From contig CAYODB010000001.1 of NCBI GenBank assembly GCA_964402495.1, forward strand, positions 687 through 58,038: a stretch of 57,352 nt of DNA. The letters are read 5' to 3'. The stretch comes from an uncultured Bordetella sp. GTDB lineage: Bacteria; Pseudomonadota; Gammaproteobacteria; Burkholderiales; JACQAP01. This document shows positions 1-57,352 of the stretch, piece by piece. Below the pieces are notes generated by a model. That model was not told the origin of the DNA. It searched no databases and was given only the letters and a program-made list of their open reading frames with translations. The position numbers and the translations under genes were made by a program. Numbering within the stretch: the first letter of the stretch is position 1; the number at the start of each line of letters is the position of its first letter.

Positions 1-399
1 GTCCCACTGTGCTTCGACCGGGCCCGCCAGCCACTCGAATACATCCGCCGCCACGATGGTCGGCGCCCAGCCGAGAGCGCGAAAGTTTTCCATCGTTCGT
101 GCTTCAACTGCGCCCTGGCGATCGAGCAGCGTTACGGCAACATCGGACCAGCGTGCCGCACGCCGGTGCGCCAGACGCAGCATCAGCGATCCGTCGCCCG
201 CGCCAAGCTCGAGAATCGCGCGCGGGGATGATCGCGCGGCCGCGCGATCGAGCGCGCTCAGCAGGATCGACAGGGTGCCCATCGCGCGATGCAGGCGCCG
301 CAGATCGTTTCGGGAGCGCCGGGCCGCCGGATCGTCGGCAGCCAGCGCATCGAGCACCTCCGGCTGCACGCACCGCGGCAAAGACTGGTCGATGCGCAT
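1..399 (-). CDS. class I SAM-dependent methyltransferase (3' end cut by window edge)
   Basis: Own minus-strand translation from ATG at 399: MRIDQSLPRCVQPEVLDALAADDPAARRSRNDLRRLHRAMGTLSILLSALDRAAARSSPRAILELGAGDGSLMLRLA... ELGAGDG looks like the SAM-binding glycine loop. It starts 16 nt after the PKS stop, so it is co-operonic. Absent from the ORF track because it runs off the edge. Confidence 0.6.
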   Translation of the reverse strand, partial: MRIDQSLPRCVQPEVLDALAADDPAARRSRNDLRRLHRAMGTLSILLSALDRAAARSSPRAILELGAGDGSLMLRLAHRRAARWSDVAVTLLDRQGAVEARTMENFRALGWAPTIVAADVFEWLAGPVEAQWD

Positions 400-414
400 C
401 GGTCGAGCCAGTGG

Positions 415-1491
415 TCACGCTACCTTGAGCAACGCGCCGTGGCAACTGAACCCGGCACCGAAGGAGGACATCCACCACCATCCCGGCGCGGCATTGTCGC
501 GCAGTGCAGCTTGCAGCACGTAATAGACGAAGGCGCTGCTCATGTTGCCGAACTGGCGCAGCACGGCGGTGCTGTAGCGAAAATGACCCTCGGGTAGCTG
601 GAATTTTTTCTGCAAGGCACCGAGCACGTCCCGGCCGCCGGCATGCATGATCCAGGCGGCGATGTCGGCCGGCGCAAGGCCAGCCGTTTCCAACACGCGG
701 TCGAGGACCTGATGCGCATGCTCGGCCGCCAGCCGCGGGACCGGACGCGTCAGGACATTGCGCAGCATGCCGTCGCGGGTTTCGAATTGCAGCGCCTTGC
801 GCTCGCCGGGATTGGTCAGAGAACCGAATGCTTTCCATTCCATGCGCCGGCGATTGGAATCGGGACGCTGCGACAGTACAGCGGCACCCGCTCCGTCGCC
901 GAACAGGCAGGCGCTGATCAACACGCCGGGATCGTTATCGAGGTACATCGCGGCGCTGCTCACTTCCACGCACACTGCCAGCACATGACCGCAGGATCCG
1001 TCCGCCAGCAGCGCCGCCGCCACCCGCCAGTTGGGCAACGCTGCGGCACAGCCCTGCCCGACCAGATCGAATGCCAGCACATCGGATCGCAACCCCAGAC
1101 GTTCGATGACATGGCTGGTGAGGCCAGGACAGAGGTAACCGGTGCATGTGCTGACCACGACGCCATCGATCTCGTGCGCCTGCAGGCCGGCATCCTCGAG
1201 TGCTGCGCGCCCGGCATCGGCGGCCAATGCGGGCGCATGGACCAGAAACCGTTCGTGCAACACGTTGGGATTGATCTGGAAAACTTCGTTCAGTCCATCC
1301 AGCGCCAGAGTACGCGACTCGATGCCGTTGTCCCTGGTCAGCACTGTTTCTGCAATCAGGTGCGCACGGTGGTCCAGCTTGCGGAACCATTCGGAACTCT
1401 TGAACGCCTCCCAGCACTGCGCTTTGGTAAAGCGATGCGGCGGATTGGCAGTGCCTAGTCCATTGACGAACATCCGGGATCCTGTCTGCAT
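415..1491 (-). CDS. type III polyketide synthase (chalcone/stilbene synthase family)
   Basis: 358-aa ORF with a thiolase-fold type III PKS pattern: VVSTCTGYLCPG active-site Cys region, FGDGAGAAVL, WIMHAGGRDVL, GNMSSAFVYYVL, FGAGFSCHGALL. Confidence 0.9.
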   Translation of the reverse strand: MQTGSRMFVNGLGTANPPHRFTKAQCWEAFKSSEWFRKLDHRAHLIAETVLTRDNGIESRTLALDGLNEVFQINPNVLHERFLVHAPALAADAGRAALEDAGLQAHEIDGVVVSTCTGYLCPGLTSHVIERLGLRSDVLAFDLVGQGCAAALPNWRVAAALLADGSCGHVLAVCVEVSSAAMYLDNDPGVLISACLFGDGAGAAVLSQRPDSNRRRMEWKAFGSLTNPGERKALQFETRDGMLRNVLTRPVPRLAAEHAHQVLDRVLETAGLAPADIAAWIMHAGGRDVLGALQKKFQLPEGHFRYSTAVLRQFGNMSSAFVYYVLQAALRDNAAPGWWWMSSFGAGFSCHGALLKVA

Positions 1492-1612
1492 AACCGTCTT
1501 TGCATGGCAATCGCCGACGACCGCGTTACCGGCAAAACCGACCTATGCCGATCGTAACACGGGATGTTACGAGGTTAATTTCAATCGCGGCGCGACCCGC
1601 AAGGCACCAGGC

Positions 1613-1693
1613 ATGCGCATAGAGTTGATCTGGCTGACGGGCCGGCTGATGCGCGACTTCAAAACGATTGCCGGCTTCCGCTGGGACAATGGG
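1613..1693 (+). mobile_element. remnant of an IS1182/IS5-type transposase N-terminal (DUF772-like) region
   Basis: The tail of ORF 1142..1726 reads MRIELIWLTGRLMRDFKTIAGFRWDNG. This matches the conserved ELMWLxGRLxPDxKTIADFRKDNG motif of IS1182-family transposases as I recall it. It is short, with no intact gene around it. Confidence 0.45.
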
Positions 1694-1817
1694 TGGCGAT
1701 CCTTGGCCGAGAAGAAGCGGGAGTAGATCGTTCGGCAGTTTTCGCCCCCGGCCCGGGTTTGATAAATCGGGGGCGGTGACTCCTGGCCACCGCCCCCAAA
1801 CGTCTCGCCAGTTTACG

Positions 1818-2270
1818 TTACTTGGGAAGGATCACCCGGTCAATCACGTGGATCACACCGTTCGATGCGCCGACGTCCGCCGCAACGATGTTCGACTGGC
1901 GAGCGTTCTGGTCCGTGATTCGCAGCTTCTTGTCGATCGTGAGCGTTTCGCCCTGCAACGTCGGGACCGGCATGTCGAATGGAATCTGACTGGACAGCAC
2001 CTGGCCAGGAAGGACGTGATACGTCAGCACCTTTACGAGCAGTGGTGTGTTCGCGAGCAGTTGGGCCTGGGTAAGGTGAAGCTCCGACAGCAGCGCCGCG
2101 AAAGCCTCGTTTGTCGGGGCAAATACGGTGAAAGGTCCGGGACCCGAGAGGGCATTTGCCAGTCCTGCAGCCTGTACCGCAGCCACGAGGATACTGAAAT
2201 CCGGATTGCCTTGCGCCACCTGGACGATGTTCTGGTCCGTCGGCAGGACGACATTGTCTATCAGGTGCAC
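1818..2270 (-). CDS. fasciclin (FAS1) domain protein; intact C-terminal domain of a disrupted two-domain gene
   Basis: 150 aa with FAS1 hallmarks: [37 protein letters not shown] start and no signal peptide. The same frame stays open upstream and encodes the end of another FAS1 domain. Confidence 0.7.
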   Translation of the reverse strand: MHLIDNVVLPTDQNIVQVAQGNPDFSILVAAVQAAGLANALSGPGPFTVFAPTNEAFAALLSELHLTQAQLLANTPLLVKVLTYHVLPGQVLSSQIPFDMPVPTLQGETLTIDKKLRITDQNARQSNIVAADVGASNGVIHVIDRVILPK

Positions 2271-2617
2271 GACGCCATTGCGGGCATAGAGGTTCTTGAC
2301 AACGATTTTTGCCGTGCGACCACGCGCGTCGGTGATTGAGATCGTCCGCTTTTCGGACTGCTCGGAGACGCTGAACTTGAGGCGCTGTCTGTTGGCACGA
2401 GTACCGTGTGCGGCTGTGCTCCAGCCATCGCGGGCACTGCGCTCGAGGCGTTCACGACAGAGGCCATCTTCGTCGTGTTCGGCGATGTGTTGATGATCGT
2501 GGCAACCGTGCCTGACACCGGTGCCCCATCTGCGGTGGAATTGCCACCTCCCCCGCCGCAGGCGGAAACGAGCGCCACAGCAGCCAGGACGGTCAACGCT
2601 TTAATTGAACGGTACAT
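2261..2617 (-). pseudogene. N-terminal fragment (lipoprotein signal plus start of a FAS1 domain) of the disrupted tandem-fasciclin gene
   Basis: MYRSIKALTVLAAVALVSACGGGG is a signal peptide with a lipobox. It is followed by ...AQPHTVLVPTD, then out-of-frame junk. The 1818..2617 span is 800 nt, which is not a multiple of 3. Confidence 0.5.
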
Positions 2618-2770
2618 CGGTCTATCTCCTCATTTCGTTGAAAAAAAGGGCGATTAACGGTTTAATGAAACCAATGGGACATTTTTTGCTACTTTGGCGG
2701 TGAGCTGTCCCATGCCTAGCCTGATATTTAGCGTACACATCTTGAACTGAGTAGTATATATTTATTACTT

Positions 2771-3388
2771 ATGAGTCTATTTAGCCGTTTGTCTGTAAAG
2801 GAAAAGCAACAACAGGTGCGCGAGGATGCGCTGCTCGACGCCGCCCATTCCTTGCTCGCGAGCAAGGGGTACGAGCATATGACCGTGGACGATGTGGCAT
2901 CCGAGGCAGGGGTTGCCAAGGCCAGCGTCTACAAGCATTTCGTCTCGAAGGAGGCGTTGGCGGCGGCCGTTATGATTCGGCTGCTGGATCGCGCCCTGGA
3001 GTACATACGTGCCCTGCCGCCGGAGCAGCAGGCGCTCGACAAGCTCCAGTCTGTGCTGCGTTGGGCCCTGGAGCTGCGGCTGCACGGCGGCCTGCCCTTG
3101 CTGCCCTCCAGCAGCGAGGCGGTGCGTCAGGGACTGCTGTCGAACCGCCAGTACGTGACTCGCATCCTCGCATTGAATGAGGCCATGCTGCGGTTGGTCG
3201 ACGAGGCAAAGGCTGGTGGCCACATCTCGGCCGCGCTGCCCTCAGAGGTCATGCTTTTCAGCCTTTACGCGCGGACCTGCGACCCCAGCGTTGACTACAT
3301 AAAAATGACTGGCCATTACACCGACTCTGAAATCGTGAACTATCTGGTGACGATCGGCGTCACGGGATTAATAACCCCTCCAAAATAG
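2771..3388 (+). CDS. TetR/AcrR family transcriptional regulator
   Basis: N-terminal HTH: YEHMTVDDVASEAGVAKASVYKHFVSKEAL. 205 aa. AT-rich divergent promoter region upstream. Confidence 0.9.
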   Translation: MSLFSRLSVKEKQQQVREDALLDAAHSLLASKGYEHMTVDDVASEAGVAKASVYKHFVSKEALAAAVMIRLLDRALEYIRALPPEQQALDKLQSVLRWALELRLHGGLPLLPSSSEAVRQGLLSNRQYVTRILALNEAMLRLVDEAKAGGHISAALPSEVMLFSLYARTCDPSVDYIKMTGHYTDSEIVNYLVTIGVTGLITPPK

Positions 3389-3641
3389 CGTGCGCGAGCT
3401 AAAGATAAAGATCAGGAAGCCAGCTCCTCTTGGAGTCGCAAACGCGACGAGCAGAACGCCCCCCAAGAAAGGTGTTCAAGCGGGGGGCGCCAACAGCGAA
3501 TGGGAAAGCGGGATAGGGCCAAAGTTGGAATATCAGTGCGCCATCCCGCGGGCGACGATTGCCACAATCGGCAAGTAGCGCGCGACGGCGACGCCAGTGC
3601 TTGCCGGTTCCGGCAACAACACCGGCGTCGCCGCTGCGGGC

Positions 3642-4145
3642 TTACTTCGGTATCAGGACTGCATCAATTACGTGAATGACGCCATTTGAGGCCATGACGT
3701 CCGTCTTGATCACCTTCGCCTGATCAACCATCACACTGCCGCCGCTTACCGAGATCGTCAGAGCGCTGCCCTCGACGGTCTTCACTGCTCCGGGCTTGAC
3801 GTCCGCAGCGAGCACCTTCCCGGCGACGACGTGGTAGGTAAGAATCTTCGTTAGCATGGCCTTATCCGCCAGGATCGCGTCAAGCTTTTCCTTCGGAATC
3901 TTGGCAAACGCCTCGTCGGTCGGGGCAAAAACGGTAAACGGCCCCTTGCCTTTCAAAGTATCGACCAAGCCCGCCTGCTTCACTGCGGCGACCAGAGTAT
4001 TGAACGAACCCGCGGCCACCGCGGTGTCGACGATGTCCTTGCTCCCGGACATGGGGGCAGCGGGTTCACCCTTCATACCAGCACAACCGGACAGCGCCAG
4101 GAAAGTCAGTGCGACAAGGCTGCCGGCGAATGTAAATCTTTGCAT
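3642..4145 (-). CDS. fasciclin (FAS1) domain lipoprotein
   Basis: Start moved to [23 protein letters not shown] (signal plus lipobox) with a GGAG RBS just upstream. FAS1 motifs [34 protein letters not shown]. Confidence 0.85.
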
Positions 4146-4435
4146 TATTTCTCCTATCTCTCGATGTGATTCAATAGTATTGTCAGTCGCCGAATGACGT
4201 CGCTTGGCAGGCGGTGATGTTCTCGTAAATACCATCACGTTTGTACTGTATACTGCATAGTTCATGTTGTCTACTATATATTCCTCTTCGATATATCGGT
4301 CGGTAGCCGGAATGGGTTGGCAAGCCGCTGGTTGCGCAGGCCGTGCTTAAATCGAGGGGTCGAGCTTGGCCACCCTCTTTTTTATCGTCAAAAACGATAG
4401 TGTGAATCGCGCCGGCTTTCTTGGATCCTGAGCGG

Positions 4436-4576
4436 CACCTCTGGAGCAGATCGGGGAACAGATGGAAACAGGCACCGGATCAACAGATCTCGCAGACCGA
4501 TCCGGACGCCCGCTCCATGGCCACCAGTGGCCGGGGCACGGGGATTGTTGGCTACAACGTACAGACGGCAGTGGAC
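4436..4576 (+). mobile_element. remnant of an IS1182/IS5-type transposase (central DDE-region fragment, frameshifted and truncated)
   Basis: The start of ORF 4421..5491 reads QQISQTDPDARSMATSGRGTGIVGYNVQTAVD, the TDPDARxM...GYNxQxAVD motif typical of IS1182-family transposases. Similarity ends about 4576, and LEQIGEQME lies in another frame upstream. Confidence 0.5.
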
Positions 4577-4630
4577 GGCACCGCCCGATCCGCGTCTGTC
4601 GAAGCTGCCGCGGTGAAATTGTTGAGGAGT

Positions 4631-5533
4631 TCAGACAGCCCGATTGGCGCGCTCGGCGATCGCCAGCACGCGATACATCGAACGCACGACCGGCAACTCG
4701 ATCAACTCCCCATCCACAACGACCAGGCCGGTACTGTCCTGCTCGAACGCCGCGCAGACCTTGCGCGCCTTTTCGATGGTCTTCGCATCCGGCGTGAAAG
4801 CAGCATGGATGATCGAGATCTGGTTCGGATGGATCGAGGCCTTGCCGGTGAATCCCAGTTTCGCGCAACCCATAGCCTCCTTGCGCAAACCCTCCGGATC
4901 GTCGAGGCTCAGATAAGGCACATCCAGCAGATCGATGCCCGCAGAAGCGGCGGCATGCACCAGGCGCGACCGCGTGTAGAGCAACGGTTCCCAAGCCTTT
5001 TCGCAGCGCAGGTCGGCGGACATGTCCACCGCACCCAGTATCATGGAGTCTATGCGCTGCGACGATCTTGCAATCTCGACCGCCCGCTCCAGGCCCTGAT
5101 TGGTTTCGATGATCACGCAGAACCGGATTGTCCTTGCAGGTCCGGACGAAAGCAGCGTCTCGATCAACTGCACCTCCTCAGGGGACTTGATCTTGGGGAT
5201 CATGATCGCCGGCGGCGGCGCGTCGGACTCGATGATCGCCGTGAGATCCTTGAGTCCGTCCAGCGTGGACAGGCCGTTGATGCGCACCATCTGCTCGACA
5301 TGAGGATGGGTTTTGTTTTTGAACAAAGGCAAGGTCAGCGCCCTGCCCTCGTCCTTGCGGCTGCGCGCCACCGCATCTTCCATGTCTATGCAGACGATGT
5401 CGGCACCGGAATTCAGCGCCTTGGCGTACATGTCCGGCCGCAGGCCGGGAACGAACAGCAGGCTGCGGCGCGGACGAATGGCGTTATTTGATTGCATCAT
5501 GGATAACAGGCTGAAACGGATGAAAGACGGCAT
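4631..5533 (-). CDS. HpcH/HpaI aldolase / citrate lyase beta-subunit (CitE)-like lyase
   Basis: RSLLFVPGLRPDMYAKALNSGADIVCIDMEDAV, IETNQGLE and GFTGKASIHPNQI are CitE/malyl-CoA-lyase family motifs. Start at 5533 (GAGAGG RBS), alternatively 5500. Confidence 0.85.
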   Translation of the reverse strand: MPSFIRFSLLSMMQSNNAIRPRRSLLFVPGLRPDMYAKALNSGADIVCIDMEDAVARSRKDEGRALTLPLFKNKTHPHVEQMVRINGLSTLDGLKDLTAIIESDAPPPAIMIPKIKSPEEVQLIETLLSSGPARTIRFCVIIETNQGLERAVEIARSSQRIDSMILGAVDMSADLRCEKAWEPLLYTRSRLVHAAASAGIDLLDVPYLSLDDPEGLRKEAMGCAKLGFTGKASIHPNQISIIHAAFTPDAKTIEKARKVCAAFEQDSTGLVVVDGELIELPVVRSMYRVLAIAERANRAV

Positions 5534-5591
5534 GCTAGCCTCTCGTTGCTTTTTCGCCAAGCATTGGCGGCTGACGCAAGAACGGGTACAT

Positions 5592-5769
5592 CTCAACGCA
5601 GAGACGCAGAAGACGCAGAGAAATGTAGAGGAGGATGAACTTAACCAGGTCCGTGGTTCCGTGAAAATTGACCACCCGCCTCGCTGATACCCGATGGATG
5701 ATCAAATCTTCGATTTTCTCCGCGACCTCTTTTGCTCTTCCTCTGCGCACTTTGCGTCCCCGGCTTGAG
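5592..5769. repeat. inverted-repeat intergenic element, copy 1 (imperfect arms)
   Basis: Left arm ctcaacgcagagacgcagaagacgcagagaaatg (5592-5625). The right arm (5735-5769) reverse-complements to ctcaagccggggacgcaaagtgcgcagaggaagag. Same arm family as 16029-16200 and 17761-17803. Confidence 0.5.
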
Positions 5770-5771
5770 GT

Positions 5772-6362
5772 TTAGATGCGCACGACGGGTTGCCGGTCGC
5801 GAGTGGCAACGACCACGTAGCGCAGTGCGCCGCCTGGCACGGGACTGTCGAACGGAAAGCAGGTCACCAGCGTGATCCGGTCGTCGCCGGCATTGAGCAA
5901 CACGCGCATGTCCTTGCGATGGACAACTTCCTACGCAGCAACCAGGTAGCGTACGGTGCTGCCGTTCGCTGCCTGCACCAGCAGCGCATCGCCCTTGCGC
6001 AGTTCGCGCAGGAACGCGAAATGGGTATCGCGATGTCCGCTTACCACTGAGTTGCCCTGCCCGCCGGGCAAAGGCGTGCCATCGACATGGCCGGGGCCGA
6101 ACGCCAGCGTCCTGCCGCTGGCGCCCGACAACACCATCATCGATTCCCGCTGGCGCGGCGCCTCGATTCGCGCCACCGGATAAGTGTCGGCCCAGGGCCA
6201 GGGCTCCACCGGGGCCCCGGTGGAGCGCGCCTGATCCCAGGCCGATGCGATCAGGCGCTGTGCGAGCCAGGCCTTGGTGTAGATATAGGCAGCTTCGCCA
6301 GCCTGCCATGCAGAGACGGCAACCAGTCCGACTACGAGCATCGCCCTGACCCCCGCTTTCAT
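5772..6362 (-). pseudogene. class GN (proteobacterial dedicated) sortase interrupted by an in-frame TAG
   Basis: ORF 5931..6362 ends ...VRYLVAA at a TAG (5931-5933). The same frame continues EVVHRKDMRVLLNAGDDRITLVTCFPFDSPVPGGALRYVVVATRDRQPVVRI to a TAA at 5772. The catalytic His (VVSGHRDTHF) is upstream of the stop; the Cys (TLVTC, 5859-5861) and Arg (LRYVV) are downstream. Confidence 0.8.
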
Positions 6363-8536
6363 GAAACTCTCCGCACCCTGCAGAGCATGAAGCCCAGAGC
6401 CGCGGCGAGCATGGCCAGGATCAGGTGCAGCGCAGCCGGTGTGGCCGTCTTGGGCAGCGAGCCGAAATACCCGGCATGGCTGCCGCCGTCCGGCAGGTTG
6501 GCCGGCACCGACTGGGTATCGAGGTCTTCGCCTTCGGGACGCACCGGCGTGACATCCACCGCGACCAGGCTGGTGTAGCGCGTCACGATGTGATGCTTCA
6601 GGGCAATCTCGACGACTTGCTGGCGCACCTCTTCGCGGTCCGCGCCTTCGTTGATGGAATCCATGAGCGCATCGACCTTCCGCCGCGCCCAGATCACGCC
6701 CATACCTTTGCCGTCATGGGTAGCCGAAAGATCGAATTCGGCCACCCAGGATTCCCCGCCGGCCTGGCCGCGCACGCTCACCTTGCCCGTCAGCGGGCCT
6801 TGCACGAGTGCGCTCAGGACGATCGGCTCACCCAAATATAAATCGGGAAGCTTCTCGGGCGAGCTTTGCGCATTGAGGTCGGCGGGCCACTCGACGGCGA
6901 TGTCCGAGAGTACCGGATGCTCGAGCTTGCCGAACAGCTCGGCCATTTTTTCGCCGACTTCGCCGACGTCGCCGATGTAGGTGAAGCTGCCGCGGCCCAG
7001 TTGCGCAGCCTTGGTCATGAAATGGCCATTGGGCGCGGAACCGATGCCGACGGTGAACAGCCGGCTGCGGCCCAGCTTGCGCTGGATGAGCTTGAACAAC
7101 TGGTCCTCGTTGCCGATGCTGCCGTCAGTCATGAAAATGACCTGGCGCAGGGTGCCCTCCTTCGCCGGCGATTCGAGCGCGGCCTGCATGGCAGGAACCA
7201 TTTCCGTACCGCCGGTCGCCCGCAGCTTGTCGACGTAGCGGCGTGCAGCCACGAGATTTTTGACGCCGGCTTCGCGCGAGGACGGGAACAGCAGCTCGGT
7301 CGACGAATTGAACTGGATGACGTTGAAGCGGTCTTCCGGCGCGAGCTGGCCGAGCGCCATGCGCAGCGCCGACTTGGCCTGGACGATCGACGTCCCTTCC
7401 ATTGAGCCGGAGGTATCGATCACGTAAATGACTTCGCGCGGCAGCCGCTTTTCATCAGCTTTCACGCCAAACGGCGGAAACAGGGTCAGCAGCAAATGGG
7501 ATTCGCCGGCAGCGGACTCGAGGAACAACGCGCCGCGCGGTTGCGCGCCGGGCAGCGGATTCCACACCAATTCGAAATCCCGGTCGGCGGAGAACGGACC
7601 GACCGCCAGCGACACTTCATAACGATTGTCGCCCCGCTTCTCCACCTTCACCGCGTGATAACGGCTCTTGACTTCATTTACCGGGAAACCCGCATCGAGC
7701 TCGACATGGATGCTGACGGGATTGCGCAGGGGCTCGCCTTCGGCCAGCACCTTCGGGGTAATACGTGAGGCGTCCTTGACCTTGTCCGTATCGGGCGACC
7801 AGCCGTGGCCGGACGGCTTGCCTTCCGACTGCGGCGAGCCGGGGATATAGCGCGGCGCGACGACGGTGGGAAAGCGCAGGCTGACGGAACCGTCCTGGTA
7901 ACGCAGGGTCTGCTGGTATTCGATCTCGACGGTGAGGGTCTGGCCCGGTCCGAGGTTGGCCACGCTGCTGGTGAAAATGTTCGGCCGTTCCTGTTCGATC
8001 AGGGAAGCCAGGCTGCCGCGTTCGCGCGCCGCTTCGTACTCGGCGCGCGCCTGGGCGCGCTCGCGGATCTGGCCTTCGATGAGGTGGTCGCCGACATGCA
8101 TCTGCAGGCGGTCCACCGCGGCATTCTCCGGAAGCGGGAATACATAGATGCCTTCGACCCAGTCCGGGGAGTCGTTGCGGAACCGCTGCGAAACCACCGC
8201 GCGCGCCACGGTGCCGCTTACGGTGAACTTCACGTCAGTGGACAGCACCGGGGAGCGCACGTACTCGCCGCCCGGGCGCGCCCGCATCAGGAAACTGCCG
8301 CTGGTGTGGTCGCCGGGACGATCCGAAGGCGATCCGTGAGCGCTCCCCGCCTCCGGCGCGGAGGAAGCTTCGGCCGGCGGCGCCACCAGGGTCAGGCCCA
8401 GGATGGTCAGCGCCAGCAGGATGGCGAATCCGGTGCCGGCTAAGGCCGCGGTCACCACAAACCGGACGACGTCGCGGGCCATCGAGAACCCTGACGCCTC
8501 CGCCCCGATCAAACTGCTATTCCAGAACATTTTCAT
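6359..8536 (-). CDS. sortase target protein with VIT and von Willebrand factor A domains
   Basis: Start at MKMFWNS (GGAGGA RBS). N-terminal TM/signal segment. VIYVIDTSGSM is a vWA MIDAS motif. The C-terminus GSLPKTATPAALHLILAMLAAALGFMLCRVRRVS is an LPxTG-like signal plus TM plus basic tail. Its stop overlaps the sortase ATG (ATGA). Confidence 0.9.
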   Translation of the reverse strand: MKMFWNSSLIGAEASGFSMARDVVRFVVTAALAGTGFAILLALTILGLTLVAPPAEASSAPEAGSAHGSPSDRPGDHTSGSFLMRARPGGEYVRSPVLSTDVKFTVSGTVARAVVSQRFRNDSPDWVEGIYVFPLPENAAVDRLQMHVGDHLIEGQIRERAQARAEYEAARERGSLASLIEQERPNIFTSSVANLGPGQTLTVEIEYQQTLRYQDGSVSLRFPTVVAPRYIPGSPQSEGKPSGHGWSPDTDKVKDASRITPKVLAEGEPLRNPVSIHVELDAGFPVNEVKSRYHAVKVEKRGDNRYEVSLAVGPFSADRDFELVWNPLPGAQPRGALFLESAAGESHLLLTLFPPFGVKADEKRLPREVIYVIDTSGSMEGTSIVQAKSALRMALGQLAPEDRFNVIQFNSSTELLFPSSREAGVKNLVAARRYVDKLRATGGTEMVPAMQAALESPAKEGTLRQVIFMTDGSIGNEDQLFKLIQRKLGRSRLFTVGIGSAPNGHFMTKAAQLGRGSFTYIGDVGEVGEKMAELFGKLEHPVLSDIAVEWPADLNAQSSPEKLPDLYLGEPIVLSALVQGPLTGKVSVRGQAGGESWVAEFDLSATHDGKGMGVIWARRKVDALMDSINEGADREEVRQQVVEIALKHHIVTRYTSLVAVDVTPVRPEGEDLDTQSVPANLPDGGSHAGYFGSLPKTATPAALHLILAMLAAALGFMLCRVRRVS

Positions 8537-8729
8537 GACTTCCTCCACGAGAGCTCTGTGCGGGCTGCACGGAGGCCATTGAAGCCGCCATGCAGGGCGA
8601 AAGCGGGCCGAAGAAAGGGAAATGCGCGGGCAAAAAGTGGCGGAAAAATGGCTTTTCCCACCGGGGCGCGCGCCATCACAGTGCTCGGGTATAGTGCTTC
8701 GCGACACTCAGCAGGCAGGTGGAGAAGGC

Positions 8730-9425
8730 ATGGCCAGACGCATTGCAATCATCGAAGACGATTCCGCGATCCGCGAAAACTACGCGGACGTGCTGCGCCG
8801 CCAGGGCTACGAGGTGGCGACCTTTGCCGACCGCCCGCAAGCGCTGAAGGCGATGCCCACTCGCCTGCCGGATCTGGCGTTGATCGACATCGGCCTGGCG
8901 GACGAGGTGGAAGGCGGCTTCACGCTGTGCCGCGAGTTGCGCGCCCTGTCGCCGAAACTGCCGATCATTTTCCTGACGGCGCACGACGGGGATCTCGATA
9001 CCGTTTCCGGACTGCGCATGGGCGCGGACGACTACCTGACCAAGGACATCAGCCTGCCGCACCTGCTGGCCCGCATCGCCGCGCTGTTCCGGCGCATCGA
9101 AGTCATGGGTGCGCCGCCGGCCGCGGAGGACGTGCTGGAGCGGGGCCGGCTGCGCCTCAACATCAAGCGCATGCAGGCGCACTGGGCGGGCCGGCCCATC
9201 GAACTCACGCTCACCGAATTCTGGATCGTGCATGCGCTCGCCAAGTATCCGGGGCACGTCAAGGACCGCGACGCGCTGATGCGCGACGCCAGCCTGACGG
9301 TGGACGACAGCACCATCACTTCCCACGTCAAGCGCATCCGGCGCAAATTCATCACGCTCGACCCCGAGTTCAATTCGATCCAGAGCATCTATGGGCTGGG
9401 GTATCGCTGGCATGCCGACCGCTGA
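8730..9425 (+). CDS. OmpR-family response regulator (sortase-system associated)
   Basis: MARRIAIIEDD..., receiver domain plus winged-helix C-terminus (YGLGYRW). Divergent from the sortase operon. Confidence 0.9.
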   Translation: MARRIAIIEDDSAIRENYADVLRRQGYEVATFADRPQALKAMPTRLPDLALIDIGLADEVEGGFTLCRELRALSPKLPIIFLTAHDGDLDTVSGLRMGADDYLTKDISLPHLLARIAALFRRIEVMGAPPAAEDVLERGRLRLNIKRMQAHWAGRPIELTLTEFWIVHALAKYPGHVKDRDALMRDASLTVDDSTITSHVKRIRRKFITLDPEFNSIQSIYGLGYRWHADR

Positions 9426-11571
9426 GCGGCGCGCCGGCTTGCGGGCGGGACTGCGGCTCAAGCTGTTGCTGGCGGCCAGCATCCTGCTGCTGATCCCGCT
9501 GCTCGGTTTTCTCTACGTCCGCGAACTCGAACACCTGCTGCTGAAGGTGCAGGAACAGGGCGTTATTTCGACAGCGCGCGCGGTGGGCACGGCGCTCAAC
9601 GACCGGCCGAGCCTGTTCCGCAGCGGCGAGGTCTATCCTTTCGCCCTGGCGCAGGAAAGCGACCTCAAGATCGACAACCTGCCCGCCGCCATTGCCGTCG
9701 ACGGCCAGACCGAAGACTGGGACCGGGAACCCGTGTCGCCGCATTCGGTTGGCGCCGGCGTGGGCAGCCCGGAGTCGCGCGCCTTCTCCGCGCGCTACCG
9801 CATCGGCCGCTACGGCAATTCGATCTACGCGCTGTTCGAGGTTTCGGATCCCAAAGTCGTGCTGCGCGACCCCGATCTGGATGGGCTGCAGACTTCCGAC
9901 CGGCTCGAGATCGCCGCAGTGACGCCGGACGACGAGTTCCTGCGTTTCTCTCTGGACGCGCGTGGAAGCGGTCGCGCATCAGTCTATTTGCTGATGTCCG
10001 ACGACGAACAGGTCCCGGATACCCGCATCTACGGCGTGTTCCGCCTGGTGCCGGGCGGTTACCTGGTCGAACTGCGCCTGCCCCGTTCACTGGTGGGACC
10101 GCGGCTGGGTTTCTCCATCGCGAACGTCGATGACCCGGTTGCCCGCACGCCCGCCGGTTCGATCGGCACCTCGGACACGGCCAGCAAGGAAGCGCTCGGG
10201 GCCGTGCTGGTGCCTTCGCCCGAAGTCAGCGAACTGGTGAGCCGCCTGGGGCGCGCTCGTGCACGCATCTGGGTGCTCGACGTGAATCATCGGGTGATAG
10301 CACAGGCCGGCACCTTGCACGCGCCACCCATCGAGGCCGATCCGGACCGCAGTCCTGTCATGCGTTTCTGGGAAGCGGCGGCAGACATCGTGGTGCGGCC
10401 GATCCTGCGGCTGGCGATGTCCGAACCCAACGAGGATTTCCAGGACATCGCTCCCGGCACTTATCGCCTGGAAGGCCGCGAGATCGAGGAAGCGCTTGCC
10501 GGAGAAACCGGGACGCGCAGGCGGCTCACGCGCGATTCCCGCGCGGTCGTGCTGTCGGCAGCGCATCCGGTCTGGCAGGAAGACAAGGTGGTGGGCGCGG
10601 TGCTCGTGGAGGAAACCACCAACGACGTGCTGGCGCTGCGCAACCGCGCGTTCGAGAAACTCTTCGCCGCCCTGCTCGTGGTTTACCTGGGCGGCACGGC
10701 CACGCTGCTGGTGTTCGCCACGCGGCTTTCGCTGCGAATCCGGCGGCTGCGCGACGAGGCGGAGAAGTCGATCGATTCACACGGCCGCGTGCTCGGCACC
10801 GTCAGCGGCTCGGAGGACGGCGATGAACTGGGTGACCTGTCGCGCAGCTTCGCCGACATCCTGCGCCGGCTGCAGCAGTACACCGGTTACCTCGAAGCGC
10901 TCGCCGGGCGGCTCTCGCATGAATTGCGCACGCCGGTCGCCGTGGTACGTTCGTCCCTGGACAACCTCAAACAGGTCGAGCTGCCGGAAGATGCGCGCAT
11001 TTATCTGCAGCGCGCCGAACAAGGTCTGTCCAGGCTCACCACGATATTCGCGCGCATGAGTGAAGCCACCCGCCTTGAACAGTCCCTGTCATCGGTGGAA
11101 CGCGAACGCTTCGACCTTGCGCAGGTCGTGCAGGGCTGCGTCGAAGGTTACCGTCTCGCGCATCCCGACCGTAACTTCGTGGTGGAAACGGAACCTGTTT
11201 CCTTCCCCGTGCACGGCGCGCCGGACCTGATCGCGCAAATGCTGGACAAGCTTGCCGCCAATGCGGTCGAATTCAGCCCGGCCGGCAGCCGCATTCGCTT
11301 CGGGTTGCGGCGCGAGGGTTCGCGTGCGCGGCTGTCTGTAAGCAACGAGGGCCCGCCGCTGCCCGCCGACATGCAGGACCGGCTGTTCGAATCCATGATT
11401 TCCGTACGCGACAAGAAATCGCAGGAGGACCCGCACCTGGGCCTGGGCCTGTACATCGTGCGCCTGATCGCCGAGTTTCACGGTGCCAGGGCAAGTGCGC
11501 GCAACAAGGATGATGATTCCGGCGTCGAAATCCGCATCGATTTCCCGCTGGCTGAAAATACTATGGCCTAG
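9391..11571 (+). CDS. sensor histidine kinase (sortase-system associated)
   Basis: N-terminal TM, large periplasmic domain, second TM plus HAMP-like segment, H-box LSHELRTP, and HATPase motifs (NAVEF, GLGLYIV). The start could be 9391 or 9412; both overlap the regulator stop. Confidence 0.85.
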   Translation: MGWGIAGMPTAERRAGLRAGLRLKLLLAASILLLIPLLGFLYVRELEHLLLKVQEQGVISTARAVGTALNDRPSLFRSGEVYPFALAQESDLKIDNLPAAIAVDGQTEDWDREPVSPHSVGAGVGSPESRAFSARYRIGRYGNSIYALFEVSDPKVVLRDPDLDGLQTSDRLEIAAVTPDDEFLRFSLDARGSGRASVYLLMSDDEQVPDTRIYGVFRLVPGGYLVELRLPRSLVGPRLGFSIANVDDPVARTPAGSIGTSDTASKEALGAVLVPSPEVSELVSRLGRARARIWVLDVNHRVIAQAGTLHAPPIEADPDRSPVMRFWEAAADIVVRPILRLAMSEPNEDFQDIAPGTYRLEGREIEEALAGETGTRRRLTRDSRAVVLSAAHPVWQEDKVVGAVLVEETTNDVLALRNRAFEKLFAALLVVYLGGTATLLVFATRLSLRIRRLRDEAEKSIDSHGRVLGTVSGSEDGDELGDLSRSFADILRRLQQYTGYLEALAGRLSHELRTPVAVVRSSLDNLKQVELPEDARIYLQRAEQGLSRLTTIFARMSEATRLEQSLSSVERERFDLAQVVQGCVEGYRLAHPDRNFVVETEPVSFPVHGAPDLIAQMLDKLAANAVEFSPAGSRIRFGLRREGSRARLSVSNEGPPLPADMQDRLFESMISVRDKKSQEDPHLGLGLYIVRLIAEFHGARASARNKDDDSGVEIRIDFPLAENTMA

Positions 11572-11575
11572 CACG

Positions 11576-13099
11576 CTATTCGCCGACAGCGATGGCGTCG
11601 TTGGACCCGCGGGGCTGTTTCGTCTTGCCGATGAACAGCAGCAGCGGAAGCGCCGCAAGCGCGACCATGGCGAACATCCAGAAGTCGCTGGTGAAACCGA
11701 GAATCGCCGCCTGCCTGCTGATCTCCTCTTCCAGCCGCATCAGGGATTCCGGGCTGTCCATGCTCCACCCCTGGGGCGTCTGCGACTGCAGTGCCCTGCT
11801 GTACGGCGTTACATGTTCGGTCATTTGCGCGTGCATCATGTTGCTGGTGCGGACGTAGAGCGCGAGCGAACCGGATACGCCAATGCTTGCACCGACGCTC
11901 CGCACCAGGTTGTAAACCGCCGTGGCTTCCGTGCGGCGATGCGGCTCCAGCGACGGGAAGGCGATGACCTGGATCGGCACCAGGATGATGCCGGCGCCGA
12001 TGCCCTGCAGGAAATTGGTCCAGACCAGCGGCCAAACGCCGACGTCGCCCGTCCAGTTCGACATTTCCCAGCTCGAGAAGGCCAGGCACAGCAGGCCGAA
12101 AGCGATCGCGGCGCGCGGATCCACGCGTCCCGTCGTGCGTCCGCCGATGATCATCGCGACGAACAGGCCGAGGCCGCGGGGCGCCTGCAGAAGGCCGATG
12201 GCATCAATGGAATAACCGCGTACGTTGTCGAGGAACGTGGGCATCAACACCATCGGCGGCGTGGTCACGAATCCATAGAGGAACGCGAATACCAGGCCGA
12301 GGAAGAAATTGCGCTGCGCGAACAGGCGCGGATCCAGGAAGGGCTGCTTGGCGGTCAGGCAGTGCACATTGAACATATAAAGGCCCAGCACCGCCAGGCA
12401 GGCTTCCGTGATGATTTCCCAGGACTCGAACCAGTCGAGCTGCCCGCCTCGATCGAGCATCAGCTGCAACGCTCCGATACCGAGCGACAGGCTGAGGAAA
12501 CCGAACCAGTCGAGGGGATGCTTCGGTTCGCGTTTCGTCTCCGGCAGGAAAGCCGCGGAGCCGGCCAGCGCAAGCAGCCCGAAAGGAACGTTGATGTAGA
12601 AAATGTAGCGCCAGCTCAGGTACTCCGTGACATAGCCACCGACCGTGGGGCCGACGAAAGACCCCATTACCGCGGCCATGCCCCAAAGAGCCATGGCCTT
12701 GCCCTGCTCTTCCGGGGGATACGCGTCCAGGATGATGGCGTGGGAAAGCGGAATCAGGAACGCCCCGCCCATGCCCTGGAGCACACGCGAAAATACCTCG
12801 AACGCGAGCGAGTCCGCCGCTCCGCACATCACCGACGCCACCATGAAAACCAGCAACGCCCACAGGAATACGCGCTTGCGGCCGAAGCGCCGGCTCAGCC
12901 AGCCTGCGGATGGAATCGAAATGGCCGAAGCCACGATATACGAGGTTATGACCCACGCTATCTGGTCAGGCGCCGCCGAGAAAGCGCCCTGCATGTGCGG
13001 CAGGGCTACGGCGGCAATGGTCCAGTCGACCGAATAGAGGAAACTCGCCAGCCCGACCGAGGCGGTGATCAGGGCCGGATGTTTCGACGCGCCGGTCAC
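11576..13099 (-). CDS. MFS efflux transporter, DHA2/EmrB family (14-TMS type)
   Basis: 507 aa with LPHMQGAF, ITSYIVASAISIPSAGWLSRRFGRKRVF and GMGGAFLIPL, typical of EmrB/QacA-type pumps. The start abuts the HlyD gene's stop. Confidence 0.9.
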   Translation of the reverse strand: MTGASKHPALITASVGLASFLYSVDWTIAAVALPHMQGAFSAAPDQIAWVITSYIVASAISIPSAGWLSRRFGRKRVFLWALLVFMVASVMCGAADSLAFEVFSRVLQGMGGAFLIPLSHAIILDAYPPEEQGKAMALWGMAAVMGSFVGPTVGGYVTEYLSWRYIFYINVPFGLLALAGSAAFLPETKREPKHPLDWFGFLSLSLGIGALQLMLDRGGQLDWFESWEIITEACLAVLGLYMFNVHCLTAKQPFLDPRLFAQRNFFLGLVFAFLYGFVTTPPMVLMPTFLDNVRGYSIDAIGLLQAPRGLGLFVAMIIGGRTTGRVDPRAAIAFGLLCLAFSSWEMSNWTGDVGVWPLVWTNFLQGIGAGIILVPIQVIAFPSLEPHRRTEATAVYNLVRSVGASIGVSGSLALYVRTSNMMHAQMTEHVTPYSRALQSQTPQGWSMDSPESLMRLEEEISRQAAILGFTSDFWMFAMVALAALPLLLFIGKTKQPRGSNDAIAVGE

Positions 13100-13100
13100 G

Positions 13101-14228
13101 TCAGCGGCGGTTGCCCGCTATCGCGGAAGCCGGTTCAAGGAAGCGCGGCAGCCAGCCGCTGTCCACGAGTTTTTGCACGCTGCGCGGCAGTCCGCGCGGC
13201 CGGCCGGTATCGACGGCAACGCTTACCGTCATACCCGCACGCAATTTTGGCTGTCCCGGCGGTTGTTCGACCTTTATGCGCACCGACACGCGCTGTACGA
13301 CCTTGACCCAGTTGCCAGTGGCGTTCTGCGGCGGCAGTACGGCGAACTCCGCGCCGGTGGCCGCGGCAATGGTATCGACCGCCGCCGGCCACTCGTGATC
13401 CGGATAGGCATCCGCCACGACGACCGCACGCTGGCCGGCCGTCATGTGCGTGAGCTGCGTTTCCTTGTAGTTGGCCTCTATCCAGAGCGGACCGCTTTCG
13501 ATCAGGCTGAACATCGGCGCGCCCTTCTCCACGAATTCGCCGACCCGCAGCTTCATGTTGGTAACAACGCCGGCGACCGGCGCCTTGATCAGCGCACGTG
13601 ACAGGTCGAGCATCGCGGCATCGTAGGCCGCGCGCGCTTCCACGTAGCGCGGCAAGCGTTCCGCCGGCAGGCCTGGATCGCCGGACAATCCGGCCAGGAC
13701 CCGGTTTGTCTTTTCGCGAACGCTGTCGAGCCTGCGCTTCGCCGCTTCCAGGTTGTGATGGGCCTCGTCGTACGTATCGCCCCGGGTCATGCCTTTTTCC
13801 TTGAGGCGTTCCTGGCGCTCGAACTGGCGGGCGAGGAATTCGATGCGCTCGCGCGCCTCCGCCGCTTCCTGCAGGGTGGCCCGATAATCAGCGCGGAGCT
13901 GCTGGACGTCGGAGCGCACGACTTCCATCTGCGCCCGCGCGCCGGTCACGGCGATCTCGTACGGCTCGGGATCGAGCCGGAACAACACGGCACCGGCTTC
14001 CACCTCCTGGTTGTCCTGCACCAGCGTTTCGATGACCCGTCCGGTGACGGCCGAACTGATGGCGACGATGTTCGCCTTGACGTAGGCGTTGTCGGTTTCA
14101 ACTTCCTGTCCGCCGGTGGAATAGATGTACAGCCCGCCCAATACGGCAATCAGCGGCAGCACCACGAGCAGGACGATGCGCACCGCCCGGTGCACGACAA
14201 AAATGGCCCTGTTTTCCGGTTGGGACAT
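13101..14228 (-). CDS. HlyD/EmrA-family membrane fusion protein
   Basis: N-terminal TM, TDNAYVKANIVAISSAVTGRV, a coiled-coil middle region and a barrel C-terminus. Sits between the MarR and EmrB-like genes. Confidence 0.9.
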   Translation of the reverse strand: MSQPENRAIFVVHRAVRIVLLVVLPLIAVLGGLYIYSTGGQEVETDNAYVKANIVAISSAVTGRVIETLVQDNQEVEAGAVLFRLDPEPYEIAVTGARAQMEVVRSDVQQLRADYRATLQEAAEARERIEFLARQFERQERLKEKGMTRGDTYDEAHHNLEAAKRRLDSVREKTNRVLAGLSGDPGLPAERLPRYVEARAAYDAAMLDLSRALIKAPVAGVVTNMKLRVGEFVEKGAPMFSLIESGPLWIEANYKETQLTHMTAGQRAVVVADAYPDHEWPAAVDTIAAATGAEFAVLPPQNATGNWVKVVQRVSVRIKVEQPPGQPKLRAGMTVSVAVDTGRPRGLPRSVQKLVDSGWLPRFLEPASAIAGNRR

Positions 14229-14229
14229 G

Positions 14230-14709
14230 TCAGCGTTTGCGCTTCCCGGCGCCGCCGTTTTCCGGACGCGTGCCGTCGAGGCGCGTGAGGTTGGTCTTTA
14301 TCGCCAGCAAGGCGTCCACGAATTGTTCTTGCTGGACGGCCGACAGCCCTGACAATGCCTCGCGGCGCACATCCGCGGCCGCCGTTCGCATGGTCTTGAT
14401 CGCCGGCTCGACTTCCTCCGTCAGGAACACTCGTTTGGCGCGCCGGTCGCCGGCGTGGCCTTCGCGCCGGATCCAGCCTTTTTGTTCCATGCGGTCAAGC
14501 AGCCGGCCCAGCGTGGCCTTCTTCACTTCCAGGATGTCGGCGAGTTCGGACTGGGTGACGCCGTCGTTGCGGAACAGGTGGTTCAATACCCACCACTGCG
14601 AACGGGTGAGGCCGAGGGACTTCACCCTGCGATCGAAAGTGGTGCGCATCAGGCGCGCCACGTCGTTGAGGATGAAGCCGAAATTGCGGGAAAGGTCTTC
14701 GCGGAACAT
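14230..14709 (-). CDS. MarR family transcriptional regulator
   Basis: 159 aa with a winged HTH (LTRSQWWVLNHLFRNDGVTQSELADIL...LLDRMEQKGWIRR). First gene of the efflux operon. Confidence 0.9.
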   Translation of the reverse strand: MFREDLSRNFGFILNDVARLMRTTFDRRVKSLGLTRSQWWVLNHLFRNDGVTQSELADILEVKKATLGRLLDRMEQKGWIRREGHAGDRRAKRVFLTEEVEPAIKTMRTAAADVRREALSGLSAVQQEQFVDALLAIKTNLTRLDGTRPENGGAGKRKR

Positions 14710-14806
14710 GGTGGGGATTTTACCCGCAATTGGTTGTCTAGCTTACTATATGCCAGGCTATCATCCGGGCTGCTAGAATCCACGTACATCGGGAGGAGCG
14801 ACAAAA

Positions 14807-16024
14807 ATGAAAATAACGGCTGTCGAAACCATCACCCTGGGGGAGTTTCCCAACGTCCTCTGGGTGCATATCCATACCGACGAAGGCATCGTCGGGCTGG
14901 GCGAAACCTTTTACGCGGTGGCTCCCGTCGCCGAGCACATCCACCAGACCGGCGCCGATTACCTGCTGGGCAAGAACCCGCTGGAAATCGACAAGCACAG
15001 CCGCTACTTCCTCAATTCCTACCTCGGCTTCAACAGCGTCGGCGTCGAGATGCGCGCCGCCTCGGCCATCGACATCGCGCTGTGGGACATCTTCGGCCAG
15101 GCCACCGGCCAGCCGATCTATCAACTGCTCGGTGGCGCGTCGCACGACAAGGTACGGGTCTACAACACCTGCGCCGGCTACCAGTACGTGCGCTCCAAGC
15201 CGGTCCAGGGCACGGCGAACTTCGGCCTGCCCGCCAAAGCCGACAAGAAGAACCGCCCTTACGAAGACCTGATGGCGTTCAAGACCGACGCCGGCTCGCT
15301 GGCGAAGTCGCTGCTGGAGATGGGCATCACCGGCATGAAGATCTGGCCGTTCGATGAGGCCGCCGAGGCTTCGAACGGCACCTACATTTCCAATGCCGAC
15401 CTGAAGAAAGCGATGAAGCCTTTCGAACAGATCCGCAAGGCGGTCGGCGACAAGATGGACATCCACGTCGAATTCCATTCGATGTGGAACCTGCCCACCG
15501 CGATCCGCATCGCCGGGGCGCTCGAGCAGTTCGATCCGTTCTGGTACGAAGACCCGATCAAGATGAACAATCTCGATGCACTGACGGATTACGCCCATCG
15601 CACCAACGTCTGGGTCACCGCCTCGGAAACTCTGGGCACGCGCTGGGGCTTCCGCGACCTGTTCCAGAAGCAGGCAGTGTCGGTCTGCATGCTCGACGTG
15701 GGCTGGACCGGCGGCCTGTCGGAATCCAAGAAAATTGCCACCATGGCGGAAGCACACGCCCTGCCGGTCGCGCCGCACGACTGCACCGGCCCGATCCTGC
15801 TGACCGCCTCGGTGCACCTGTCGATGAACTGCCCCAACACCCTGGTGCAGGAAATGGTGCGGGCCTTCTACTACGACTGGTACCGCGACCTGGTCACGCA
15901 ACTGCCTCCCGTGAAGAACGGCTACATCACCGCGCCCAACGGGCCAGGACTGGGAACCAAGCTGCAGCCGTCGGTGTTCAAGCGCAAGGACGTCACTCGC
16001 CGTATTTCGAAACTCAAAAAATAA
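14807..16024 (+). CDS. mandelate racemase/muconate lactonizing enzyme family (enolase superfamily) protein
   Basis: MKITAVETITL...GIVGLGE..., AASAIDIALWDIFGQATGQPIYQLLGG and the metal-ligand regions FWYEDP / ASETL. Confidence 0.9.
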   Translation: MKITAVETITLGEFPNVLWVHIHTDEGIVGLGETFYAVAPVAEHIHQTGADYLLGKNPLEIDKHSRYFLNSYLGFNSVGVEMRAASAIDIALWDIFGQATGQPIYQLLGGASHDKVRVYNTCAGYQYVRSKPVQGTANFGLPAKADKKNRPYEDLMAFKTDAGSLAKSLLEMGITGMKIWPFDEAAEASNGTYISNADLKKAMKPFEQIRKAVGDKMDIHVEFHSMWNLPTAIRIAGALEQFDPFWYEDPIKMNNLDALTDYAHRTNVWVTASETLGTRWGFRDLFQKQAVSVCMLDVGWTGGLSESKKIATMAEAHALPVAPHDCTGPILLTASVHLSMNCPNTLVQEMVRAFYYDWYRDLVTQLPPVKNGYITAPNGPGLGTKLQPSVFKRKDVTRRISKLKK

Positions 16025-16028
16025 GGAC

Positions 16029-16200
16029 AGCGCTCACCGCAGAGGACGCGGAGGACGCAGAGGAAATGAAAATGCGAGAAAATGGATTATGGGTAACACA
16101 CGAAATTGCAGATGTTGCGGGCGCTCCCTCCGTTCCGTCATTTTTTCCTTTAATGCTCCGTATTTCCTCTGCGTCCTCCGCGTCCTCTGCGGTGAGCGCT
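16029..16200. repeat. inverted-repeat intergenic element, copy 2 (perfect 39-bp arms)
   Basis: agcgctcaccgcagaggacgcggaggacgcagaggaaat (16029-16067) is the exact reverse complement of 16162-16200. The arms contain GAGGACGCR 9-mer reiterations around a 94-nt AT-richer core. Confidence 0.8.
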
Positions 16201-16220
16201 TGGATTTAAGGACTTAAGAT

Positions 16221-16541
16221 ATGACTCAAACTGATTCCAGAGTTCTGGTGCTGGCGCCGGGCGACAACGTCGCGATTGCTAAGTCGGACATCCCGGCTGG
16301 CACCACATTGACGGTCATGGGCGCGGCGGTGACGCTCAAAGTCAAGGAAGAGACCGGCCACAAGTTCGCCTTCAAGCCGGTGAAGAAAGGCGAGACCATC
16401 GTCAAGTACGGCGCGCCCATCGGGGTGGCCACTGCGGACATCGCGCCAGGCGATTCCATGCACATCCACAACGTCACCAGCGACTACATTCCGACCTACA
16501 CCCTCGACGAGGGCCACCAGTTTTTCAAGGAAGGACACTGA
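16221..16541 (+). CDS. UxaA-family dehydratase small subunit (SAF domain)
   Basis: 106 aa: DNVAIAKSDIPAGT...GHKFAFKPVKKGETIVKYGAPIGVATADIAPGDSMHIHN, the typical N-terminal SAF module of altronate/galactarate dehydratases. The stop abuts the next gene. Confidence 0.85.
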   Translation: MTQTDSRVLVLAPGDNVAIAKSDIPAGTTLTVMGAAVTLKVKEETGHKFAFKPVKKGETIVKYGAPIGVATADIAPGDSMHIHNVTSDYIPTYTLDEGHQFFKEGH

Positions 16542-16542
16542 C

Positions 16543-17742
16543 ATGACCATCAACGCCTATCTGCGCGCCGACGGACGCAAAGGTATCCGCAACACCCTGG
16601 TTGTCGCTTACCTGGTTGAATGCGCGCACCACGTCTCGCGCGAGATCTACTACCCTTTCCGCGAACAGGGCGCGCACCTGATTGGCTTTCCCGGCTGCTT
16701 CCCTAACGTGTATTCGCACAAGATGATGGAACGTCTGTGCACGCATCCGAACGTCGGTGGCGCCCTGCTCGTCTCGCTCGGCTGCGAAGGCTTCAACAAG
16801 GGCAAGCTGCTGGAAACCGTACGCAAGTCGGGCCGGCCGGTGAAGCTGCTCGAAATTCAGGGAACGGGTGGCACCCGCAAGACCATCGCCGAGGGCAAGG
16901 CCTGGATCGAGCAGACGCTGAAGCAGCTCGAAGACACGCCGCGCGCCACCATGAACATCGACGAGCTGATCGTCGGCACCATCTGCGGCGGGTCCGATGC
17001 AACAAGCGGCCTGACCGCCAACCCTGCCATGGGCCGCGCCTTCGATTTCCTCGTGGAGCAGGACGCCACCTGTATTTTCGAGGAAACCGGCGAACTGATC
17101 GGCATGGAACACTGGATGGCCAAGCGCGCCGAGAACCCTGTACTCGGAGAAGAGATCGTCAAGACGGTAGCCAAGGCGGCGAAGTACTACGCCACGTACG
17201 GACACGCCAGCATCGGACCGGGCAACGCCGACGGCGGATTGACCACCATCGAAGAGAAATCACTCGGTGCGTACGCGAAGTCCGGCCAGTCGGTGATTTC
17301 GGGCATTATCAAACCCGGCGACGTCCCGATCAAGGGCGGCCTCTACCTGCTGGATGTCGTGCCCGACGGCGAACCGTTGTTCGGTTTCCCGAACATCAGC
17401 GACAACGCCGAGATCGCGGAACTTATGGCCTGCGGCAGCCACCTCAGCCTGTTCTCCACCGGCCGCGGCTCGGTGGTCGGCTCGGCGATTGCGCCGGTCA
17501 TCAAGGTCTGCGCGAACCCGGCCACGTTCAAGCGCATGTCGGACGACATGGATGTGGATGCGGGCCGCATCCTCGAAGGCCGCGCAACACTGGACGAAGT
17601 CGGTCGCGAGATTTACGACCTGATCCTGCGCGTGGCGAATGGCGAACAGACCAAGTCAGAAGAACTGGGGCACCAGGAGTTCATCCTGACCTACAAGAGC
17701 TTCGAGCCCATCGGGCCGGCTTGTTTTCCGTCGGCTGCTTAA
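16543..17742 (+). CDS. UxaA-family dehydratase large subunit
   Basis: 399 aa: GIRNTLVVAYLVECAHHV, LGCEGFNKG, ICGGSDATSG and TGRGSVVGSAIAPVIKVCANP match the UxaA/GarD C-terminal domain. Confidence 0.9.
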   Translation: MTINAYLRADGRKGIRNTLVVAYLVECAHHVSREIYYPFREQGAHLIGFPGCFPNVYSHKMMERLCTHPNVGGALLVSLGCEGFNKGKLLETVRKSGRPVKLLEIQGTGGTRKTIAEGKAWIEQTLKQLEDTPRATMNIDELIVGTICGGSDATSGLTANPAMGRAFDFLVEQDATCIFEETGELIGMEHWMAKRAENPVLGEEIVKTVAKAAKYYATYGHASIGPGNADGGLTTIEEKSLGAYAKSGQSVISGIIKPGDVPIKGGLYLLDVVPDGEPLFGFPNISDNAEIAELMACGSHLSLFSTGRGSVVGSAIAPVIKVCANPATFKRMSDDMDVDAGRILEGRATLDEVGREIYDLILRVANGEQTKSEELGHQEFILTYKSFEPIGPACFPSAA

Positions 17743-17760
17743 GGTGCCTACACTTCTACA

Positions 17761-17803
17761 CCCAACGCAGAGGCGCGGAGAACGCAAAGGTCGCAGAGAA
17801 AGG
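17761..17803. repeat. solo arm of the same inverted-repeat family
   Basis: cccaacgcagaggcgcggagaacgcaaaggtcgcagagaaagg resembles the left arms at 5592 and 16029. No matching right arm was found downstream. Confidence 0.4.
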
Positions 17804-17947
17804 CAAACCAAGAAACCAGCCGTTATTTATTACCGATCACAGCCGCCAAGTTGATCCGCAATGCGATTGTGCGATTGGGCCAAGTCTTGAATCGCACCAA
17901 GGTCAGGCCCGATTTGACATGAGTATCCATTCGGATACAATTACTCC

Positions 17948-18217
17948 ATGTACACGCTGCGCCAGACTCAGGAGTTCCAGGACTGGCTCGATGCACTGAA
18001 AGATCTGCGCTCGCAGGTTCGAATAATTGCCCGGCTGCGTCTTGTCGAAGCCGGAAACCTCGGTGAGTGGAAGGCTGTGGGTGGCGGGGTATCGGAAATA
18101 CGTGTCGATGTCGGTCCGGGGTACAGGCTGTACTTCACCCGCCGGGGAACCCTGCTCATCGTCATGCTGGCCGGTGGAGACAAATCCACCCAAAGCCGCG
18201 ACATCAAGCGTGCGTAG
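17948..18217 (+). CDS. type II toxin, RelE/ParE superfamily (HigB-like 'addiction module killer')
   Basis: 89 aa: FQDWLDALKD...RIIARLRLVEAGNLGEWKAVGGGVSEIRVDVGPGYRLYFTRRGTLLIVMLAGGDKSTQSRDIKRA. Confidence 0.85.
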   Translation: MYTLRQTQEFQDWLDALKDLRSQVRIIARLRLVEAGNLGEWKAVGGGVSEIRVDVGPGYRLYFTRRGTLLIVMLAGGDKSTQSRDIKRA

Positions 18218-18246
18218 AAAATCCTCAGACAACTGGAGTTGAAACC

Positions 18247-18546
18247 ATGAGCAAGACCAGAGCTTCCACCAAACTGCTTTCCTTCGACGCAGCCCGCTAC
18301 CTCACCGACGATGCAGCTGTCGCGGAGTACATGACCGCGGTCCTCGAAACCGAGGATCCCGACCTCGTGCTGCTGGCACTTGGTGACGTGGCGCGTGCGC
18401 GAGGCATGGCACAGGTGGCGAAGGACGCAGGCCTCGGACGCGAGAGTCTTTATAAGGCACTGGCGCCCGGAGCGAAGCCGCGCTTCGATACAGTGCTGAA
18501 AGTGGCGCGTGCTCTTGGCGTTCGACTGAGCGCTCAAGTCCTGTGA
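18247..18546 (+). CDS. HTH-type antitoxin (HigA-like 'addiction module antidote')
   Basis: Start at MSKTRAS. FDAARYLTDDAAVAEYMTAVLETEDPDLVLLALGDVARARGMAQVAKDAGLGRESLYKAL. Toxin-first gene order as in higBA. Confidence 0.85.
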   Translation: MSKTRASTKLLSFDAARYLTDDAAVAEYMTAVLETEDPDLVLLALGDVARARGMAQVAKDAGLGRESLYKALAPGAKPRFDTVLKVARALGVRLSAQVL

Positions 18547-19041
18547 ATGTGTGAATTTGATCCGGGCCGCCATGCCAGCATCAGAATTGAGCCATATGGA
18601 ATACCGGAACGGGCTCTGCTCAGAGCCGGAGGGTGTTCCTTACCAAACGCTAATTGCTAGCGTTCTTCATAAATACGTGTCAGGCCGCCTGCATGAGCAG
18701 AAGTCACGTCTGACTGCCGGCTCAACAGCGACCTCCCGCAAGCGGGCGGCGCGTTAACAGGGAGGTTAGCCACCATATCCCTGTGCACGTTGACGCGCTC
18801 CGGGAGGCATTAGGCCCGGTGATTCTTGGGATCGGCGTGAGTCTCATCGGCCGATATCTTCGAAGTGGATACCGTCGCCAATTCCCTAAGAATCCGCGCG
18901 CGGACGAGGCATCCGGCGTTCTCTTGAAGTGAATATCGCTATGTTGGCAGCCGCACACTGTTTGCAGTGAGTCAGGTGTATGGTGGTCCTTCGTCGATAC
19001 CGGATGTGCCGTAAACGGCGAACCACTGTCAGGAGCCATTC

Positions 19042-19212
19042 ATGACGAAGCAAAGCAAGGATCCAAAGCAGAAACCGGCTCAGGTCCATCCTTCTCCGGA
19101 GGCCGAAAAGGAACTGAACAGGCAAAAACAGAAGGCGGCGGAACACGAGGTGGCCGGCAGGCACAAAAACGACGGCCAGAATGATCATGCCGGGCACAAG
19201 ACCACCCGTTAG
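19042..19212 (+). CDS. candidate small hydrophilic protein (56 aa), function unknown
   Basis: AGGAG RBS 6 nt before the ATG. MTKQSKDPKQKPAQVHPSPEAEKELNRQKQKAAEHEVAGRHKNDGQNDHAGHKTTR. Below the ORF-track size cut-off. No family recognised. Confidence 0.35.
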   Translation: MTKQSKDPKQKPAQVHPSPEAEKELNRQKQKAAEHEVAGRHKNDGQNDHAGHKTTR

Positions 19213-19299
19213 AGGGCTACTGGCACATTGATGCAAGGCCAGGCCTTTTGCCTGCCCGATAGCACTGCATTGCCCCAACGGTTTTAACGCCTTGCGGTC

Positions 19300-22185
19300 T
19301 CAGCGCCGCTGTCCGAGCTTGCCGGCCACGCCCTCCGCGAGGCGGTCGAACAAGGGCAACTCGGTGGGTTCTTTGCTAATGGTCACTTCACCCAGTTGGA
19401 ACCGCCGCACCAGTTCGGTCTGCGAGCATTCGAGGGCAGTCTTGCCGTGACGGTCGGCGAACAGGTAACGGGTCTTGAGCGGACTGATGAAAGTCAGCTT
19501 CGCCGTCTGGTGTTTTTCCTTCTCGTGCTTGCGGACGATTTCTACCCAGCTTCCCAGCTTCAGCGCCGGCGGGAGCGCCGACGTGGCTTTCGCGCCCGCC
19601 GTGCCGCCACGCAACTGGACAGTAAAATCCAGATCGGCGACCTCGACCTGGCCCTCGCCGAATGGGTTGGGCACGGTGACCGGCGCGATCATGTCCAGCG
19701 ATTCCAGTTCCGCCGGTTTGGCGCCGACCGGCGCGGGAGGCATTGCCGGTTTCACCGGCACCTGCTGCTTCGGACTCGGCGGGGATTCGAGGCTCGGCGC
19801 GGACGTGTGCGGCTTCGCCGGGGCAGCGGGCGTCTTTCCGATTTTGGGCAATTCGAAAGCCATCGGCGGTTCGGCGGCCATCGCGGGGGCGGCCGGCACC
19901 GCAGGCGCAGCTTCGGCCGCGGGAGCAAAGTGGATCACGGGTAATTCGAACGCAGGGGCCGGCTCCACAGGTTTGGAGGGAATCGCCGGTTCGGGTTCGA
20001 TCGCGAGCTTGACCTCGATGGCCGCGAAGTCCAACTCGGGCATCGAATCCGCCGCCGGTTCCACAGGCGTGGCGGGAGTCGCCGGCGCAGGTTCGATCGC
20101 GGGCGCAAGCTCGACGGTCGGAAATTCGAGCGCTGGCGCGGCCGCGGGCACCGGCACGATCGCAATGTGTTCCGGAGCGGGTGCCGCTTCGACCGGCGTG
20201 TCGGCCAGCGAGAGGCCGAATTCGATCCGCGGCTGTTCCAGCACGGGCGCGGGTTGTTCCGGCGCCGCGACGATCTCCGGCGCAATTTCGATCGATGGCG
20301 ACTCCGCTGCAGGCTCCGGGGCTTCCATTTCTGCAATAACCACGTTGATGGGCTCGGGCTCCGCGGCCAAGGCGCCCGCATTGCCAGCGATGATCTCGGA
20401 ATGCAGCTTGCGCAACTCGGAAACGAAGCGGATGCGCACCGCGTCCTCGATGCCAGCGGCAGCCAGCGCGTCCGCCAGGCGCCTGAGCAGGTCCGGCACC
20501 TTGCCTACCAGCTCGCGTCGCGCTTCGCGCGTGTCCTTGGGCTCCACGCTCCAGATCAGCAGGTCCATGGTTTCCAGTGCGCGCTTCCAGGCGTCGCTGT
20601 CCTCGCCCTCCTTGACCTGGACCAGGAGCAGGACCTTGATCCATTGCCGGAGCAGGAACTCGACCACCGCGCGCGGCAGCCTGGCTGCGCGCAGGCGCAT
20701 CTTGATCTCTGACTGCGCCACGGTCTTGGCGAGCGCGAGGCTTTCCTTCTGTTCGACCTGCTTTTCATCGGCCTGCGCCTGCTCCTCGATGCGCTGGTCT
20801 TCCTCGATCACCAGCGCCTCCATCTGCTCGCGCACGGTGTCGAAGATCTCGATGTTTTCCTCGAAACGTTTCATGAGTCCCTGGAGCATTGCGTCCAGGC
20901 GCGCGAAGGTCGGATTGGAGGCATTGACGTCCGCGGGCAGCCGCGCAGCGACTTCGCCGAGTGTATCGAGCATATGGCGGGCTGGATGGGCCTTCTTGGA
21001 GAAGAAGGCCTTGTCCGCAATCGCGACCTTGAGGAAGGGAATCTGCAGCCGGCCGATCAAGCCCTTTACGCCGATGGGGATCTTGGAATCGTCGAATAGC
21101 TGGTCGAAGAGCAGCGCCACGATGTCGAGCGTCATCGCGTCCATCTGGCTCATGCCGCCGCCGAGGCTGGTGGCCTTGAGCTCGCGCAGGACATTGGTGG
21201 TCCCCGGCTCGGCGATGCCTGCTATCAGCGGCCCGGCATCGGCGGCCACCGCCGCGTCGCCGAGTTGCACGCGGGTGAGCGAACGCAGCAACTCCGCCCC
21301 CTCCACGACCTGTCGAACGCCGCCCGTGCCCGCCACCGCGCCGGGCAGTTCGTCTGCCGGCAGTGTTCCGGGCATCGCGGGCATGGCCGGCGCAGGGGTG
21401 GCGGCCGCCGCCGGAACCGGTTGCGCGATTCCCGCAGGCCGCTGCGCGACCAGGTTCTGCAGAAGCATGAAGAAATCCTGCTCCGGGCCCTTGGTCTCGG
21501 GCGGACGCGGCTTTGTGCGTTCCCTCCTTGGAGCGCCCATGCCCCGCAGCTTGGGCAGGATGGAGTTCTGCACCAGCAGGACATTCACCGCCCGGTAAAT
21601 GCCGCGAATTTCGTCGAGCACAAACTCGTCGAACAGCTTCAGCAGGACCAGCCGCACTTCGACGTCGTCCTCCACTTGTGCGCAGGTCTGCTTGTAGGCG
21701 TCGGAAATCGCCTGGGGCGCGAAGGGGTTGTCGTCCGGCTGCAGGCCGGCGTCGCCGAACAGCACACCCACCCGCTGGTCCAGGGCGGCGAGTTCCTCTT
21801 CGCAGTACTGGCGCAACCGCGCCGTCATGGCGTTGAACTTGAGGGTCTCGTTGAGATCGTCCTCGCCGACCAACGCCAGTTCGACGTCGGACAGATCGAT
21901 ATCGGCGAAGTCGTCGCCGATCTTTTTCGAGCGGTTACTGCGCAGCTGGAATTCGCGCAGGTAGCGGACCCGGAACTGGATTTCTATTTTTTCCCGCTGC
22001 GCGAGCACCTTGTCCCGTGTTTCCCGGTACAACGCTTGGACGTCCGCGTCGCGGATCTCGCTCTTGAGCGCCGTGAGCGCGTCGTCCGCCTTGTCGAGCA
22101 TGCCGGCCAGTGCCGTGGCCAGACGCTCGCAAAACAGATCGCGACTTTGCGCCAGAATATTGTCGAAGGGTGTTACCTGAGGCAT
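19300..22185 (-). CDS. DUF1631 family protein with a long Ala/Pro/Glu-rich insert
   Basis: Start set at MPQVTPFDNILAQSRDLFCERL. The N-terminal and C-terminal regions (LGSWVEIV...AKLTFISPLKTRYLFADRHGKTALECSQTELVRRF) fit my recollection of DUF1631 proteins. Confidence 0.8.
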   Translation of the reverse strand: MPQVTPFDNILAQSRDLFCERLATALAGMLDKADDALTALKSEIRDADVQALYRETRDKVLAQREKIEIQFRVRYLREFQLRSNRSKKIGDDFADIDLSDVELALVGEDDLNETLKFNAMTARLRQYCEEELAALDQRVGVLFGDAGLQPDDNPFAPQAISDAYKQTCAQVEDDVEVRLVLLKLFDEFVLDEIRGIYRAVNVLLVQNSILPKLRGMGAPRRERTKPRPPETKGPEQDFFMLLQNLVAQRPAGIAQPVPAAAATPAPAMPAMPGTLPADELPGAVAGTGGVRQVVEGAELLRSLTRVQLGDAAVAADAGPLIAGIAEPGTTNVLRELKATSLGGGMSQMDAMTLDIVALLFDQLFDDSKIPIGVKGLIGRLQIPFLKVAIADKAFFSKKAHPARHMLDTLGEVAARLPADVNASNPTFARLDAMLQGLMKRFEENIEIFDTVREQMEALVIEEDQRIEEQAQADEKQVEQKESLALAKTVAQSEIKMRLRAARLPRAVVEFLLRQWIKVLLLVQVKEGEDSDAWKRALETMDLLIWSVEPKDTREARRELVGKVPDLLRRLADALAAAGIEDAVRIRFVSELRKLHSEIIAGNAGALAAEPEPINVVIAEMEAPEPAAESPSIEIAPEIVAAPEQPAPVLEQPRIEFGLSLADTPVEAAPAPEHIAIVPVPAAAPALEFPTVELAPAIEPAPATPATPVEPAADSMPELDFAAIEVKLAIEPEPAIPSKPVEPAPAFELPVIHFAPAAEAAPAVPAAPAMAAEPPMAFELPKIGKTPAAPAKPHTSAPSLESPPSPKQQVPVKPAMPPAPVGAKPAELESLDMIAPVTVPNPFGEGQVEVADLDFTVQLRGGTAGAKATSALPPALKLGSWVEIVRKHEKEKHQTAKLTFISPLKTRYLFADRHGKTALECSQTELVRRFQLGEVTISKEPTELPLFDRLAEGVAGKLGQRR

Positions 22186-22328
22186 TGCGACCACTGAACC
22201 CTGACTCACGATCCGGAAATCGGCATTGTGCCCGATCCGGGCCCTATAAAGAACGTCCAGGAGGATCCGGGGCATCCAACGCCCAGGGCCCTGGGGAAAA
22301 CCGAACGGCCTTGCGACAGATCCCGCGA

Positions 22329-23582
22329 TCAGAGCAACCCGAAGAACACATAGCAGACCGCCGCCCCCACCACGCACATCGCCAACCCCCACACCAGCAT
22401 CTGGTTGAACAGCCGCTTGCGGTCCACGTCGGGCGCCGCATTGGAAATGCACAAGGCGCCAAGCGTTGACAGCGGAGAGACATCGACCAGATGAGCGCCG
22501 ACATTGATCGAGGACGCAATGGCGAGCGCATCGCCCCCGCCCAGTTTCTCGATCAGGCCCGGGATGGTCGGCAGGAAAGCCGGCAGGACCACTCCCGATG
22601 AACTGCTGTAAACCGAGATCACCCCGGTGACCAGTGCAATCACGGCGGTGATGCTCTGTTGTGTCGAGAACGATGAGAGCATGGAAGTGAGAAGTTCCAT
22701 GCCGCCGGTTTTATCGGCCACACCGATCAACACGGTCACGCCGCATACCATGATGGTCACACCCCAGGGCATGTCCTTCAACGCCCGCTTCTCGTCGGCT
22801 GCGCGCGCCAGCGAGATAACGGCCGCCCCGACGAAGGCGCCGACGGTGATATCCAGCTTGAAGACGAGTACCGCTACAATCAGGGTCCCGATCACCAGGA
22901 GCGTGAGCTTCTGGCGCCAGTCGAGGGGCGCAGCCGCCGGCCCCAGGTCTTCAATCGCAATCGTTCCCCTGCCCCCTCGCAAGAGCCGCGCACCTCCCAG
23001 CAGGAAATAGCCACCAAAGCCGACGAAGGATTGCGAAACGAGCAGGCCAAGGTAGTTGCTCCATTGTGCATTCTCGATTCCGATCTTGGCCATGAGCCCG
23101 TTGGCGATGATGCCGGTCGGGGCGAAAGGCGAGAGCGCGCCGGCATTGGCGCCGCAGCAGACCATCAACGCCATCAGGAATGCAGGGATGCCGGCGCGGC
23201 CCGCCGCCGCCATCGCCACCGGCGCCAGCAATGCGGTCGCTGCGATGTTGCCCGGGCCGATCGACGAGAACACCAGTGCCAGAAAAAAGAAAATAATCGG
23301 GATGACACCGGCCCGGCCGCGCGCGTGGCCGACCGCGAGCGCCGAAATCCTGTCGAGCGTGCCGTTGACGCGCGCCTGGGAGAAGAGCAGCGTGACGCCG
23401 ACAAGCGTGAGGAACAGGCCGGCCGGAAATCCCGCAACGATGGCGGGCAGCTTGAGCCCGGCCAGGGGTATCCCGACCAGGAACGCGGCCGCGATGGCGA
23501 GCACGCCAACGTTGACGGGCAGGAAGCTGCCGGCAACGACCACGGCCATCAAGGCAATCAGCGATATGACGGAGAGATCCAT
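22329..23582 (-). CDS. SLC13/ArsB-NhaD superfamily permease (anion/dicarboxylate carrier-like)
   Basis: 417 aa, polytopic and very hydrophobic, with a two-halves architecture and a central hydrophilic loop (GGRGTIAIEDLGPAAAPLDWRQK). Confidence 0.8.
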   Translation of the reverse strand: MDLSVISLIALMAVVVAGSFLPVNVGVLAIAAAFLVGIPLAGLKLPAIVAGFPAGLFLTLVGVTLLFSQARVNGTLDRISALAVGHARGRAGVIPIIFFFLALVFSSIGPGNIAATALLAPVAMAAAGRAGIPAFLMALMVCCGANAGALSPFAPTGIIANGLMAKIGIENAQWSNYLGLLVSQSFVGFGGYFLLGGARLLRGGRGTIAIEDLGPAAAPLDWRQKLTLLVIGTLIVAVLVFKLDITVGAFVGAAVISLARAADEKRALKDMPWGVTIMVCGVTVLIGVADKTGGMELLTSMLSSFSTQQSITAVIALVTGVISVYSSSSGVVLPAFLPTIPGLIEKLGGGDALAIASSINVGAHLVDVSPLSTLGALCISNAAPDVDRKRLFNQMLVWGLAMCVVGAAVCYVFFGLL

Positions 23583-23674
23583 TTTCGTGTCTTCTTGTCG
23601 GGGGACCGGACCGGATTGCCCGCGATGTTAGACTCTCGCGGATCTTCCATCCACATTTCCAGAAAATATCCGAC

Positions 23675-24274
23675 ATGAAAACCGTCGACTATTATTTCTC
23701 CCCGATGTCGCCCTGGTCTTACCTTGGCCATTCCCGCTTCGCCGATATTGCAAAGCGGCATGGCGCCATCATCAACGTCAAGCCGGTGGACTACGGAAAG
23801 ATTTTCCCGGTTTCAGGGGGCGTGCCAGTGGCCAAACGCGCGCCGCAGCGTCAGGCCTACCGTTTCGCCGAACTCAAGCGCTGGCAGAAATTCCTCGATG
23901 TCCCGCTGACGCTGGAGCCGAAGTTCTTTCCGTACGATTCCAGCCTGGCCGCAAGGCTGATTATCGCTGCCGAAGGCAAAGGCAGCGGCAGTGCCATGCG
24001 CCTCGCAGGTGCCCTCCTAAAGGCCTGCTGGGCGCAAGACCGGAATATGGCCGATGAGGCCGAACTGGCGAAGGTTTGCCAGGAACAGGGATTCGAACCG
24101 CGTGAACTGTTCGCGGCCTCGAAATTGGATGAGGGCCAGAAGCGTTTCGATGCCCTGACGGAGGAAGCCATCAGCCTGCAGGTGTTCGGCGCGCCGACGT
24201 ACGCGTACAAAGGCGAGCTGTATTGGGGACAGGATCGCCTGGATTTCCTTGAGCGCGCTCTCGCAAGCGGCTGA
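23675..24274 (+). CDS. 2-hydroxychromene-2-carboxylate isomerase family (DsbA-like) protein
   Basis: VDYYFSPMSPWSYLG at the N-terminus and FGAPTYAYKGELYWGQDRLDFLERAL at the C-terminus are typical of this family. Confidence 0.9.
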   Translation: MKTVDYYFSPMSPWSYLGHSRFADIAKRHGAIINVKPVDYGKIFPVSGGVPVAKRAPQRQAYRFAELKRWQKFLDVPLTLEPKFFPYDSSLAARLIIAAEGKGSGSAMRLAGALLKACWAQDRNMADEAELAKVCQEQGFEPRELFAASKLDEGQKRFDALTEEAISLQVFGAPTYAYKGELYWGQDRLDFLERALASG

Positions 24275-24292
24275 TGCCGCCGCGCTGCGCGA

Positions 24293-24404
24293 GGGACTAG
24301 GGGTTAGGGGCTAGGGTGAAAAGCGTGCACGGCGAATCAAAGCATCTGCCCTGAGAGCTTCTAGTCCCTAACCCCTAGTCCCTAACCCCTAGTCCCTAGC
24401 CCCT
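24293..24404. repeat. palindromic element with telomere-like G-rich/C-rich tandem arms
   Basis: Left arm gggactaggggttaggggctaggg. The right arm has 3 reiterations of ctagtccctaaccc-like units. 17 nt of the left arm are exactly complementary to the right arm. It lies between convergent genes. Confidence 0.7.
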
Positions 24405-24409
24405 GCTTT

Positions 24410-25621
24410 TCAGTCGCTATCGTGGCGCCTCGCTTTAAACCCTGCCGCTTCGAGCTTGGCAATGATCTCCCGGATATGTTCATGTCCGCGGGTCTGCAAG
24501 ACGAAATCCACATCCGCCGACTGGACCGGGGAGCGCGTGAAGGCGCGCTCGTGATGCACTTCTTCGATGTTGGCATTGGCTTCGGCGAGGCACGCGGTCA
24601 CTTTGGCCAGCGAGCCGGGCAGGTCGCGTAGCTGGACCTGCAGGCGCGTCAGGCGTCCGGTGCGGACCATGCCGCGTTCGATGATGTCGGCCAGGGTCAG
24701 CGGATCGATGTTGCCGCCCGACAGCACCAGGCCCACCTTCTTCCCGGCGAAGCGCTCGCGGTACTTCAGCAGGCCGGCCAGGCCGACCGCGCCCGCGCCC
24801 TCGGCCACCGTCTTTTCAATTTCAAGCAGCAGCAGCATCGCTTCCTCGATATCGCCTTCGTCCACCAGCAGGATATCGTCGACGTTCTTGCGGATGATCT
24901 CCAGCGTCAAACCGCCGGGTTGCCTGACCGCGATGCCTTCGGCGATGGTGTTGGTACCGAACTCGGGCTGCAGCCCCTTGAGCGCGCAATGCACGGCTGG
25001 AAAGCGCACGGTCTCGACGCCGATCACCTGCGCAGCCGGCCTGACGCCCTTCACCGCAACCGCGATGCCAGAAATCATGCCGCCACCGCCAACCGGCACC
25101 AGCAGGACGTCGAGATCGGGCTGCGCTGCCAGCATCTCGAGGCCGATGGTGCCCTGGCCGGCGATGATCTGTTCGTCATCATAGGGATGCACCAGCGTCA
25201 GGCGCCTCTTCTCCATAACTTCGAGCGCGTGCGCCTTGGCTTCGTCGAAATTCTCGCCGTGCAGGATGACCTCGGCACCGAACGCCCGCGTCTGCTCCAC
25301 CTTGACGTTTGGCGTGAAGCGCGGCATCACGATCACGGCGGGGATGCCCAGGCGTTTCGCATGGTAGGCCACGCCTTGCGCATGGTTGCCCGCCGATACG
25401 GCAATCACGCCCGCCTTGCGCTGGCCTTCGCTCAGGGACAACAACTTGTTGAGGGCACCGCGTTCCTTGAAGGAGGCCGTGAACTGGAGGTTCTCGAACT
25501 TGAGGAAGACCTGCGCGCCGGAGATTTCGGAAAGCGTGCGCGACAGTAGGCAGGGCGTGACAATGATCGCGCCGTCGATGACCGCCGCTGCGGTGCGAAT
25601 ATCCTGCAAGGAAACTGGCAT
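24410..25621 (-). CDS. ilvA: threonine ammonia-lyase (short form with one C-terminal regulatory domain)
   Basis: FLKFENLQFTASFKERGALNKL (PLP lysine), AVSAGNHAQGVAYHAKRLGIPAVIVMP, and an ACT-like C-terminus. Confidence 0.9.
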   Translation of the reverse strand: MPVSLQDIRTAAAVIDGAIIVTPCLLSRTLSEISGAQVFLKFENLQFTASFKERGALNKLLSLSEGQRKAGVIAVSAGNHAQGVAYHAKRLGIPAVIVMPRFTPNVKVEQTRAFGAEVILHGENFDEAKAHALEVMEKRRLTLVHPYDDEQIIAGQGTIGLEMLAAQPDLDVLLVPVGGGGMISGIAVAVKGVRPAAQVIGVETVRFPAVHCALKGLQPEFGTNTIAEGIAVRQPGGLTLEIIRKNVDDILLVDEGDIEEAMLLLLEIEKTVAEGAGAVGLAGLLKYRERFAGKKVGLVLSGGNIDPLTLADIIERGMVRTGRLTRLQVQLRDLPGSLAKVTACLAEANANIEEVHHERAFTRSPVQSADVDFVLQTRGHEHIREIIAKLEAAGFKARRHDSD

Positions 25622-25673
25622 TCTTGTGGGGAATCTGCTCCGATGGAAATCTAGTCCGACTGTCGCCTACAGG

Positions 25674-25700
25674 CAACAAAAACCCGCCTCAGCGGGGTTG
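25674..25700 (-). terminator. rho-independent terminator downstream of the csp remnant
   Basis: The minus strand reads CAACCCCGCTGAGGCGGGTTTTTGTTG: a GC stem, 4-nt loop and T-run. Confidence 0.6.
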
Positions 25701-25720
25701 TTATCCTGGTCCGGCGCGGA

Positions 25721-25825
25721 TCAGGCCGCGTGTATGTTGGAGGCCTGCCTGCCCTTCGGGCCGGTGGGCACTTCGAAACCGTAGCCTTTGGAGTCGTTGA
25801 ACCCCTTAACAGTACCGGTAGCCAT
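25721..25825 (-). pseudogene. cold-shock protein (CspA family) gene with an internal deletion (34 codons left)
   Basis: MATGTVKGFNDSKGYGF|EVPTGPKGRQASNIHAA joins a CspA N-terminus directly to a CspA C-terminus; about 35 central residues are missing, and the RNP1 Trp is Gly. The AGGA RBS and the terminator are retained. Confidence 0.55.
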
Positions 25826-26090
25826 GAGAACATTCCTCAATAAATTTAAAGATGGGGATGCACCCGATGTTGGAGTTACAGGTGAGCCGCGTATGGCAGA
25901 ACCGATACCGAACACTTTCACTCGCGGTTGCGGCCCGGAGCGCCGGGATTCACAACATCCTGGAACGCCACCTGGCAACACGCGCGGATCATACGCCAAA
26001 CCAAAAAAACCGTCCGCCAGCCACCTCTCCAGGGAATGGTCACCTTTTTTCACTACGCCCCGACGGAAGGAACATTAGAATGATGTCCAC

Positions 26091-27488
26091 GTGACGACGA
26101 ACCGCTACTCCAACGCAATCCTTGACCGACTGGTGCAGGTACGCCGCGATGAAATTGCGGCCATGCTGTGGTCATTCGCGTATTTTTTCTGCCTGCTGTG
26201 CGGTTACTACATCCTGCGGCCGGTGCGGGACGAAATGGGCATCCAGGGAGGCGTGGACAACTTGGCGCGGATGTTCACGTTTACCTTTCTCGCCATGCTC
26301 GCAGCCGTGCCGCTGTTCGGCTGGCTTTCGGCGCGCTTCCCCCGCCGCAGGCTGCTGCCGTTTATCTACCTGTTCTTCGTCGCGAACCTGCTGGTGTTCT
26401 ACGTGCTGCTCAAATTCGGGATCGCGCCGGAATACACCGCGCAGGCATTCTTCGTCTGGGTCAGCGTCTTCAACCTGTTCGTGGTCTCGGTGTTCTGGAG
26501 CCTCATGGCCGACCTGTTCCGCAACGAACAGGCGCGCAGGCTCTACGGATTCATCTCGGCCGGCGGCACGCTCGGCGCGCTGGCCGGACCTTCGATAACC
26601 GCAGTCCTTGCCGCCGACATCGGCCCGGCCAACCTGCTGCCGGTTTCCGCCTGCCTGTTGCTCATGGCCACGCTCTGCATCTATCGCCTCGGCGCCTGGG
26701 CGACAGGCAACCGGCGCAGCGCGGCCGGCGATCCCCTGGGCGGCGGCATATTCGCCGGCATCACCCTGGCATTGAAGTCGCCCTATCTGATGGGCATCGC
26801 GTTGTATGTGATTCTGGGCACGGTGCTCGGTACCTTCCTGTACTTCCATCAGGCCTACATCGTAGCCGACCAGATTACCTCGTCCGGCGAACGCACCGCG
26901 CTGTTCGCGAAAATCGACCTCGCCGTGAATGCACTGACGCTGTTCTGCCAGTTGTTCGTAGTGAACCGTCTGATCGGGCGCTTCGGCGTCGGCGTCGCCC
27001 TGATGCTGCTGCCCGTCGTCGCCATCGCCGGCTTCGTTGTCATAGGATTTTTCCCCACCCTGGGAGTGCTGATCGCCTTCCAGGTCCTGCGCCGTGCCGG
27101 CGAATACGCCATCAGCCGCCCCGCCCGGGAAATCCTGTTCACCGTGCTGAACCGCGAGGAGAAATATAAATCGAAGAATTTCATCGACACCGTCGTGTTC
27201 CGCGGCGGCGATGCGATCAGCGGCTGGCTGTTCGAGGGGTTGCGCCTGGTCGGCCTCGGATTCGCCGGCGTTGCCTTTGCCGCTGTGCCGATCGCCATGC
27301 TGTGGGTCGGCACCGGCTGGATGCTGGGCCGCAGTCAGGAAGAAATGCGCGCCAGGCTGGAATACCTGAGGAGAAAGCATGAGACCGCATCCGCGAAATC
27401 CGAATCTGAGAAATCCGCGCCGCCGCTCGATGCTGAAGGCGCTGGCGGCGGCATCGTTGACGGGGTTGGCCAGCCTGTCGCTCGCTGA
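26091..27488 (+). CDS. MFS-type transporter related to ATP/ADP-translocase (TLC/Npt)-like carriers
   Basis: 465 aa with a GTG start and about 12 TMS. YYILRPVRDEMG and FWSLMADLF resemble the NTP-translocase-like MFS group. Confidence 0.75.
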   Translation: MTTNRYSNAILDRLVQVRRDEIAAMLWSFAYFFCLLCGYYILRPVRDEMGIQGGVDNLARMFTFTFLAMLAAVPLFGWLSARFPRRRLLPFIYLFFVANLLVFYVLLKFGIAPEYTAQAFFVWVSVFNLFVVSVFWSLMADLFRNEQARRLYGFISAGGTLGALAGPSITAVLAADIGPANLLPVSACLLLMATLCIYRLGAWATGNRRSAAGDPLGGGIFAGITLALKSPYLMGIALYVILGTVLGTFLYFHQAYIVADQITSSGERTALFAKIDLAVNALTLFCQLFVVNRLIGRFGVGVALMLLPVVAIAGFVVIGFFPTLGVLIAFQVLRRAGEYAISRPAREILFTVLNREEKYKSKNFIDTVVFRGGDAISGWLFEGLRLVGLGFAGVAFAAVPIAMLWVGTGWMLGRSQEEMRARLEYLRRKHETASAKSESEKSAPPLDAEGAGGGIVDGVGQPVAR

Positions 27489-28329
27489 GTCCGGCGCCTT
27501 CAAGGTGGGCAAACGTCCCATCCCCCGCAGCGGCGAGATGCTGCCCATGGTGGGCCTCGGCACCTACCAGGCGTTCGGCGTGGGACAGGATCGCAACGAA
27601 CGGGACCCGCTGAAGGAAGTGCTGCGCCTGTTTGTCGAGCATGGTGGCGCGCTGGTGGACAGTTCGCCGATGTACGGCACGGCAGAATCCGTGGTCGGCG
27701 ACCTGGCCGCCGAACAAGGCCTGACATCGAAGCTTTTCATGGCGACCAAGGTCTGGACCACCGGCCGCGACGCGGGCATTCGCCAGATGGAAGAATCGAT
27801 GCAGCGCATGAAAGTCACGCGCATGGACCTGATGCAGATCCATAACCTGCAGGACTGGAAAACCCACGCAAAGACCCTGAAGGAATGGAAAGCGGCCGGC
27901 AGGATCCGCTACACGGGACTCACGCACTACCATTCCGGCGCCTACGGTGAACTCGAACGCCTGATCAAAACGAAAGACTTCGACTTCGTGCAGTTCAACT
28001 ATTCGATATCGGAACGCGAAGCCGAGGAAAGCCTGTTGCCGCTGGCGCAGGATACCGGGACCGCGGTCATCATCAACCGCCCGTTCGCGCAGGCCAGCCT
28101 GTTCTCGCGCGTACGCGGAAAGGAAGTACCCGCCTGGGCTGCGGAATTCGACTGCAGGTCGTGGGGACAGTTTTTCCTCAAGTACATCCTGTCGCATCCG
28201 GCCGTGACCTGCGTCATTCCCGCCACCAGCAAGCCGCATCACCTGGTGGATAACATGGGGGCGGGAATTGGGAAATTAGCCGATGCGGCGATGCGAAAGA
28301 AGATGGTCTACTACATGGACAAGCTTTGA
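27379..28329 (+). CDS. aldo/keto reductase with a twin-arginine-type signal peptide
   Basis: GAGGAG RBS before the ATG. N-terminus NPRRRSMLKALAAASLTGLASLSLAES. AKR core (GLGTYQ..., DSSPMYG, IRYTGLTHY). Overlaps the upstream gene by 110 nt. Confidence 0.85.
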   Translation: MRPHPRNPNLRNPRRRSMLKALAAASLTGLASLSLAESGAFKVGKRPIPRSGEMLPMVGLGTYQAFGVGQDRNERDPLKEVLRLFVEHGGALVDSSPMYGTAESVVGDLAAEQGLTSKLFMATKVWTTGRDAGIRQMEESMQRMKVTRMDLMQIHNLQDWKTHAKTLKEWKAAGRIRYTGLTHYHSGAYGELERLIKTKDFDFVQFNYSISEREAEESLLPLAQDTGTAVIINRPFAQASLFSRVRGKEVPAWAAEFDCRSWGQFFLKYILSHPAVTCVIPATSKPHHLVDNMGAGIGKLADAAMRKKMVYYMDKL

Positions 28330-28335
28330 GAAGCA

Positions 28336-28373
28336 CCACCTCACCCTAGCCGTCTGCGCTGCTTCACACCCCT
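28336..28373 (+). repeat. REP-like dispersed repeat, copy A
   Basis: ccacctcaccctagccgtctgcgctgcttcacacccct differs at 2 of 38 positions from 31651-31688. Confidence 0.6.
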
Positions 28374-28382
28374 ACGATGGTT

Positions 28383-29576
28383 CTACAGAAGTCCTCTCTT
28401 TGCCAGATTCCTCATCAGGTCAGCTACGCCAAAACTCCACGCCTCGACCTTGTCGCAGTGGTTGACGCGGTTGACGAGCATGCCCAGTTCGTCGGCCTGG
28501 ACGCTGACGATGTCGCCAAGCTTGTGCGTGAAGCCCTTGCCCTTTTCGTCGCGGTCCTGGATTGGCGAGAACTGCGTTCCCAGGAACAGCATGGTTCCAT
28601 CCGGATACTGGTGGCTGCGATTGACTGCCTGCCCGGCCAGGTCGAGCGGATCGCGGCTGATGTTGGCGAGGTGGCTCTCGCCCTCCAGCCTGTAGCCTTC
28701 GGGGCCAGAGACCTCTACGTGAATGTGCGTGCGGCGCAGGTCCGTAATGCCGTAGCCTTCATCGAACAACCGGATGAAAGGCCCGATCGCGCAACTGCCG
28801 TTGTTGTCTTTCGCTTTGCCTAGTAGCAACGCGCTGCGGCCTTCGAAGTCGCGCAGGTTCACGTCGTTGCCCAGCGACGCGCCCACGACCTTGCCGGCGC
28901 GATTGATCGCGAGCACGATTTCCGGCTCGGGATTGTTCCAGGAGGAGTCCGCGCGAATGCCGATCTCGGCACCCACGCCTACGGCCGACATGGGTTGTGA
29001 CTTGTTGAACACCTCGGCATCGGGGCCGATACCGACTTCCAGGTATTGCGACCACAGGTTACGGCGGAGGAGGGATTCCTTCAGACGCATCGCTTCGGGC
29101 GAACCCGGCTTGACGTTGCGGATTTCGCCGCCAATCTCCGAACCGATCGAGCCGCGGATTTCCTCCGCCTTGTTGGGATCGCCCTTGGCATGCTCCTCGA
29201 TAACGCGCTCGACCATGCTGGAGACGAAAGTCACACCGCAGGCGCGAACTGCCTGCAGATCGCACGGCACAAGCAGATAAGGCTTCCTCGGATTGCGTCG
29301 GTCCGCGTGGGAATTCGCGATCAGGTCCGCGACGTTGCCGACCGCGCTTGCCCAGCCCGCCTTGATCGATTCGCGCACCAGCCACACTGGATCGCGGCTG
29401 TTGACCAGTTCCGCGGAGGTCGGCACGACCTTCGACAGGTCCCAGGCCTTGCCGGCAAAAACTGCGATCGGGCTGGGCCCGCCCGGCTGTCCGTCGCGAG
29501 CCGGAATCCACGCCCGGCCCACCAGCGTTGCACGATCAGCATCGTTCGGAAGTATCTGTTGAACCGCGAGTTCCAT
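28383..29576 (-). CDS. fumarylacetoacetate hydrolase (FAH) family protein
   Basis: 397 aa with a C-terminal FAH fold: EPEIVLAIN..., GNDVNLRDFEGRSALLLGKAKDNNGSCAIGPF, GTMLFLGT. Confidence 0.8.
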   Translation of the reverse strand: MELAVQQILPNDADRATLVGRAWIPARDGQPGGPSPIAVFAGKAWDLSKVVPTSAELVNSRDPVWLVRESIKAGWASAVGNVADLIANSHADRRNPRKPYLLVPCDLQAVRACGVTFVSSMVERVIEEHAKGDPNKAEEIRGSIGSEIGGEIRNVKPGSPEAMRLKESLLRRNLWSQYLEVGIGPDAEVFNKSQPMSAVGVGAEIGIRADSSWNNPEPEIVLAINRAGKVVGASLGNDVNLRDFEGRSALLLGKAKDNNGSCAIGPFIRLFDEGYGITDLRRTHIHVEVSGPEGYRLEGESHLANISRDPLDLAGQAVNRSHQYPDGTMLFLGTQFSPIQDRDEKGKGFTHKLGDIVSVQADELGMLVNRVNHCDKVEAWSFGVADLMRNLAKRGLL

Positions 29577-29620
29577 TGCCTTGCCTCCCCCGGTTTATCC
29601 GGCCTTCTTGATGCGTTGAC

Positions 29621-30193
29621 TTAGTCTGCTTTCTCGATGAGAAAGAGGTTCTCCGGCGCGCAACCCGGCGTGCAAAGCACCACCCAGCCTTTGCGCTCGG
29701 AGCGGAAACCGAAATAAGCATCCAGTTCATGCCCGAGGTCATTGGTCGCCATCAGCTTGATGATGCGCGCCGGCGCCGCCTGCTCGGGATACGTCGGCAG
29801 TTCCCTGGCGAATTTCTCGTGCAGCTTGCGTATTTCGGGCTCCGAAAGGTCGACGGTTCTGAAGCCGGTGAAAAACCGCGGCCCGCCATGCCCCCACGAC
29901 GCCTGGGGCGCATAGGCCGGAATGAAGGGACGATCGAAGTAGCTGCCGGGATAGCGCCAAGTCCAGCCCTCACTCGCGACGAGGCTCTGCCTCATGGGGT
30001 TACACTCTATCTGCGCGGGGCTGGCGATGGCCTCGGGCAGCGCCGTCGCAACGTTCGCGGCGGGCTGCTCACAATCGATCACGGTGTAGCCTTGCTCGCC
30101 TTCGGTTTCGGAAACGGGCATGGCCGGAACCGCAGCAAGAGACAAAAGCAACCCCAAAGAGAGTCGAACGAACACGATGGATATCCTCCACAT
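29621..30193 (-). CDS. secreted hypothetical protein
   Basis: Signal peptide MWRISIVFVRLSLGLLLSLAAVPA, four Cys, no family recognised. Confidence 0.6.
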   Translation of the reverse strand: MWRISIVFVRLSLGLLLSLAAVPAMPVSETEGEQGYTVIDCEQPAANVATALPEAIASPAQIECNPMRQSLVASEGWTWRYPGSYFDRPFIPAYAPQASWGHGGPRFFTGFRTVDLSEPEIRKLHEKFARELPTYPEQAAPARIIKLMATNDLGHELDAYFGFRSERKGWVVLCTPGCAPENLFLIEKAD

Positions 30194-30265
30194 GGCTTGT
30201 GAACACCTGTTTGCAACGAATTATACAGACGCGAAGACCGGTGACCCGGTGCCCGCAGCCGCCTG

Positions 30266-31702
30266 ATGCTTGACCGGCCGCTGATCTTCCTCGACCTCGA
30301 GACCACCGGCGCTTCCCCGTCGTTCGACCGCATCACGGAAATCGGGCTGGTGGAAGTCGATCGCGGCGACTTTGTAGGCGAATGGAGCACGCTGGTCAAT
30401 CCCGGCCGGGGCATTCCCACCAACATCCAGCAACTGACCGGCATCACCGATGCGATGGTCGGGAATGCGCCCCCGTTCTCGGAACTGGCCGGGGCACTGC
30501 TCCGCCGGCTTGAGGGCAAGGTGCTGGTCGCCCACAACGCGCGCTTCGACCACGGCTTCCTGAGCAGCGAATTCCGCCGCGCCGGCATGCGCTACCAGCC
30601 GGAGATCCTGTGCACCGTCAAATTGTCCCGCAAGTTGTTTCCCCAGCATCCGCGGCACAACCTGGACAGCGTGATCGAGCGCCATGGCTTGATCTGCGAC
30701 CATCGCCATCGCGCCCTTGGAGATGCCAAGGTGTTGTGGCAATTCACGCAGGAAATCCACCTCGATCCCGGTCCGGATGCCGTGCGGGCAGCCGTCGAAA
30801 ACTTGCTGCGGAAACCGGCCCTGCCCGCAAACCTCCCACCTAACGCGTTGGACGATTTGCCAGAAGGGCCAGGGGCCTATGTGTTCTATGGCGCCAACGA
30901 TGCGCCGCTTTTCATAGGCAAGTCCATGAACCTGTCCAGCCGTGTCGTCGCCCACTTCAGCGGTGAATCCCGATCCACGCGGGACCGCAACATGGCCGCC
31001 GAAGTGACCCGGGTGGAATGGTTCGCAACAGCGGGAGAGTTGGGCATGCTGATCAAAAAAGCCCAGCTCTTGCAACGACTGTCTCCATCGCTGAACCAGC
31101 GTTCGCGGCAGGTCGACGATCATTGCGCCATCCACTGGGATCCGGTCGACGGGCCGAATCCGCCGATCCTGGTCGATACCGATGATCCCGGATTCTGGAC
31201 CCGGCGGGGCCTTTACGGCCTGTTCCGGTCACACCGGGTGGCGCTGAATGCGTTGCGGGAACTCGCCGATTCGCACGGCTTGTGCCACATCGCCATCGGT
31301 ATCGAACAGGGCAAAGGCCCCTGCCTCGGCCGCCGGTTGAATCGCTGCAAAGGCACCTGCGTCGGCGAGGAAAGCGCGCTTGCGCACGCGATGCGCATGA
31401 CCCAGGCACTGCAATCCCTGCGCATGCAGGAATGGCCGTTCCCGGGGCGCGTCGGCATTCGCGAACACGACTCCGTGGCAGGCCGCAGCGAGATCCACGT
31501 GTTCGATCGCTGGCGCCACCTGGGTAGTTATGATTCACAGGCGGATCTTGAAGAAGCCCTGCTGGAACGGCAGGAGCCGTCGTTCGATTTCGACACCTAC
31601 AAACTGTTGCGGAAATTCCTCAGGGACCTGCCGAGGGGGGTTGAGATTGTCCACCTCACCCCAGCCCTCTGCGCTGCTTCACACCCCTCCGGGTGCATGT
31701 GA
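30266..31702 (+). CDS. DnaQ-like 3'-5' exonuclease fused to a GIY-YIG (Cho/UvrC-N-like) nuclease
   Basis: N-terminal DEDDh motifs (FLDLETTG, AHNARFDHGFL, HRALGDA), then GPGAYVFYGANDAPLFIGKSMNLSSRV (GIY-YIG). The last ~17 codons are encoded by a REP-like repeat. Confidence 0.85.
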   Translation: MLDRPLIFLDLETTGASPSFDRITEIGLVEVDRGDFVGEWSTLVNPGRGIPTNIQQLTGITDAMVGNAPPFSELAGALLRRLEGKVLVAHNARFDHGFLSSEFRRAGMRYQPEILCTVKLSRKLFPQHPRHNLDSVIERHGLICDHRHRALGDAKVLWQFTQEIHLDPGPDAVRAAVENLLRKPALPANLPPNALDDLPEGPGAYVFYGANDAPLFIGKSMNLSSRVVAHFSGESRSTRDRNMAAEVTRVEWFATAGELGMLIKKAQLLQRLSPSLNQRSRQVDDHCAIHWDPVDGPNPPILVDTDDPGFWTRRGLYGLFRSHRVALNALRELADSHGLCHIAIGIEQGKGPCLGRRLNRCKGTCVGEESALAHAMRMTQALQSLRMQEWPFPGRVGIREHDSVAGRSEIHVFDRWRHLGSYDSQADLEEALLERQEPSFDFDTYKLLRKFLRDLPRGVEIVHLTPALCAASHPSGCM

Positions 31703-31742
31703 GTGTGCCCTTGCGCCCTAAAGGCGGAGAGGGAGCAATGGT
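31651..31742 (+). repeat. REP-like dispersed repeat, copy B (extended, partly palindromic)
   Basis: ccacctcaccccagccctctgcgctgcttcacacccct, followed by ...ggcggagagggagcaatggtg, whose reverse complement resembles the left end. Confidence 0.55.
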
Positions 31743-31764
31743 GCAATCGCATGCCCTGTGACGA

Positions 31765-32556
31765 TCAGGTTGTCCGTTGTCTTCCCAGGAAATCAGTGAG
31801 CGCATTGTTGAAGGCTTGGGGCTGTTCCAGGTTGGACAAGTGCGACGCCGAGGGGATGACCACCAGTTCCGAGCCGGAGATCGCATTCTGGATTGCCTGC
31901 GACATCGCCACCGGCGTGCCGACGTCCTGATCCCCGACGATGACCTGCACCGGGCACTTGATGGCGCCAAGCCTGTCCGTCAGGTTGATTTTCGGGATGG
32001 CATGGCAGCAGCCAATGTAGCCCGCAGTAGGCGTACTGCGGATCATCTGTCCGATGCGCGCCATCATCGCCTTGCTGGATTTGTAGAAAGGTTGGGTGAA
32101 CCAGCGCTGCAGGGTCGGTTCCACCAGCGGCTCCATGCCTTGTTCCGCCGCCGTCTTGATACGGCCCTCCCACACCGGCCCTGCCTCGGGCGGAACACGG
32201 CTGGAAGTATCACAGAGCACCAGGCTGCTGAAACGTCCCGGATGCTTCAGCGCGAACGTCATGCCGATCATGCCGCCCATGGAAAGGCCGACATAATGCG
32301 CCCTGGTGATACCGAGTCCGTCGAGCAATCCGAGCAGGTCCTCGGAAAGCATTTCCAGGGTGTACGCGCCCGCCGGGGCGTCGCTGGCACCATGTCCCCG
32401 GCTGTCGAATCGCAGAACGCGAAAACTTCGCTTCAGCACCGCCACCTGCTCGTCCCACATGGATGCATTGCAGGCGAGGGAGTGGCTCATCACCACCCAG
32501 GGACCTTCGCCTTCCACCACGTAATTGAGTTCGATGCCGTTGGTTCTTATTTTCAT
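31765..32556 (-). CDS. alpha/beta hydrolase, 3-oxoadipate enol-lactonase (PcaD)-like
   Basis: 263 aa: VVMSHSLACNASMWD, nucleophile elbow GLSMGG, C-terminal His region SHLSNLEQP. Confidence 0.85.
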   Translation of the reverse strand: MKIRTNGIELNYVVEGEGPWVVMSHSLACNASMWDEQVAVLKRSFRVLRFDSRGHGASDAPAGAYTLEMLSEDLLGLLDGLGITRAHYVGLSMGGMIGMTFALKHPGRFSSLVLCDTSSRVPPEAGPVWEGRIKTAAEQGMEPLVEPTLQRWFTQPFYKSSKAMMARIGQMIRSTPTAGYIGCCHAIPKINLTDRLGAIKCPVQVIVGDQDVGTPVAMSQAIQNAISGSELVVIPSASHLSNLEQPQAFNNALTDFLGRQRTT

Positions 32557-32714
32557 GCCACCCTCCGCCCGGTCGGTCGAACCGGTCCGTCGAAGTATAG
32601 GTCGGCGTCGACACCAGCCACAACTCCATGCGGCGGAATTCGTCGTAACATCCGCATTCCAGCGCGGAGTGCCCGGTATGCCGCGACCAGAAAAACAAAC
32701 AAGGAGGAGGCATC

Positions 32715-33716
32715 TTGAGACTCGTTCAATTCAATGACCGCGCGGGCGGCCGCAAGCTTGCGATCGTCTCGGACGATGGCAGCACACTGCAGCTGCTCTC
32801 CGGAATCGCCCGCACCTACGATCTCGCGCAGGTGGCCGCGCGCGAAAAGACGTCACTGGAAGCCGCGGCCCGCAAAAGGCTCGGTAAGGAAACCGAACGC
32901 TACGACGATGTGATCGCATCCCGGCGCCTGCTGCCGCCGCTGGACCATCCCGACCCCTATCGCTGCCTGATCACCGGCACGGGGTTGTCCCATCTCGGCA
33001 GCGCCGCCGCACGGGATTCCATGCATACCAAGATCCAGAAGGACGAATCGGAGCTCACCGATTCCATGAAAATGTTCAAATGGGGCGTGGAAGGAGGCAA
33101 GCCGGCTGCTGGAAAGATCGGCACCGCTCCGGAGTGGTTCTACAAGGGAGATGGACGCTGCGTCGTCGCACCGGAAGCATCCCTGGAACTGCCATGCTAT
33201 GCGCTCGACGGCGGCGAGGAAGTGGAAATCGTTGGCCTCTACGTCATTGGCGACAGCGGCGAAGTCCTGCGCGTCGGCTTTGCGCTCGGCAACGAATATG
33301 CCGACCACGTGATGGAGCGCCAGAATTATCTTTACCTCGCCCACTCGAAGCTGCGCCAGTGCAGCTACGGGCCGGAGCTCCTGGTCGGCGAACTGCCGCA
33401 GTCGGTGGCGGGTCGCGCGCGGCTATGGCGTGACGGCAAGGAGATCTGGGCCGAAGACTGGCTGTCGGGCGACGAGAACATGTGCCATTCGATCGCCAAC
33501 CTGGAACACCATCATTTCAAGTACCGCGATTTTCGCCACCCCGGCGACGTGCACGTGCATTTCTTCGGCGCTGCGACCGGCAGCTTCACCAAGAAAATCG
33601 AAACGAAGGTGGGCGATGTGTTCGAGATTGCCGCCTCCGCTTTCGGCAAGCCCCTGCGCAACACTCTGGCCGCGGCAAAGGAACAAAACTCCCTTGTTAC
33701 CGTGCGAACCCTCTAG
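32715..33716 (+). CDS. AraD1/GguC-like FAH-superfamily protein
   Basis: MRLVQFNDRAGGRKLAIV..., 333 aa. PEWFYKGDG and LGNEYADHVMERQNYLYLAHSKLR resemble the AraD1 family as I recall it. Confidence 0.75.
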   Translation: MRLVQFNDRAGGRKLAIVSDDGSTLQLLSGIARTYDLAQVAAREKTSLEAAARKRLGKETERYDDVIASRRLLPPLDHPDPYRCLITGTGLSHLGSAAARDSMHTKIQKDESELTDSMKMFKWGVEGGKPAAGKIGTAPEWFYKGDGRCVVAPEASLELPCYALDGGEEVEIVGLYVIGDSGEVLRVGFALGNEYADHVMERQNYLYLAHSKLRQCSYGPELLVGELPQSVAGRARLWRDGKEIWAEDWLSGDENMCHSIANLEHHHFKYRDFRHPGDVHVHFFGAATGSFTKKIETKVGDVFEIAASAFGKPLRNTLAAAKEQNSLVTVRTL

Positions 33717-33733
33717 GCGTTACCTTACAAACG

Positions 33734-33763
33734 AATAGGGCCGCTTTGCGGCCCTATTTTTAT
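33734..33763. terminator. bidirectional rho-independent terminator
   Basis: aatagggccgctttgcggccctattttta lies between the convergent AraD1-like and folE2 genes. Confidence 0.7.
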
Positions 33764-33783
33764 TTCTCCGAGTCGCGCACCCG

Positions 33784-34575
33784 TCAGTTTTTCTCAATCA
33801 AAGCATACGCAGAATGGTTGTGGATCGACTCAAAATTCTCTGACTCAACCACGTAACCCTCGATGCGCTTGTCCTTGTTGAGGACAGTGGCCACGTCGCG
33901 GACCAGGTCCTCGACGAACTTCGGATTGTCGTAGGCACGCTCGGTGACGTATTTCTCATCCGGTCGCTTGAGCAGGCCGTAAAGTTCGCAGGAGGCCTGC
34001 TCCTCAGCCATGCGCACGATTTCCTCGATCCACACATGCTCGCTGGTGCGCGCGGTGATGGTGACGTGGGACCGCTGGTTGTGCGCGCCGTAGTCCGAGA
34101 TCTTCTTCGAGCAGGGACACAGGCTGGTCACCGGCACCACGACTTTCATGGAAAAAGTGTACTCGCCCTTGCGTACTTCTCCGACGAACGTGACTTCGTA
34201 GTCGAGCAGGCTTTTCACTCCGGAGACCGGCGCCGCCTTGTTGATGAAGTACGGAAAGGTCATCTCGATGTGGCCGAACTCGGCCTCGAGGCGCTTGACC
34301 ATGTCTCGCAGCATGCCCTCGAAGGACTCGACCGAGATTTCCCCTTCGCGGGAATTCAGGATCTCGACGAAGCGCGACATGTGGGTGCCCTTGAAGTTAT
34401 GCGGCAGGCCCACATACATATTGAAGGTGGCGATGGTGTGCTGGACGCCGCCGCTTTTGTCGGCGACGCGCACCGGGTGCCGGATGGCCTTGATCCCGAC
34501 CTTGTCGATCGCGAGGTGGCGGGTATCCGCCGAGCTTTGCACGTCTGGTATGACAAAGCTGTCGGGGGAGTTCAT
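33784..34575 (-). CDS. folE2: GTP cyclohydrolase FolE2 (type IB)
   Basis: IPDVQSS...[18 protein letters not shown] and SLCPCSK...GAHNQRS are FolE2/MptA signature regions. Confidence 0.9.
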
Positions 34576-34637
34576 TGAAGAATATTCCTTGAACAGGGTC
34601 AGGGCTAGATTATAGACGGCCCCAATAGTTGAGTAAA

Positions 34638-36482
34638 CTACTCGGCTACTAAGGTTTTGATTGACGCATGGATGCCCTCGGCGTCCAGGCCGCAGTTCTT
34701 CAGCAGCTTCACCGGATCGCCATGGTCGATGAACCGGTCCGGCAGGCCCAGTTGCAGAACTTTCTTGTTGATCCCCTGTTTTTCAAGAACTTCGAGTACC
34801 GCGCTGCCCGCGCCTCCGAGGATGGTGTTCTCCTCAACGGTAACCAGAAACTCGTGGCTGGCAGCCAGGTCCCGGATGAGATCCTCGTCCAGCGGTTTGA
34901 CGAAGCGCATGTTCGCGACCGTGGCATCCAGCTTCTCCGCGGCATCTAGACAGGGCTTGAGGAGGGCGCCGAACGACAGGATGGCAATGCGCTTGCCGCG
35001 ACGGCGGATTTCGCCCTTGCCAATGGGCAGGGCTTGCATCCTGGTCTCCGCAACGACGCCCGGGCCCGCGCCGCGCGGGTAGCGCACCGCCACGGGGCTG
35101 TCGATCTGAAATCCGGTGTAGAGCATCTGGCGACATTCATTTTCGTCTGCCGGCGCCATCACCATCATGTTCGGCAGGCAGCGCATGTAGCTGAGGTCGA
35201 AACTGCCGGCATGCGTGGGTCCGTCCGCGCCCACCAGGCCGGCGCGATCGATGGCGAACAGCACCGGAAGGTTCTGGATACAGATGTCGTGGATCAGTTG
35301 GTCGTAAGCGCGCTGCAGGAATGTGGAGTAAATCGCGACGACGGGTTTGAAGCCCTCACAGGCGAGGCCCGCGGCGAAGGTCAGCGCATGCTGTTCGGCG
35401 ATGCCGACGTCGAAGTAACGGTCGGGATACTCCTGCGAGAACCTCACCAGGCCCGAGCCTTCGCGCATCGCGGGCGTGATGCCGATCAGGCGCGAATCCT
35501 GCGCTGCCATGTCGCACAGCCAGTCCCCGAAAATCTGGGTGTATGCGGGCTTGCCTGCCGCCTTGGCGACGATGCCCGCCGCCGGATCGAATTTGGTTAC
35601 GCCGTGGTAGAGGATCGGATCGTCCTCTGCGCGCTCATAGCCCTTGCCCTTGCGCGTCACAACGTGCAGGAATTGCGGGCCCTCGAGCTTTTTCAGGTTG
35701 CCCAGAGTCTGCACCAGCACATCGATGTTATGGCCGTCGATCGGCCCGATGTAATTGAAGCCGAATTCCTCGAACAGCGTGCCAGGCGTCACCATGCCCT
35801 TGACGTGCTCCTCGGCACGTTTGGCAAGTTCCAGGACGGGCGGCATCACGCCCAGCACCTTTTCGCCCGTCTTGCGCGCGGCCGCGTAAAAGCGACCGGA
35901 CATGAGCTTTGCCAGGTAGTTGTTCAGCGCCCCGACATTTTCCGAAATGGACATGTCGTTGTCGTTAAGGACGACGAGCAGGTTCGCATCCATGTTGCCG
36001 GCGTTGTTGAGCGCTTCGAAGGCCATGCCGGCCGTCATCGCACCGTCGCCGATGATCGCGACGACGCGCCGCTCCTCGCCCTTGAGCCGCGCCGCCACAG
36101 CCATCCCCAGGGCTGCGCTGATCGAGGTGCTGGAATGGGCGGTGCCGAAGGTGTCGTATTCGCTTTCGACGCGGCGGGGGAAACCGGCAATACCGTCGAG
36201 CTGACGCAGGGTCGACATCCGGTCGCGGCGCCCGGTAAGAACCTTGTGCGCGTAAGTCTGGTGGCCCACGTCCCAAACGAGCCGGTCCTGCGGCGTGTCG
36301 AACACATAGTGCAGCGCCACCGTGAGCTCGACCGTTCCCAGGTTGGAGGACAGGTGGCCGCCAGTGCCGGAAACGGACTCGATCAGGTATTCACGCAGTT
36401 CCTGCGCGACCTCATGCAGTTGCTTGCGATCCAGCGCGCGCAGTTCGGCGGGAGAGTTTATTTTCTTGAGCAGGTTGTACAT
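34638..36482 (-). CDS. dxs: 1-deoxy-D-xylulose-5-phosphate synthase
   Basis: 614 aa: [76 protein letters not shown]. Confidence 0.95.
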
Positions 36483-36550
36483 CTTCGGGTTTTACAGGGT
36501 TGGGGCATTTCGAGTGCAAGGCGCCCGGAAGCCGGGAATTTTTCCCGCGC

Positions 36551-37453
36551 TCAGAATTTTCTCAGTACGACAAAATCGGCCAGTTCGCGCAGGTGGCCGC
36601 CCCCTTCGGGCAGGCTTGCAAGCGCCCGTAGCGCATCATCCCTCAATTCGCAGGCGAGTTCCCGGGCGCGATCCAGTCCCAGCGCGCTGACGTACGTGGG
36701 TTTGTTGTTGTCAGCGTCCTTGCCCGCCGTCTTGCCCAGTGTAGCGGTACTGGAATCGGCGTCGAGCACGTCGTCGACGACCTGGAATGCCAGGCCGATG
36801 AACTTGCTGAAGCGATCCAGCGAATCCAGTTGTGCGCCGCTCAATGCACTGCCGCAACGCGCGCCCAGCGCCACCGACGCGCGGATCAGGGCACCCGTCT
36901 TGTGGATGTGCATGAATTCGAGTTCGGGCACGGACAAAGATCCTCCCGTTGCCGCCAGGTCGATCGCCTGCCCGCCCGCCATTCCCCTTGATCCGCCTGC
37001 GCAAGCGAGCATGCCGATCATTTCCACCTGCCGCTGCGCATCGTCGGCGAGCCTGGTTTCGGCAATTACCTGGAAGGCCAGGCTCTGCAGGCTGTCGCCC
37101 ACGAGCAATGCCGTGGCCTCGTCGAACTCGATATGGACAGTGGGCTTGCCCCTGCGCAGTACATCGTTGTCCATGGCCGGCATGTCGTCATGGACCAGAG
37201 AGTAGGCGTGGATCATTTCCACCGCCGCCGCCACCCGGTCCACGCGCTGCAGCTCCGCCCCGGCCAGTTCTCCCGCACCATATGCCAGCAGCGGACGTAC
37301 CCGCTTGCCGCCACCCAGCACCGCGTAACGCATGGCAGCGTGCAGGCGCGAAGGGGCAATCTCCGCGGCCGGCAGCAGAGCGTGCAGGGCTTGCTCGATG
37401 CGGGCCTGTCGGTCCAGCATCCAGCCCTGAAAATCACTCTGCGCTGTCGTCAC
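36551..37453 (-). CDS. ispA: (2E,6E)-farnesyl diphosphate synthase
   Basis: GGKRVRPLL, the first DDxxD (LVHDDMPAMDND) and the second (FQVVDDVLD). GTG start at 37453 overlapping xseB by 20 nt, or ATG at 37420. Confidence 0.9.
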   Translation of the reverse strand: MTTAQSDFQGWMLDRQARIEQALHALLPAAEIAPSRLHAAMRYAVLGGGKRVRPLLAYGAGELAGAELQRVDRVAAAVEMIHAYSLVHDDMPAMDNDVLRRGKPTVHIEFDEATALLVGDSLQSLAFQVIAETRLADDAQRQVEMIGMLACAGGSRGMAGGQAIDLAATGGSLSVPELEFMHIHKTGALIRASVALGARCGSALSGAQLDSLDRFSKFIGLAFQVVDDVLDADSSTATLGKTAGKDADNNKPTYVSALGLDRARELACELRDDALRALASLPEGGGHLRELADFVVLRKF

Positions 37454-37673
37454 CGGAAAAATTCTGCAAGGTGCCAGATTCCAGAATCTTGACCTGCTGC
37501 TGGGCGTCCCGGAGTTGAGCCTGGCAGTACTGAAGCAGTTCCGCCCCACGCTTGTAGGCCGCAAGGGATTGTTCGAGGGGTAGTTCGCCGCCTTCCATGG
37601 ATGCGACGATGCTTTCAATTTCTGAGAGCGCGGCCTCGAAGGACTGGGGTTTTTGCGGCTTCGTTTTGGTCAC
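37434..37673 (-). CDS. xseB: exodeoxyribonuclease VII small subunit
   Basis: 79 aa: FEAALSEIESIVASMEGGELPLEQSLAAYKRGAELLQYCQAQL. Confidence 0.9.
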   Translation of the reverse strand: MTKTKPQKPQSFEAALSEIESIVASMEGGELPLEQSLAAYKRGAELLQYCQAQLRDAQQQVKILESGTLQNFSGDDSAE

Positions 37674-37920
37674 TTGGTTTCAGCCCTGGGGCAAAGGCGG
37701 GTTCGACCGCACGGAAAAGTTCGTAAAAATAGCCTATCCCTGGAACCCGGGTCAACGAAAGGGGTCCGATTCCGTTAGAAATCATGAAGATCAACCGTGC
37801 CAAATGCGTTGCGCGGGGTAGGGTTTTAAGGGAAAATCGACCATGGAAATCCGCCCTGTGTCATGCGATAAGCTGGGGGCGGTTTTTTTATTATTGTTTG
37901 CCTTGCAGGGATAAGCTGGT

Positions 37921-39024
37921 ATGACGGATCTGGCTAATGTTTCTGCTCTGACGAGAACGCCGGTGCAGATGCCGGTCGACTGGTACTTCGATCCGCGCAT
38001 CGCGGCGATAGAGCAGAAGGTACTGTTCGAGAAGGGGCCGGGCTACGTGGGTCACGAATTGATGGTTCCGGATATCGGCAACTATCGCAGCCTGGAGTGG
38101 ATGAACCACGCCAAGACGCTGGTCCACAACCGGAACGGCGTGGAACTGCTGTCGAATGTCTGCCGCCACCGGCAGTCGATCATGCTCAAGGGCAGCGGGC
38201 ATGCCCACAACATCGTGTGCCCCCTGCACCGCTGGACCTACGACATGTCCGGCAAGCTGCTCGGCGCGCCGCATTTTCCGGGAAACCCCTGCCTTGACCT
38301 TGGCAAGACGCCGTTGAAATCCTGGAACGGACTGCTGTTCTCGGGTCCCCGCAATCCCAATGTGGACTTCGCGAAACTGGGTGTGCTCGCGGATCTCGAT
38401 TTTTCCGGCTACATGCTGGATCGCACGACCATCGAGGAATACGCGGTCAACTGGAAGACTTTCATCGAGGTATACCTCGAGGATTATCACGTCATTCCGT
38501 TTCATCCCGGACTCGGCCAGTTCGTCAACACCGACGACCTCAAGTGGGAGTTCGGCGAGTGGTACAGCGTGCAGACAGTGGGCATCTATCAGGCGCTCGG
38601 CACGCCGGGGACGGCGGCCTACCAAAAGTGGCAGGAAGCCGTCCTGCGCCACAACAACGGACAGATGCCGAAGCAGGGTGCGATCTGGCTGACGTACTAT
38701 CCGAATGTGATGGTCGAGTGGTACCCCAACGTTCTGGTGATCAGCACCATCGTGCCGCGCGGTCCGGAGCGCTGCGCCAATGTCGTCGAGTTCTACTATC
38801 CGGAAGACATCGTCCTGTTCGAACGCGAATTCATCGAAGCCGAACAGGCCGCGTATGCGGAAACCGCCGGGGAAGACGAGGAAATCTGCATGCGCATGAC
38901 CGAGGGACGCCGCGCGCTCTATCAGCAGGGCAAGGACGAGTCCGGCCCCTATCAGTCGCCGATGGAAGACGGCATGATCCATTTCCACGAGTTCCTGCGC
39001 TCGCATATCGATCCGCATCTCTGA
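37921..39024 (+). CDS. Rieske (2Fe-2S) aromatic ring-hydroxylating oxygenase alpha-subunit-like protein
   Basis: Rieske motif CRHRQSIM...CPLHRWTY. 367 aa. Divergent from xseB. Confidence 0.9.
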   Translation: MTDLANVSALTRTPVQMPVDWYFDPRIAAIEQKVLFEKGPGYVGHELMVPDIGNYRSLEWMNHAKTLVHNRNGVELLSNVCRHRQSIMLKGSGHAHNIVCPLHRWTYDMSGKLLGAPHFPGNPCLDLGKTPLKSWNGLLFSGPRNPNVDFAKLGVLADLDFSGYMLDRTTIEEYAVNWKTFIEVYLEDYHVIPFHPGLGQFVNTDDLKWEFGEWYSVQTVGIYQALGTPGTAAYQKWQEAVLRHNNGQMPKQGAIWLTYYPNVMVEWYPNVLVISTIVPRGPERCANVVEFYYPEDIVLFEREFIEAEQAAYAETAGEDEEICMRMTEGRRALYQQGKDESGPYQSPMEDGMIHFHEFLRSHIDPHL

Positions 39025-39042
39025 TCAGCGTCGCGCGCCAAC

Positions 39043-39072
39043 AAAGCCCTGGCCGCCGGGGCTTTGTTTTTT
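39043..39072 (+). terminator. rho-independent terminator after the Rieske gene
   Basis: aaagccctggccgccggggctttgtttttt. Confidence 0.7.
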
Positions 39073-39132
39073 GCGGCGTGCGCCCGCGTCGCTTAATATA
39101 GGCAGAATCAGGAACCCTCCAAACGGAACGCC

Positions 39133-39972
39133 ATGGATTACACCACGCTCATCTCCGTCGCCGAACTGGCGAAACACCTCAACGATCCGGAAGTGGTGGT
39201 TTTCGATTGCCGCCACGAACTGACCAATGCGGATTTCGGACCGAAGGCATACGCGGAGTCACACATCCCCGGCGCGCGCTTCGCCAACATCGACAAGAAC
39301 CTCTCCGGCTCGCTGACGGGAAAGAACGGCAGGCATCCTCTGCCCGATGCGGGTAGTTTCATGGAGTGGCTCGGACGCCTGGGCGTATCGAATGCATCGC
39401 AAGTGGTCGGATACGATCACGCGGGCGGCCCCTACGGCGCGAGGTTGTGGTGGCTGATGCGCTGGCTCGGGCATTCCCGGGTGGCGATACTCGACGGTGG
39501 CTGGCAAGCGTGGAACGCGGCCGGGCAGCCGGTCACGAAGGATGTGCCGGCGCCGAAGCCGGCAGAATTCTCGGGCAAACCGGACCATTCGCGGGTCGAT
39601 GCGCAATATGTGTCCCAGCGCCTCAAAACGGCGGACATGGTCCTGATCGACGCGCGCGCCAGCGACCGCTTTCACGGCCAGAACGAGACCATCGATCCGG
39701 TCGCCGGCCACATTCCCGGCGCGCTCAACCGCTTTTTCAAGGACAACCTGGACGCCAAGGGCCAGTTCAAGTCACCCGAGGAGCTGCGCGCTGCGTTCAA
39801 CCCGCTGATCGGCAGCACGCCCGCCGAAAAAGTCATCCACCAGTGCGGCTCGGGCATTACCGCCTGCCACAACCTGCTTGCAATGGAAGTCGCGGGCATC
39901 AAGGGAACGCGGCTGTACTCGGGCTCGTGGAGCGAGTGGATCGCGGATCCCTCGCGTCCCGTCGCCAAATAG
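39133..39972 (+). CDS. sulfurtransferase (tandem rhodanese, SseA/thiosulfate sulfurtransferase-like)
   Basis: Two rhodanese domains. Active-site loop CGSGITACH. HIPGA motifs. Confidence 0.9.
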   Translation: MDYTTLISVAELAKHLNDPEVVVFDCRHELTNADFGPKAYAESHIPGARFANIDKNLSGSLTGKNGRHPLPDAGSFMEWLGRLGVSNASQVVGYDHAGGPYGARLWWLMRWLGHSRVAILDGGWQAWNAAGQPVTKDVPAPKPAEFSGKPDHSRVDAQYVSQRLKTADMVLIDARASDRFHGQNETIDPVAGHIPGALNRFFKDNLDAKGQFKSPEELRAAFNPLIGSTPAEKVIHQCGSGITACHNLLAMEVAGIKGTRLYSGSWSEWIADPSRPVAK

Positions 39973-39988
39973 GCGCCAACGCAGGCCG

Positions 39989-40369
39989 ATGGCCTGGATC
40001 GCAAACGGCGTCCTCATTGTCCACGCGCTGTTCGTGGCGTTTGTCGTCGGCGGACTCGCGTTTGTGTGGCTGGGCGCGTGGCGCGGCTGGGTCGCCGCGC
40101 GTAATTTTCGCTTTCGCGTGCTTCATCTTGCGGCAATCCTATTTGTCGCGCTGGAATCCCTGGCCGGCATCGCCTGCCCGCTGACCGTATGGGAAGACTC
40201 GCTGCGGGGCGGGAACGCAAACGGAGACTTCCTCGCGCGTTGGCTGCATCGGGTGCTGTATTACGATTTCCCCGCCTGGGCATTCATCCTCGTCTACGTG
40301 CTGTTCGCCCTGGCCGCAATCCTCACGTTCCTCCTCATCCCGCCGCGAAAGCAATCGTCGATCGGGTAG
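39989..40369 (+). CDS. DUF2784 family membrane protein
   Basis: Start at MAWIANGVLIVHALFVAFVV. 126 aa, 4 TMS, with the CPLTVWE motif. The last two codons and the stop lie inside the intron on the opposite strand. Confidence 0.75.
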   Translation: MAWIANGVLIVHALFVAFVVGGLAFVWLGAWRGWVAARNFRFRVLHLAAILFVALESLAGIACPLTVWEDSLRGGNANGDFLARWLHRVLYYDFPAWAFILVYVLFALAAILTFLLIPPRKQSSIG

Positions 40370-40987
40370 GGGACCGGGTCACCCCGGTCGCCCTCCCACA
40401 CCACCGGACGTGCGGTTCCGCATCCGGCGGTTCATGGAATGCGCTGGAGGCGCTGCACCGTATCGAGCAGCGACACCAGCCCCAAATGGTCGAACCAGGA
40501 CTTCGGGCAGGCAGCGTGCAGGTGTCCACCATGCCCGCCTGATCTGCCCGACCCGCTTCCGCCTTCATCGGCTTGCCTTGAGAATCCCGCCGCCTACTCA
40601 CGGCACTTCACGTTCTGCCCTTCGGGTCGCACTGACCCCTATCTATGGCCTCGGCTGACTTCTGGCGACCCATCCCAACACCTCTCGATATCGGTAGCAC
40701 AGGGCAGACCGCCAGATCTCCCCGGGTATTGCGCACGCACCTTCACGCTTATGCCTGTCGGATCTACGCCGCAGCGTTCCGTGCAAGTATCGGGCTTCAC
40801 AGATATTTGCCTGCTCACCCCGCTGCGTCGCCTCTATCCGTTTCCTGTTCGTCCGGCCAGCGCTTTGCCTACAGCTTCCTCCCGATTCGCAGTCGCCCGC
40901 GACACCCTTGCCGTTCGGCTAACACTTCCCCCTGCCGGGTGTGTAGAGGACTTCCACCTCCAGGTACATGCGCCCTGCCGGGCGCAC
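40361..40987 (-). mobile_element. ORF-less group II intron (ribozyme domains only)
   Basis: The minus-strand RNA begins GUGCG. A domain-V-like hairpin lies at 40400-40433 (GAACCGCCGGAUGCG-GAAC-CGCACGUCCGGUGGU with a 2-nt bulge). A domain-VI-like hairpin has a single bulged A (40367) 7 nt from the 3' end ...CCCGAU. There is no credible RT ORF. Confidence 0.7.
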
Positions 40988-40992
40988 AAATG

Positions 40993-41018
40993 AAAAGCCC
41001 CCGGTCGCGGGGGCTTTT
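40993..41018. terminator. bidirectional rho-independent terminator (cytochrome b561 / ancestral DUF2784 end)
   Basis: aaaagcccccggtcgcgggggctttt: a GC stem flanked by an A-run and a T-run. Confidence 0.75.
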
Positions 41019-41039
41019 GTACCTTCAGGCAAGTCCGGG

Positions 41040-41585
41040 TTATTTTCCGGGCAGGATGCGCTGGAACACACCGTCGCGGTTGATCAGGAGATGCTTGAGG
41101 GCGGCGAGGATATGGATGGCAACCAGCACGATCAGCAAGGTGGCGGTGACGCCGTGGATACCCTGGAGCAAGGAATAAATCTCGCGGCTCTCCCAGCCCA
41201 TGGGCGGTATCTTGAACAGCCCGAAATAAGTAACGCCGTACTTGGTGAACTGAGAAGCCGAAAAACCTGACAGCGGCATCAGGACCAGGCAGAGATACAG
41301 CAAGGCATGGCTGATTTTCGAGGCCTGCACCTGCCAGTCCGGCAGGAATGCCGGCAGCGGGGGGGGCGGATTCTTTGCCCTCCACCACAACCGCAGCAGC
41401 ACCAGGATGGCCACCGTCACGCCGATCGACTTGTGCAGGTTGAAGAAAAAAGTCCGTTCCGGCGTGCCCTTTGGAATGTCGCCCATGTACAAGCCCAGGC
41501 CGATCATTCCAAGCACCAGAACACTGATCAGCCAGTGAAAGGCGATCGCCGGTTTCGTGTAACGCCGGATGCTGCCGTTGCTCAT
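41040..41585 (-). CDS. cytochrome b561 family protein (CybB-like)
   Basis: 181 aa, 4 TMS, conserved His ligands ([24 protein letters not shown]). Confidence 0.9.
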
Positions 41586-41741
41586 TTCTTTTGCCTCTGT
41601 TCTTCCGCCGAATCAGGCTCGTATGTTACGCATCGCCTGACGAATCACAAGCCCGGCGGCGGACCCGCCGCCGCCGCGCGGACTGACGCGGCTGCGGTTG
41701 CCAGATTCGGATCCTTGCGTCGTCAGCAGACGCGCGTACGA

Positions 41742-43889
41742 TCAGAACGCGTAGCTGGCGGAGACGCCGACTTGAAAGTTGCGGCCGGGCGAAGGTTCGT
41801 AATAGGCGAAACCCGAGTCGTTCAGGACGACTGAGCCCGAGTATTTTTCGTCGAAGAGGTTGTTGACCCGCGCAAACTCGGTAAAGCGCCAGCCGCCGCT
41901 TACCTGCTTGAACCCCAGCCTCCAGTTCACCACCGTGTAGGCATCGGCGTAGTCGGTGTTTACGTCGTTGACGTACACCTTGTCCACCCAGCGCGCCTCC
42001 ACCGCCGTGGACATGCCATCGAAACCGGACCAGGCGAGTTCGCCGTAAACGGTGTTTTCCGGAATGCCGGGAATGTTGTTGCCTGCCGGAACAGTGGTAT
42101 TGGGTCCCGCGACAGTGGTACAACTGCCGACACACGCGGCAAATGAATTGTCGAACGTCGCCTTGATATAGGAGTAGGCCAGCAGCCCCTTGAAGCCATT
42201 GCCAAACGCGCTGTCCACCGTCAGTTCGAAACCCTCGCGGCTGGTGCTGTCGACGTTGCGGTAGACAGAACGCCCGCTCGCGAAAGTAAACAGCGCCACC
42301 TCGTCCTTGGTATCGATCTTGAACACCGCGGCGTTGACGCGGGTGTTGGCGCCGACGTACGCCTTGACGCCGACCTCGTAGTTGTTGCTGGTGGACGGTT
42401 TCAGGTCGAAATTCATGCCGGTAACCGAGCCATTGGTCGACGCATAGGCCAGCTCGACATTGGTCGGCGTCTCGAAGCCCTTGCCGGCATTGGCGTAGAC
42501 ATTGAGCGCCGGCGTCACCTTGAACACGACGCCAAGCACCGGCGTGGTCTCGCTGAATTTCAGGCTGCCGCTGTCGTCGGGGTTCGTACCAACCACGAAA
42601 TGGTCATCGCTCTCGAACTCGACAGTGGTATGGCGCACTCCGCCGCTGATGCTCCAACGGTCCGTTATGCCCAGTTCCGCCTGCACAAACTGGTCGAAGT
42701 TGAAGACGCTGTTGTCTTCGTCCCGCCCCAGCGCCCCCTTCACGCCGGCATTATTAGTCCAACTGTTGCGCAGCTCGGTCATGTAGTCATAGTTGATACC
42801 GACGGTGAAGTTGAACGGCTTGCCGGACAGTTCCGACTGCCGTGTCCAGCGCAGATCGAGACCATAAAAGTCCCGGTCCAGCCCCAGTGCACCGCGTCCC
42901 GGAAAACTGAAGTTCTGATAGGCTTCGACGGTGCGCACGCCACCGTATCCGGCCAGACGGATCGTGTCCGCCGTAGTCAGTTTATGATTGAGCACGGCGC
43001 CAACCTGCGAATTCTCGAGATACTCGCGCGTGTTGAACGTGGGGCTCGTTCCCGACTGCGTGGGATCGGCGTCGAATTGCGCCTTGGTCAGACTGCCAGG
43101 ACTCTGCGCCTCCTGGCTCAGGGAGTTCGCAACCAGCGACACGCTGGTGTAGTCGTTAACATCAAGACGCAGCTTCGAATTGAAGTTATCGCGGGTCGCC
43201 GCGCTGTGATCCCGATACCCGTCGGTGTCGTAGCGGGCGACATTGGCGACGTAATTCACGCTGCCCTGCTGTCCGCCGGCCTTGAGGCCGATCTTGCTGC
43301 TGCCGAAGTCACCCACCCAGGCCGAGCCGGTCACGGTATGCTGCTCCGGACCGTCCTCAGTGAAGACGTTGATCACGCCGCCAGAGGAGTTACCGTACAA
43401 CGCCGAAAACGGTCCACGCAGCACTTCGATCTGCTTTGCGGTACCCAAGTCGATATTGCCAGACTGACTCTGGCCATCGGGCATGGTCAGCGGAATGCCG
43501 TCGGCAATGATGCGGATGCCGCGTACGCCAAACGGCGCGCGCGCACCGAAACCGCGAATCGAAATCTGCAGGTCCGAGGCCAGGTTGGTCCGGTCGTTGG
43601 CCACCACGCCCGGCACTCGCACCAGCACCTCGGACGTATTGACCTGCGGTTGCGCCGTCTGAATGGCTTCCTTGTCTATGACGTCGATGGAAACCGGCAA
43701 ATCGAAACTGGACTGTTCAATTCGCGTCGGGGTCACCACGATCGGCGCGAGCCTGACATCTTCCTCCTGGGCATGAATCGCCGGCGCGCCGATCAGTGCA
43801 AGCGCAAGGCACAAGGGTCTGACCGTGAGGCGAAACGGAGTGCGGACGACGGAATCTTTGCGTTGGCGCGAAGTCTTTTTTCGGTTCAT
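41742..43889 (-). CDS. TonB-dependent outer-membrane receptor, YncD/PqqU-like
   Basis: Start at MNRKKTS with a signal peptide ending AIHAQ. Plug (APIVVTPTR, IRGFGARAPFGVRGIRIIADGIPLTMPDGQ, VLRGPFSALYGNSSGG). C-terminal NLFDEKYSGS...YYEPSPGRNFQVGVSASYAF. These blocks resemble E. coli YncD as I remember it. Confidence 0.85.
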   Translation of the reverse strand: MNRKKTSRQRKDSVVRTPFRLTVRPLCLALALIGAPAIHAQEEDVRLAPIVVTPTRIEQSSFDLPVSIDVIDKEAIQTAQPQVNTSEVLVRVPGVVANDRTNLASDLQISIRGFGARAPFGVRGIRIIADGIPLTMPDGQSQSGNIDLGTAKQIEVLRGPFSALYGNSSGGVINVFTEDGPEQHTVTGSAWVGDFGSSKIGLKAGGQQGSVNYVANVARYDTDGYRDHSAATRDNFNSKLRLDVNDYTSVSLVANSLSQEAQSPGSLTKAQFDADPTQSGTSPTFNTREYLENSQVGAVLNHKLTTADTIRLAGYGGVRTVEAYQNFSFPGRGALGLDRDFYGLDLRWTRQSELSGKPFNFTVGINYDYMTELRNSWTNNAGVKGALGRDEDNSVFNFDQFVQAELGITDRWSISGGVRHTTVEFESDDHFVVGTNPDDSGSLKFSETTPVLGVVFKVTPALNVYANAGKGFETPTNVELAYASTNGSVTGMNFDLKPSTSNNYEVGVKAYVGANTRVNAAVFKIDTKDEVALFTFASGRSVYRNVDSTSREGFELTVDSAFGNGFKGLLAYSYIKATFDNSFAACVGSCTTVAGPNTTVPAGNNIPGIPENTVYGELAWSGFDGMSTAVEARWVDKVYVNDVNTDYADAYTVVNWRLGFKQVSGGWRFTEFARVNNLFDEKYSGSVVLNDSGFAYYEPSPGRNFQVGVSASYAF

Positions 43890-43944
43890 TTTCTGCTCTG
43901 CTCTTTCAAGTGCGCCGATCGGCACGTCTACGGAAAAATCGATA

Positions 43945-43975
43945 CAAAAAAAAGGGCTGCTCAAGAGCAGCCCTT
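43945..43975 (-). terminator. rho-independent terminator directly after the orphan pqqA
   Basis: The minus strand reads AAGGGCTGCTCTTGAGCAGCCCTTTTTTTTG. Confidence 0.75.
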
Positions 43976-43992
43976 CGGATAGTGCGTCGCGA

Positions 43993-44064
43993 TCAGCGAT
44001 TGAAGACGTACATCGTGACTTCAAAGCCAAAGCGCATTTCGGTGTATTCGGGTTTCGTCCACAT
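43993..44064 (-). CDS. pqqA: PQQ precursor peptide PqqA, second (orphan) copy
   Basis: Not in the ORF track (23 aa). [33 protein letters not shown] has the conserved E-x3-Y. It has 21/23 identity with the operon copy. Confidence 0.85.
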   Translation of the reverse strand: MWTKPEYTEMRFGFEVTMYVFNR

Positions 44065-44182
44065 GGTGAAGCTCCTTCAGAGAGAGTTAATCGACTTCCC
44101 GGGTCAGGGGCCGTTTCTTTGACCTTGGGTGCATTGTGATTGACCAACCGGTCGGACCCAACAGGAAAAGCCTGAAATAGCG

Positions 44183-44199
44183 CTCATGATTTTCATTAG
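44183..44199. promoter_or_regulatory. Fur-box-like site upstream of the orphan pqqA/receptor
   Basis: ctcatgattttcattag. Its reverse complement contains ATGAAAATCAT, one mismatch from the ATGATAATCAT core of the classical Fur box. A second AT-rich TTATCATTAT lies at about 44216-44235. Confidence 0.35.
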
Positions 44200-44234
44200 C
44201 CGCCATTTGGGAAATGTTAATTTATCATTATTTT

Positions 44235-44903
44235 TCATGGCTTTAACAAGCCCGCGCGAATTGCGATGATGGCGAGTTCCGCGGAATTGGACGCGCCGAG
44301 CTTCTGCTTGATGTTGTACAGGTGGGTGCCGATGGTGCGCGGGCTCAGCGACATGATTTCCGCTATCTCCGCGACCGACTGGCCCTTCGCCAAGGCGAGG
44401 AAGACCTTGAACTCCTTCTCGCTCAGCATATCCACGGGATTGCGCTCGCCGTTGAGCTGCTGCATCGCCAGTTGCTGGGCAATTTCCGGCTCCAGAAAAG
44501 TCTTGCCCTGCTGCACCTGCCGGATGGCTTGCATCAGGGCTTCGGCGGCGCTGCGTTTGGTGAGATAGCCTGCAGCGCCCGCTTTGAGCACCCTGCGCGC
44601 GTGCATGGCGTCTTCGTGAGCGGATAGCACGAGGATCCGCGCCGCCGGTTCCCTTGCCAGGATGCGGTCTATCGCCTCGATACCGCCGATTCCCGGCATC
44701 GAAATGTCCATCACGACCACATCGGGCTTGAGTTCCGGATACTTGCGGCAGGCTTCTTCACCGCTTTCGGCCTCCCCCACCACCTTGATGTCGGACGAGC
44801 CTTCGAGCAGGAGCCTGAAACCCATGCGCACCACCGCATGGTCATCCACCAGCATTACGTTGATCGTGCCGCTTGCCATTTGTGACCCGTTCCCCGCCTT
44901 CAT
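44235..44903 (-). CDS. NarL/FixJ (LuxR-type) response regulator
   Basis: The start ATG overlaps the kinase stop (ATGA). VMLVDDHAVVR, DISMPG and a C-terminal HTH (LSEKEFKVFLALAKGQSVAEIAEIMSLSPRTIGTHLYNIKQKLG). Confidence 0.9.
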   Translation of the reverse strand: MKAGNGSQMASGTINVMLVDDHAVVRMGFRLLLEGSSDIKVVGEAESGEEACRKYPELKPDVVVMDISMPGIGGIEAIDRILAREPAARILVLSAHEDAMHARRVLKAGAAGYLTKRSAAEALMQAIRQVQQGKTFLEPEIAQQLAMQQLNGERNPVDMLSEKEFKVFLALAKGQSVAEIAEIMSLSPRTIGTHLYNIKQKLGASNSAELAIIAIRAGLLKP

Positions 44904-46666
44904 GCCGCTGCCTCGCCGCCCACCATCGCACGGGCCGTCACCGGAATCACCGCACAAACCGTCACGCCCTGACCGGGGCGCGTCTCGATGCTGAAGTCGC
45001 CGTCGAACGCCTGCACCCGCTCGCGCATGCCCAGCAGTCCATATCGCGCCGAATCCCGGTCGCCTTCCTGCGCCAGGCCCTTGCCGTCATCCCGCACCGT
45101 GACCCTGACCACATCGCCGCGCGCGACATCCTGGGCGCGCGACACCAGGACTTCAACACTCCTGGCCGCCGCGTGGCGAACGACATTCGTGAGGCACTCC
45201 TGGACGATCCGGTAGATCGTGATATTGACAGACTCGCCCAGACCTTCCACTTCGCCTTCCATTTTGAGCTCACAGGCGATTTCGGGATGCCGCGCGCGCC
45301 AGGCGGATACCGCGTCGTGCAGCGTCTCGCTCAACCCCAGGTGGTCGAGGGCGGTCGGCCGCAACTGTCGGATGATGCCATGCACGACGTCGTACAGCCG
45401 CGAGGCAATCGAAACGATGGTCTGCGCATTCGAATAAATCTCCGGCGCCGATTCGTTCGTGCGATTGGAAATCGCCGTGCCGATGGTCTTGATGGCCGTG
45501 ATGCATTGACCCAGCTCATCGTGCAGTTCCCTGGCGATCGCACGCCGCTCCTCTTCCAGCCGGCTCTGGATCAGTTGCGTGAGTTTGCGGTTTTGCTCGA
45601 GGTCGCGTTCGGCTTGCTGCGCGAGTTTGTGCTCCGTAATGTCGCGCATGCTGCAGATCTCGCCAATTACGCGGTCGCCGTCCGGCTCGACCAGGGGCGC
45701 GGCGGACAATGCAACATCCACCACCCGGCCGTCACGGGTCAGGCGCTGGGTTTCCTGTATGTCGATCACCTTGCGGCCCTTGACGACTTCCAGGTTCTCC
45801 GCGATTTCGCCGCGCCGCTCAGGAGGCGCCAGCAGTGTCGCGGATCGCCCGACAATCTGGTCGGTGGTGTAGCCGAACATGCGTTCGGCCGCCGGGTTCC
45901 AGAACGAGATCCTGCCTTCGAGGTCGTGAATGATGATGGCGTCGCTGGACTGCCTCGCCACCAGCGCAAGGCGCCGATTTTCCGCCAGGCTTTCCTCCAG
46001 CGTTTGCGCCATTCGATTGAAGATATGCCCTATCGCCTCGAACTCCGGCAAACTGAAACCCGGCAAGCGGGTATCCAGGCGCCCCTGCTCCATCTGCGAG
46101 AGACCGCCCAGGATGGTGCCGATCGGCCGCAGCGAACGGCCGAGAATCCAGAACACCACGACGTTTACCAGAACAAAGAAACCCAGCACGAGCCAGAAAA
46201 AATTCTTCAAGTCATCCCAGGCGTCGAGGATCGCGCGCGACGGATCGGGTGTGATCAACACCGTGCCTCCCGGAAGGTTGAGCCGGAACTCGCCGAGGCC
46301 GGGATTCACCACTGTGGCGAACCAGCGCGGCGCCCAGCGTCCCTGCTTGTAACTCGATGGCGGCGAAGTGTGGATCAGCCTGTCGTTCTCGTCGTACATC
46401 CTGATTTCGTTGGCGCGCACGCGGCCCACGCGCTGCAGGAACGAGAGCAGCGTCTTGTAATGCGATCCGTCGGCAGCTTGCGGTTCGGTATTAGCGATCA
46501 CGGTCTCCAGCAACTGCACCGTGACCCGGGTTCCCGCTTCCATTTCCTCACGTACGGCGTTGCGCGTTTCCTTGATCAGCAGATTGCCCGTGGCGATGGT
46601 GAAAACCGCGATCACCAGGGTGATGACCAGGTTCATGCGGAATCGCAGGCTCAGGCTCTTGAGCAT
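44900..46666 (-). CDS. sensor histidine kinase (TM-HAMP-PAS-HisKA_3-HATPase)
   Basis: Start at MLKSLSLRF. Two TMS, a PAS domain (SDAIIIHDLEGRISFWNPAAERMFGY), H-box ARELHDELGQ, and an ATPase C-terminus. Confidence 0.85.
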   Translation of the reverse strand: MLKSLSLRFRMNLVITLVIAVFTIATGNLLIKETRNAVREEMEAGTRVTVQLLETVIANTEPQAADGSHYKTLLSFLQRVGRVRANEIRMYDENDRLIHTSPPSSYKQGRWAPRWFATVVNPGLGEFRLNLPGGTVLITPDPSRAILDAWDDLKNFFWLVLGFFVLVNVVVFWILGRSLRPIGTILGGLSQMEQGRLDTRLPGFSLPEFEAIGHIFNRMAQTLEESLAENRRLALVARQSSDAIIIHDLEGRISFWNPAAERMFGYTTDQIVGRSATLLAPPERRGEIAENLEVVKGRKVIDIQETQRLTRDGRVVDVALSAAPLVEPDGDRVIGEICSMRDITEHKLAQQAERDLEQNRKLTQLIQSRLEEERRAIARELHDELGQCITAIKTIGTAISNRTNESAPEIYSNAQTIVSIASRLYDVVHGIIRQLRPTALDHLGLSETLHDAVSAWRARHPEIACELKMEGEVEGLGESVNITIYRIVQECLTNVVRHAAARSVEVLVSRAQDVARGDVVRVTVRDDGKGLAQEGDRDSARYGLLGMRERVQAFDGDFSIETRPGQGVTVCAVIPVTARAMVGGEAAA

Positions 46667-46671
46667 GTTTT

Positions 46672-47631
46672 TCAGGCGAGCAGCGACTGCATGCGCCTGG
46701 CCGCAGCGCAAAGGCGCGAGGCAATGGCAGGCTGGGAAGCGGAGTGCCCGCCGCCGGCGACCATTTGCAGATCGGCCAGCGGCAGGCGTTCCGCTACCGC
46801 AACGGCTGCTGCCGGGGGGCAGATCATGTCCATCCGCCCCTGCACGATGACCGCGGGGAACGCGGCGATACGCCAGAGATTGTCGAGCAGTTCGCCCGGG
46901 CGCAGGAAGCAGTCGTTGACCAGATAGTGCAATTGCACGCGGGCACGTGCCAACAGTTCGTCCGCCGGAGGGGCTCCGGTATCCGCCGACAGGTCGCCGG
47001 AACCCATCATCCTGGCCTCGTAGTCGTACCATTTCCGGGCCGCGGACAACGCGGTCGCGGCATCAGGATGGCCGACGAGTTGATGATAACGGGCCAGTGG
47101 CTGAGAGCCCGCGTCGGCGGTGAACTCCGCCCAGGCTTCGGGAATAAAGCGGCGCATCCCGGAAAGATACCACTGGATTTCGTCCGGACTGCCCAGGAAT
47201 ACGCCACGCAGAATCATGCCGGCGACGGCTTCAGGGTGGGCAATCGCGTATGCCAGCGCCAGGGTGCTGCCCCAGGAACCGCCGAACAGGAGCCAGCGCT
47301 GTACGCCCAGGCTCCGGCGCAGTTGTTCGACATCGGCAACGAGATGCTGGGTGGTATTGGCAACAATGAATCCTGCGGGAGTAGACAGCCCGCAGCCGCG
47401 CTGGTCGAAGAGAATGATGCGGTAGAACTGCGGATCAAAGAAACGGCGGTGGGCCGGGCGGGTACGGCTGCCGGGTCCGCCGTGAAGGAACAGCACTGGA
47501 AAACCGCGCGCATTGCCGCTTTCCTCGAAATAGATGCGATGGCCCGCATCCATCACCAGCCAGTCCTTGCGATAAGGCTCGATCTCGGGGAAAAACGCCT
47601 CGCCCGCGGATGGATCTGGATCCACGTTCAT
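46672..47631 (-). CDS. pip: prolyl aminopeptidase (proline iminopeptidase)
   Basis: VLFLHGGPG, FDQRGCGLSTP and GGSWGSTLALAYA are canonical Pip motifs. Confidence 0.9.
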   Translation of the reverse strand: MNVDPDPSAGEAFFPEIEPYRKDWLVMDAGHRIYFEESGNARGFPVLFLHGGPGSRTRPAHRRFFDPQFYRIILFDQRGCGLSTPAGFIVANTTQHLVADVEQLRRSLGVQRWLLFGGSWGSTLALAYAIAHPEAVAGMILRGVFLGSPDEIQWYLSGMRRFIPEAWAEFTADAGSQPLARYHQLVGHPDAATALSAARKWYDYEARMMGSGDLSADTGAPPADELLARARVQLHYLVNDCFLRPGELLDNLWRIAAFPAVIVQGRMDMICPPAAAVAVAERLPLADLQMVAGGGHSASQPAIASRLCAAARRMQSLLA

Positions 47632-47648
47632 ACCGCCTTGCGGAAACT

Positions 47649-48812
47649 TCAGGAGTCCTGCAGTTTGAAAACGATGGGGACGCGAACGGTGCGCGCTGTG
47701 CCGCGCAGACCTTCCGGGGCGCGCGGCAAGGGTGAGGCGCGACGAACCATGTTGAGGGCGGCTTCGTCCAGGATGTCCCGACCGCTGCTTTCGATGATCG
47801 AGATATCCTTCACCTTGCCGTCGGCGGACAGGCTGAGTCCGACAACGGCGGTGCCCTGCCAGCCCTGGCGTCTGGCGCGATCGGGATACTTCTCATGACG
47901 CTTGATCAGGTCGGCGAGGCTTTTCTCGTAGCTGCTTGTGAGAGTACGCTCGGCGGCCGGCTCCGTTCTCGCCGCCTGGACAGGCGGTGCTGGAGCAACG
48001 ACGGCAGGCGCCTGCACGCTCGCCTGCGGAACCGCGGGCTGGGGAGCATCCCTCTGCGGCGGCGTGACCGCTGCGATTTGCGGCTGGACAGTGGGCGCCG
48101 GTTGCGGCGGCGGCGCGACACGCGGCACAGGAGACTCGGGCTGGGGAGCATGCTTCTGCGGCGGAGTTACCGCTGCGATCTGCGGCTGGACAGTGAGCGC
48201 CGGTTGCGGCGGCGGCGCGACACGCGGCACAGGAGACTCGGGCTGGACTTGCGCACGGGGTTCCAGGTTCGGCGCTGGTTGCGGGACGGGTTTTGGCACC
48301 ACGACCGGATCCGGTCGCTGCTCGGGCCGCGGAATCATCTGGATGACCTCGGTCTTGGGCGCAGGCGGCACATCAGGCGCCGGTTGACGAACCACAGGCT
48401 CCGGTGAGCGCACCACAGGGTCCGGTGGGGACACTACGGGCTCGGGCTGCCGGACCTTCGGCTCCGGCCGTATTGCCGGTTTCTCTAGCACCGGCGGCGG
48501 CGCCAATGGTTCGGCCACCGGCGGCGGCAATGGTTCGACCACCGGTGGCGCCTGCACCACCTCGGGCCTGAGTTCCGGCTGGCGCCTGACGGGGGCCGGC
48601 ACGACGGGCTGCGGCAGTTCCTCCTTCAGGATTTCGACGTTGAGCACCTGGGGAACTTCAATGACGACCGCACGGAATCCCGGCACAGCCGCGATGAGCG
48701 CCGCGTGGACAAGCAACGACCCCACGAGCGCGACCTTGAACGGCCGTTCGCGGTACCACCCCGTCAGGGGCGAGGGATAAAATCCCCCCTGGTCGAGCGC
48801 AATGTCAGTCAT
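47649..48812 (-). CDS. tonB: TonB-family energy transducer with an extended Pro-rich spacer
   Basis: N-terminal TM (ALVGSLLVHAALIAAV), about 240 aa of Pro-rich repeats, and a C-terminal TonB domain (YPDRARRQGWQGTAVVGLSLSADGKV...PLP). Confidence 0.85.
   Translation of the reverse strand: MTDIALDQGGFYPSPLTGWYRERPFKVALVGSLLVHAALIAAVPGFRAVVIEVPQVLNVEILKEELPQPVVPAPVRRQPELRPEVVQAPPVVEPLPPPVAEPLAPPPVLEKPAIRPEPKVRQPEPVVSPPDPVVRSPEPVVRQPAPDVPPAPKTEVIQMIPRPEQRPDPVVVPKPVPQPAPNLEPRAQVQPESPVPRVAPPPQPALTVQPQIAAVTPPQKHAPQPESPVPRVAPPPQPAPTVQPQIAAVTPPQRDAPQPAVPQASVQAPAVVAPAPPVQAARTEPAAERTLTSSYEKSLADLIKRHEKYPDRARRQGWQGTAVVGLSLSADGKVKDISIIESSGRDILDEAALNMVRRASPLPRAPEGLRGTARTVRVPIVFKLQDS
48038..48241. repeat. 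2 x 102-bp tandem duplication inside tonB
   Basis: Units starting gggctggggagcat at 48038 and 48140. They encode PQPESPVPRVAPPPQPA(L/P)TVQPQIAAVTPPQ(KH/RD)A twice. Confidence 0.8.
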
Positions 48813-48862
48813 GGTTGAAGGTTAGTGCAAGCACTTGAGACAAGTAAAGTTTCACTGCCAAA

Positions 48863-48879
48863 CTCATGATAATCATGAG
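48863..48879. promoter_or_regulatory. perfect palindrome resembling a Fur box in the tonB/pqqA divergent region
   Basis: CTCATGATAATCATGAG contains ATGATAATCAT, the centre of the GATAATGATAATCATTATC consensus. It lies about 50 nt upstream of the tonB start. Confidence 0.45.
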
Positions 48880-49040
48880 ACTCAATTGGTGATTTGCCTG
48901 TGTGTCCAGCGGGCTTCATTACGCACAATGAGTGCGGCTCACAGGATCAAAGATTGGGGCAGCGCGGCCGCCTGCAACACCCCGATCCCGTGAATCGGCA
49001 AGTAGCGCACTGCAACTTCAATCATCATGGAGGAATCATC

Positions 49041-49112
49041 ATGTGGACAAAGCCCGAGTACACCGAAATGCGTTTCGGTTTTGAAGTCACGATGTACATC
49101 GCCAACCGCTAA
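49041..49112 (+). CDS. pqqA: PQQ precursor peptide PqqA (operon copy)
   Basis: [32 protein letters not shown]. Confidence 0.9.
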
Positions 49113-49131
49113 ATTGGCGGAGCGGTGAACG

Positions 49132-49159
49132 AAAGCCCCGCACTGGGGCTTTTGTTTTT
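49132..49159 (+). terminator. stem-loop with T-run between pqqA and pqqB (attenuating terminator)
   Basis: aaagccccgcactggggcttttgttttt. Confidence 0.7.
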
Positions 49160-49213
49160 ATTGCAGTTCGATTCTGGGTGTTTCGGAATCGGTTTTGAAC
49201 AAAGAGAGATGCA

Positions 49214-50128
49214 ATGAGAATAAGGGTTCTGGGCGCCGCAGCAGGCGGGGGCTTCCCGCAGTGGAACTGCAACTGCCGTCTTTGCGACGGCGTGCGCAAA
49301 GGCAGCATTCGCGCAACGGCACGCACCCAGTCGTCCATCGCCGTGAGCGGTGACGGCGTGAACTGGATCCTGTTCAACGCCTCCCCCGATTTTCTGGCGC
49401 AGTACAAGAGCTTTCCCGAATTGCAGCCGGCGCGCGGCATTCGCGATACGGCGATCCGGTCGATCGTCCTGATGGATGCCCAGATCGATCACACCACCGG
49501 GCTGCTGATGCTGCGCGAGGGCAAGCCGCTCGAGATCTATTGCACCAACATGGTCCGCGAGGACCTCACCACCGGCAATCCGCTGTTCAACATCCTCGGC
49601 CACTATTGCGGCGTGAACTGGCACCAATTACCGACGGCGCCCGGGAGCTGTTTTCAGGTCATCGGCGCGGAGCAACTTTCCTTCACCGCCGTGCCTCTCA
49701 AAAGCAAGGCGCCGCCCTATTCCCCGCATCGCGACAATCCGCATGAAGGTGACAACATCGGCATGCGCATCACGGATACGCTCTCGGGAAATGTGTTTTT
49801 TTACGCTCCCGGCCTGGGCGAAATCGAGCCCCACCTCAAGCCCTTCCTGGAGGAAGCGGACTGCCTGATGGTGGATGGCACTTTCTGGACCGACGACGAA
49901 ATGATCCGGCTCGGGGTCTCGAAGAAGCATGCCCGCGACATCGGCCACCTGCCGCAGTCGGGCCCGGGTGGAATGATCGAAGTGCTCAGGCCCCTGAAGG
50001 CGGCGCGCAAGGTGCTCATCCACATCAACAACACCAACCCGATACTCGACGAAGATTCCGCGGAGCGGCGTGAACTGTCCGCCGCCGGCCTCGAAGTCGC
50101 GTTCGACGGGATGGACGTGAAGCTCTGA
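49214..50128 (+). CDS. pqqB: PQQ biosynthesis protein B (MBL fold)
   Basis: [24 protein letters not shown]... 304 aa. Confidence 0.95.
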
Positions 50129-50143
50129 ACGGAGACGAAGAAC

Positions 50144-50863
50144 ATGGGCGGCGCCGACAATTTACCTTGGAACAAGCAGGAATTCGAAGCGCAGCTCCGG
50201 GCCAAGGGCGACCGCTATCACATCCATCATCCCTTCCACGTGGCCATGAACAGCGGCAAGTCCACCCGCGAACAGGTTCAGGGCTGGGTGTACAACCGTT
50301 TCTATTACCAGATCAGCATCCCGATCAAGGATGCCGCCGTGCTGTCCAACATGATCGACCGCGACCAGCGCCGCGAATGGATACTGCGTATCATCGACCA
50401 CGATGGTCAGAAGGGCGAGGAAGGCGGTATCGAGGCCTGGCTGCGCCTGGGCGAGGCCTGTGGCCTCAAGCGCGCGGATATCACGTCGCTCAGGCACGTG
50501 CTCCCCGGTGTCCGGTTTGCGGTGGACGCGTACGTGAATTTCGCCCGGCGCGCGCCCTGGCAGGAAGCGGTCTGCTCGTCGCTGACGGAACTGTTCGCGC
50601 CGGAAATCCACAAGAAACGGCTTGAGGGCTGGCCCCAGTTCTATCCCTGGATAGACAGCGAGGGTTATTCCTATTTCCGCAAGCGGCTTGCGGAAGCGCG
50701 ACGCGATGTGGAGCATGGCCTGCGCGTTACGCTCGACTACTTCAAGACCCGCGAAGAGCAGGAGCGGGCCCTGGGCATCCTGCAGTTCAAGCTCGACGTC
50801 TTATGGAGCATGCTCGACGCCATGCAGATCAACTATGGAATCGGCGAAACGCGCAATGTCTGA
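50144..50863 (+). CDS. pqqC: pyrroloquinoline-quinone synthase
   Basis: [32 protein letters not shown]. 239 aa. Confidence 0.95.
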
Positions 50864-51158
50864 GACCGCGAACACGTCGGCGTTCACCGACGATACAGTG
50901 TTCGAGCTGCAGCGCCACTTCCGCTTCCAGTGGGAGCCGGCACAGCAGGGATATGTCCTGTTGTATCCCGAGGGGATGGTGAAGCTTCCCGGCAGTTCGG
51001 GAGAAATCATGAAGCGCATCGACGGCAAGTTGAGCGTGCGCGGAATTCTGGAAGATTTGCAGGCTGCATTCCCCGGCGCCGACCTGCGCGGCGATGTATT
51101 TGGTTTTCTGGAGCACGTCCATGGAAAAGGCTGGATCCGTCCCAAACAAACCGGGTAA
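50856..51158 (+). CDS. pqqD: PQQ biosynthesis peptide chaperone PqqD
   Basis: The ATG overlaps the pqqC stop by 8 nt. [36 protein letters not shown]. Confidence 0.85.
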
Positions 51159-52299
51159 TCCGCTCTGGCTGCTGGCCGAGATCACGTACAAGTGCCCGCT
51201 GCACTGCGTGTTCTGCTACAACCCGGTCGACTACACCAATTACGGGCAGGAGCTCTCGACAGACGACTGGCTGCGGGTACTGCGCCAGGGCCGCGAGCTC
51301 GGCGCCACGCAACTGGGTTTCTCCGGCGGCGAACCGCTGATGCGCGACGACCTCGAAGTGCTGGTCCGGGAAGCGCGCACCCTGGGTTACTACTCCAACC
51401 TGATTACGTCGGGCGTCGGACTCAGCGAAAAGCGCATTGCCGCGTTCAAGGAAGGCGGCCTGGACCACATCCAGCTTTCCTTCCAGGATTCGACGCGCGA
51501 GCTGAACGATTTCCTGTCGAGCACCAAAACCTTCGACCTCAAGCAGAAGGTCGCGAAACTCATCAAGCAGTACGACTATCCGATGGTGCTGAACTGCGTG
51601 CTTCACCGGCACAACATCGACCACGTCCAGCAGATCCTGGAGATGGCCGAGGCCATGGACGCGGAATACGTGGAGCTGGCCAACACCCAGTACTACGGCT
51701 GGGCTTACGTGAACCGCGATCAGTTGCTGCCGACGCGGGAACAGCTCAAGCGCGCCGAGGAAGTCACCAACCGCTTCCGCGAGCGTATCGGCAACAAGAT
51801 GAAAATATTCTTCGTCGTGCCGGATTATTACGAAGAGCGGCCGAAGGCGTGCATGAACGGCTGGGGCGCGCTGTTCCTCACGGTCACCTCCGACGGCCTC
51901 GCGCTGCCCTGCCATGAGGCGCGCCAGCTTCCCGGACTGAGTTTCCCGAACGTGCGTGACCATGACCTGCGCTGGATCTGGTATGACTCGCCCGGTTTCA
52001 ACCAGTATCGTGGCGATGGCTGGATGAAAGAGCCGTGCCGTTCCTGTCCGGAGAAAGTCAAGGACTTCGGCGGCTGCCGCTGCCAGGCCTACATGCTCAC
52101 CGGCGATGCGGCCAACGCCGATCCGGTATGCAGTTTGTCACCGCACCACAAGCTGGTCACCGACGTGGTCGACAAGGCGCAGAATCCTGTCGCTGCCACC
52201 GTCGAAGTGAAACCCATCCTGTTCCGGGATGACAAGAACTCGCGTGCCCTGAGCAAGGCTGGCGCCAACAAGCCCGACCTCAGCAAAACACCCGCCTGA
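51121..52299 (+). CDS. pqqE: PQQ biosynthesis radical-SAM/SPASM enzyme PqqE
   Basis: PLWLLAEITYKCPLHCVFCYNP (CxxxCxxC) and a C-terminal SPASM Cys cluster (CRSCPEKVKDFGGCRCQAY). Confidence 0.9.
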   Translation: MEKAGSVPNKPGNPLWLLAEITYKCPLHCVFCYNPVDYTNYGQELSTDDWLRVLRQGRELGATQLGFSGGEPLMRDDLEVLVREARTLGYYSNLITSGVGLSEKRIAAFKEGGLDHIQLSFQDSTRELNDFLSSTKTFDLKQKVAKLIKQYDYPMVLNCVLHRHNIDHVQQILEMAEAMDAEYVELANTQYYGWAYVNRDQLLPTREQLKRAEEVTNRFRERIGNKMKIFFVVPDYYEERPKACMNGWGALFLTVTSDGLALPCHEARQLPGLSFPNVRDHDLRWIWYDSPGFNQYRGDGWMKEPCRSCPEKVKDFGGCRCQAYMLTGDAANADPVCSLSPHHKLVTDVVDKAQNPVAATVEVKPILFRDDKNSRALSKAGANKPDLSKTPA

Positions 52300-52315
52300 T
52301 AAAATCCCGCGCACC

Positions 52316-53248
52316 ATGAACCAGGCGTCCGCTCCGCCGCTGGCCGTCCGCGCGCGTGGACTCGTCAAGCGTTACGGCGAGGTTCTCGCCGTGAACGGCC
52401 TCGACCTTGACATTCCGTCCGGCCAGTTCTTCGGGCTCCTCGGTCCCAACGGCTCGGGCAAGACTTCCACCATCCACATGCTCGCCACGCTGATCCGGCC
52501 GAACGGCGGAAGCGCGGCCGTTGCGGACCATGATGTCGTGCGGGATCCGGTCAGGGTGCGGGGCTCGATCGGCCTGGTGTTCCAGGATTCCGCGCTCGAC
52601 CGCACGCTTTCAGTCGCGGAGAACCTGCGCTTCGCCGGACTGCTGCATAACCTGGCTCCCTCGGTGATCGAGGAGCGTGCCGCTCCATTGCTCGACATGT
52701 TCGGCCTCGCCGACAAGCGCCGGCAGCCGGTCGGTACGTTATCGGGCGGCATGCGCCGGGCGCTGGACATCGTGCGCGGGTTGATCCATCACCCGAAAAT
52801 CCTGTTCCTCGACGAACCGACCATCGGCCTCGACCTGCCAAACCGGCGCAAGATCTGGCGCTTCATTGAAAAACTGCGCGCCCAGACCGGCATGACCGTA
52901 CTGCTTACCACGCACTATCTGGAGGAAGCCGATGGCTGCGACCGGGTAGCATTCATCAGGGGGGGCAAACTGGTGCAGGCCGGGCCGCCACGCGAACTCA
53001 TCGATCAGCTCGGCAAGTATGTGGTGGAGATCGAAAGCGACGATCCCGCCGCATTGGCAGCGCGTCTCGCGCCGGTGCTGGGCAATGGACTGAAAGACGG
53101 CGACACCGTTCATTTCCGCTATGCCGATGAAGATGTATCCCGACTGGCGGAGCTGCAATCCGGCCTCGGGCCGCTGGTCCGTGCATTGCGCTGGCGGCGG
53201 CCCAATCTGAACGACGTCTTTCTCTGGGTGGCGGAAGGCAGGGCCTGA
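52316..53248 (+). CDS. ABC transporter ATP-binding protein (ABC-2/DrrA-like exporter type)
   Basis: Walker A GPNGSGKTS, signature LSGGMRR, Walker B ILFLDEPT. Begins 17 nt after pqqE. Confidence 0.9.
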   Translation: MNQASAPPLAVRARGLVKRYGEVLAVNGLDLDIPSGQFFGLLGPNGSGKTSTIHMLATLIRPNGGSAAVADHDVVRDPVRVRGSIGLVFQDSALDRTLSVAENLRFAGLLHNLAPSVIEERAAPLLDMFGLADKRRQPVGTLSGGMRRALDIVRGLIHHPKILFLDEPTIGLDLPNRRKIWRFIEKLRAQTGMTVLLTTHYLEEADGCDRVAFIRGGKLVQAGPPRELIDQLGKYVVEIESDDPAALAARLAPVLGNGLKDGDTVHFRYADEDVSRLAELQSGLGPLVRALRWRRPNLNDVFLWVAEGRA

Positions 53249-53249
53249 C

Positions 53250-54056
53250 ATGCACTGGCGTCCCGTATACGCGGTCCTGGAACGCGAAGTCGTGCGCATG
53301 ATGCGCCAGCGCACGCGCTTGCTGTCGGCCATGGTGCGGCCCCTGATCTGGCTGTTCGTCATCGGCGCCGGTTTCGGCGCGGTACTGGACCAGCCGGGCG
53401 TGAACTACCAGCAGTTCCTGATACCGGGCGTGCTCGGCATGACCATGCTGTTCGGGGCGATGCTGGCGGCGCTGACGATGGTGTACGACAAGGAATCGGG
53501 CGTGATGCGCATGCTGATCATCGCGCCCTTTGCCCACTACTGGATCGTGGTCGCCAAATTGCTGGCGGCAGCGCTTGCCGCGATCATTCAGGCCTTGCTG
53601 TTGCTGGTATTGCTGGCCGCGCTGGGCTACCTCACCGCCGACACGCGATTCGGCCTGCTTGCTGCGGCTCTGGTGATGACTTCACTGGCCTGCGGCGGAA
53701 TCGGCATGCTGGTCGCGGCGTTTACCCGCACGCTCGACAACTTCGCCGCCATCATGAATTTCGTGATCTTCCCGGTGTTCTTCCTGTCCGGATCGCTGTA
53801 TCCCGTGAGCCGGCTGCCGGCGGCGCTCAAATTCGTGGCATTGGCCAACCCCTATACCTATGGGGTCGACCTGCTGAAGCATGCCGTCAGCGACAAGCTG
53901 CCGGTGGGCATGGGGGCGGACTTTGGAGTGGGACTGGACTTTCTGGTTCTGGCCGGCTTTTCAGCCGCGGCGCTGATCATCGCGAGCTGGCGTTTCTCCC
54001 GAGAGAGCGCTTATGAACCGATGATCCACATCCTGACCGGTAAGCGCGGCGGCTGA
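53250..54056 (+). CDS. ABC-2 type transporter permease
   Basis: 268 aa, 6 TMS. Starts 2 nt after the ATPase stop. Confidence 0.9.
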   Translation: MHWRPVYAVLEREVVRMMRQRTRLLSAMVRPLIWLFVIGAGFGAVLDQPGVNYQQFLIPGVLGMTMLFGAMLAALTMVYDKESGVMRMLIIAPFAHYWIVVAKLLAAALAAIIQALLLLVLLAALGYLTADTRFGLLAAALVMTSLACGGIGMLVAAFTRTLDNFAAIMNFVIFPVFFLSGSLYPVSRLPAALKFVALANPYTYGVDLLKHAVSDKLPVGMGADFGVGLDFLVLAGFSAAALIIASWRFSRESAYEPMIHILTGKRGG

Positions 54057-54071
54057 CGCCGCCGATACGGC

Positions 54072-54551
54072 TCAGTGGTGATGGCCACCCTCGCCATGGA
54101 CGTGGCCATGGTGAAGCTCTTCGTCGGTGGCCTTGCGCACTCCGGTCACCGTGCAGGAGAACACCAGGGTCTTCCCAGCCAGCGGATGATTGCCGTCGAC
54201 GGACACCTTGTCGTCGCTGATCCTGGTAACGGTGTACACGGTGTGATTGTCCGATCCCTCGGCCGCACCTTCAAACTGCATACCCACGGAGATGTTCTTC
54301 GGAAACAGGTCGCGCGGTTCGTCACGCACCAGGGCTGCATCGTATTCCCCGAACGCTTCGTCCGGCGTCAGCCGCACTTCGCAGGCGTCCCCCGCCAACT
54401 TGCCCTGCAACGCGTTCTCCACCATCGGGAAAATGCCGTCGTAGCCACCGTGAATGTAGGTGATCGGCGCCTTGGTTTTCTCGATCAGCTTGCCTTCCCC
54501 ATCTGACAATTCATAGCTCAGCGACACCACGGTATCTTGACCAATCTGCAT
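54072..54551 (-). CDS. slyD: FKBP-type peptidyl-prolyl isomerase SlyD
   Basis: VVSLSYELSDGEG..., an IF-domain insert, and a His-rich tail HHGHVHGEGGHHH. Confidence 0.9.
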   Translation of the reverse strand: MQIGQDTVVSLSYELSDGEGKLIEKTKAPITYIHGGYDGIFPMVENALQGKLAGDACEVRLTPDEAFGEYDAALVRDEPRDLFPKNISVGMQFEGAAEGSDNHTVYTVTRISDDKVSVDGNHPLAGKTLVFSCTVTGVRKATDEELHHGHVHGEGGHHH

Positions 54552-54783
54552 GCTCGTTCGAACTCCCTGACCAGGTTAATCACATCGGCGCATGCCTGCA
54601 GGCATTGGCACCTTACCAGGCGCGGCGAACCGCCGCTTTTTTCTTCCTGAACTCGTATCCACCAGAACTCGACGGAACCTGAAACGAGAAGGGCTCCGGT
54701 GAGGCCGGCAGCGATTCTAACCGATTTCAAATTGACGCCTTTCCCACGCGCGCCATGCCCGATCTGCGGATAGAATTGCGCGC

Positions 54784-55899
54784 GTGAACCGATCCCTGCT
54801 AGGTGGCTTGTCCGCGCCGGCGTTTCTGCGCCGGCACTGGCAAAAAACGCCGCTCCTTGTGCGCGGCGCGATGCCCGGATTCGGCGGCGTGCTCGACCTG
54901 CGCACAATGATCGACCTTACCGGCCGCGACGATTGCGAGTCCCGCCTCATCGTGCGCAACGGCCGGACCTGGACAGTCGAACACGGTCCGTTCCCGTCCT
55001 CGCGCTTCCGCCGCCTGCCGTCGAGCGACTGGACGCTGCTGGTTCAGGGCGTCGACCTGTTACTGCAGGAGGCGCGGCAGTTACTTTCGCACTTCAGCTT
55101 CATTCCCTACAGCCGGCTGGACGACCTGATGGTCAGCTATGCCCCGGACGGCGGAGGCGTCGGGCCGCACTTCGATTCCTACGATGTGTTCCTGCTGCAA
55201 GGCCCCGGCCGCAGGCGCTGGCAAGTCAGCCGCCAGCGCGACCTCGCGCTCAGGGAAGACATTCCCCTTAAGATTCTCAAGAGCTTCCGGCCCCAGGGCG
55301 AGGCCGTGCTCGAAGCGGGGGATATGCTCTATCTCCCGCCGCATTTCGCCCACGACGGGCAGGCAATCGGCGACTGTTACACCTATTCGATCGGCTTTCG
55401 CGCGCCGTCGCACAGGGAACTCGCCTCGGAGTTTCTGATGTTCCTGGAGGAAAAACTGCGGTTGCCGGGACGCTATGCGGATCCGGACCTCGTCATTCAG
55501 GATCATCCCGCGGAAATCGGCACGGCAATGATCCGCAAGATCGGCCGAGTGCTGCGCGGAATCCGCTGGACCAGCCAGGATACGGTCGATTTTCTCGGCA
55601 CGCACCTGACGGAACCCAAGCAGCAGGTACGCTTCAATCCACCGCCGCGTCCCCTCGCGTTCCACGCTTTTGTCCATGCGGCCCGCCGCTGCGGCGTGCG
55701 CCTGTCGCCCGGCTCGCAAATACTCTACAGCGGCGCGAAACTGTTCATCAATGGGGAGATCGCCTTTGCCGGACCGGGAGCACTGCGCAAGCTCGCGGAT
55801 GCCCGCGTCCTCAGCGGACGCAGGATACCGCTCGCTGGCGGGGCGGCCGAACTGCTTTACCAGTGGTATCGCGCCGGTTATATTTCCGTTATCGCCTGA
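54784..55899 (+). CDS. JmjC/cupin ribosomal oxygenase-like protein (RoxA/YcfD family)
   Basis: GTG start. FLRRHWQKTPLLVRGA, GGGVGPHFDSYDVFLLQGPGRRRW and YLPPHFAHDG give the HxD...H facial triad context. Confidence 0.8.
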   Translation: MNRSLLGGLSAPAFLRRHWQKTPLLVRGAMPGFGGVLDLRTMIDLTGRDDCESRLIVRNGRTWTVEHGPFPSSRFRRLPSSDWTLLVQGVDLLLQEARQLLSHFSFIPYSRLDDLMVSYAPDGGGVGPHFDSYDVFLLQGPGRRRWQVSRQRDLALREDIPLKILKSFRPQGEAVLEAGDMLYLPPHFAHDGQAIGDCYTYSIGFRAPSHRELASEFLMFLEEKLRLPGRYADPDLVIQDHPAEIGTAMIRKIGRVLRGIRWTSQDTVDFLGTHLTEPKQQVRFNPPPRPLAFHAFVHAARRCGVRLSPGSQILYSGAKLFINGEIAFAGPGALRKLADARVLSGRRIPLAGGAAELLYQWYRAGYISVIA

Positions 55900-55918
55900 A
55901 CAGATCTGTACACCGGAC

Positions 55919-56410
55919 ATGGCCGAAATCCACGCGCCCCAGCACACGCCAATTCTCGGCAATGCCGAATACGAGGCTGCGCTCGACACCATTATCGAGA
56001 AGGCGCAGAAAACCGTCCGTATTTTCGACAATTCCCTGGGCCGGGGCTACAACTCGCCCCGCAGATTCGAACTGCTGCGCGGATTCCTGCTCGCCAATCC
56101 GCGCAACCGCCTGCAGATCGTAGTCCATGATGTTCAGAGTCTGGACCGCAACTGCCCGCGCCTTCTCAACCTCCTGCGCATGCACACCCATGCCATCGCC
56201 ATCCACGAGACCCACCTGAACGCGAAAGCGGTCTACGACCCGTTCGCCATCGTCGACGATCTGCATTACGCCCATCGTTTTCATTTCGAGGAAATGCGCG
56301 GCCTGCTGGCGCTGGGCGACCCGATCGGCACGCATGCTTTCATCGAGCGCTTCGGCGAAATCTGGGAAGCGTCGTCGCCCGCGGTATCCGCCAAGACGCT
56401 CGGGCTTTGA
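55919..56410 (+). CDS. conserved hypothetical protein
   Basis: Start at MAEIHAP. 163 aa, no motif recognised. Follows the roxA-like gene by 20 nt. Confidence 0.6.
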   Translation: MAEIHAPQHTPILGNAEYEAALDTIIEKAQKTVRIFDNSLGRGYNSPRRFELLRGFLLANPRNRLQIVVHDVQSLDRNCPRLLNLLRMHTHAIAIHETHLNAKAVYDPFAIVDDLHYAHRFHFEEMRGLLALGDPIGTHAFIERFGEIWEASSPAVSAKTLGL

Positions 56411-56540
56411 ATCGAAAGACGAAGCATCGGCGGCTTCGCAGACGGGCATCCTCTGTTACAATCCGCGCCGGGTTGGCGGATGCCGTCCGGCGTTTACCAC
56501 CTGTTTCCCACCTGTAAAACTCATCAAGGACCTACCTACA

Positions 56541-56696
56541 ATCCTACGCACGCTTTTGGTTTCCGCCTTTCTCGCCATTGCCCTGACCGCATGCGCCAAG
56601 AAGGAAGAAGCAGCTCCCGCTCCCGCCGCAACGACGCCTGCTCCCGCCCCGGCAGATGCGGCCCCGGCAGCACAGGCACCCGCTTCCCAGTCCTGA
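56541..56696 (+). CDS. possible small Ala/Pro-rich lipoprotein (start codon uncertain)
   Basis: (I)LRTLLVSAFLAIALTAC|AKKEEAAPAPAATTPAPAPADAAPAAQAPASQS: a lipoprotein-type signal with an AAGGA 10 nt upstream, but only ATC (56541) or TTG (56556) are available as starts. A TACAAT -10-like box lies at about 56455, and a strong terminator follows. Confidence 0.35.
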   Translation: MLRTLLVSAFLAIALTACAKKEEAAPAPAATTPAPAPADAAPAAQAPASQS

Positions 56697-56726
56697 ACGC
56701 AATAAACAGCAGTCGGTTTTTGCAGT

Positions 56727-56765
56727 AATGAAGAAGCCGGTCTCACGACCGGCTTCTTCATTTTC
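56727..56765. terminator. bidirectional rho-independent terminator
   Basis: aatgaagaagccggtctcacgaccggcttcttcattttc. Confidence 0.75.
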
Positions 56766-56788
56766 AGGATCGCATTTTTTGCGCGCTG

Positions 56789-57352
56789 TCAGGTGATCTG
56801 GCGCCAGTCGAGTCCGGTGGCCTGGTCGGCCACGGCTATCCAGTCCGGTTCGCAACCGATGGCGGCGGACAGCGCAGCCCGCGCCAGTTCGGGCCGGTTG
56901 TTCTCCTGGCTGAGGTGCGCCGCCACCAGATGCTGGAGCTTGCCGTTGTCCAGCCGAGCGAGCAGACCCGCGGCCGTTACGTTGTCGAGATGGCCGAATT
57001 TTCCGGCAATGCGTTCGCGCAGCCGCCGCGGGTAGCTGCTTGACTGCAGCATTTCGATATCATGATTGCACTCCAGCACCAGCGCATGGCATTGCGACAG
57101 CATGGCTTCGATATGCGGCGTCGAGCATCCCGTGTCGGTGAGCACGCCCAGGCGGCGAACGCCATCGCCGAACACGTATTGGGCCGGCTCGCGCGCATCG
57201 TGGGGGACGGGGAAGGGTTGGATCTGCAGGTCGCCGACCGAGAACGCTTCGTAGCTGCCGATGACGTTGACGGTCTTGACGTCCGCAAACAGTGCCTCGA
57301 ATCCGTTGAGGGTTCCGTGAGTCAGCCACACGGGCAGCGCATGGCGCCGCGC
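56789..57352 (-). CDS. MBL-fold metallo-hydrolase (5' end beyond window edge)
   Basis: The ORF is open to the window edge. HDAREP, LTDTG, LECNHD and GHLDN are typical beta-lactamase-fold (PhnP/YycJ-like) motifs. Confidence 0.8.
   Translation of the reverse strand, partial: ARRHALPVWLTHGTLNGFEALFADVKTVNVIGSYEAFSVGDLQIQPFPVPHDAREPAQYVFGDGVRRLGVLTDTGCSTPHIEAMLSQCHALVLECNHDIEMLQSSSYPRRLRERIAGKFGHLDNVTAAGLLARLDNGKLQHLVAAHLSQENNRPELARAALSAAIGCEPDWIAVADQATGLDWRQIT

What the first reader, a model, noticed from the sequence alone, without database searches (positions are those of the whole stretch)
5772..6362. Dedicated sortase split by an in-frame amber codon between catalytic His and Cys, in an otherwise intact four-gene system
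- The four genes of the proteobacterial dedicated sortase system are all present at 5772-11571: a VIT/vWA target with an LPKTATP sorting signal, the sortase, an OmpR-type regulator and a histidine kinase.
- The sortase reading frame contains a TAG at 5931-5933.
- The same frame continues without a shift for 52 more codons. These encode the TLVTC catalytic cysteine (5859-5861) and the LRYVV arginine, ending at a TAA (5772).
- The 143-aa product upstream of the stop keeps the His (SGHRDTHF) but lacks the nucleophile.
- Possible explanations: the sortase is freshly inactivated, leaving a 725-aa target stuck with an uncleaved sorting signal; the stop is read through or suppressed; or it is a sequencing or strain-level polymorphism.
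- A single-base change from CAG, TGG, GAG, AAG, TAC, TAT, TTG or TCG would produce this stop.
Basis: seen in the sequence. Interest (0 to 1): 0.65.

Follow-up and report, generated by a model that had tools for sequence, protein, structure and literature searches.

The report
Sortase gene broken by stop codon
In one nearly clonal, uncultured betaproteobacterial strain from microbial mats, a single C-to-A change turned a serine codon of its dedicated Gram-negative sortase into a stop, most likely a recent, ordinary gene inactivation rather than a new mechanism.

Summary
On the minus strand the class GN sortase frame (6362..5772) has a TAG at 5933..5931. Another 52 in-frame codons follow, encoding TLVTC (Cys168) and LRY (Arg181). 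The read-through protein matches TIGR03784 end to end, and the target, regulator and kinase genes are intact.

The stop is not an artefact. The exact 143-aa product is called on 21 contigs from JGI and Logan assemblies. Thirteen runs were laid on the site: ten carry the TAG allele, three carry a relative with TCG, and none shows both. The four closest intact orthologues and the nearest relative haplotype (96.9% identical) all have TCG (Ser), so the change is one C-to-A transversion.

TAG is a normal stop in this organism: it ends 7 of 46 coding-like ORFs, including this system's own kinase. None of 82 related loci has an internal stop.

dN/dS against intact relatives is 0.10-0.12, as between intact genes, so the lesion is recent.

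The stop falls inside strand beta-6, so the product loses the strands that carry Cys168 and Arg181.

Best reading: a recent loss-of-function allele carried by one near-clonal strain. Low-level read-through cannot be excluded, but nothing supports it. Interest is low.

The parts
5931..6362 (-). 5' part of the class GN sortase gene: 143 codons plus the TAG. It encodes the N-terminal membrane-anchor helix, the PWPWAD motif and the catalytic His110 (SGHRDTHF). Its ATG overlaps the target's TGA (ATGA).
5931..5933 (-). Premature amber codon at codon 144. The TAG derives from TCG (Ser) by a C-to-A transversion on the coding strand (+ strand position 5932: T here, G in relatives).
5772..5930 (-). 3' remnant of the sortase gene: 52 in-frame codons plus TAA. 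It encodes the end of beta-6, helix 149-157, beta-7 with Cys168 (TLVTC) and beta-8 with Arg181 (LRY). It is no longer translated as part of the sortase.
6359..8536 (-). Sortase target gene, 725 aa, intact. It has VIT and vWA domains and a C-terminal LPKTATP signal, followed by a hydrophobic helix and an RVRRVS tail.
8730..9425 (+). Dedicated-sortase-system response regulator (OmpR/CreB-like), intact. The likely start is Met37 of the 8622-9425 ORF, which gives the 231 aa called in relatives.
9391..11571 (+). Dedicated-sortase-system histidine kinase (CreC-like), intact. It ends in TAG, which shows that TAG is used as a stop in this very system.

Best explanation
This is a recent loss-of-function allele of the class GN (Gram-negative, dedicated) sortase gene.

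Shown:
- In one near-clonal, uncultured betaproteobacterial (Burkholderiales-like) strain, codon 144 changed from TCG (Ser) to TAG by a single C-to-A transversion.
- The ribosome should stop there, because TAG is a normal stop in this organism.
- The 143-aa product keeps the membrane anchor and His110. It lacks the end of strand beta-6, the following helix, beta-7 with the nucleophile Cys168 and beta-8 with Arg181.

Inferred:
- The product cannot close the sortase barrel or catalyse transpeptidation.
- The 725-aa VIT/vWA target is still made and exported, but its LPKTATP signal is not cleaved. By analogy with sortase-null Gram-positive mutants, it should stay tethered to the inner membrane by its C-terminal helix.

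The sortase is the last gene of the target-sortase pair, so no downstream gene is affected. The strain is abundant in many samples, so the loss is tolerated.
For: - Real and reproducible: Logan contigs of X1-X9 are identical across the site, and contigs of X10 and X12 also carry the window base there, at depths of about 6-57. The exact 143-aa ORF is on 21 JGI and Logan contigs, all 99.98-100% identical to the window.
- Derived state: L001, L002, L085 and L083 have TCG at codon 144. The nearest haplotype, in X13-X16 (100 differences over 3186 bp), has G at + strand 5932, which gives TCG.
- Standard code: 7 of 46 coding-like ORFs end in TAG, including the kinase of this system.
- Exceptional for the family: 0 of 82 related loci have an internal stop, and the listed orthologues are almost all about 196 aa and full length.
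- Catalytic residues lie 3' of the stop. H110, H114 and R181 are invariant and C168 is present in 84 of 85 related loci. The alignment to 2LN7 matches SGHRDT, TLVTC and RY. In the model, strand 136-148 contains codon 144, and strands 162-168 and 180-188 are lost.
- Recent: omega against intact relatives is 0.10-0.12, compared with 0.07-0.17 between intact genes, and the 3' remnant gives 0.04-0.05.
- Weak hint of relaxation on the window's own branch: 5 non-synonymous to 5 synonymous unique changes, compared with 6 to 22 pooled for three intact relatives (Fisher P=0.12). K53E hits a column that is K or R in 89% of relatives.
Against: - There is no direct evidence of the protein product, because no RNA runs were found and no proteomics is available.
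- The 3' remnant is undamaged. This is expected for a recent lesion, but it would also be expected if the full-length protein were still made.
- Column 144 tolerates at least ten different residues, so a read-through product would probably work.
- Only contig consensus could be examined, not raw reads, so a minority TCG allele in the same samples cannot be excluded.
- Only 57 kb of the genome is visible, so a suppressor tRNA or a second sortase elsewhere cannot be excluded.
- The fate of the uncleaved target is inferred from Gram-positive systems. This class has no experimental characterisation in the literature I could search.
Confidence: 0.8

Rival explanations
1. The TAG is partly read through, by near-cognate decoding or a suppressor tRNA encoded elsewhere. 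Some full-length, active sortase is still made and the system still works at a reduced level.
For: Column 144 is highly variable (A/T/R/S/I/M/L/V/H/Q), so almost any inserted residue should be tolerated. The 3' remnant and the other three genes are intact. An enzyme with a single substrate may need few molecules.
Against: - TAG ends 7 of 46 coding-like ORFs here, including the system's own kinase, so efficient suppression would be costly.
- There is no tRNA in the window.
- The 96 nt from the stop onward fold worse than shuffled sequence (z=+1.44).
- The local sequence is the same as in intact relatives apart from the mutation, so nothing has evolved to promote read-through.
- The intact remnant is equally explained by a recent lesion.
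Confidence: 0.1
2. The loss is adaptive rather than neutral. Inactivating the sortase, and so removing or relocating the vWA surface protein, was selected in this strain, for example to escape a phage or grazer or to change adhesion. The target gene is now diversifying or decaying.
For: The TAG allele is carried by an abundant strain in every mat sample examined and in an estuary sample from another study. Six of the nine between-sample SNPs in window 1-20000 lie in the 2.2-kb target gene (binomial P=1e-4), and three of them are non-synonymous: P88L, D436G and P678L.
Against: - The strain is nearly clonal (2-4 SNPs per 15-20 kb), so the allele may simply have hitch-hiked.
- Synonymous SNPs are enriched in the target as well (3 of 6). 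That points to local recombination or mutation rather than selection.
- There are only nine SNPs, all read from consensus contigs.
- No parallel independent sortase knock-outs were seen in 82 related loci, apart from one Cys-to-Gly variant.
Confidence: 0.07
3. The stop is a sequencing or assembly artefact, or a minor variant that one assembler happened to pick.
For: Only consensus contigs could be inspected, not raw reads.
Against: Ten of the runs laid, assembled independently by Logan, and four separate JGI assemblies all give the same base, at depths up to about 57. No alternative contig carrying TCG appears in the TAG-bearing runs, even at a 90% similarity threshold.
Confidence: 0.01
4. The gene works as a two-piece (split) sortase. 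The 143-aa N-fragment and a C-fragment re-initiated at Met152 (ATG 5909..5907) associate non-covalently.
For: An ATG lies 8 codons after the stop, with AAGGA just upstream. A 45-aa ORF (5909..5772) is listed.
Against: - The AAGGA is only 1 nt from the ATG, which is too close for a Shine-Dalgarno site, and the same sequence is ordinary coding sequence (HRKDM) in intact relatives.
- The C-fragment has no signal or anchor, so it would stay in the cytoplasm while the N-fragment's domain lies beyond the membrane.
- The break is inside strand beta-6.
Confidence: 0.02

Closest known systems
Proteobacterial dedicated sortase system (class GN sortase TIGR03784, target TIGR03788, regulator TIGR03787, kinase TIGR03785). 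[quoted passage not shown]
   Same: All four genes are present, in the usual arrangement: target and sortase overlapping by ATGA, with the regulator and kinase divergent. All score above the curated cut-offs. The target carries an LPXTG-type LPKTATP signal.
   Different: The sortase frame is interrupted at codon 144, so the enzyme as encoded lacks Cys168 and Arg181. None of 82 related loci shows this.
Class D sortase of Bacillus anthracis (PDB 2LN7), the nearest solved structure by sequence
   Same: It aligns over residues 62-186 (E=5e-15) with SGHRDT, TL(V/T)TC(F/Y)PFD and RY matched. The predicted fold has the same order of strands.
   Different: It comes from a Gram-positive bacterium, anchors proteins to peptidoglycan and has several substrates. 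The acceptor for class GN is unknown. Sequence similarity is well below the class D cut-off (82.7 bits against 165).
Sortase-null (srtA) mutants of Gram-positive bacteria (my own knowledge of the family)
   Same: They are a functional analogue of the predicted consequence: substrates keep their uncleaved sorting signal and remain membrane-associated instead of being transferred.
   Different: Those are laboratory knock-outs in monoderm cells. This is a natural allele in a diderm, where the compartment is the periplasm and the final destination of the target is not known.
CreBC-CreD system of Enterobacteria
   Same: The regulator and kinase have CreB and CreC as their second-best NCBIfam hits. 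Relatives at 83-86% sortase identity carry a creD-family gene directly after the sortase.
   Different: The window and its closest intact relatives lack creD. The top hits are the sortase-system equivalogs, not CreBC.

Membership tests
Class GN sortase (TIGR03784) | Full-length match to the equivalog HMM above its curated cut-off | tested here: met
   The read-through translation scores 212.5 bits (cut-off 158.25) over profile positions 2-174 of 174. This holds only if the TAG is read as a sense position.
Class GN sortase (TIGR03784) | Catalytic His, Cys (TLxTC) and Arg encoded in one uninterrupted reading frame | tested here: not met
   His110 lies 5' and Cys168 and Arg181 lie 3' of the in-frame TAG at 5933..5931. 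The locus is therefore a disrupted member (pseudogene) of the family, not a functional one.
Class GN sortase (TIGR03784) | N-terminal membrane anchor followed by a sortase beta-barrel | tested here: met
   The model of the 94%-identical orthologue P0001 (pLDDT 81, pTM 0.73) has helix 2-48 followed by the strands of the barrel. Pfam Sortase matches residues 66-188.
Class GN sortase (TIGR03784) | Transpeptidase or cleavage activity on the LPXTG-type signal of its target | not testable with these tools
   No experimental data exist for this class in the searchable literature. No RNA or protein data exist for this strain.
Proteobacterial dedicated sortase system | A single adjacent VIT/vWA target with a C-terminal LPXTG-type signal (TIGR03788) | tested here: met
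   766.4 bits (cut-off 551.65), with VIT and VWA Pfam domains. The C-terminus reads LPKTATP, then a hydrophobic stretch, then RVRRVS. The target's stop overlaps the sortase start.
Proteobacterial dedicated sortase system | Linked two-component pair (TIGR03787 regulator, TIGR03785 kinase) | tested here: met
   374 bits (cut-off 335.7) and 691.2 bits (cut-off 612.2), both full length and intact, lying divergently next to the target gene.
Programmed stop-codon read-through or recoding site | The stop codon is reassigned or suppressed genome-wide, or there is a conserved stimulatory context or structure | tested here: not met
   TAG ends 7 of 46 ORFs. There is no tRNA in the window. The downstream fold has z=+1.44. 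The stop is absent from all relatives. A genome-wide search for a suppressor tRNA was not possible.

The most novel reading that the evidence does not exclude
The amber is not a dead end. The sortase is either still made at a low level by read-through, giving a natural 'leaky' dedicated sortase, or its loss was selected. In the second case the uncleaved, inner-membrane-tethered vWA protein takes on a different role or is now decaying, as hinted by the cluster of within-strain SNPs in the target gene.
Probability: 0.12. Interest if true: 0.4.

Novelty: new member of a known kind. Interest (0 to 1): 0.15.

Why it matters
On its own this matters little: it is a single-base nonsense allele of a known gene family in one environmental strain. 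Two things give it modest value.

- It is a clean natural knock-out of the class GN sortase in an otherwise intact system, and near-isogenic relatives with the sense codon exist in public data. This sortase class has, as far as I could find, never been studied experimentally. Comparing the two could show what the sortase does to its vWA target in a diderm cell.
- It shows that the system is dispensable for an abundant mat strain.

For annotation, the locus should be labelled a sortase pseudogene. It should not be split into a 143-aa 'sortase' and a 45-aa hypothetical protein, which is how current gene calls have it.

Tried and rejected
- RNA evidence: no RNA runs hold the locus, so expression, editing and read-through could not be examined.
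- Raw reads: every run is available only as Logan contigs, so minor-allele frequency at the site could not be measured.
- creD deletion as a second sign of operon decay: rejected. creD follows the sortase in relatives at 83-86% identity, but it is also absent from L085 and L002, which have intact sortases. The loss therefore came before the amber.
- Relaxed selection on the window branch: suggestive only. Unique changes are 5 non-synonymous to 5 synonymous, compared with 6 to 22 in intact relatives (Fisher P=0.12). Since the split from the nearest haplotype the count is 3 to 2 (P=0.09 under omega 0.11).
- D157N first looked like a hit on a conserved column, but across 85 loci that column is variable. 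Only K53E hits a broadly conserved position.
- Target-gene changes against the nearest haplotype: the polarisable window-derived changes are about as many non-synonymous as synonymous, which is not decisive.
- Promoter and terminator scan of 5400-6500: nothing found.
- Wider decay of the neighbourhood: not seen. The HpcH-like, fasciclin and TetR genes are intact.
- Literature: no experimental work on class GN sortases was found. A general search on nonsense alleles in metagenomes gave nothing specific.
- Species identity: the closest species-level genome has only 77% sortase identity, so the organism is placed only as an uncultured betaproteobacterium or Burkholderiales.

Full report
**What is in the sequence.** On the minus strand an ORF starts at ATG 6362..6360, overlapping the TGA of the upstream gene (ATGA). 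It runs 143 codons to TAG 5933..5931. The same frame then continues for 52 codons to TAA 5774..5772 and encodes ...DDRITLVTCFPFDSPVPGGALRYVVVATRDRQPVVRI.

Read through the stop, the 196-aa protein matches the NCBIfam equivalog TIGR03784 (class GN sortase) over profile positions 2-174 of 174. The score is 212.5 bits against a cut-off of 158.25. It also matches Pfam Sortase over residues 66-188.

The neighbouring genes are:
- The 725-aa VIT/vWA target, 8536..6359 on the minus strand (TIGR03788, 766 bits). Its C-terminus reads LPKTATP, then a hydrophobic helix, then RVRRVS.
- The response regulator (TIGR03787, 374 bits).
- The histidine kinase (TIGR03785, 691 bits).

All three are full length and above their cut-offs.

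**Is the stop real?** The window is metagenomic. Twenty-two public runs hold at least part of the 1-kb stretch.
- Logan's independent assemblies of nine runs, eight microbial-mat runs (X1-X8) and an estuary run from a different study (X9), each contain a contig identical to the window across the site. Word depths are about 6-46.
- Two further mat runs also carry the window base there: a 491-bp X12 contig covering 5476-5966 with no differences, and a 12.6-kb X10 contig at depth 54 whose only three differences lie in the target gene.
- The exact 143-aa product is called on 21 contigs, including four JGI assemblies made with a different pipeline. These are 99.98-100% identical to the window.
- No alternative TCG-bearing contig appears in the TAG-bearing runs.

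A sequencing or assembly error is excluded at the consensus level. Raw reads were not available, so minority alleles cannot be assessed.

**What was there before?** The four closest orthologues with DNA in hand (L001, L002, L085 and L083) encode sortases 83-94% identical to the window's, and all have TCG (Ser) at codon 144. A much closer haplotype in runs X13-X16 differs from the window at 100 sites over 3186 bp. It has G at + strand 5932, which again gives TCG. X19 shows the same.

The lesion is therefore one C-to-A transversion on the coding strand. Column 144 is Ser in the eleven closest proteins. Across 85 related loci it varies between A, T, R, S, I, M, L, V, H and Q.

**Is TAG a stop in this organism?** Yes. 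Of 46 coding-like long ORFs in the window, 34 end in TGA, 7 in TAG and 5 in TAA. The kinase of this same system is one of the TAG users. ARAGORN finds no tRNA in the window. The 96 nt from the stop onward fold less well than shuffled controls (z=+1.44). Apart from the mutated base, the local sequence matches that of intact relatives, so nothing looks evolved to promote read-through.

**Is it unusual for the family?** Among 80 species-representative genomes and two metagenome contigs carrying this sortase, none has an internal stop. Three apparent stops were alignments running past the natural C-terminus. Nearly all of the 120 best protein hits are about 196 aa and full length (179-313 aa among those with at least 90% query coverage). 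Sortases of this class do not naturally end at residue 143.

**What the truncation removes.** The alignment to the nearest solved structure (2LN7, a class D sortase, E=5e-15) lines up SGHRDT, TLVTC and RY. Across 85 related loci H110, H114 and R181 are invariant, and C168 is present in 84.

An AlphaFold model of the 94%-identical intact orthologue P0001 (pLDDT 81, pTM 0.73) gives these elements:
- an anchor helix, residues 2-48;
- strands 62-68, 73-79, 104-109 (next to His110), 126-131 and 136-148;
- a helix, residues 149-157;
- strand 162-168, which ends at Cys168;
- strand 180-188, which carries Arg181.

Codon 144 lies inside strand 136-148. The 143-aa product therefore loses the end of that strand, the helix and the two strands that carry the nucleophile and the arginine. 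It should be neither foldable as a barrel nor catalytically active. That last step is inference.

**How old is the lesion?** Nei-Gojobori omega for the window against intact relatives is 0.10-0.12, compared with 0.07-0.17 between intact pairs. For the 51 codons 3' of the stop it is 0.04-0.05, again like intact pairs. Almost all the divergence therefore accumulated under purifying selection, and the stop is recent.

On the window's own branch there is a weak excess of amino-acid changes:
- Five non-synonymous to five synonymous unique changes, excluding the stop. Three intact relatives pooled give 6 to 22 (Fisher P=0.12).
- Since the split from the nearest haplotype, the derived changes are V11, K53E, S144* and D157N, with two synonymous changes. 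The probability of this under omega 0.11 is 0.09.
- K53E hits a column that is K or R in 89% of relatives. D157 is conserved only in the close clade.

This is compatible with early relaxation but does not demonstrate it.

**Population context.** Over window 1-20000 the TAG-bearing samples differ by only 2-4 SNPs each, so this is one near-clonal strain sampled repeatedly. The allele's ubiquity may therefore reflect clonal spread rather than repeated selection.

Six of the nine between-sample SNPs fall in the 2.2-kb target gene (binomial P=1e-4). Three are non-synonymous (P88L, D436G, P678L) and three synonymous. Because synonymous changes are enriched too, relaxed selection alone does not explain the cluster. 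It remains an open side observation based on few sites from consensus contigs.

**Surroundings.** The sortase is the last gene of the target-sortase pair. A 238-bp spacer (5534-5771) that folds into one long hairpin follows it. Next comes an intact HpcH-like gene (5533..4631), which is 91% identical at protein level to that of L083. Fasciclin and TetR genes come after it.

Relatives at 83-86% sortase identity carry a creD-family gene between the sortase and the HpcH gene. The window lacks it, but so do L085 and L002, which have intact sortases. This is therefore an older difference and not part of the same decay. There is no other sign of gene breakage nearby.

**Mechanistic reading.**
- Shown: a real, derived amber codon in a standard-code organism that separates His110 from Cys168 and Arg181.
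- Inferred: translation ends at codon 144 and the fragment is inactive.
- Inferred by analogy with sortase-null Gram-positive mutants (my own knowledge): the target is exported but keeps its sorting signal and stays tethered to the inner membrane by its C-terminal helix.

The acceptor and final location of the target in this class are unknown. The only literature I found describes the system in silico (PMC3237569).

**Rivals.**
- Low-level read-through could supply some active enzyme, since column 144 tolerates many residues. Nothing supports it.
- Adaptive loss is possible but cannot be tested here.
- A split two-piece enzyme is implausible. The C-fragment would lack any export signal, the AAGGA before Met152 is 1 nt from the ATG and is ordinary coding sequence in relatives, and the break lies inside a strand.

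**Verdict.** This is a genuine, recent nonsense allele (a pseudogene in the making) of a known dedicated sortase system in one environmental strain. It is an ordinary kind of event, of low general interest. It is useful mainly as a natural knock-out with near-isogenic sense-codon relatives, and as an annotation correction.

Noticed in passing
window 6359-8536 (target gene), SNP positions 6504, 6521, 7230, 7763, 7906, 8274: Within the near-clonal TAG-bearing strain, 6 of the 9 between-sample SNPs found in window 1-20000 fall in the sortase-target gene (binomial P=1e-4). P88L, D436G and P678L are non-synonymous and three are synonymous. This could be a recombination or mutation hot spot, diversifying selection on a surface protein, or relaxation after the sortase loss.
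   Followed up: partly
window 5534-5771; compare L083 2110-3480 and the P0008 contig: Relatives at 83-86% sortase identity carry a creD-family gene (PF06123) directly after the sortase. The window and its closest intact relatives (L085, L002) instead have a spacer of about 240 bp that folds as one long hairpin (-88.6 kcal/mol). The system's regulator and kinase have CreB and CreC as second-best hits. Together these suggest an unreported link between the dedicated sortase system and CreBCD-like modules.
   Followed up: partly
window 16029-16200: A perfect 39-nt inverted repeat (16029-16067 and 16162-16200, 94 nt apart) sits at about 4x the flanking contig depth, with many alternative contig joints. 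It is a multicopy MITE- or REP-like element. Contig joints also link position 5610, in the spacer after the sortase, to 16163.
   Followed up: partly
L008 2341-2880 (DATMZQ010000189.1, Burkholderiales MAG): The class GN sortase of this species-representative MAG has Gly in place of the catalytic Cys (LMTGYPFD) and PWPRAD in place of the invariant PWPWAD. It is either another inactive sortase or assembly errors.
   Followed up: no
alignment A1, proteins P0073 and P0096: Two full-length orthologues have Gln instead of His at the position aligned with the catalytic His110 (SGQRDTHF), while His114 is invariant. This raises the question of which His is essential in this class.
   Followed up: no
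window 5772-5909 and 5931-6362; loci L086-L092: Public gene calls split the locus into a 143-aa 'Sortase' and a 43-45-aa unannotated ORF. The truncated protein is therefore in the databases as if it were a complete sortase.
   Followed up: yes

Follow-up and report, generated by a model that had tools for sequence, protein, structure and literature searches.

Between the convergent genes for a DUF2784 protein and a cytochrome b561, in DNA of an uncultured Bordetella sp., lies a 627-nt non-coding block that raises three questions: what it is, how it came to join these two genes, and whether it is still active. The explanation that we consider best, with a probability of about three in four for the whole of it, is that the block arose by deletion from a class C (IIC) group II intron, that recombination with a sister copy inverted a segment of the chromosome, and that the present copy is a relic. 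The window (the whole stretch of DNA that was analysed, 57,352 nt) presents the locus as follows, with positions counted from its first letter.

39989..40369, plus strand: DUF2784 gene (Pfam PF10861), on the 3'-exon side, ancestral 'site B'
40361..40987, minus strand: ORF-deleted IIC group II intron, GUGCG to CCCGAU, 627 nt, with three Rfam matches
40993..41018, unstranded: bidirectional intrinsic-terminator hairpin of cytochrome b561 (AAAAGCCCCCG-CGAC-CGGGGGCUUUU), 11 bp and -19 kcal/mol by RNAfold
41040..41585, minus strand: cytochrome b561 gene (Pfam PF01292)

An earlier note on this DNA had read the block as a group II intron and had proposed an Infernal/Rfam search of the minus strand as a check. 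We used cmscan at Rfam gathering thresholds; three models matched, all on the minus strand and within 40361-40987, and their alignments place the following parts of the ribozyme.

40902-40732, minus strand: distal domain I (RF02001, group-II-D1D4-3), 127 bits, E=8e-26, full model
40876..40880, minus strand: AGGAA in the epsilon-prime region, within an 11-nt single-stranded stretch of the RF02001 alignment
40697-40617, minus strand: domain II / domain III segment (RF01998, group-II-D1D4-1), 53.1 bits against a gathering threshold of 35, full model
40432-40361, minus strand: domains V and VI (RF00029), 46.4 bits against a gathering threshold of 40, model positions 1-77 of 77
40401..40430, minus strand: domain V, 30 nt, with CGC triad (40427-40429), AC bulge, 3-bp distal stem and GAAC loop (RF00029 alignment)
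40364..40397, minus strand: domain VI; its bulged A, the branch site, is at 40367, 7 nt before the 3' end (RF00029 alignment)

The GUGCG at 40983-40987 and the 3' end ...GAU at 40361 fit the group II pattern of 5' GUGYG and 3' AY. Both boundaries proposed earlier (40987 and 40361) proved exact: the RF00029 match stops precisely at 40361, and intron nt 1 and nt 627 are the limits of alignment with every full-length relative, the flanks being unalignable. Apart from one internal deletion, the intron is colinear with these relatives from end to end. The one bulged A that the earlier note had seen at 40367, 7 nt before the end, is the same in the Rfam alignment. Its account of domain V stood for the 9-bp lower helix (the length that the Rfam alignment register and the IIC literature also give) and the GAAC loop, but the domain measures 30 rather than 34 nt, its bulge is AC rather than CG, and its upper helix has 3 rather than 4 bp.

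IIC introns have CGC instead of AGC in the basal stem of domain V, a distal stem 2 bp shorter, insertion sites close to terminators, and AGGAA in an 11-nt unpaired epsilon-prime region (PMC1702495). In the window copy, CCGC stands opposite GAGC of the model and four distal-stem columns are deleted, which leaves 3 bp and the GAAC loop; AUCGGGAGGAA occupies the 11 unpaired RF02001 columns of the epsilon-prime bulge. The CGC triad and the terminator-proximal insertion, from which class C had been suggested, are both found in the sequence and are IIC-defining according to PMC1702495, and a class assigned by ribozyme holds whatever the IEP (PMC4424553). In identity, class and boundaries, the element is a IIC group II intron running from 40987 to 40361. 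As far as sequence can tell, its ribozyme looks structurally intact: it forms 130 of the 133 family consensus pairs (97.7%), inside the range of full-length copies, and where its closest relatives have a U-A pair in domain V it has G-C, a compensatory change. At nt 134 a G disrupts what is a conserved U-A pair both in relatives and in the sister copy.

The alternative of conserved intergenic sequence of an ordinary kind, or of a structured RNA other than an intron, is extremely improbable: against it stand the three Rfam models with E-values down to 8e-26, orthologous loci without the block and with exact boundaries, and an RT/maturase ORF at the same position in relatives. What the earlier note had named as able to overturn its reading did not appear, in that covariance models matched, domain I was recognised, EBS1 pairs with IBS1 (see below), and the orthologous loci of relatives are free of the 627 nt. 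We regard it as practically certain that the block is an ORF-deleted IIC intron.

The RT/maturase (IEP) ORF that had been reported as missing is indeed absent. The internal ORFs of the element have no Pfam match, and a tblastn search of the window with a related IEP (LtrA) gave no IEP and only a 24-aa C-terminal remnant, in which residues 439-462 of Azoarcus LtrA match 40515-40444. Full-length relatives of ~1,880 nt, with 90-93% identity, cover the intron in two blocks, nt 1-467 and nt 464-627, and the breakpoints are identical against every one of them. One relative, L097 (1,882 nt, 91-93% identical), encodes an IEP with RVT_1 and GIIM and without an endonuclease domain; the closest full-length relatives encode proteins of 464-465 aa that have RVT_1 and GIIM only, and the Azoarcus pAZKH intron with ltrA is another IEP-bearing relative. 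It follows from these alignments that the element is a 1,254-nt out-of-frame deletion derivative, and the window copy has no IEP because those 1,254 nt of domain IV are deleted. Both ends of the ORF are still recognisable.

40521..40568, minus strand: 5' IEP remnant in domain IV, ATG plus 15 codons, matching the beginning of the RT/maturase ORF in L097 (464 aa) and in other relatives
40521..40524, minus strand: deletion junction CACC (intron nt 464-467), a 3-4-nt overlap, with L097 nt 465-1718 missing
40432..40524, minus strand: 3' IEP remnant, the last 30 codons plus the TGA stop (40432-40434), out of frame with the 5' remnant

Of the RT/maturase, the intron has kept only 16 codons from the N-terminus and 31 from the C-terminus, and its 3' remnant has F to C and S to P replacements at positions that are invariant in the best-matching intact IEPs listed. 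One internal deletion, with 3-4 nt of microhomology, took the RT/maturase gene, and an apparently intact 627-nt ribozyme stayed behind. Two other ideas about the ORF were rejected: the remnants are mutually out of frame and have no Pfam match, which does not suit a gene for a mini-protein, and the intron is not primordially ORF-less, as it retains the two ends of the IEP ORF.

Other members of the subfamily are also ORF-less. Seven independent ORF-less or mini derivatives occur among the ~60 complete copies listed, and one of them, a 619-nt ORF-less element, is present on one Acidobacteriaceae chromosome in at least ten near-identical copies, at different terminators and in tandem arrays. In place of the intron in the window, gene callers annotate an antisense protein of 184 aa; it is spurious, and so are its 'homologues', which number in the hundreds.

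On its 5'-exon side, the intron lies behind the cytochrome b561 terminator, as the earlier note had it, but RNAfold ends the stem of the hairpin at 40993..41018 5 nt before the intron, not 9 nt. This hairpin is the IIC 5'-exon stem-loop and the ancestral 'site A', and it is also present in intron-less relatives (L027-L031). A simple terminator scanner did not flag it, probably because A/U pairing extends the stem at the expense of the T tail; RNAfold was used for the check. The pairing partners are:

40988..40991, minus strand: IBS1 (AUUU), the last four nt of the 5' exon, 4/4 paired with EBS1 (AAAU)
40805..40808, minus strand: EBS1 (AAAU), intron nt 180-183, in the domain I loop GCAAAUAU

We collected the family by 5'-end-motif DNA scans of genome and metagenome contigs, which gave at least 239 loci with a rather general motif. 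EBS1 and IBS1 covary in it: in the 136 distinct copies among the matches listed, 347 of 408 cells are paired, against 224 +/- 8 in shuffles, and the Azoarcus copy has an EBS1 of CAA opposite UUG. No intron column covaried with the first 3'-exon nt (EBS3-IBS3) in the 60 complete copies, the best reaching a complementarity of 0.42. Over the 227 family flanks listed, the 40 nt upstream fold at a mean of -20.2 kcal/mol (controls, -9.0), all but four of them (223/227) fold at -8 kcal/mol or better, and the last 10 nt upstream have a T content of 0.72 (controls, 0.21). IIC target choice is repeatable, a stem-loop followed by ATTT/C (the slash marks the insertion point). At this locus the insertion has the same sense as cytochrome b561 and lies 5 nt past the terminator stem, and the target would have been recognised through the stem-loop and the 4-bp EBS1-IBS1 pairing (AAAU with AUUU). 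Intron transcription would come solely from read-through of the cytochrome b561 terminator, and the spliced exons should, by prediction, read ...CUUUUCAUUU/CGACGAUUG.

On its other side, the intron supplies the end of a gene. The last two codons and the stop of DUF2784 (ATC GGG TAG, 40361-40369) are the antisense of the intron 3' end, as had been pointed out before. The protein has 126 aa in the window and ends in ...QSSIG; in eight relatives of the same 90%-identity cluster it has 125 aa and ends in ...QSSK, which is the intron-less end that the earlier note had reconstructed by deleting the element to join ...CAA TCG TCG/AAA TGA, and the arithmetic of that deletion checks. Its further proposal, that the ancestral cytochrome b561 terminator also served DUF2784, is not borne out by the relatives examined, none of which has such an arrangement. 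Instead, their DUF2784 shares a different hairpin with flavocytochrome c sulfide dehydrogenase (FCSD), and their cytochrome b561 shares its hairpin with an ABC ATPase. Both empty sites exist, site B in L013-L021 and site A in L022-L031, and in-silico removal of the intron looks clean only because both ancestral targets share TTTCATTT/CG.

The window thus presents one hybrid junction, and the reciprocal junction is present in the same metagenomes: the FCSD terminator, a 199-nt intron stump without domains II-V (carried by L032), and the ABC ATPase, which has 351 aa ending in FPIG compared with 350 aa ending in FPK in relatives. In a four-way flank test of the hybrid junctions (the window and L032/L275) against the ancestral arrangements (L013-L021 and L022-L031), correct partners were 92-97.5% identical and wrong partners 56-60%. 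Both junctions, presumably parts of one genome, occur in assembly ERZ505514, at the similar coverages of 9.4x and 8.8x, and both are also in the same four JGI samples, as metagenome contigs. The 5' segment common to the two copies is 177 nt long, with a single mismatch that separates 141 identical nt from a further 35. No change of GC skew marks the junction, a result that is uninformative on inversion.

The reciprocal junction and the two look-alike terminators make it most likely that two intron copies recombined and inverted the segment between them. A sister copy would have inserted at the second terminator, both targets reading TTTCATTT/CG and each overlapping the AAA-TGA end of a convergent gene. 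Homologous recombination of the two inverted copies may then have flipped the intervening chromosome segment, so that the cytochrome b561 terminator (left, site A) is now connected by the window intron to DUF2784 (right, site B), and the FCSD terminator by the sister copy, now the 199-nt stump, to the ABC ATPase. A by-product would have been the change of the C-termini of both convergent genes from K-stop to IG-stop. We infer the order, insertions first and recombination second, because the genomes sampled include none from before the inversion that has an intron at either site. That intron-intron recombination, rather than microhomology, made the inversion is probable in our view.

An inversion could also have come first, at the 10-nt microhomology TTTCATTTCG, with two introns inserting later into the hybrid sites. 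The ancestral empty sites do share 10 identical nt across the insertion point, and both hybrid sites would still be valid IIC targets. This order is nevertheless improbable: it needs a rare microhomology inversion plus two insertions exactly on both breakpoints, whereas recombination between repeats of 0.2-1.9 kb is the ordinary inversion route. Moreover, the shared ATTT/C is already explained by EBS1 and the target rule, and an unrelated full-length relative (L147) occupies the same TTTCATTT/CGA motif.

Mis-assembly is the other way to account for the junctions, assemblers having mis-joined two intron loci across the shared 5' segment with no inversion at all. The linkage comes from short-read assemblies, and the shared stretch is longer than usual k-mer sizes. 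Pure k-mer assemblies from Logan break within the intron, 22 nt inside it when read from one junction and, from the other, 28 nt inside its 3' end, and one JGI sample leaves the 177-nt shared segment unresolved (L008, L034). If Logan assembly uses k=31, as we take it to do, the breaks fit two copies with shared flanks of 8 nt and 2 nt. Yet every contig that crosses the repeat has the same hybrid linkage, each junction is crossed in at least four samples and by the ENA SPAdes and JGI pipelines, which are independent, the source samples yielded no ancestral linkage, and the repeat is shorter than a typical paired-end insert. We consider a mis-join very improbable and retain the inversion through two intron copies.

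The remaining question is whether the window copy is active. The earlier note had left the choice between a fossil and a trans-supplied maturase open; the element can now be described as a derivative of a ~1.88-kb retroelement with a dead sister copy. Alone, it would be incapable of moving or splicing efficiently, and splicing or mobilisation would occur only if a related IEP were encoded elsewhere in the genome. It is conceivable, though rather unlikely, that the 627-nt element is active and non-autonomous, a group II 'MITE' for whose splicing and retro-mobilisation a full-length sibling elsewhere in the genome supplies the RT/maturase in trans. The consensus pairing, the compensatory change in domain V and the retention of all catalytic landmarks checked are in keeping with such activity; ORF-less derivatives of this subfamily can multiply, as the 619-nt Acidobacteriaceae copies do, and, according to a 2015 review, in bacteria an ORF-less intron is nearly always accompanied in the genome by a related intron that encodes an IEP (PMC4424553). 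Against it, the window contains no other copy of the intron, a second copy with the same deletion junction was not found among the matches listed, and the only other copy recovered from the source samples is the dead 199-nt stump, which has a different, larger deletion. The antisense-ORF cluster has no near-identical member elsewhere. Among the best 120 of 7,978 IEP homologues none matches the remnant exactly, and the three best candidates looked up all came from unrelated samples, with none traced to the source samples. The G at nt 134, which disrupts a conserved U-A pair, also argues against activity. Most likely the window copy is a resident relic transcribed by terminator read-through only, and we lean slightly towards its being inactive now.

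With the IIC introns B.h.I1 of Bacillus halodurans and O.i.I1 of Oceanobacillus iheyensis, the window intron shares the compact ribozyme, the CGC triad, the domain V distal stem shorter by 2 bp, the AGGAA epsilon-prime bulge, a 3-4-bp IBS1-EBS1 pairing and insertion a few nt after a terminator stem-loop, and its relatives likewise encode an RT/maturase without endonuclease. Unlike them, the window copy has no IEP, and its insertion point is not in purely non-coding DNA but 3 nt within the coding end of a convergent gene. IIC-attC integron introns belong to the same ribozyme class and also use a stem-loop target, but here the target is a Rho-independent terminator with its T-tract instead of attC, and no integron is nearby. 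Like the ORF-less bacterial introns (Zimmerly database; PMC4424553), it is an IEP-less ribozyme that derives from a retroelement and keeps IEP remnants, and it presumably needs a trans-acting IEP as well; the co-resident IEP sibling that is usual for those introns was not traced here. In contrast to the 619-nt Acidobacteriaceae element, the 627-nt derivative gives no sign of having multiplied after ORF loss.

In Wolbachia, according to PMC11376236, which cites Leclercq et al. 2011, group II introns lie at synteny breaks. Those cases resemble ours, as do other repeat-mediated inversions (IS, rRNA operons), in having two inverted copies and a switch of partners at the element borders. Here, however, both empty sites and both reciprocal junctions are available at base-pair resolution, and the repeats, in a free-living member of the Burkholderiales, are short remnants of introns that have no ORF.

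Together, the results indicate that the sequence by itself is enough to recognise a group II intron without an IEP; annotation based on the RT misses such elements. We think it unlikely that two IIC copies drove an inversion in a free-living member of the Burkholderiales and that, in addition, the 627-nt copy is still functional and spliced or mobilised in trans by the IEP of a sibling; if that were true, the copy would be one of a widespread and under-counted group of non-autonomous, MITE-like IIC introns. This locus changes nothing in what is known of group II intron biology. It keeps both empty targets, both post-recombination junctions and two stages of decay (loss of the ORF, then of the ribozyme), and so documents how terminator-homing introns can reshape chromosomes and change the C-termini of convergent genes.

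Across the whole 57-kb window, cmscan at curated thresholds returned just three Rfam matches, all to group II intron models on the minus strand and all inside 40361-40987:

40902-40732, minus strand: RF02001 (group II D1-D4-3), 127 bits
40697-40617, minus strand: RF01998 (group II D1-D4-1), 53 bits
40432-40361, minus strand: RF00029 (domains V and VI, DV-DVI), 46 bits

These matches bear out the earlier note's proposal that the 627-nt block is a group II intron, and the alternative that it is not an intron is refuted. The RF00029 alignment stops on 40361, the last base of the interval first proposed; the proposed 5' start GUGCG and bulged A (40367, 7 nt before the 3' end, GAU) were both confirmed, and the full 627 nt fold better than shuffled sequences (z = -3.4). 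The claimed lack of a reverse transcriptase/maturase ORF also held, no ORF inside the element having a Pfam domain. A 184-aa antisense ORF (40439-40993, plus strand) is annotated as a gene in public assemblies and has 356 database 'homologues' (E<=1e-3); since every one of them is confined to the stretch opposite ribozyme domains I-III, the family appears spurious, a by-product of conserved RNA.

Class C (IIC) introns, textbook examples of insertion behind terminators (PMC1702495; PMC8919778), are distinguished by CGC for AGC in DV, a DV distal stem 2 bp shorter, an 11-nt epsilon-prime bulge with AGGAA, an exon-intron (IBS1-EBS1) pairing of only 3-4 bp, the lack of EBS2, and a terminator stem-loop situated 3-11 nt before the splice site (PMC1702495). 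In the cmscan alignment, DV of the window element sets CCGC against the model's GAGC, the IIC trait named in the earlier note, and its 3-bp distal stem closes on a GAAC loop. AUCGGGAGGAA, which contains AGGAA, occupies 11 unpaired RF02001 columns as the epsilon-prime bulge, and the loop GCAAAUAU (intron nt 178-185) presents AAAU (EBS1) to exon AUUU. The element does lie behind the cytochrome b561 terminator: an 11-bp hairpin (-19 kcal/mol) ends 5 nt upstream, where the earlier note put the stem at 9 nt. With the DV, epsilon-prime, IBS1-EBS1 and terminator features of that list present, the element is, on sequence criteria, a class C intron.

To ask whether EBS1 pairing and the upstream hairpin exceed chance, we gathered relatives with a 5'-end DNA pattern (at least 239 loci). 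Among the matches listed (136 distinct 5' junctions), 347 of 408 cells were paired between the three EBS1 positions and exon positions -1 to -3, versus 224 +/- 8 of 408 when exons were shuffled among introns. For 227 distinct flanks among those listed, the upstream 40 nt gave -20.2 kcal/mol versus -9.0 for control 40-mers, and T content in the last 10 nt before the intron was 72% versus 21% in controls. No EBS3-IBS3 covariation was detected among the intron relatives listed.

A blastn search against plasmids found a full-length relative with an annotated ltrA on pAZKH of Azoarcus sp. KH32C; the window element aligns to the 5' 440 nt and the 3' 164 nt of this relative, with nothing aligned between. 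Nearer full-length relatives, among them L097 of an uncultured betaproteobacterium, measure 1,880-1,890 nt and show 90-93% identity; every one aligns to intron nt 1-467 and nt 464-627, so the element is the product of a single 1,254-nt deletion with a CACC junction (3-4 nt of microhomology). It keeps, in different frames, the first 16 codons of the intron-encoded protein (IEP) and its last 30 codons plus a stop codon that overlaps the DV base. In the relatives' IEPs (464-465 aa), RVT_1 and GIIM are present but an endonuclease domain is absent, which fits class C. The C-terminal remnant has F>C and S>P changes at positions invariant in the best-matching intact IEPs listed, which suggests relaxed constraint. 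Database relatives (E<=1e-100) of this IIC subgroup's RT/maturase number at least 7,978; most come from contigs of ~2 kb, as expected where multi-copy repeats fragment assemblies.

The earlier reconstruction of the empty site, with DUF2784 ending QSSK-stop before a terminator shared with cytochrome b561, is borne out in relatives for the DUF2784 end but not for the shared terminator. The DUF2784 protein's cluster at 90% identity includes eight 125-aa members ending ...PPRKQSSK; the version in the window, 126 aa long, ends ...QSSIG, its IG and stop codons being, as claimed, the antisense of the last 9 intron nt. The relatives' DNA equals the reconstruction up to ...CAATCGTCG / AAATGAA, beyond which it differs, with another hairpin and another convergent gene, flavocytochrome c sulfide dehydrogenase (FCSD), then cytochrome c and ClpB. 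In relatives, cytochrome b561 is convergent with an iron-type ABC transporter ATPase (350 aa, ending ...FPK), and the hairpin common to these two genes is the one preceding the intron in the window. In the window, the left side of site A is joined to the right side of site B (slash, insertion point):

Site A, cytochrome b561 and ABC ATPase, empty in relatives: GGGGGCTTTTCATTT / CGGGAACG
Site B, FCSD and DUF2784, empty in relatives: GCCCGTTTCATTT / CGACGATT

The sites have 10 nt in common (TTTCATTT / CG; window 40986-40995, plus strand, with 40359-40360; empty sites of relatives L027 and L013), and each overlaps the AAA-TGA end of a convergent gene. L147, a full-length relative in another organism, is inserted in TTTTTCATTT / CGAGAG. 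The likeness may reflect a target preference beyond IBS1, or coincidence.

Cluster look-ups placed a member of the FCSD cluster on one 101,776-nt contig together with an ABC ATPase of 351 aa whose sequence ends ...FPIG. In the reciprocal-junction DNA, L032, the order is FCSD terminator GCCGCCCGTTTCATTT / GTGCGCCC... ...CCCGAT / CGGGAACGCG. Its insert (7048-7246, minus strand) is a 199-nt intron stump, nt 1-169 fused to nt 598-627, from which distal domain I and domains II-V are missing. Comparing 400-nt flanks four ways assigned partners unambiguously:

Window 5' flank: site A left, 92% (wrong partners 57-58%)
Window 3' flank: site B right, 97.5% (wrong partners about 60%)
L032 5' flank: site B left, 96% (wrong partners 56-58%)
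L032 3' flank: site A right, 95% (wrong partners 58-59%)

Both junctions occur within one ENA assembly, ERZ505514 (NODE_520, 9.4x; NODE_678, 8.8x), and both were recovered from the same four JGI samples; metagenome contigs matching the window came from ERZ505514 and JGI 3300015360, 3300020192, 3300020219 and 3300020596. One relative, at 90% protein identity or more, bears the label 'Burkholderiales bacterium'. An assembly chimera across the 177-nt segment common to both copies is unlikely, because all spanning contigs concur (two pipelines, at least four samples). From the 5' side, Logan contigs end 22 nt inside the intron, and from the ABC ATPase side they end 28 nt inside its 3' end, as predicted for two copies with 8-nt and 2-nt common flanks if Logan used k = 31. 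GC skew is weakly negative across the window (1-57352), with no sign change at the intron junction, and base composition there bears no trace of inversion. Inversion first, via the 10-nt microhomology, with two intron insertions afterwards, is a less parsimonious account of the same junctions.

The window element retains 130 of the 133 RNAalifold consensus pairs, which falls inside the range for full-length copies; as modelled, the ribozyme part is free of decay of the kind in the IEP remnant. Its sole difference from the sister stump over 199 shared nt is nt 134 (window 40854), a lineage-specific G where the stump and relatives have U, which disrupts a conserved U-A pair in domain I. The 627-nt copy is possibly an active, trans-mobilised element, given its intact ribozyme and the amplification known for ORF-less siblings of this subfamily; however, a second copy with the same deletion junction was not found among the loci listed, and no IEP was traced to the source samples: of the best 120 of at least 7,978 IEP relatives, none matched the C-terminal remnant exactly.

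PMC4424553 describes bacterial group II introns that lack an ORF as rare; they bear IEP remnants and usually share the genome with siblings. The 60 distinct complete copies listed here include derivatives of 168, 451, 619, 627, 643, 885 and 910 nt, and a single genome has the 619-nt form in at least 10 copies. This hints that, within this subfamily, ORF-less or mini derivatives may be less rare. The Acidobacteriaceae MAG chromosome OY969908.1 carries at least 10 619-nt ORF-less IIC introns (copies L074, L076, L099, L118, L124, L137, L138, L145) with 0-1 mismatch behind different terminators, and head-to-tail tandem arrays of 2-3 intron copies; the element looks like a recently amplified non-autonomous intron. 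Plasmid records matching the window intron number 366 (242 Escherichia), and ORF-less IIC relatives of 528-713 nt occur on conjugative or mobilisable plasmids (E. coli IncHI1B and IncF, Aeromonas IncP-1):

L002, 1928-2640: ORF-less IIC relative, 713 nt, directly followed by an STnc490 sRNA match
L003, 1929-2610: ORF-less IIC relative, 682 nt
L004, 1949-2476: ORF-less IIC relative, 528 nt

Two mini-introns, in L032 (199 nt) and L045 (Pelomonas cellulosilytica, 168 nt), have been reduced to the stem region of domain I on the 5' side and the end of domain VI on the 3' side; extreme internal deletion thus arose at least twice.

Insertion at two sites followed by recombination between the copies is the most likely history. 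An intron with EBS1 = AAAU would have homed to two terminators, each a stem-loop then ATTT / C, landing 3 nt inside the convergent gene's end and so changing K-stop to IG-stop in both genes, with the IG and stop codons of each antisense to the last 9 intron nt. Recombination between the two inverted copies would then have inverted the segment between them; gene orders on all four sides agree with a simple inversion. Internal deletions, before or after recombination, would have cost one copy its IEP and the other most of its ribozyme. The 627-nt copy, which has no maturase in cis, would now be transcribed only via read-through of the cytochrome b561 terminator. Secondarily, DUF2784 has been deprived of the terminator next to it: on this gene's strand, the first hairpin now lies 627 nt downstream.

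Group II introns have been noted at synteny breaks in Wolbachia (PMC11376236). The window intron belongs to an already known type; what is unusual is the completeness of its record, which preserves both empty sites, both hybrid junctions and two stages of decay.

What the first reader, a model, noticed from the sequence alone, without database searches (positions are those of the whole stretch)
41742..44235. Second, free-standing pqqA copy wired in front of a YncD/PqqU-like TonB-dependent receptor
The peptide gene:
- A 23-codon ORF at 43993-44064 (minus strand), below the track cut-off, encodes [23 protein letters not shown], a bona fide PqqA with the E-x3-Y crosslink pair.
- It has its own GAAGGAG RBS and a strong terminator (43945-43975).
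- It lies 5 kb away from the pqqABCDE operon and on the opposite strand.
- Compared with the operon copy it differs at 7 synonymous codons but only 2 amino acids (V20I, F21A). That pattern suggests purifying selection on both copies rather than decay.

The receptor:
- A TonB-dependent receptor gene starts 103 nt downstream of the pqqA stop and 55 nt after its terminator, on the same strand.
- Its plug and C-terminal blocks (DGIPLTMPDGQ, RGPFSALYGNSSGG, YYEPSPGRNF) resemble what I remember of E. coli YncD/PqqU, the PQQ uptake receptor.
- A Fur-box-like site lies upstream of the peptide gene.

A PQQ producer that pairs a precursor-peptide gene with a candidate PQQ importer, in a leader-peptide-plus-terminator arrangement, is not something I know to be described.
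Basis: partly seen in the sequence, partly recalled or inferred. Interest (0 to 1): 0.7.

Follow-up and report, generated by a model that had tools for sequence, protein, structure and literature searches.

The report
Extra pqqA gene heading PQQ importer
A soil Burkholderiales contig carries a second, intact gene for the PQQ precursor peptide between a conserved regulator-controlled promoter and the gene for the outer-membrane PQQ importer, which suggests that making the cofactor and recapturing it are switched on together.

Summary
The 23-codon ORF at 43993-44064(-) is a bona fide PqqA. A conserved intrinsic terminator follows it. The receptor 103 nt downstream is a PqqU/YncD homologue: E=5e-150 to E. 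coli YncD, next-best PDB hit 2.6e-13, and all PQQ-binding signature residues are present.

The pairing is conserved. It occurs in 11 independent loci with receptor identity 44-92%. Two lineages have since deleted pqqU and one has fused pqqA in frame to it.

The "Fur-like" site is an invariant palindrome, CTCATGA-AAA-TCATGAG. It lies 44-45 nt upstream of a -10-like CAnAAT. The same module precedes pqqA1BCDE, and in relatives that lack pqqA2 it precedes pqqU directly. It almost always lies just downstream of a NarL/LuxR response-regulator gene whose recognition helix is invariant.

Best model: one two-component-controlled PQQ regulon. In this clade, pqqA2 plus its terminator sits in the pqqU leader. 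That would give high peptide output and low, co-regulated importer output by read-through.

I found no evidence for leader-peptide attenuation. Extra pqqA copies, PqqU in producers, and pqqU-pqq synteny in Burkholderiales were already known. This is a new variant of a known kind.

The parts
41742..43889 (-). pqqU: TonB-dependent PQQ importer homologue, 715 aa
   Evidence: PDB 6v81 (YncD) E=5e-150 and 9c4o (PqqU) 1e-147; the next hit, FecA, is 2.6e-13. NCBIfam NF041535 PqqU scores 607 bits and is by far the best family, but falls below the 1200-bit equivalog cut-off. Pfam Plug and barrel domains are present. Signature residues are F120, R319, R374 and R540; K274 is replaced by E289.
43941..43976 (-). 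Intrinsic terminator after pqqA2 (GAAGGGCTGCTC-TTGA-GCAGCCCTTT plus a T-run)
   Evidence: It is conserved after pqqA2 in 10 loci, with 100% of cells paired and 4 pairs showing compensatory changes.
43993..44064 (-). pqqA2: free-standing PQQ precursor peptide gene (23 codons)
   Evidence: TIGR02107 scores 46.3 bits against a cut-off of 20. Purifying selection is shown. Gene callers never call it.
44072..44078 (-). Shine-Dalgarno sequence GAAGGAG of pqqA2
   Evidence: AAGGAG is conserved in the alignment of 10 loci.
44133..44138 (-). -10-like hexamer CACAAT of the pqqA2(-pqqU) promoter (inferred)
   Evidence: It lies at a fixed 44-45 nt from the palindrome in all promoter copies.
44183..44199 (-).
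   Evidence: Invariant in 10 of 10 loci. Three matches occur in the window against 0.17 expected by chance. It matches 15 of 19 positions of the Fur consensus.
44235..44903 (-). NarL/LuxR-family response regulator, 222 aa; candidate binder of the palindrome
   Evidence: The orthologous gene ends 20-45 nt before the operator in nearly all loci that carry the operator. The recognition helix LSPRT(I/V)GTHLYNIKQKL is invariant only in those loci.
44900..46666 (-). Sensor histidine kinase (HAMP-PAS-HisKA_3-HATPase)
   Evidence: Its position is conserved in related loci.
46672..47631 (-). Prolyl-aminopeptidase-type alpha/beta hydrolase
   Evidence: TIGR01249 scores 294.9 bits against a cut-off of 259.75. 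It is conserved in the cluster.
47649..48812 (-). Cluster-specific TonB paralogue
   Evidence: TonB_C domain. It is conserved in the cluster.
48863..48879 (.). Operator O1: perfect palindrome CTCATGATAATCATGAG between tonB and pqqA1
   Evidence: It lies 44 nt upstream of CACAAT (48924-48929). The same layout is present in 9 of 9 clade loci.
49041..49112 (+). pqqA1: the operon copy of the precursor peptide gene
   Evidence: TIGR02107 scores 49.4 bits.
49131..49161 (+). Hairpin plus T-rich tail between pqqA1 and pqqB
   Evidence: GAAAGCCCC...GGGGCTTTC is conserved in 9 loci. The simple scanner did not flag it as a terminator.
49214..52299 (+). pqqB (49214-50128), pqqC (50144-50863), pqqD (about 50856-51158), pqqE (51094-52299)
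   Evidence: The NCBIfam equivalog cut-offs for PqqB, PqqC and PqqE are all passed. The pqqD reading frame is shown.
52316..54056 (+). ABC ATPase plus ABC-2 permease following pqqE (candidate exporter)
   Evidence: The same pair follows pqqE in L161, L164, L167 and L177.
41040..41585 (-). Cytochrome b561 gene downstream of pqqU
   Evidence: It lies directly downstream of pqqU homologues in many Betaproteobacterial loci.

Best explanation
The region is one arm of a self-contained PQQ regulon.

**The promoter module.** A palindromic operator, CTCATGA-AAA-TCATGAG, lies 44-45 nt upstream of a CAnAAT -10 element and has no conserved -35. It occurs twice in the window:
- in front of pqqA1BCDE and the ABC transporter genes, where it also faces the divergent tonB-peptidase-kinase-regulator operon;
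- in front of pqqA2.

The operator centre lies about 65 nt upstream of the inferred transcription start. The most likely binder is the adjacent NarL/LuxR-type response regulator, acting as an activator under control of its histidine kinase. The signal is unknown.

**What is made.** Transcription from the second module produces a short, abundant pqqA2 mRNA that ends at a strong intrinsic terminator. The PqqA2 peptide enters the normal PqqD/E-B-C pathway as additional stoichiometric substrate, because one peptide is consumed per PQQ molecule.

**How pqqU is expressed.** Only 55 nt separate the terminator from the pqqU start codon, and no promoter is recognisable in that stretch. In relatives that lack pqqA2, the same module sits directly in front of pqqU. 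pqqU, and probably cytochrome b561, is therefore most likely expressed by the small fraction of transcripts that read through the terminator. This would put the importer and its dedicated TonB under the same switch as PQQ synthesis, but at a much lower level. It mirrors the pqqA1-hairpin-pqqB arrangement.

**Shown here:** gene identities, conservation of the pairing, conservation of the terminator, the shared operator and its spacing, the regulator-operator co-occurrence, and purifying selection.

**Inferred:** which protein binds the operator, the transcription start site, read-through, and the direction of regulation.
For: - **Identities.** Both peptides pass the PqqA equivalog cut-off. The receptor is PqqU-like and carries the PQQ-binding signature used by Munder et al., PMC12124388.
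- **Conserved pairing.** pqqA2 lies directly upstream of pqqU in the window, L161, L165, L164, L167, L169, L001, L002, L081, L046 and L182-184, with receptor identity of 44-92%. The gene order pqqEDCBA1 <-> tonB-hydrolase-HK-RR-pqqA2-pqqU is conserved.
- **Selection on the peptide.** pN/pS is 0.049/0.396 for pqqA2 and 0.016/0.278 for pqqA1. Paralogue-specific synonymous codons and the C-terminal signature (YVFNR against YIANR) are shared across genomes, so the duplication is old.
- **Terminator.** It is conserved, with 100% pairing and 4 compensatory pairs. pqqA1 has its own conserved hairpin.
- **Operator.** It is invariant in 10 of 10 pqqA2 promoters. There is a second copy at pqqA1. It lies at a fixed 44-45 nt from the -10-like element at pqqA2, at pqqA1, and directly at pqqU in L006, L008, L009 and L010.
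- **Regulator.** Its gene lies immediately upstream of the operator. Its recognition helix is invariant only where the operator is present.
- **No separate pqqU promoter.** No sigma-70-like promoter is predicted in the 55-nt spacer.
- **Ancestral adjacency.** An in-frame pqqA::pqqU fusion and a pqqU C-terminal remnant after pqqA2 both show that the two genes were adjacent ancestrally.
- **Precedent.** LuxR-type regulators control pqq genes in Pseudomonas (AgmR/PedR1; PMC12997753).
Against: - There are no transcript data. Both the transcription start and the read-through are inferred.
- The terminator looks strong (an 11-bp GC-rich stem and T8) and could insulate pqqU completely.
- In several relatives the terminator-pqqU spacer is 130-280 nt long and contains TAGAAT- or CAGAAT-like hexamers that could be separate pqqU promoters.
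- In L177 and L179 the operator-pqqA2-terminator unit persists after pqqU has been deleted. pqqA2 therefore does not need pqqU.
- The operator core ATGAnAATCAT is Fur-like, so Fur or another factor could bind it instead of the response regulator.
- P. aeruginosa pqqU appears to be constitutive (bioRxiv 10.64898/2026.04.27.721047).
- All loci come from metagenomes or MAGs. No cultured strain was found.
Confidence: 0.55

Rival explanations
1. Gene clustering only. pqqA2 is an independent extra-dosage precursor gene whose transcript ends completely at its terminator. pqqU is transcribed from its own promoter in the spacer. The adjacency reflects regulon clustering, not transcriptional coupling.
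For: The terminator is strong and conserved. The operator-pqqA2-terminator unit survives without pqqU in L177 and L179. Long spacers containing -10-like TAGAAT or CAGAAT hexamers occur in L002, L169, L046, L001 and L167. Orphan pqqA copies with their own regulation are known (PMC11317620, PMC10848612).
Against: In the window and in L161 only 55 nt separate the terminator from the pqqU ATG, and no promoter is predicted there. In relatives without pqqA2 the same operator-promoter module drives pqqU directly. This implies that pqqA2 was inserted into the pqqU leader. No second operator copy lies between the terminator and pqqU.
Confidence: 0.28
2. pqqA2 acts as a regulatory leader peptide, and its translation controls formation of the terminator and so pqqU expression, as in classical attenuation.
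For: A short ORF followed by a terminator and then a structural gene resembles an attenuator in layout.
Against: The ORF is a fully conserved PqqA under purifying selection, with no regulatory codon run. The stop codon lies 18-25 nt before the stem, and the 5' arm has no conserved alternative pairing partner; its predicted partners differ in every locus. The operon copy has the same peptide-hairpin layout before pqqB. There is no Rfam match.
Confidence: 0.04
3. The palindrome is a Fur-family (metal-responsive) operator. Under this model pqqA1, pqqA2/pqqU and tonB are controlled by iron or another metal and not by the neighbouring two-component system.
For: The sites match 15 of 19 and 13 of 19 positions of the E. 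coli Fur consensus, and the core ATGATAATCAT is identical at O1. TonB and TonB-dependent receptors are classical Fur targets (established knowledge). O1 lies 51 nt upstream of the tonB ATG, where it could overlap that promoter.
Against: The flanks CTC...GAG are invariant across orders, whereas Fur boxes are usually degenerate. The fixed position about 65 nt upstream of the inferred start fits an activator site better than an operator overlapping the promoter. The site co-occurs tightly with one response-regulator orthologue group that has an invariant recognition helix.
Confidence: 0.13

Closest known systems
Canonical pqqA-hairpin-pqqB layout of pqq operons (for example Methylobacterium extorquens pqqAB and Klebsiella pqqABCDEF). 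The abundant short pqqA transcript plus rarer read-through transcript is from my own knowledge of Ramamoorthi & Lidstrom 1995, which I did not re-read here.
   Same: The precursor-peptide gene comes first, a stem-loop or terminator follows directly, and downstream genes depend on read-through. The window's own pqqA1-pqqB junction shows this layout.
   Different: Here the gene after the hairpin is the outer-membrane importer pqqU, not a biosynthetic enzyme.
Orphan or multiple pqqA copies (Methylovorus sp. MP688 with five; M. extorquens AM1 pqqA2 and pqqA3; Beijerinckiaceae RH AL1 with three). Sources: PMC11317620, PMC10848612.
   Same: Extra free-standing precursor genes exist outside the operon and are differentially expressed. 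PqqA supply can limit the rate of PQQ synthesis.
   Different: In those reports no fixed partnership with a PQQ receptor or a shared operator is described. Here the copy holds a conserved position between a regulator-controlled promoter and pqqU.
PqqU/YncD of E. coli and PA2289 of P. aeruginosa (PMC12124388; bioRxiv 10.1101/2022.06.07.495086; bioRxiv 10.64898/2026.04.27.721047).
   Same: A TonB-dependent transporter 39-41% identical to E. coli PqqU. The Y99(F), R304, R365 and R536 equivalents are conserved.
   Different: It is encoded in a PQQ producer, inside the biosynthetic island, with a dedicated TonB. K274 is replaced by Glu. It is probably regulated, whereas P. aeruginosa pqqU appeared constitutive.
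pqqU-pqq operon synteny in four Burkholderiales genomes (Munder et al. 2025, fig. S11; PMC12124388).
   Same: pqqU and PQQ biosynthesis genes are co-located in Burkholiales-type genomes, and the authors suggest co-regulation.
   Different: The text and legend I could read mention no second pqqA, terminator, operator or two-component system. The figure itself was not available. That paper describes the same orientation for the genes, whereas here the two arms are divergent.
Siderophore gene islands (biosynthesis, exporter, TonB-dependent receptor, TonB and a local regulator).
   Same: The functional logic is the same: make a secreted small molecule, export it, recapture it through a dedicated receptor and TonB, all under one local switch.
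   Different: The molecule is a redox cofactor derived from a ribosomal peptide. No sigma/anti-sigma signalling domain is present on the receptor.
LuxR-type regulators of PQQ and quinoprotein genes in Pseudomonas (AgmR/PedR1/ErbR; PedS2-PedR2). Source: PMC12997753.
   Same: A NarL/LuxR-family response regulator, with a histidine kinase, is proposed to activate pqq genes.
   Different: Orthology was not established: the best NCBIfam hits fall below cut-off. The operator found here has not been described for those regulators, to my knowledge.

Membership tests
PqqA (PQQ precursor peptide) | Matches the curated family model TIGR02107 above its cut-off | tested here: met
   pqqA2 scores 46.3 bits and pqqA1 49.4 bits; the cut-off is 20.
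PqqA (PQQ precursor peptide) | Conserved Glu-X3-Tyr cross-link pair in a peptide of about 20-40 aa | tested here: met
   E15-V-T-M-Y19 in both copies. It is invariant in all orthologues.
PqqA (PQQ precursor peptide) | Co-occurs with pqqB, pqqC, pqqD and pqqE | tested here: met
   PqqB, PqqC and PqqE pass their equivalog cut-offs 5 kb away. The pqqD reading frame is shown.
PqqA (PQQ precursor peptide) | Is translated and converted to PQQ | not testable with these tools
   This needs pqqA1 and pqqA2 deletion mutants and PQQ quantification.
PqqU / YncD PQQ transporter | TonB-dependent transporter architecture (plug, 22-strand barrel, TonB box) | tested here: met
   Pfam Plug and TonB_dep_Rec_b-barrel domains. 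The alignment to 6v81 is full-length.
PqqU / YncD PQQ transporter | Closest to PqqU and not to siderophore, haem or B12 receptors | tested here: met
   E=5e-150 and 1e-147 to YncD and PqqU, against 2.6e-13 for FecA. The PqqU model scores 607 bits against 166 bits for the next family.
PqqU / YncD PQQ transporter | PQQ-binding signature Y99 (F or W allowed), R304 and R365, as used by Munder et al. (PMC12124388) | tested here: met
   F120, R319 and R374. R536 is also conserved, as R540.
PqqU / YncD PQQ transporter | NCBIfam NF041535 equivalog cut-off (1200 bits) | tested here: not met
   607 bits. The cut-off is tuned to close orthologues; identity to E. coli PqqU is 39-41%.
PqqU / YncD PQQ transporter | K274 contacting PQQ (semi-conserved) | tested here: not met
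   The equivalent residue is E289, in the window and its two closest relatives only. Munder et al. report that Glu is common at this position and propose that it allows a metal to bind together with PQQ.
PqqU / YncD PQQ transporter | Transports PQQ | not testable with these tools
   This needs complementation of an E. coli pqqU pts mutant, or a binding assay.
Intrinsic (Rho-independent) terminator | GC-rich hairpin followed directly by a U-tract | tested here: met
   An 11-bp stem followed by T8. The predicted hairpin energy is about -18 kcal/mol.
Intrinsic (Rho-independent) terminator | Structure conserved, with compensatory changes | tested here: met
   In 10 loci, 100% of cells are paired and 4 pairs have changes on both sides. 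None of 500 shuffles reached the observed values.
Leader-peptide transcription attenuator | A mutually exclusive anti-terminator structure coupled to translation of the leader | tested here: not met
   The predicted partners of the 5' arm differ in every locus. The stop codon lies 18-25 nt before the stem.
Fur box | Similarity to the 19-bp consensus GATAATGATAATCATTATC | tested here: inconclusive
   15 of 19 (O2) and 13 of 19 (O1) positions match, and the core is identical at O1. The flanks are invariantly CTC...GAG.
Fur box | Overlaps the -35/-10 region of the repressed promoter | tested here: not met
   At the pqqA1, pqqA2 and pqqU promoters the site ends 44-45 nt upstream of the -10-like hexamer. 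For the divergent tonB promoter, overlap remains possible.
NarL/LuxR response-regulator operator | An inverted repeat next to the regulator gene, co-inherited with it | tested here: met
   The 7-3-7 palindrome lies 20-45 nt after the regulator's stop codon. The recognition helix is invariant only in loci that carry the operator.
NarL/LuxR response-regulator operator | Direct binding and activation | not testable with these tools
   This needs a gel-shift assay or DAP-seq, and reporter assays.

The most novel reading that the evidence does not exclude
In these soil Burkholderiales, PQQ is handled like a siderophore-type public good or metallophore. One two-component-controlled regulon would:
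- make it (two precursor genes plus pqqBCDE);
- export it (the ABC-2 transporter after pqqE);
- recapture it through a dedicated TonB and a PqqU variant whose K274E change (E289) lets it import a PQQ-metal complex (calcium or a lanthanide).

The kinase would sense periplasmic PQQ or metal, closing an autoinduction loop. Placing pqqA2 in the pqqU leader would be the device that sets the ratio of producer to importer.
Probability: 0.15. Interest if true: 0.8.

Novelty: new variant of a known kind. Interest (0 to 1): 0.55.

Why it matters
- **Regulation of PQQ uptake is unknown.** The only direct study, in P. aeruginosa, found pqqU to be constitutive. This locus offers a concrete and widely conserved candidate circuit: a sensor kinase, a response regulator, a 17-bp operator, two pqqA promoters and pqqU. 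It can be tested with standard reporter and gel-shift experiments.
- **It bears on PQQ as a common good.** The circuit suggests how a producer balances secretion of PQQ against its recapture.
- **The gene is missed by annotation.** Gene callers did not call pqqA2 as a 23-aa gene in any locus examined. In a few loci the region was picked up as an over-extended 69-77-aa ORF with a PqqA Pfam hit. Annotation-based synteny surveys can therefore overlook it.
- **A possible link to metals.** The Glu variant at the PQQ-contacting Lys position bears on the open question of whether PQQ-metal complexes are imported.

Tried and rejected
- **Plasmid search.** A megablast of the locus against plasmid records found no match.
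- **Metagenome-contig scan.** Using the receptor as query, it returned almost no close relatives. Only L081 and the partial L083 were useful. Close relatives had to be fetched one at a time with the look-up of encoding contigs.
- **Rfam.** A permissive-threshold scan of 41000-49500 found nothing.
- **Literature search on pqqA terminators.** It was badly specified and returned nothing relevant. The statement about abundant short pqqA transcripts in other organisms therefore rests on my own knowledge.
- **The simple terminator scanner.** It did not flag the pqqA1 hairpin. RNAfold and cross-locus comparison did show it.
- **Anti-terminator search.** No conserved partner was found, so the attenuation model was rejected.
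- **Decaying-pseudogene reading of pqqA2.** Rejected on the pN/pS values.
- **The E. coli pqqU-yncE intergenic region.** It has no copy of the palindrome, even allowing 4 mismatches.
- **Homology search with the response regulator.** It gave only automatic "NarL family / UvrY" labels and no characterised orthologue.
- **The 761-aa TonB-dependent receptor next to some clusters.** It is not PqqU-like: 23-28% identity and no signature residues.

Full report
**1. The observation**

Reading the minus strand of 43700-44500 and searching all six frames by regular expression confirm two PqqA-type micro-ORFs in the window.
- The orphan copy lies at 43993-44064(-) and encodes [23 protein letters not shown].
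- The operon copy lies at 49041-49112(+) and encodes ...MYIANR. It is followed by pqqB, pqqC, pqqD and pqqE.

Both peptides pass the curated PqqA equivalog model, at 46.3 and 49.4 bits against a cut-off of 20.

The other sequence features are also as described.
- GAAGGAG lies 7 nt upstream of the orphan ATG.
- An 11-bp GC-rich hairpin with T8 follows the stop codon.
- The next ATG, at 43889, opens a 715-aa TonB-dependent receptor gene 103 nt after the pqqA2 stop.

**2. The receptor**

A sequence search of the PDB gives E. coli YncD (6v81) at E=5e-150 and PqqU (9c4o) at 1e-147. The next hit, FecA, is at 2.6e-13. The NCBIfam PqqU model scores 607 bits, against 166 bits for the generic siderophore-receptor model. 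This is still below the strict 1200-bit equivalog cut-off.

I fetched E. coli pqqU, aligned it, and checked the residues that Munder et al. (PMC12124388) used as the PqqU signature:

| E. coli PqqU | Window protein |
|---|---|
| Y99 | F120 (Phe is allowed) |
| R304 | R319 |
| R365 | R374 |
| R536 | R540 |
| K274 | E289 |

The K274-to-Glu change occurs only in the window and its two closest relatives. Munder et al. suggest that this substitution may allow a metal to bind together with PQQ.

The receptor is therefore a PqqU-family member, about 39-41% identical to the E. coli protein. It is not a ferric-siderophore receptor.

**3. Conservation of the pairing**

A scan of GTDB species representatives with a PqqU alignment returned 80 loci. 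A micro-ORF search of these loci gave three results.
- L001 and L002 have a pqqA 98-103 nt upstream of the receptor and a second pqqA about 5 kb away on the other strand.
- L046 has two tandem pqqA genes upstream of the receptor.
- About 70 more distant homologues have no pqqA upstream.

L081, from the metagenome collection, shows the same layout. Closer relatives fetched individually all show the order pqqEDCBA1 <-> tonB, hydrolase, kinase, regulator, pqqA2, pqqU, and usually cytochrome b561. These are L161, L165, L164, L167/168 and L169/170.

Sampling anchored on the response regulator instead of the receptor gave two further patterns.
- L182-184 carry pqqA2 followed by pqqU.
- L177/178 and L179-181 keep the operator, pqqA2 and the terminator, but pqqU is gone. 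L179 retains a recognisable PqqU C-terminal remnant (...YYEPAPGRDYILGFSAGYSF*).

Two metagenomic homologues (P0013 and P0015; loci L163 and L162) have the first 21 codons of pqqA fused in frame to the receptor's signal sequence. In a rough neighbour-joining tree this fusion nests inside the pqqA2-pqqU clade. Its PqqA-derived part evolves faster than the rest of the protein: 4 of 21 residues differ against 20 of 693 (Fisher p=0.004).

Adjacency of pqqA2 and pqqU is therefore ancestral in this group and has been remodelled repeatedly.

**4. Selection on pqqA2**

Across nine orthologous pairs, pooled pN/pS is 0.049/0.396 for pqqA2 and 0.016/0.278 for pqqA1.

Two features are shared across genomes whose receptors are only 59-64% identical.
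- Paralogue-specific synonymous codons: AAA-CCC-GAA in pqqA2 against AAG-CCT-GAG in pqqA1.
- The C-terminal tail: YVFNR in pqqA2 against YIANR in pqqA1.

The duplication is therefore old, and both copies are maintained by selection.

**5. Terminator or attenuator**

The hairpin after pqqA2 is present in all ten loci aligned. All 97 cells form standard pairs, four pairs show compensatory changes, and no shuffle reached the observed values.

The operon copy pqqA1 is also followed, in every locus, by its own conserved hairpin and T-rich tail before pqqB (GAAAGCCCC...GGGGCTTTC).

I looked for an anti-terminator and found no conserved one. The best upstream partner of the terminator's 5' arm lies in a different place in each locus, and the stop codon lies 18-25 nt before the stem. 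Rfam finds nothing in the region.

This is the ordinary precursor-gene/leaky-terminator layout of RiPP and pqq operons. It is not a translation-coupled attenuator.

**6. The "Fur-like" site is a shared operator**

Aligning the regulator-pqqA2 intergenic regions from ten loci shows one invariant block, CT(A/C)ATGAAAATCATGAG, within otherwise diverged DNA.

The window holds a second, perfect copy, CTCATGATAATCATGAG, at 48863-48879 between tonB and pqqA1. The window has three matches where 0.17 are expected by chance.

In every case the palindrome ends 44-45 nt upstream of a [C/G]AnAAT hexamer:
- at pqqA2, in 10 of 10 loci;
- at pqqA1, in 9 of 9 clade loci and also in L004, L006, L008 and L023;
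- directly in front of pqqU in L006, L008, L009 and L010, which have no pqqA2.

No conserved -35 element is present. If the hexamer is the -10 element, the palindrome centre lies at about -65, which is typical of a class I activator site.

The orthologous NarL/LuxR response-regulator gene ends 20-45 nt upstream of the palindrome in nearly all loci that carry the operator. Its helix-turn-helix segment LSPRT(I/V)GTHLYNIKQKL is invariant across orthologues of 62-100% overall identity. It differs in the roughly 50%-identical homologues found at loci without the operator.

The site does resemble a Fur box, with 15 of 19 and 13 of 19 matches. However, its invariant CTC/GAG flanks, its upstream position and its linkage to the regulator all favour the response regulator. 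Fur is not excluded, particularly for the divergent tonB promoter.

**7. Model**

The cluster appears to be a self-contained PQQ regulon with two arms.
- Arm 1: operator-promoter, pqqA1, hairpin, pqqBCDE and an ABC-2 transporter.
- Arm 2, divergent: tonB, an S33 peptidase-like hydrolase, the kinase and the regulator, followed by operator-promoter, pqqA2, terminator, pqqU and cytochrome b561.

Three observations bear on how pqqU is transcribed.
- The same promoter module drives pqqU directly in relatives that lack pqqA2.
- Only 55 nt separate the terminator from the pqqU ATG in the window.
- No sigma-70-like promoter is predicted in that stretch.

I infer that pqqA2 plus its terminator sits inside what was the pqqU leader, and that pqqU is expressed by read-through. 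This would give a large excess of precursor peptide over receptor and would place both under the same switch as biosynthesis.

The main rival model is full insulation by the terminator, with a separate pqqU promoter. Two findings keep it alive: some relatives have long spacers with -10-like hexamers, and the pqqA2 unit persists without pqqU in L177 and L179.

**8. Comparison with published work**

The following are already published.
- Multiple and orphan pqqA genes (PMC11317620; PMC10848612).
- PqqU in about 23% of... more precisely, PQQ biosynthesis genes in 23% of PqqU-carrying genomes, and pqqU-pqq synteny in four Burkholderiales genomes (PMC12124388).
- LuxR-type regulators of pqq genes in Pseudomonas (PMC12997753).
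- P. aeruginosa pqqU appeared to be constitutive.

None of the texts I read describes the following.
- A pqqA as the promoter-proximal gene of pqqU.
- The shared palindromic operator with its fixed spacing.
- The link between that operator and the response regulator.
- The pqqA::pqqU fusion.

One likely reason is annotation. Gene callers did not call pqqA2 as a 23-aa gene in any locus, although a few loci have an over-extended ORF with a PqqA hit.

**9. Verdict**

The finding is a new variant of known kinds. It has moderate-to-good interest, because it offers the first concrete and testable regulatory circuit for PQQ uptake in producers.

All evidence is comparative and comes from metagenomic contigs. 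The window itself matches ENA ERZ505514 NODE_520. Transcription, regulator binding and transport all remain to be shown.

Noticed in passing
L162:4147-6291 and L163:186-2330 (proteins P0015 and P0013): The first 21 codons of pqqA are fused in frame to the pqqU signal sequence ([21 protein letters not shown]|LVLGGPIVAMSPVNAQEE...). The fusion is found in two contigs that are 96.5% identical, with no pqq operon or operator nearby. The PqqA-derived part evolves faster than the rest of the protein (4 of 21 against 20 of 693 residue differences, p=0.004), which suggests a relic reused as the N-terminal part of the signal peptide.
   Followed up: partly
window 41742-43889(-), residue E289: The Lys that contacts PQQ in E. 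coli PqqU (K274) is Glu in the window and its two closest relatives, and Lys in 18 other clade members. Munder et al. propose that this substitution creates a site for a metal (calcium or a lanthanide) to bind together with PQQ.
   Followed up: partly
window 52316-54056(+): An ABC ATPase and an ABC-2 permease directly follow pqqE, here and in L161, L164, L167 and L177. They are a candidate PQQ exporter and are comparable in type to PedB and PedC of the Pseudomonas ped cluster.
   Followed up: no
window 41040-41585(-); also L002, L042, L050, L052, L059, L062, L065, L068, L078 and L079: A cytochrome b561 gene lies directly downstream of pqqU homologues in many Betaproteobacterial loci, including ones with no pqq genes nearby. 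The pairing is conserved and unexplained.
   Followed up: partly
window 46672-47631(-): A prolyl-aminopeptidase-type (S33) hydrolase passes the TIGR01249 cut-off and is conserved between tonB and the kinase in every cluster. No pqqF or pqqG is present in the window, so this enzyme is a candidate PqqA-processing peptidase.
   Followed up: no
L179:6951-7178, and L177 after position 10883: In two lineages pqqU has been deleted. L179 retains a remnant encoding the last roughly 45 residues (...YYEPAPGRDYILGFSAGYSF*). The operator, pqqA2 and terminator remain intact in both.
   Followed up: yes
L046:4255-4420: Two tandem pqqA genes 22 nt apart lie between the operator-promoter and a single terminator, upstream of a pqqU that is 44% identical to the window's.
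   Followed up: partly
window 48813-48862, and the same region in L161, L165, L167, L164, L169 and L001: On the tonB side of operator O1 there are conserved blocks (AACTTTACTT ... CTTGCACTAACCT). A TAnnnT hexamer ends only 6 nt before the tonB ATG. The tonB operon mRNA may therefore be leaderless or nearly so, and may share O1 with pqqA1.
   Followed up: no
L165:12189-14474, L177:11027-13312 and L179:7233-9518: A second, unrelated 761-aa TonB-dependent receptor lies convergent to the cluster in several relatives. It is 23-28% identical to PqqU and lacks the PQQ signature residues. Its substrate is unknown.
   Followed up: partly
All related loci (gene-call tables): Automatic gene calling leaves the regulator-pqqU gap empty, so pqqA2 is missing from these protein sets. 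In a few loci the region is called as an over-extended 69-77-aa ORF. Annotation-based surveys of pqq synteny will undercount such copies.
   Followed up: yes
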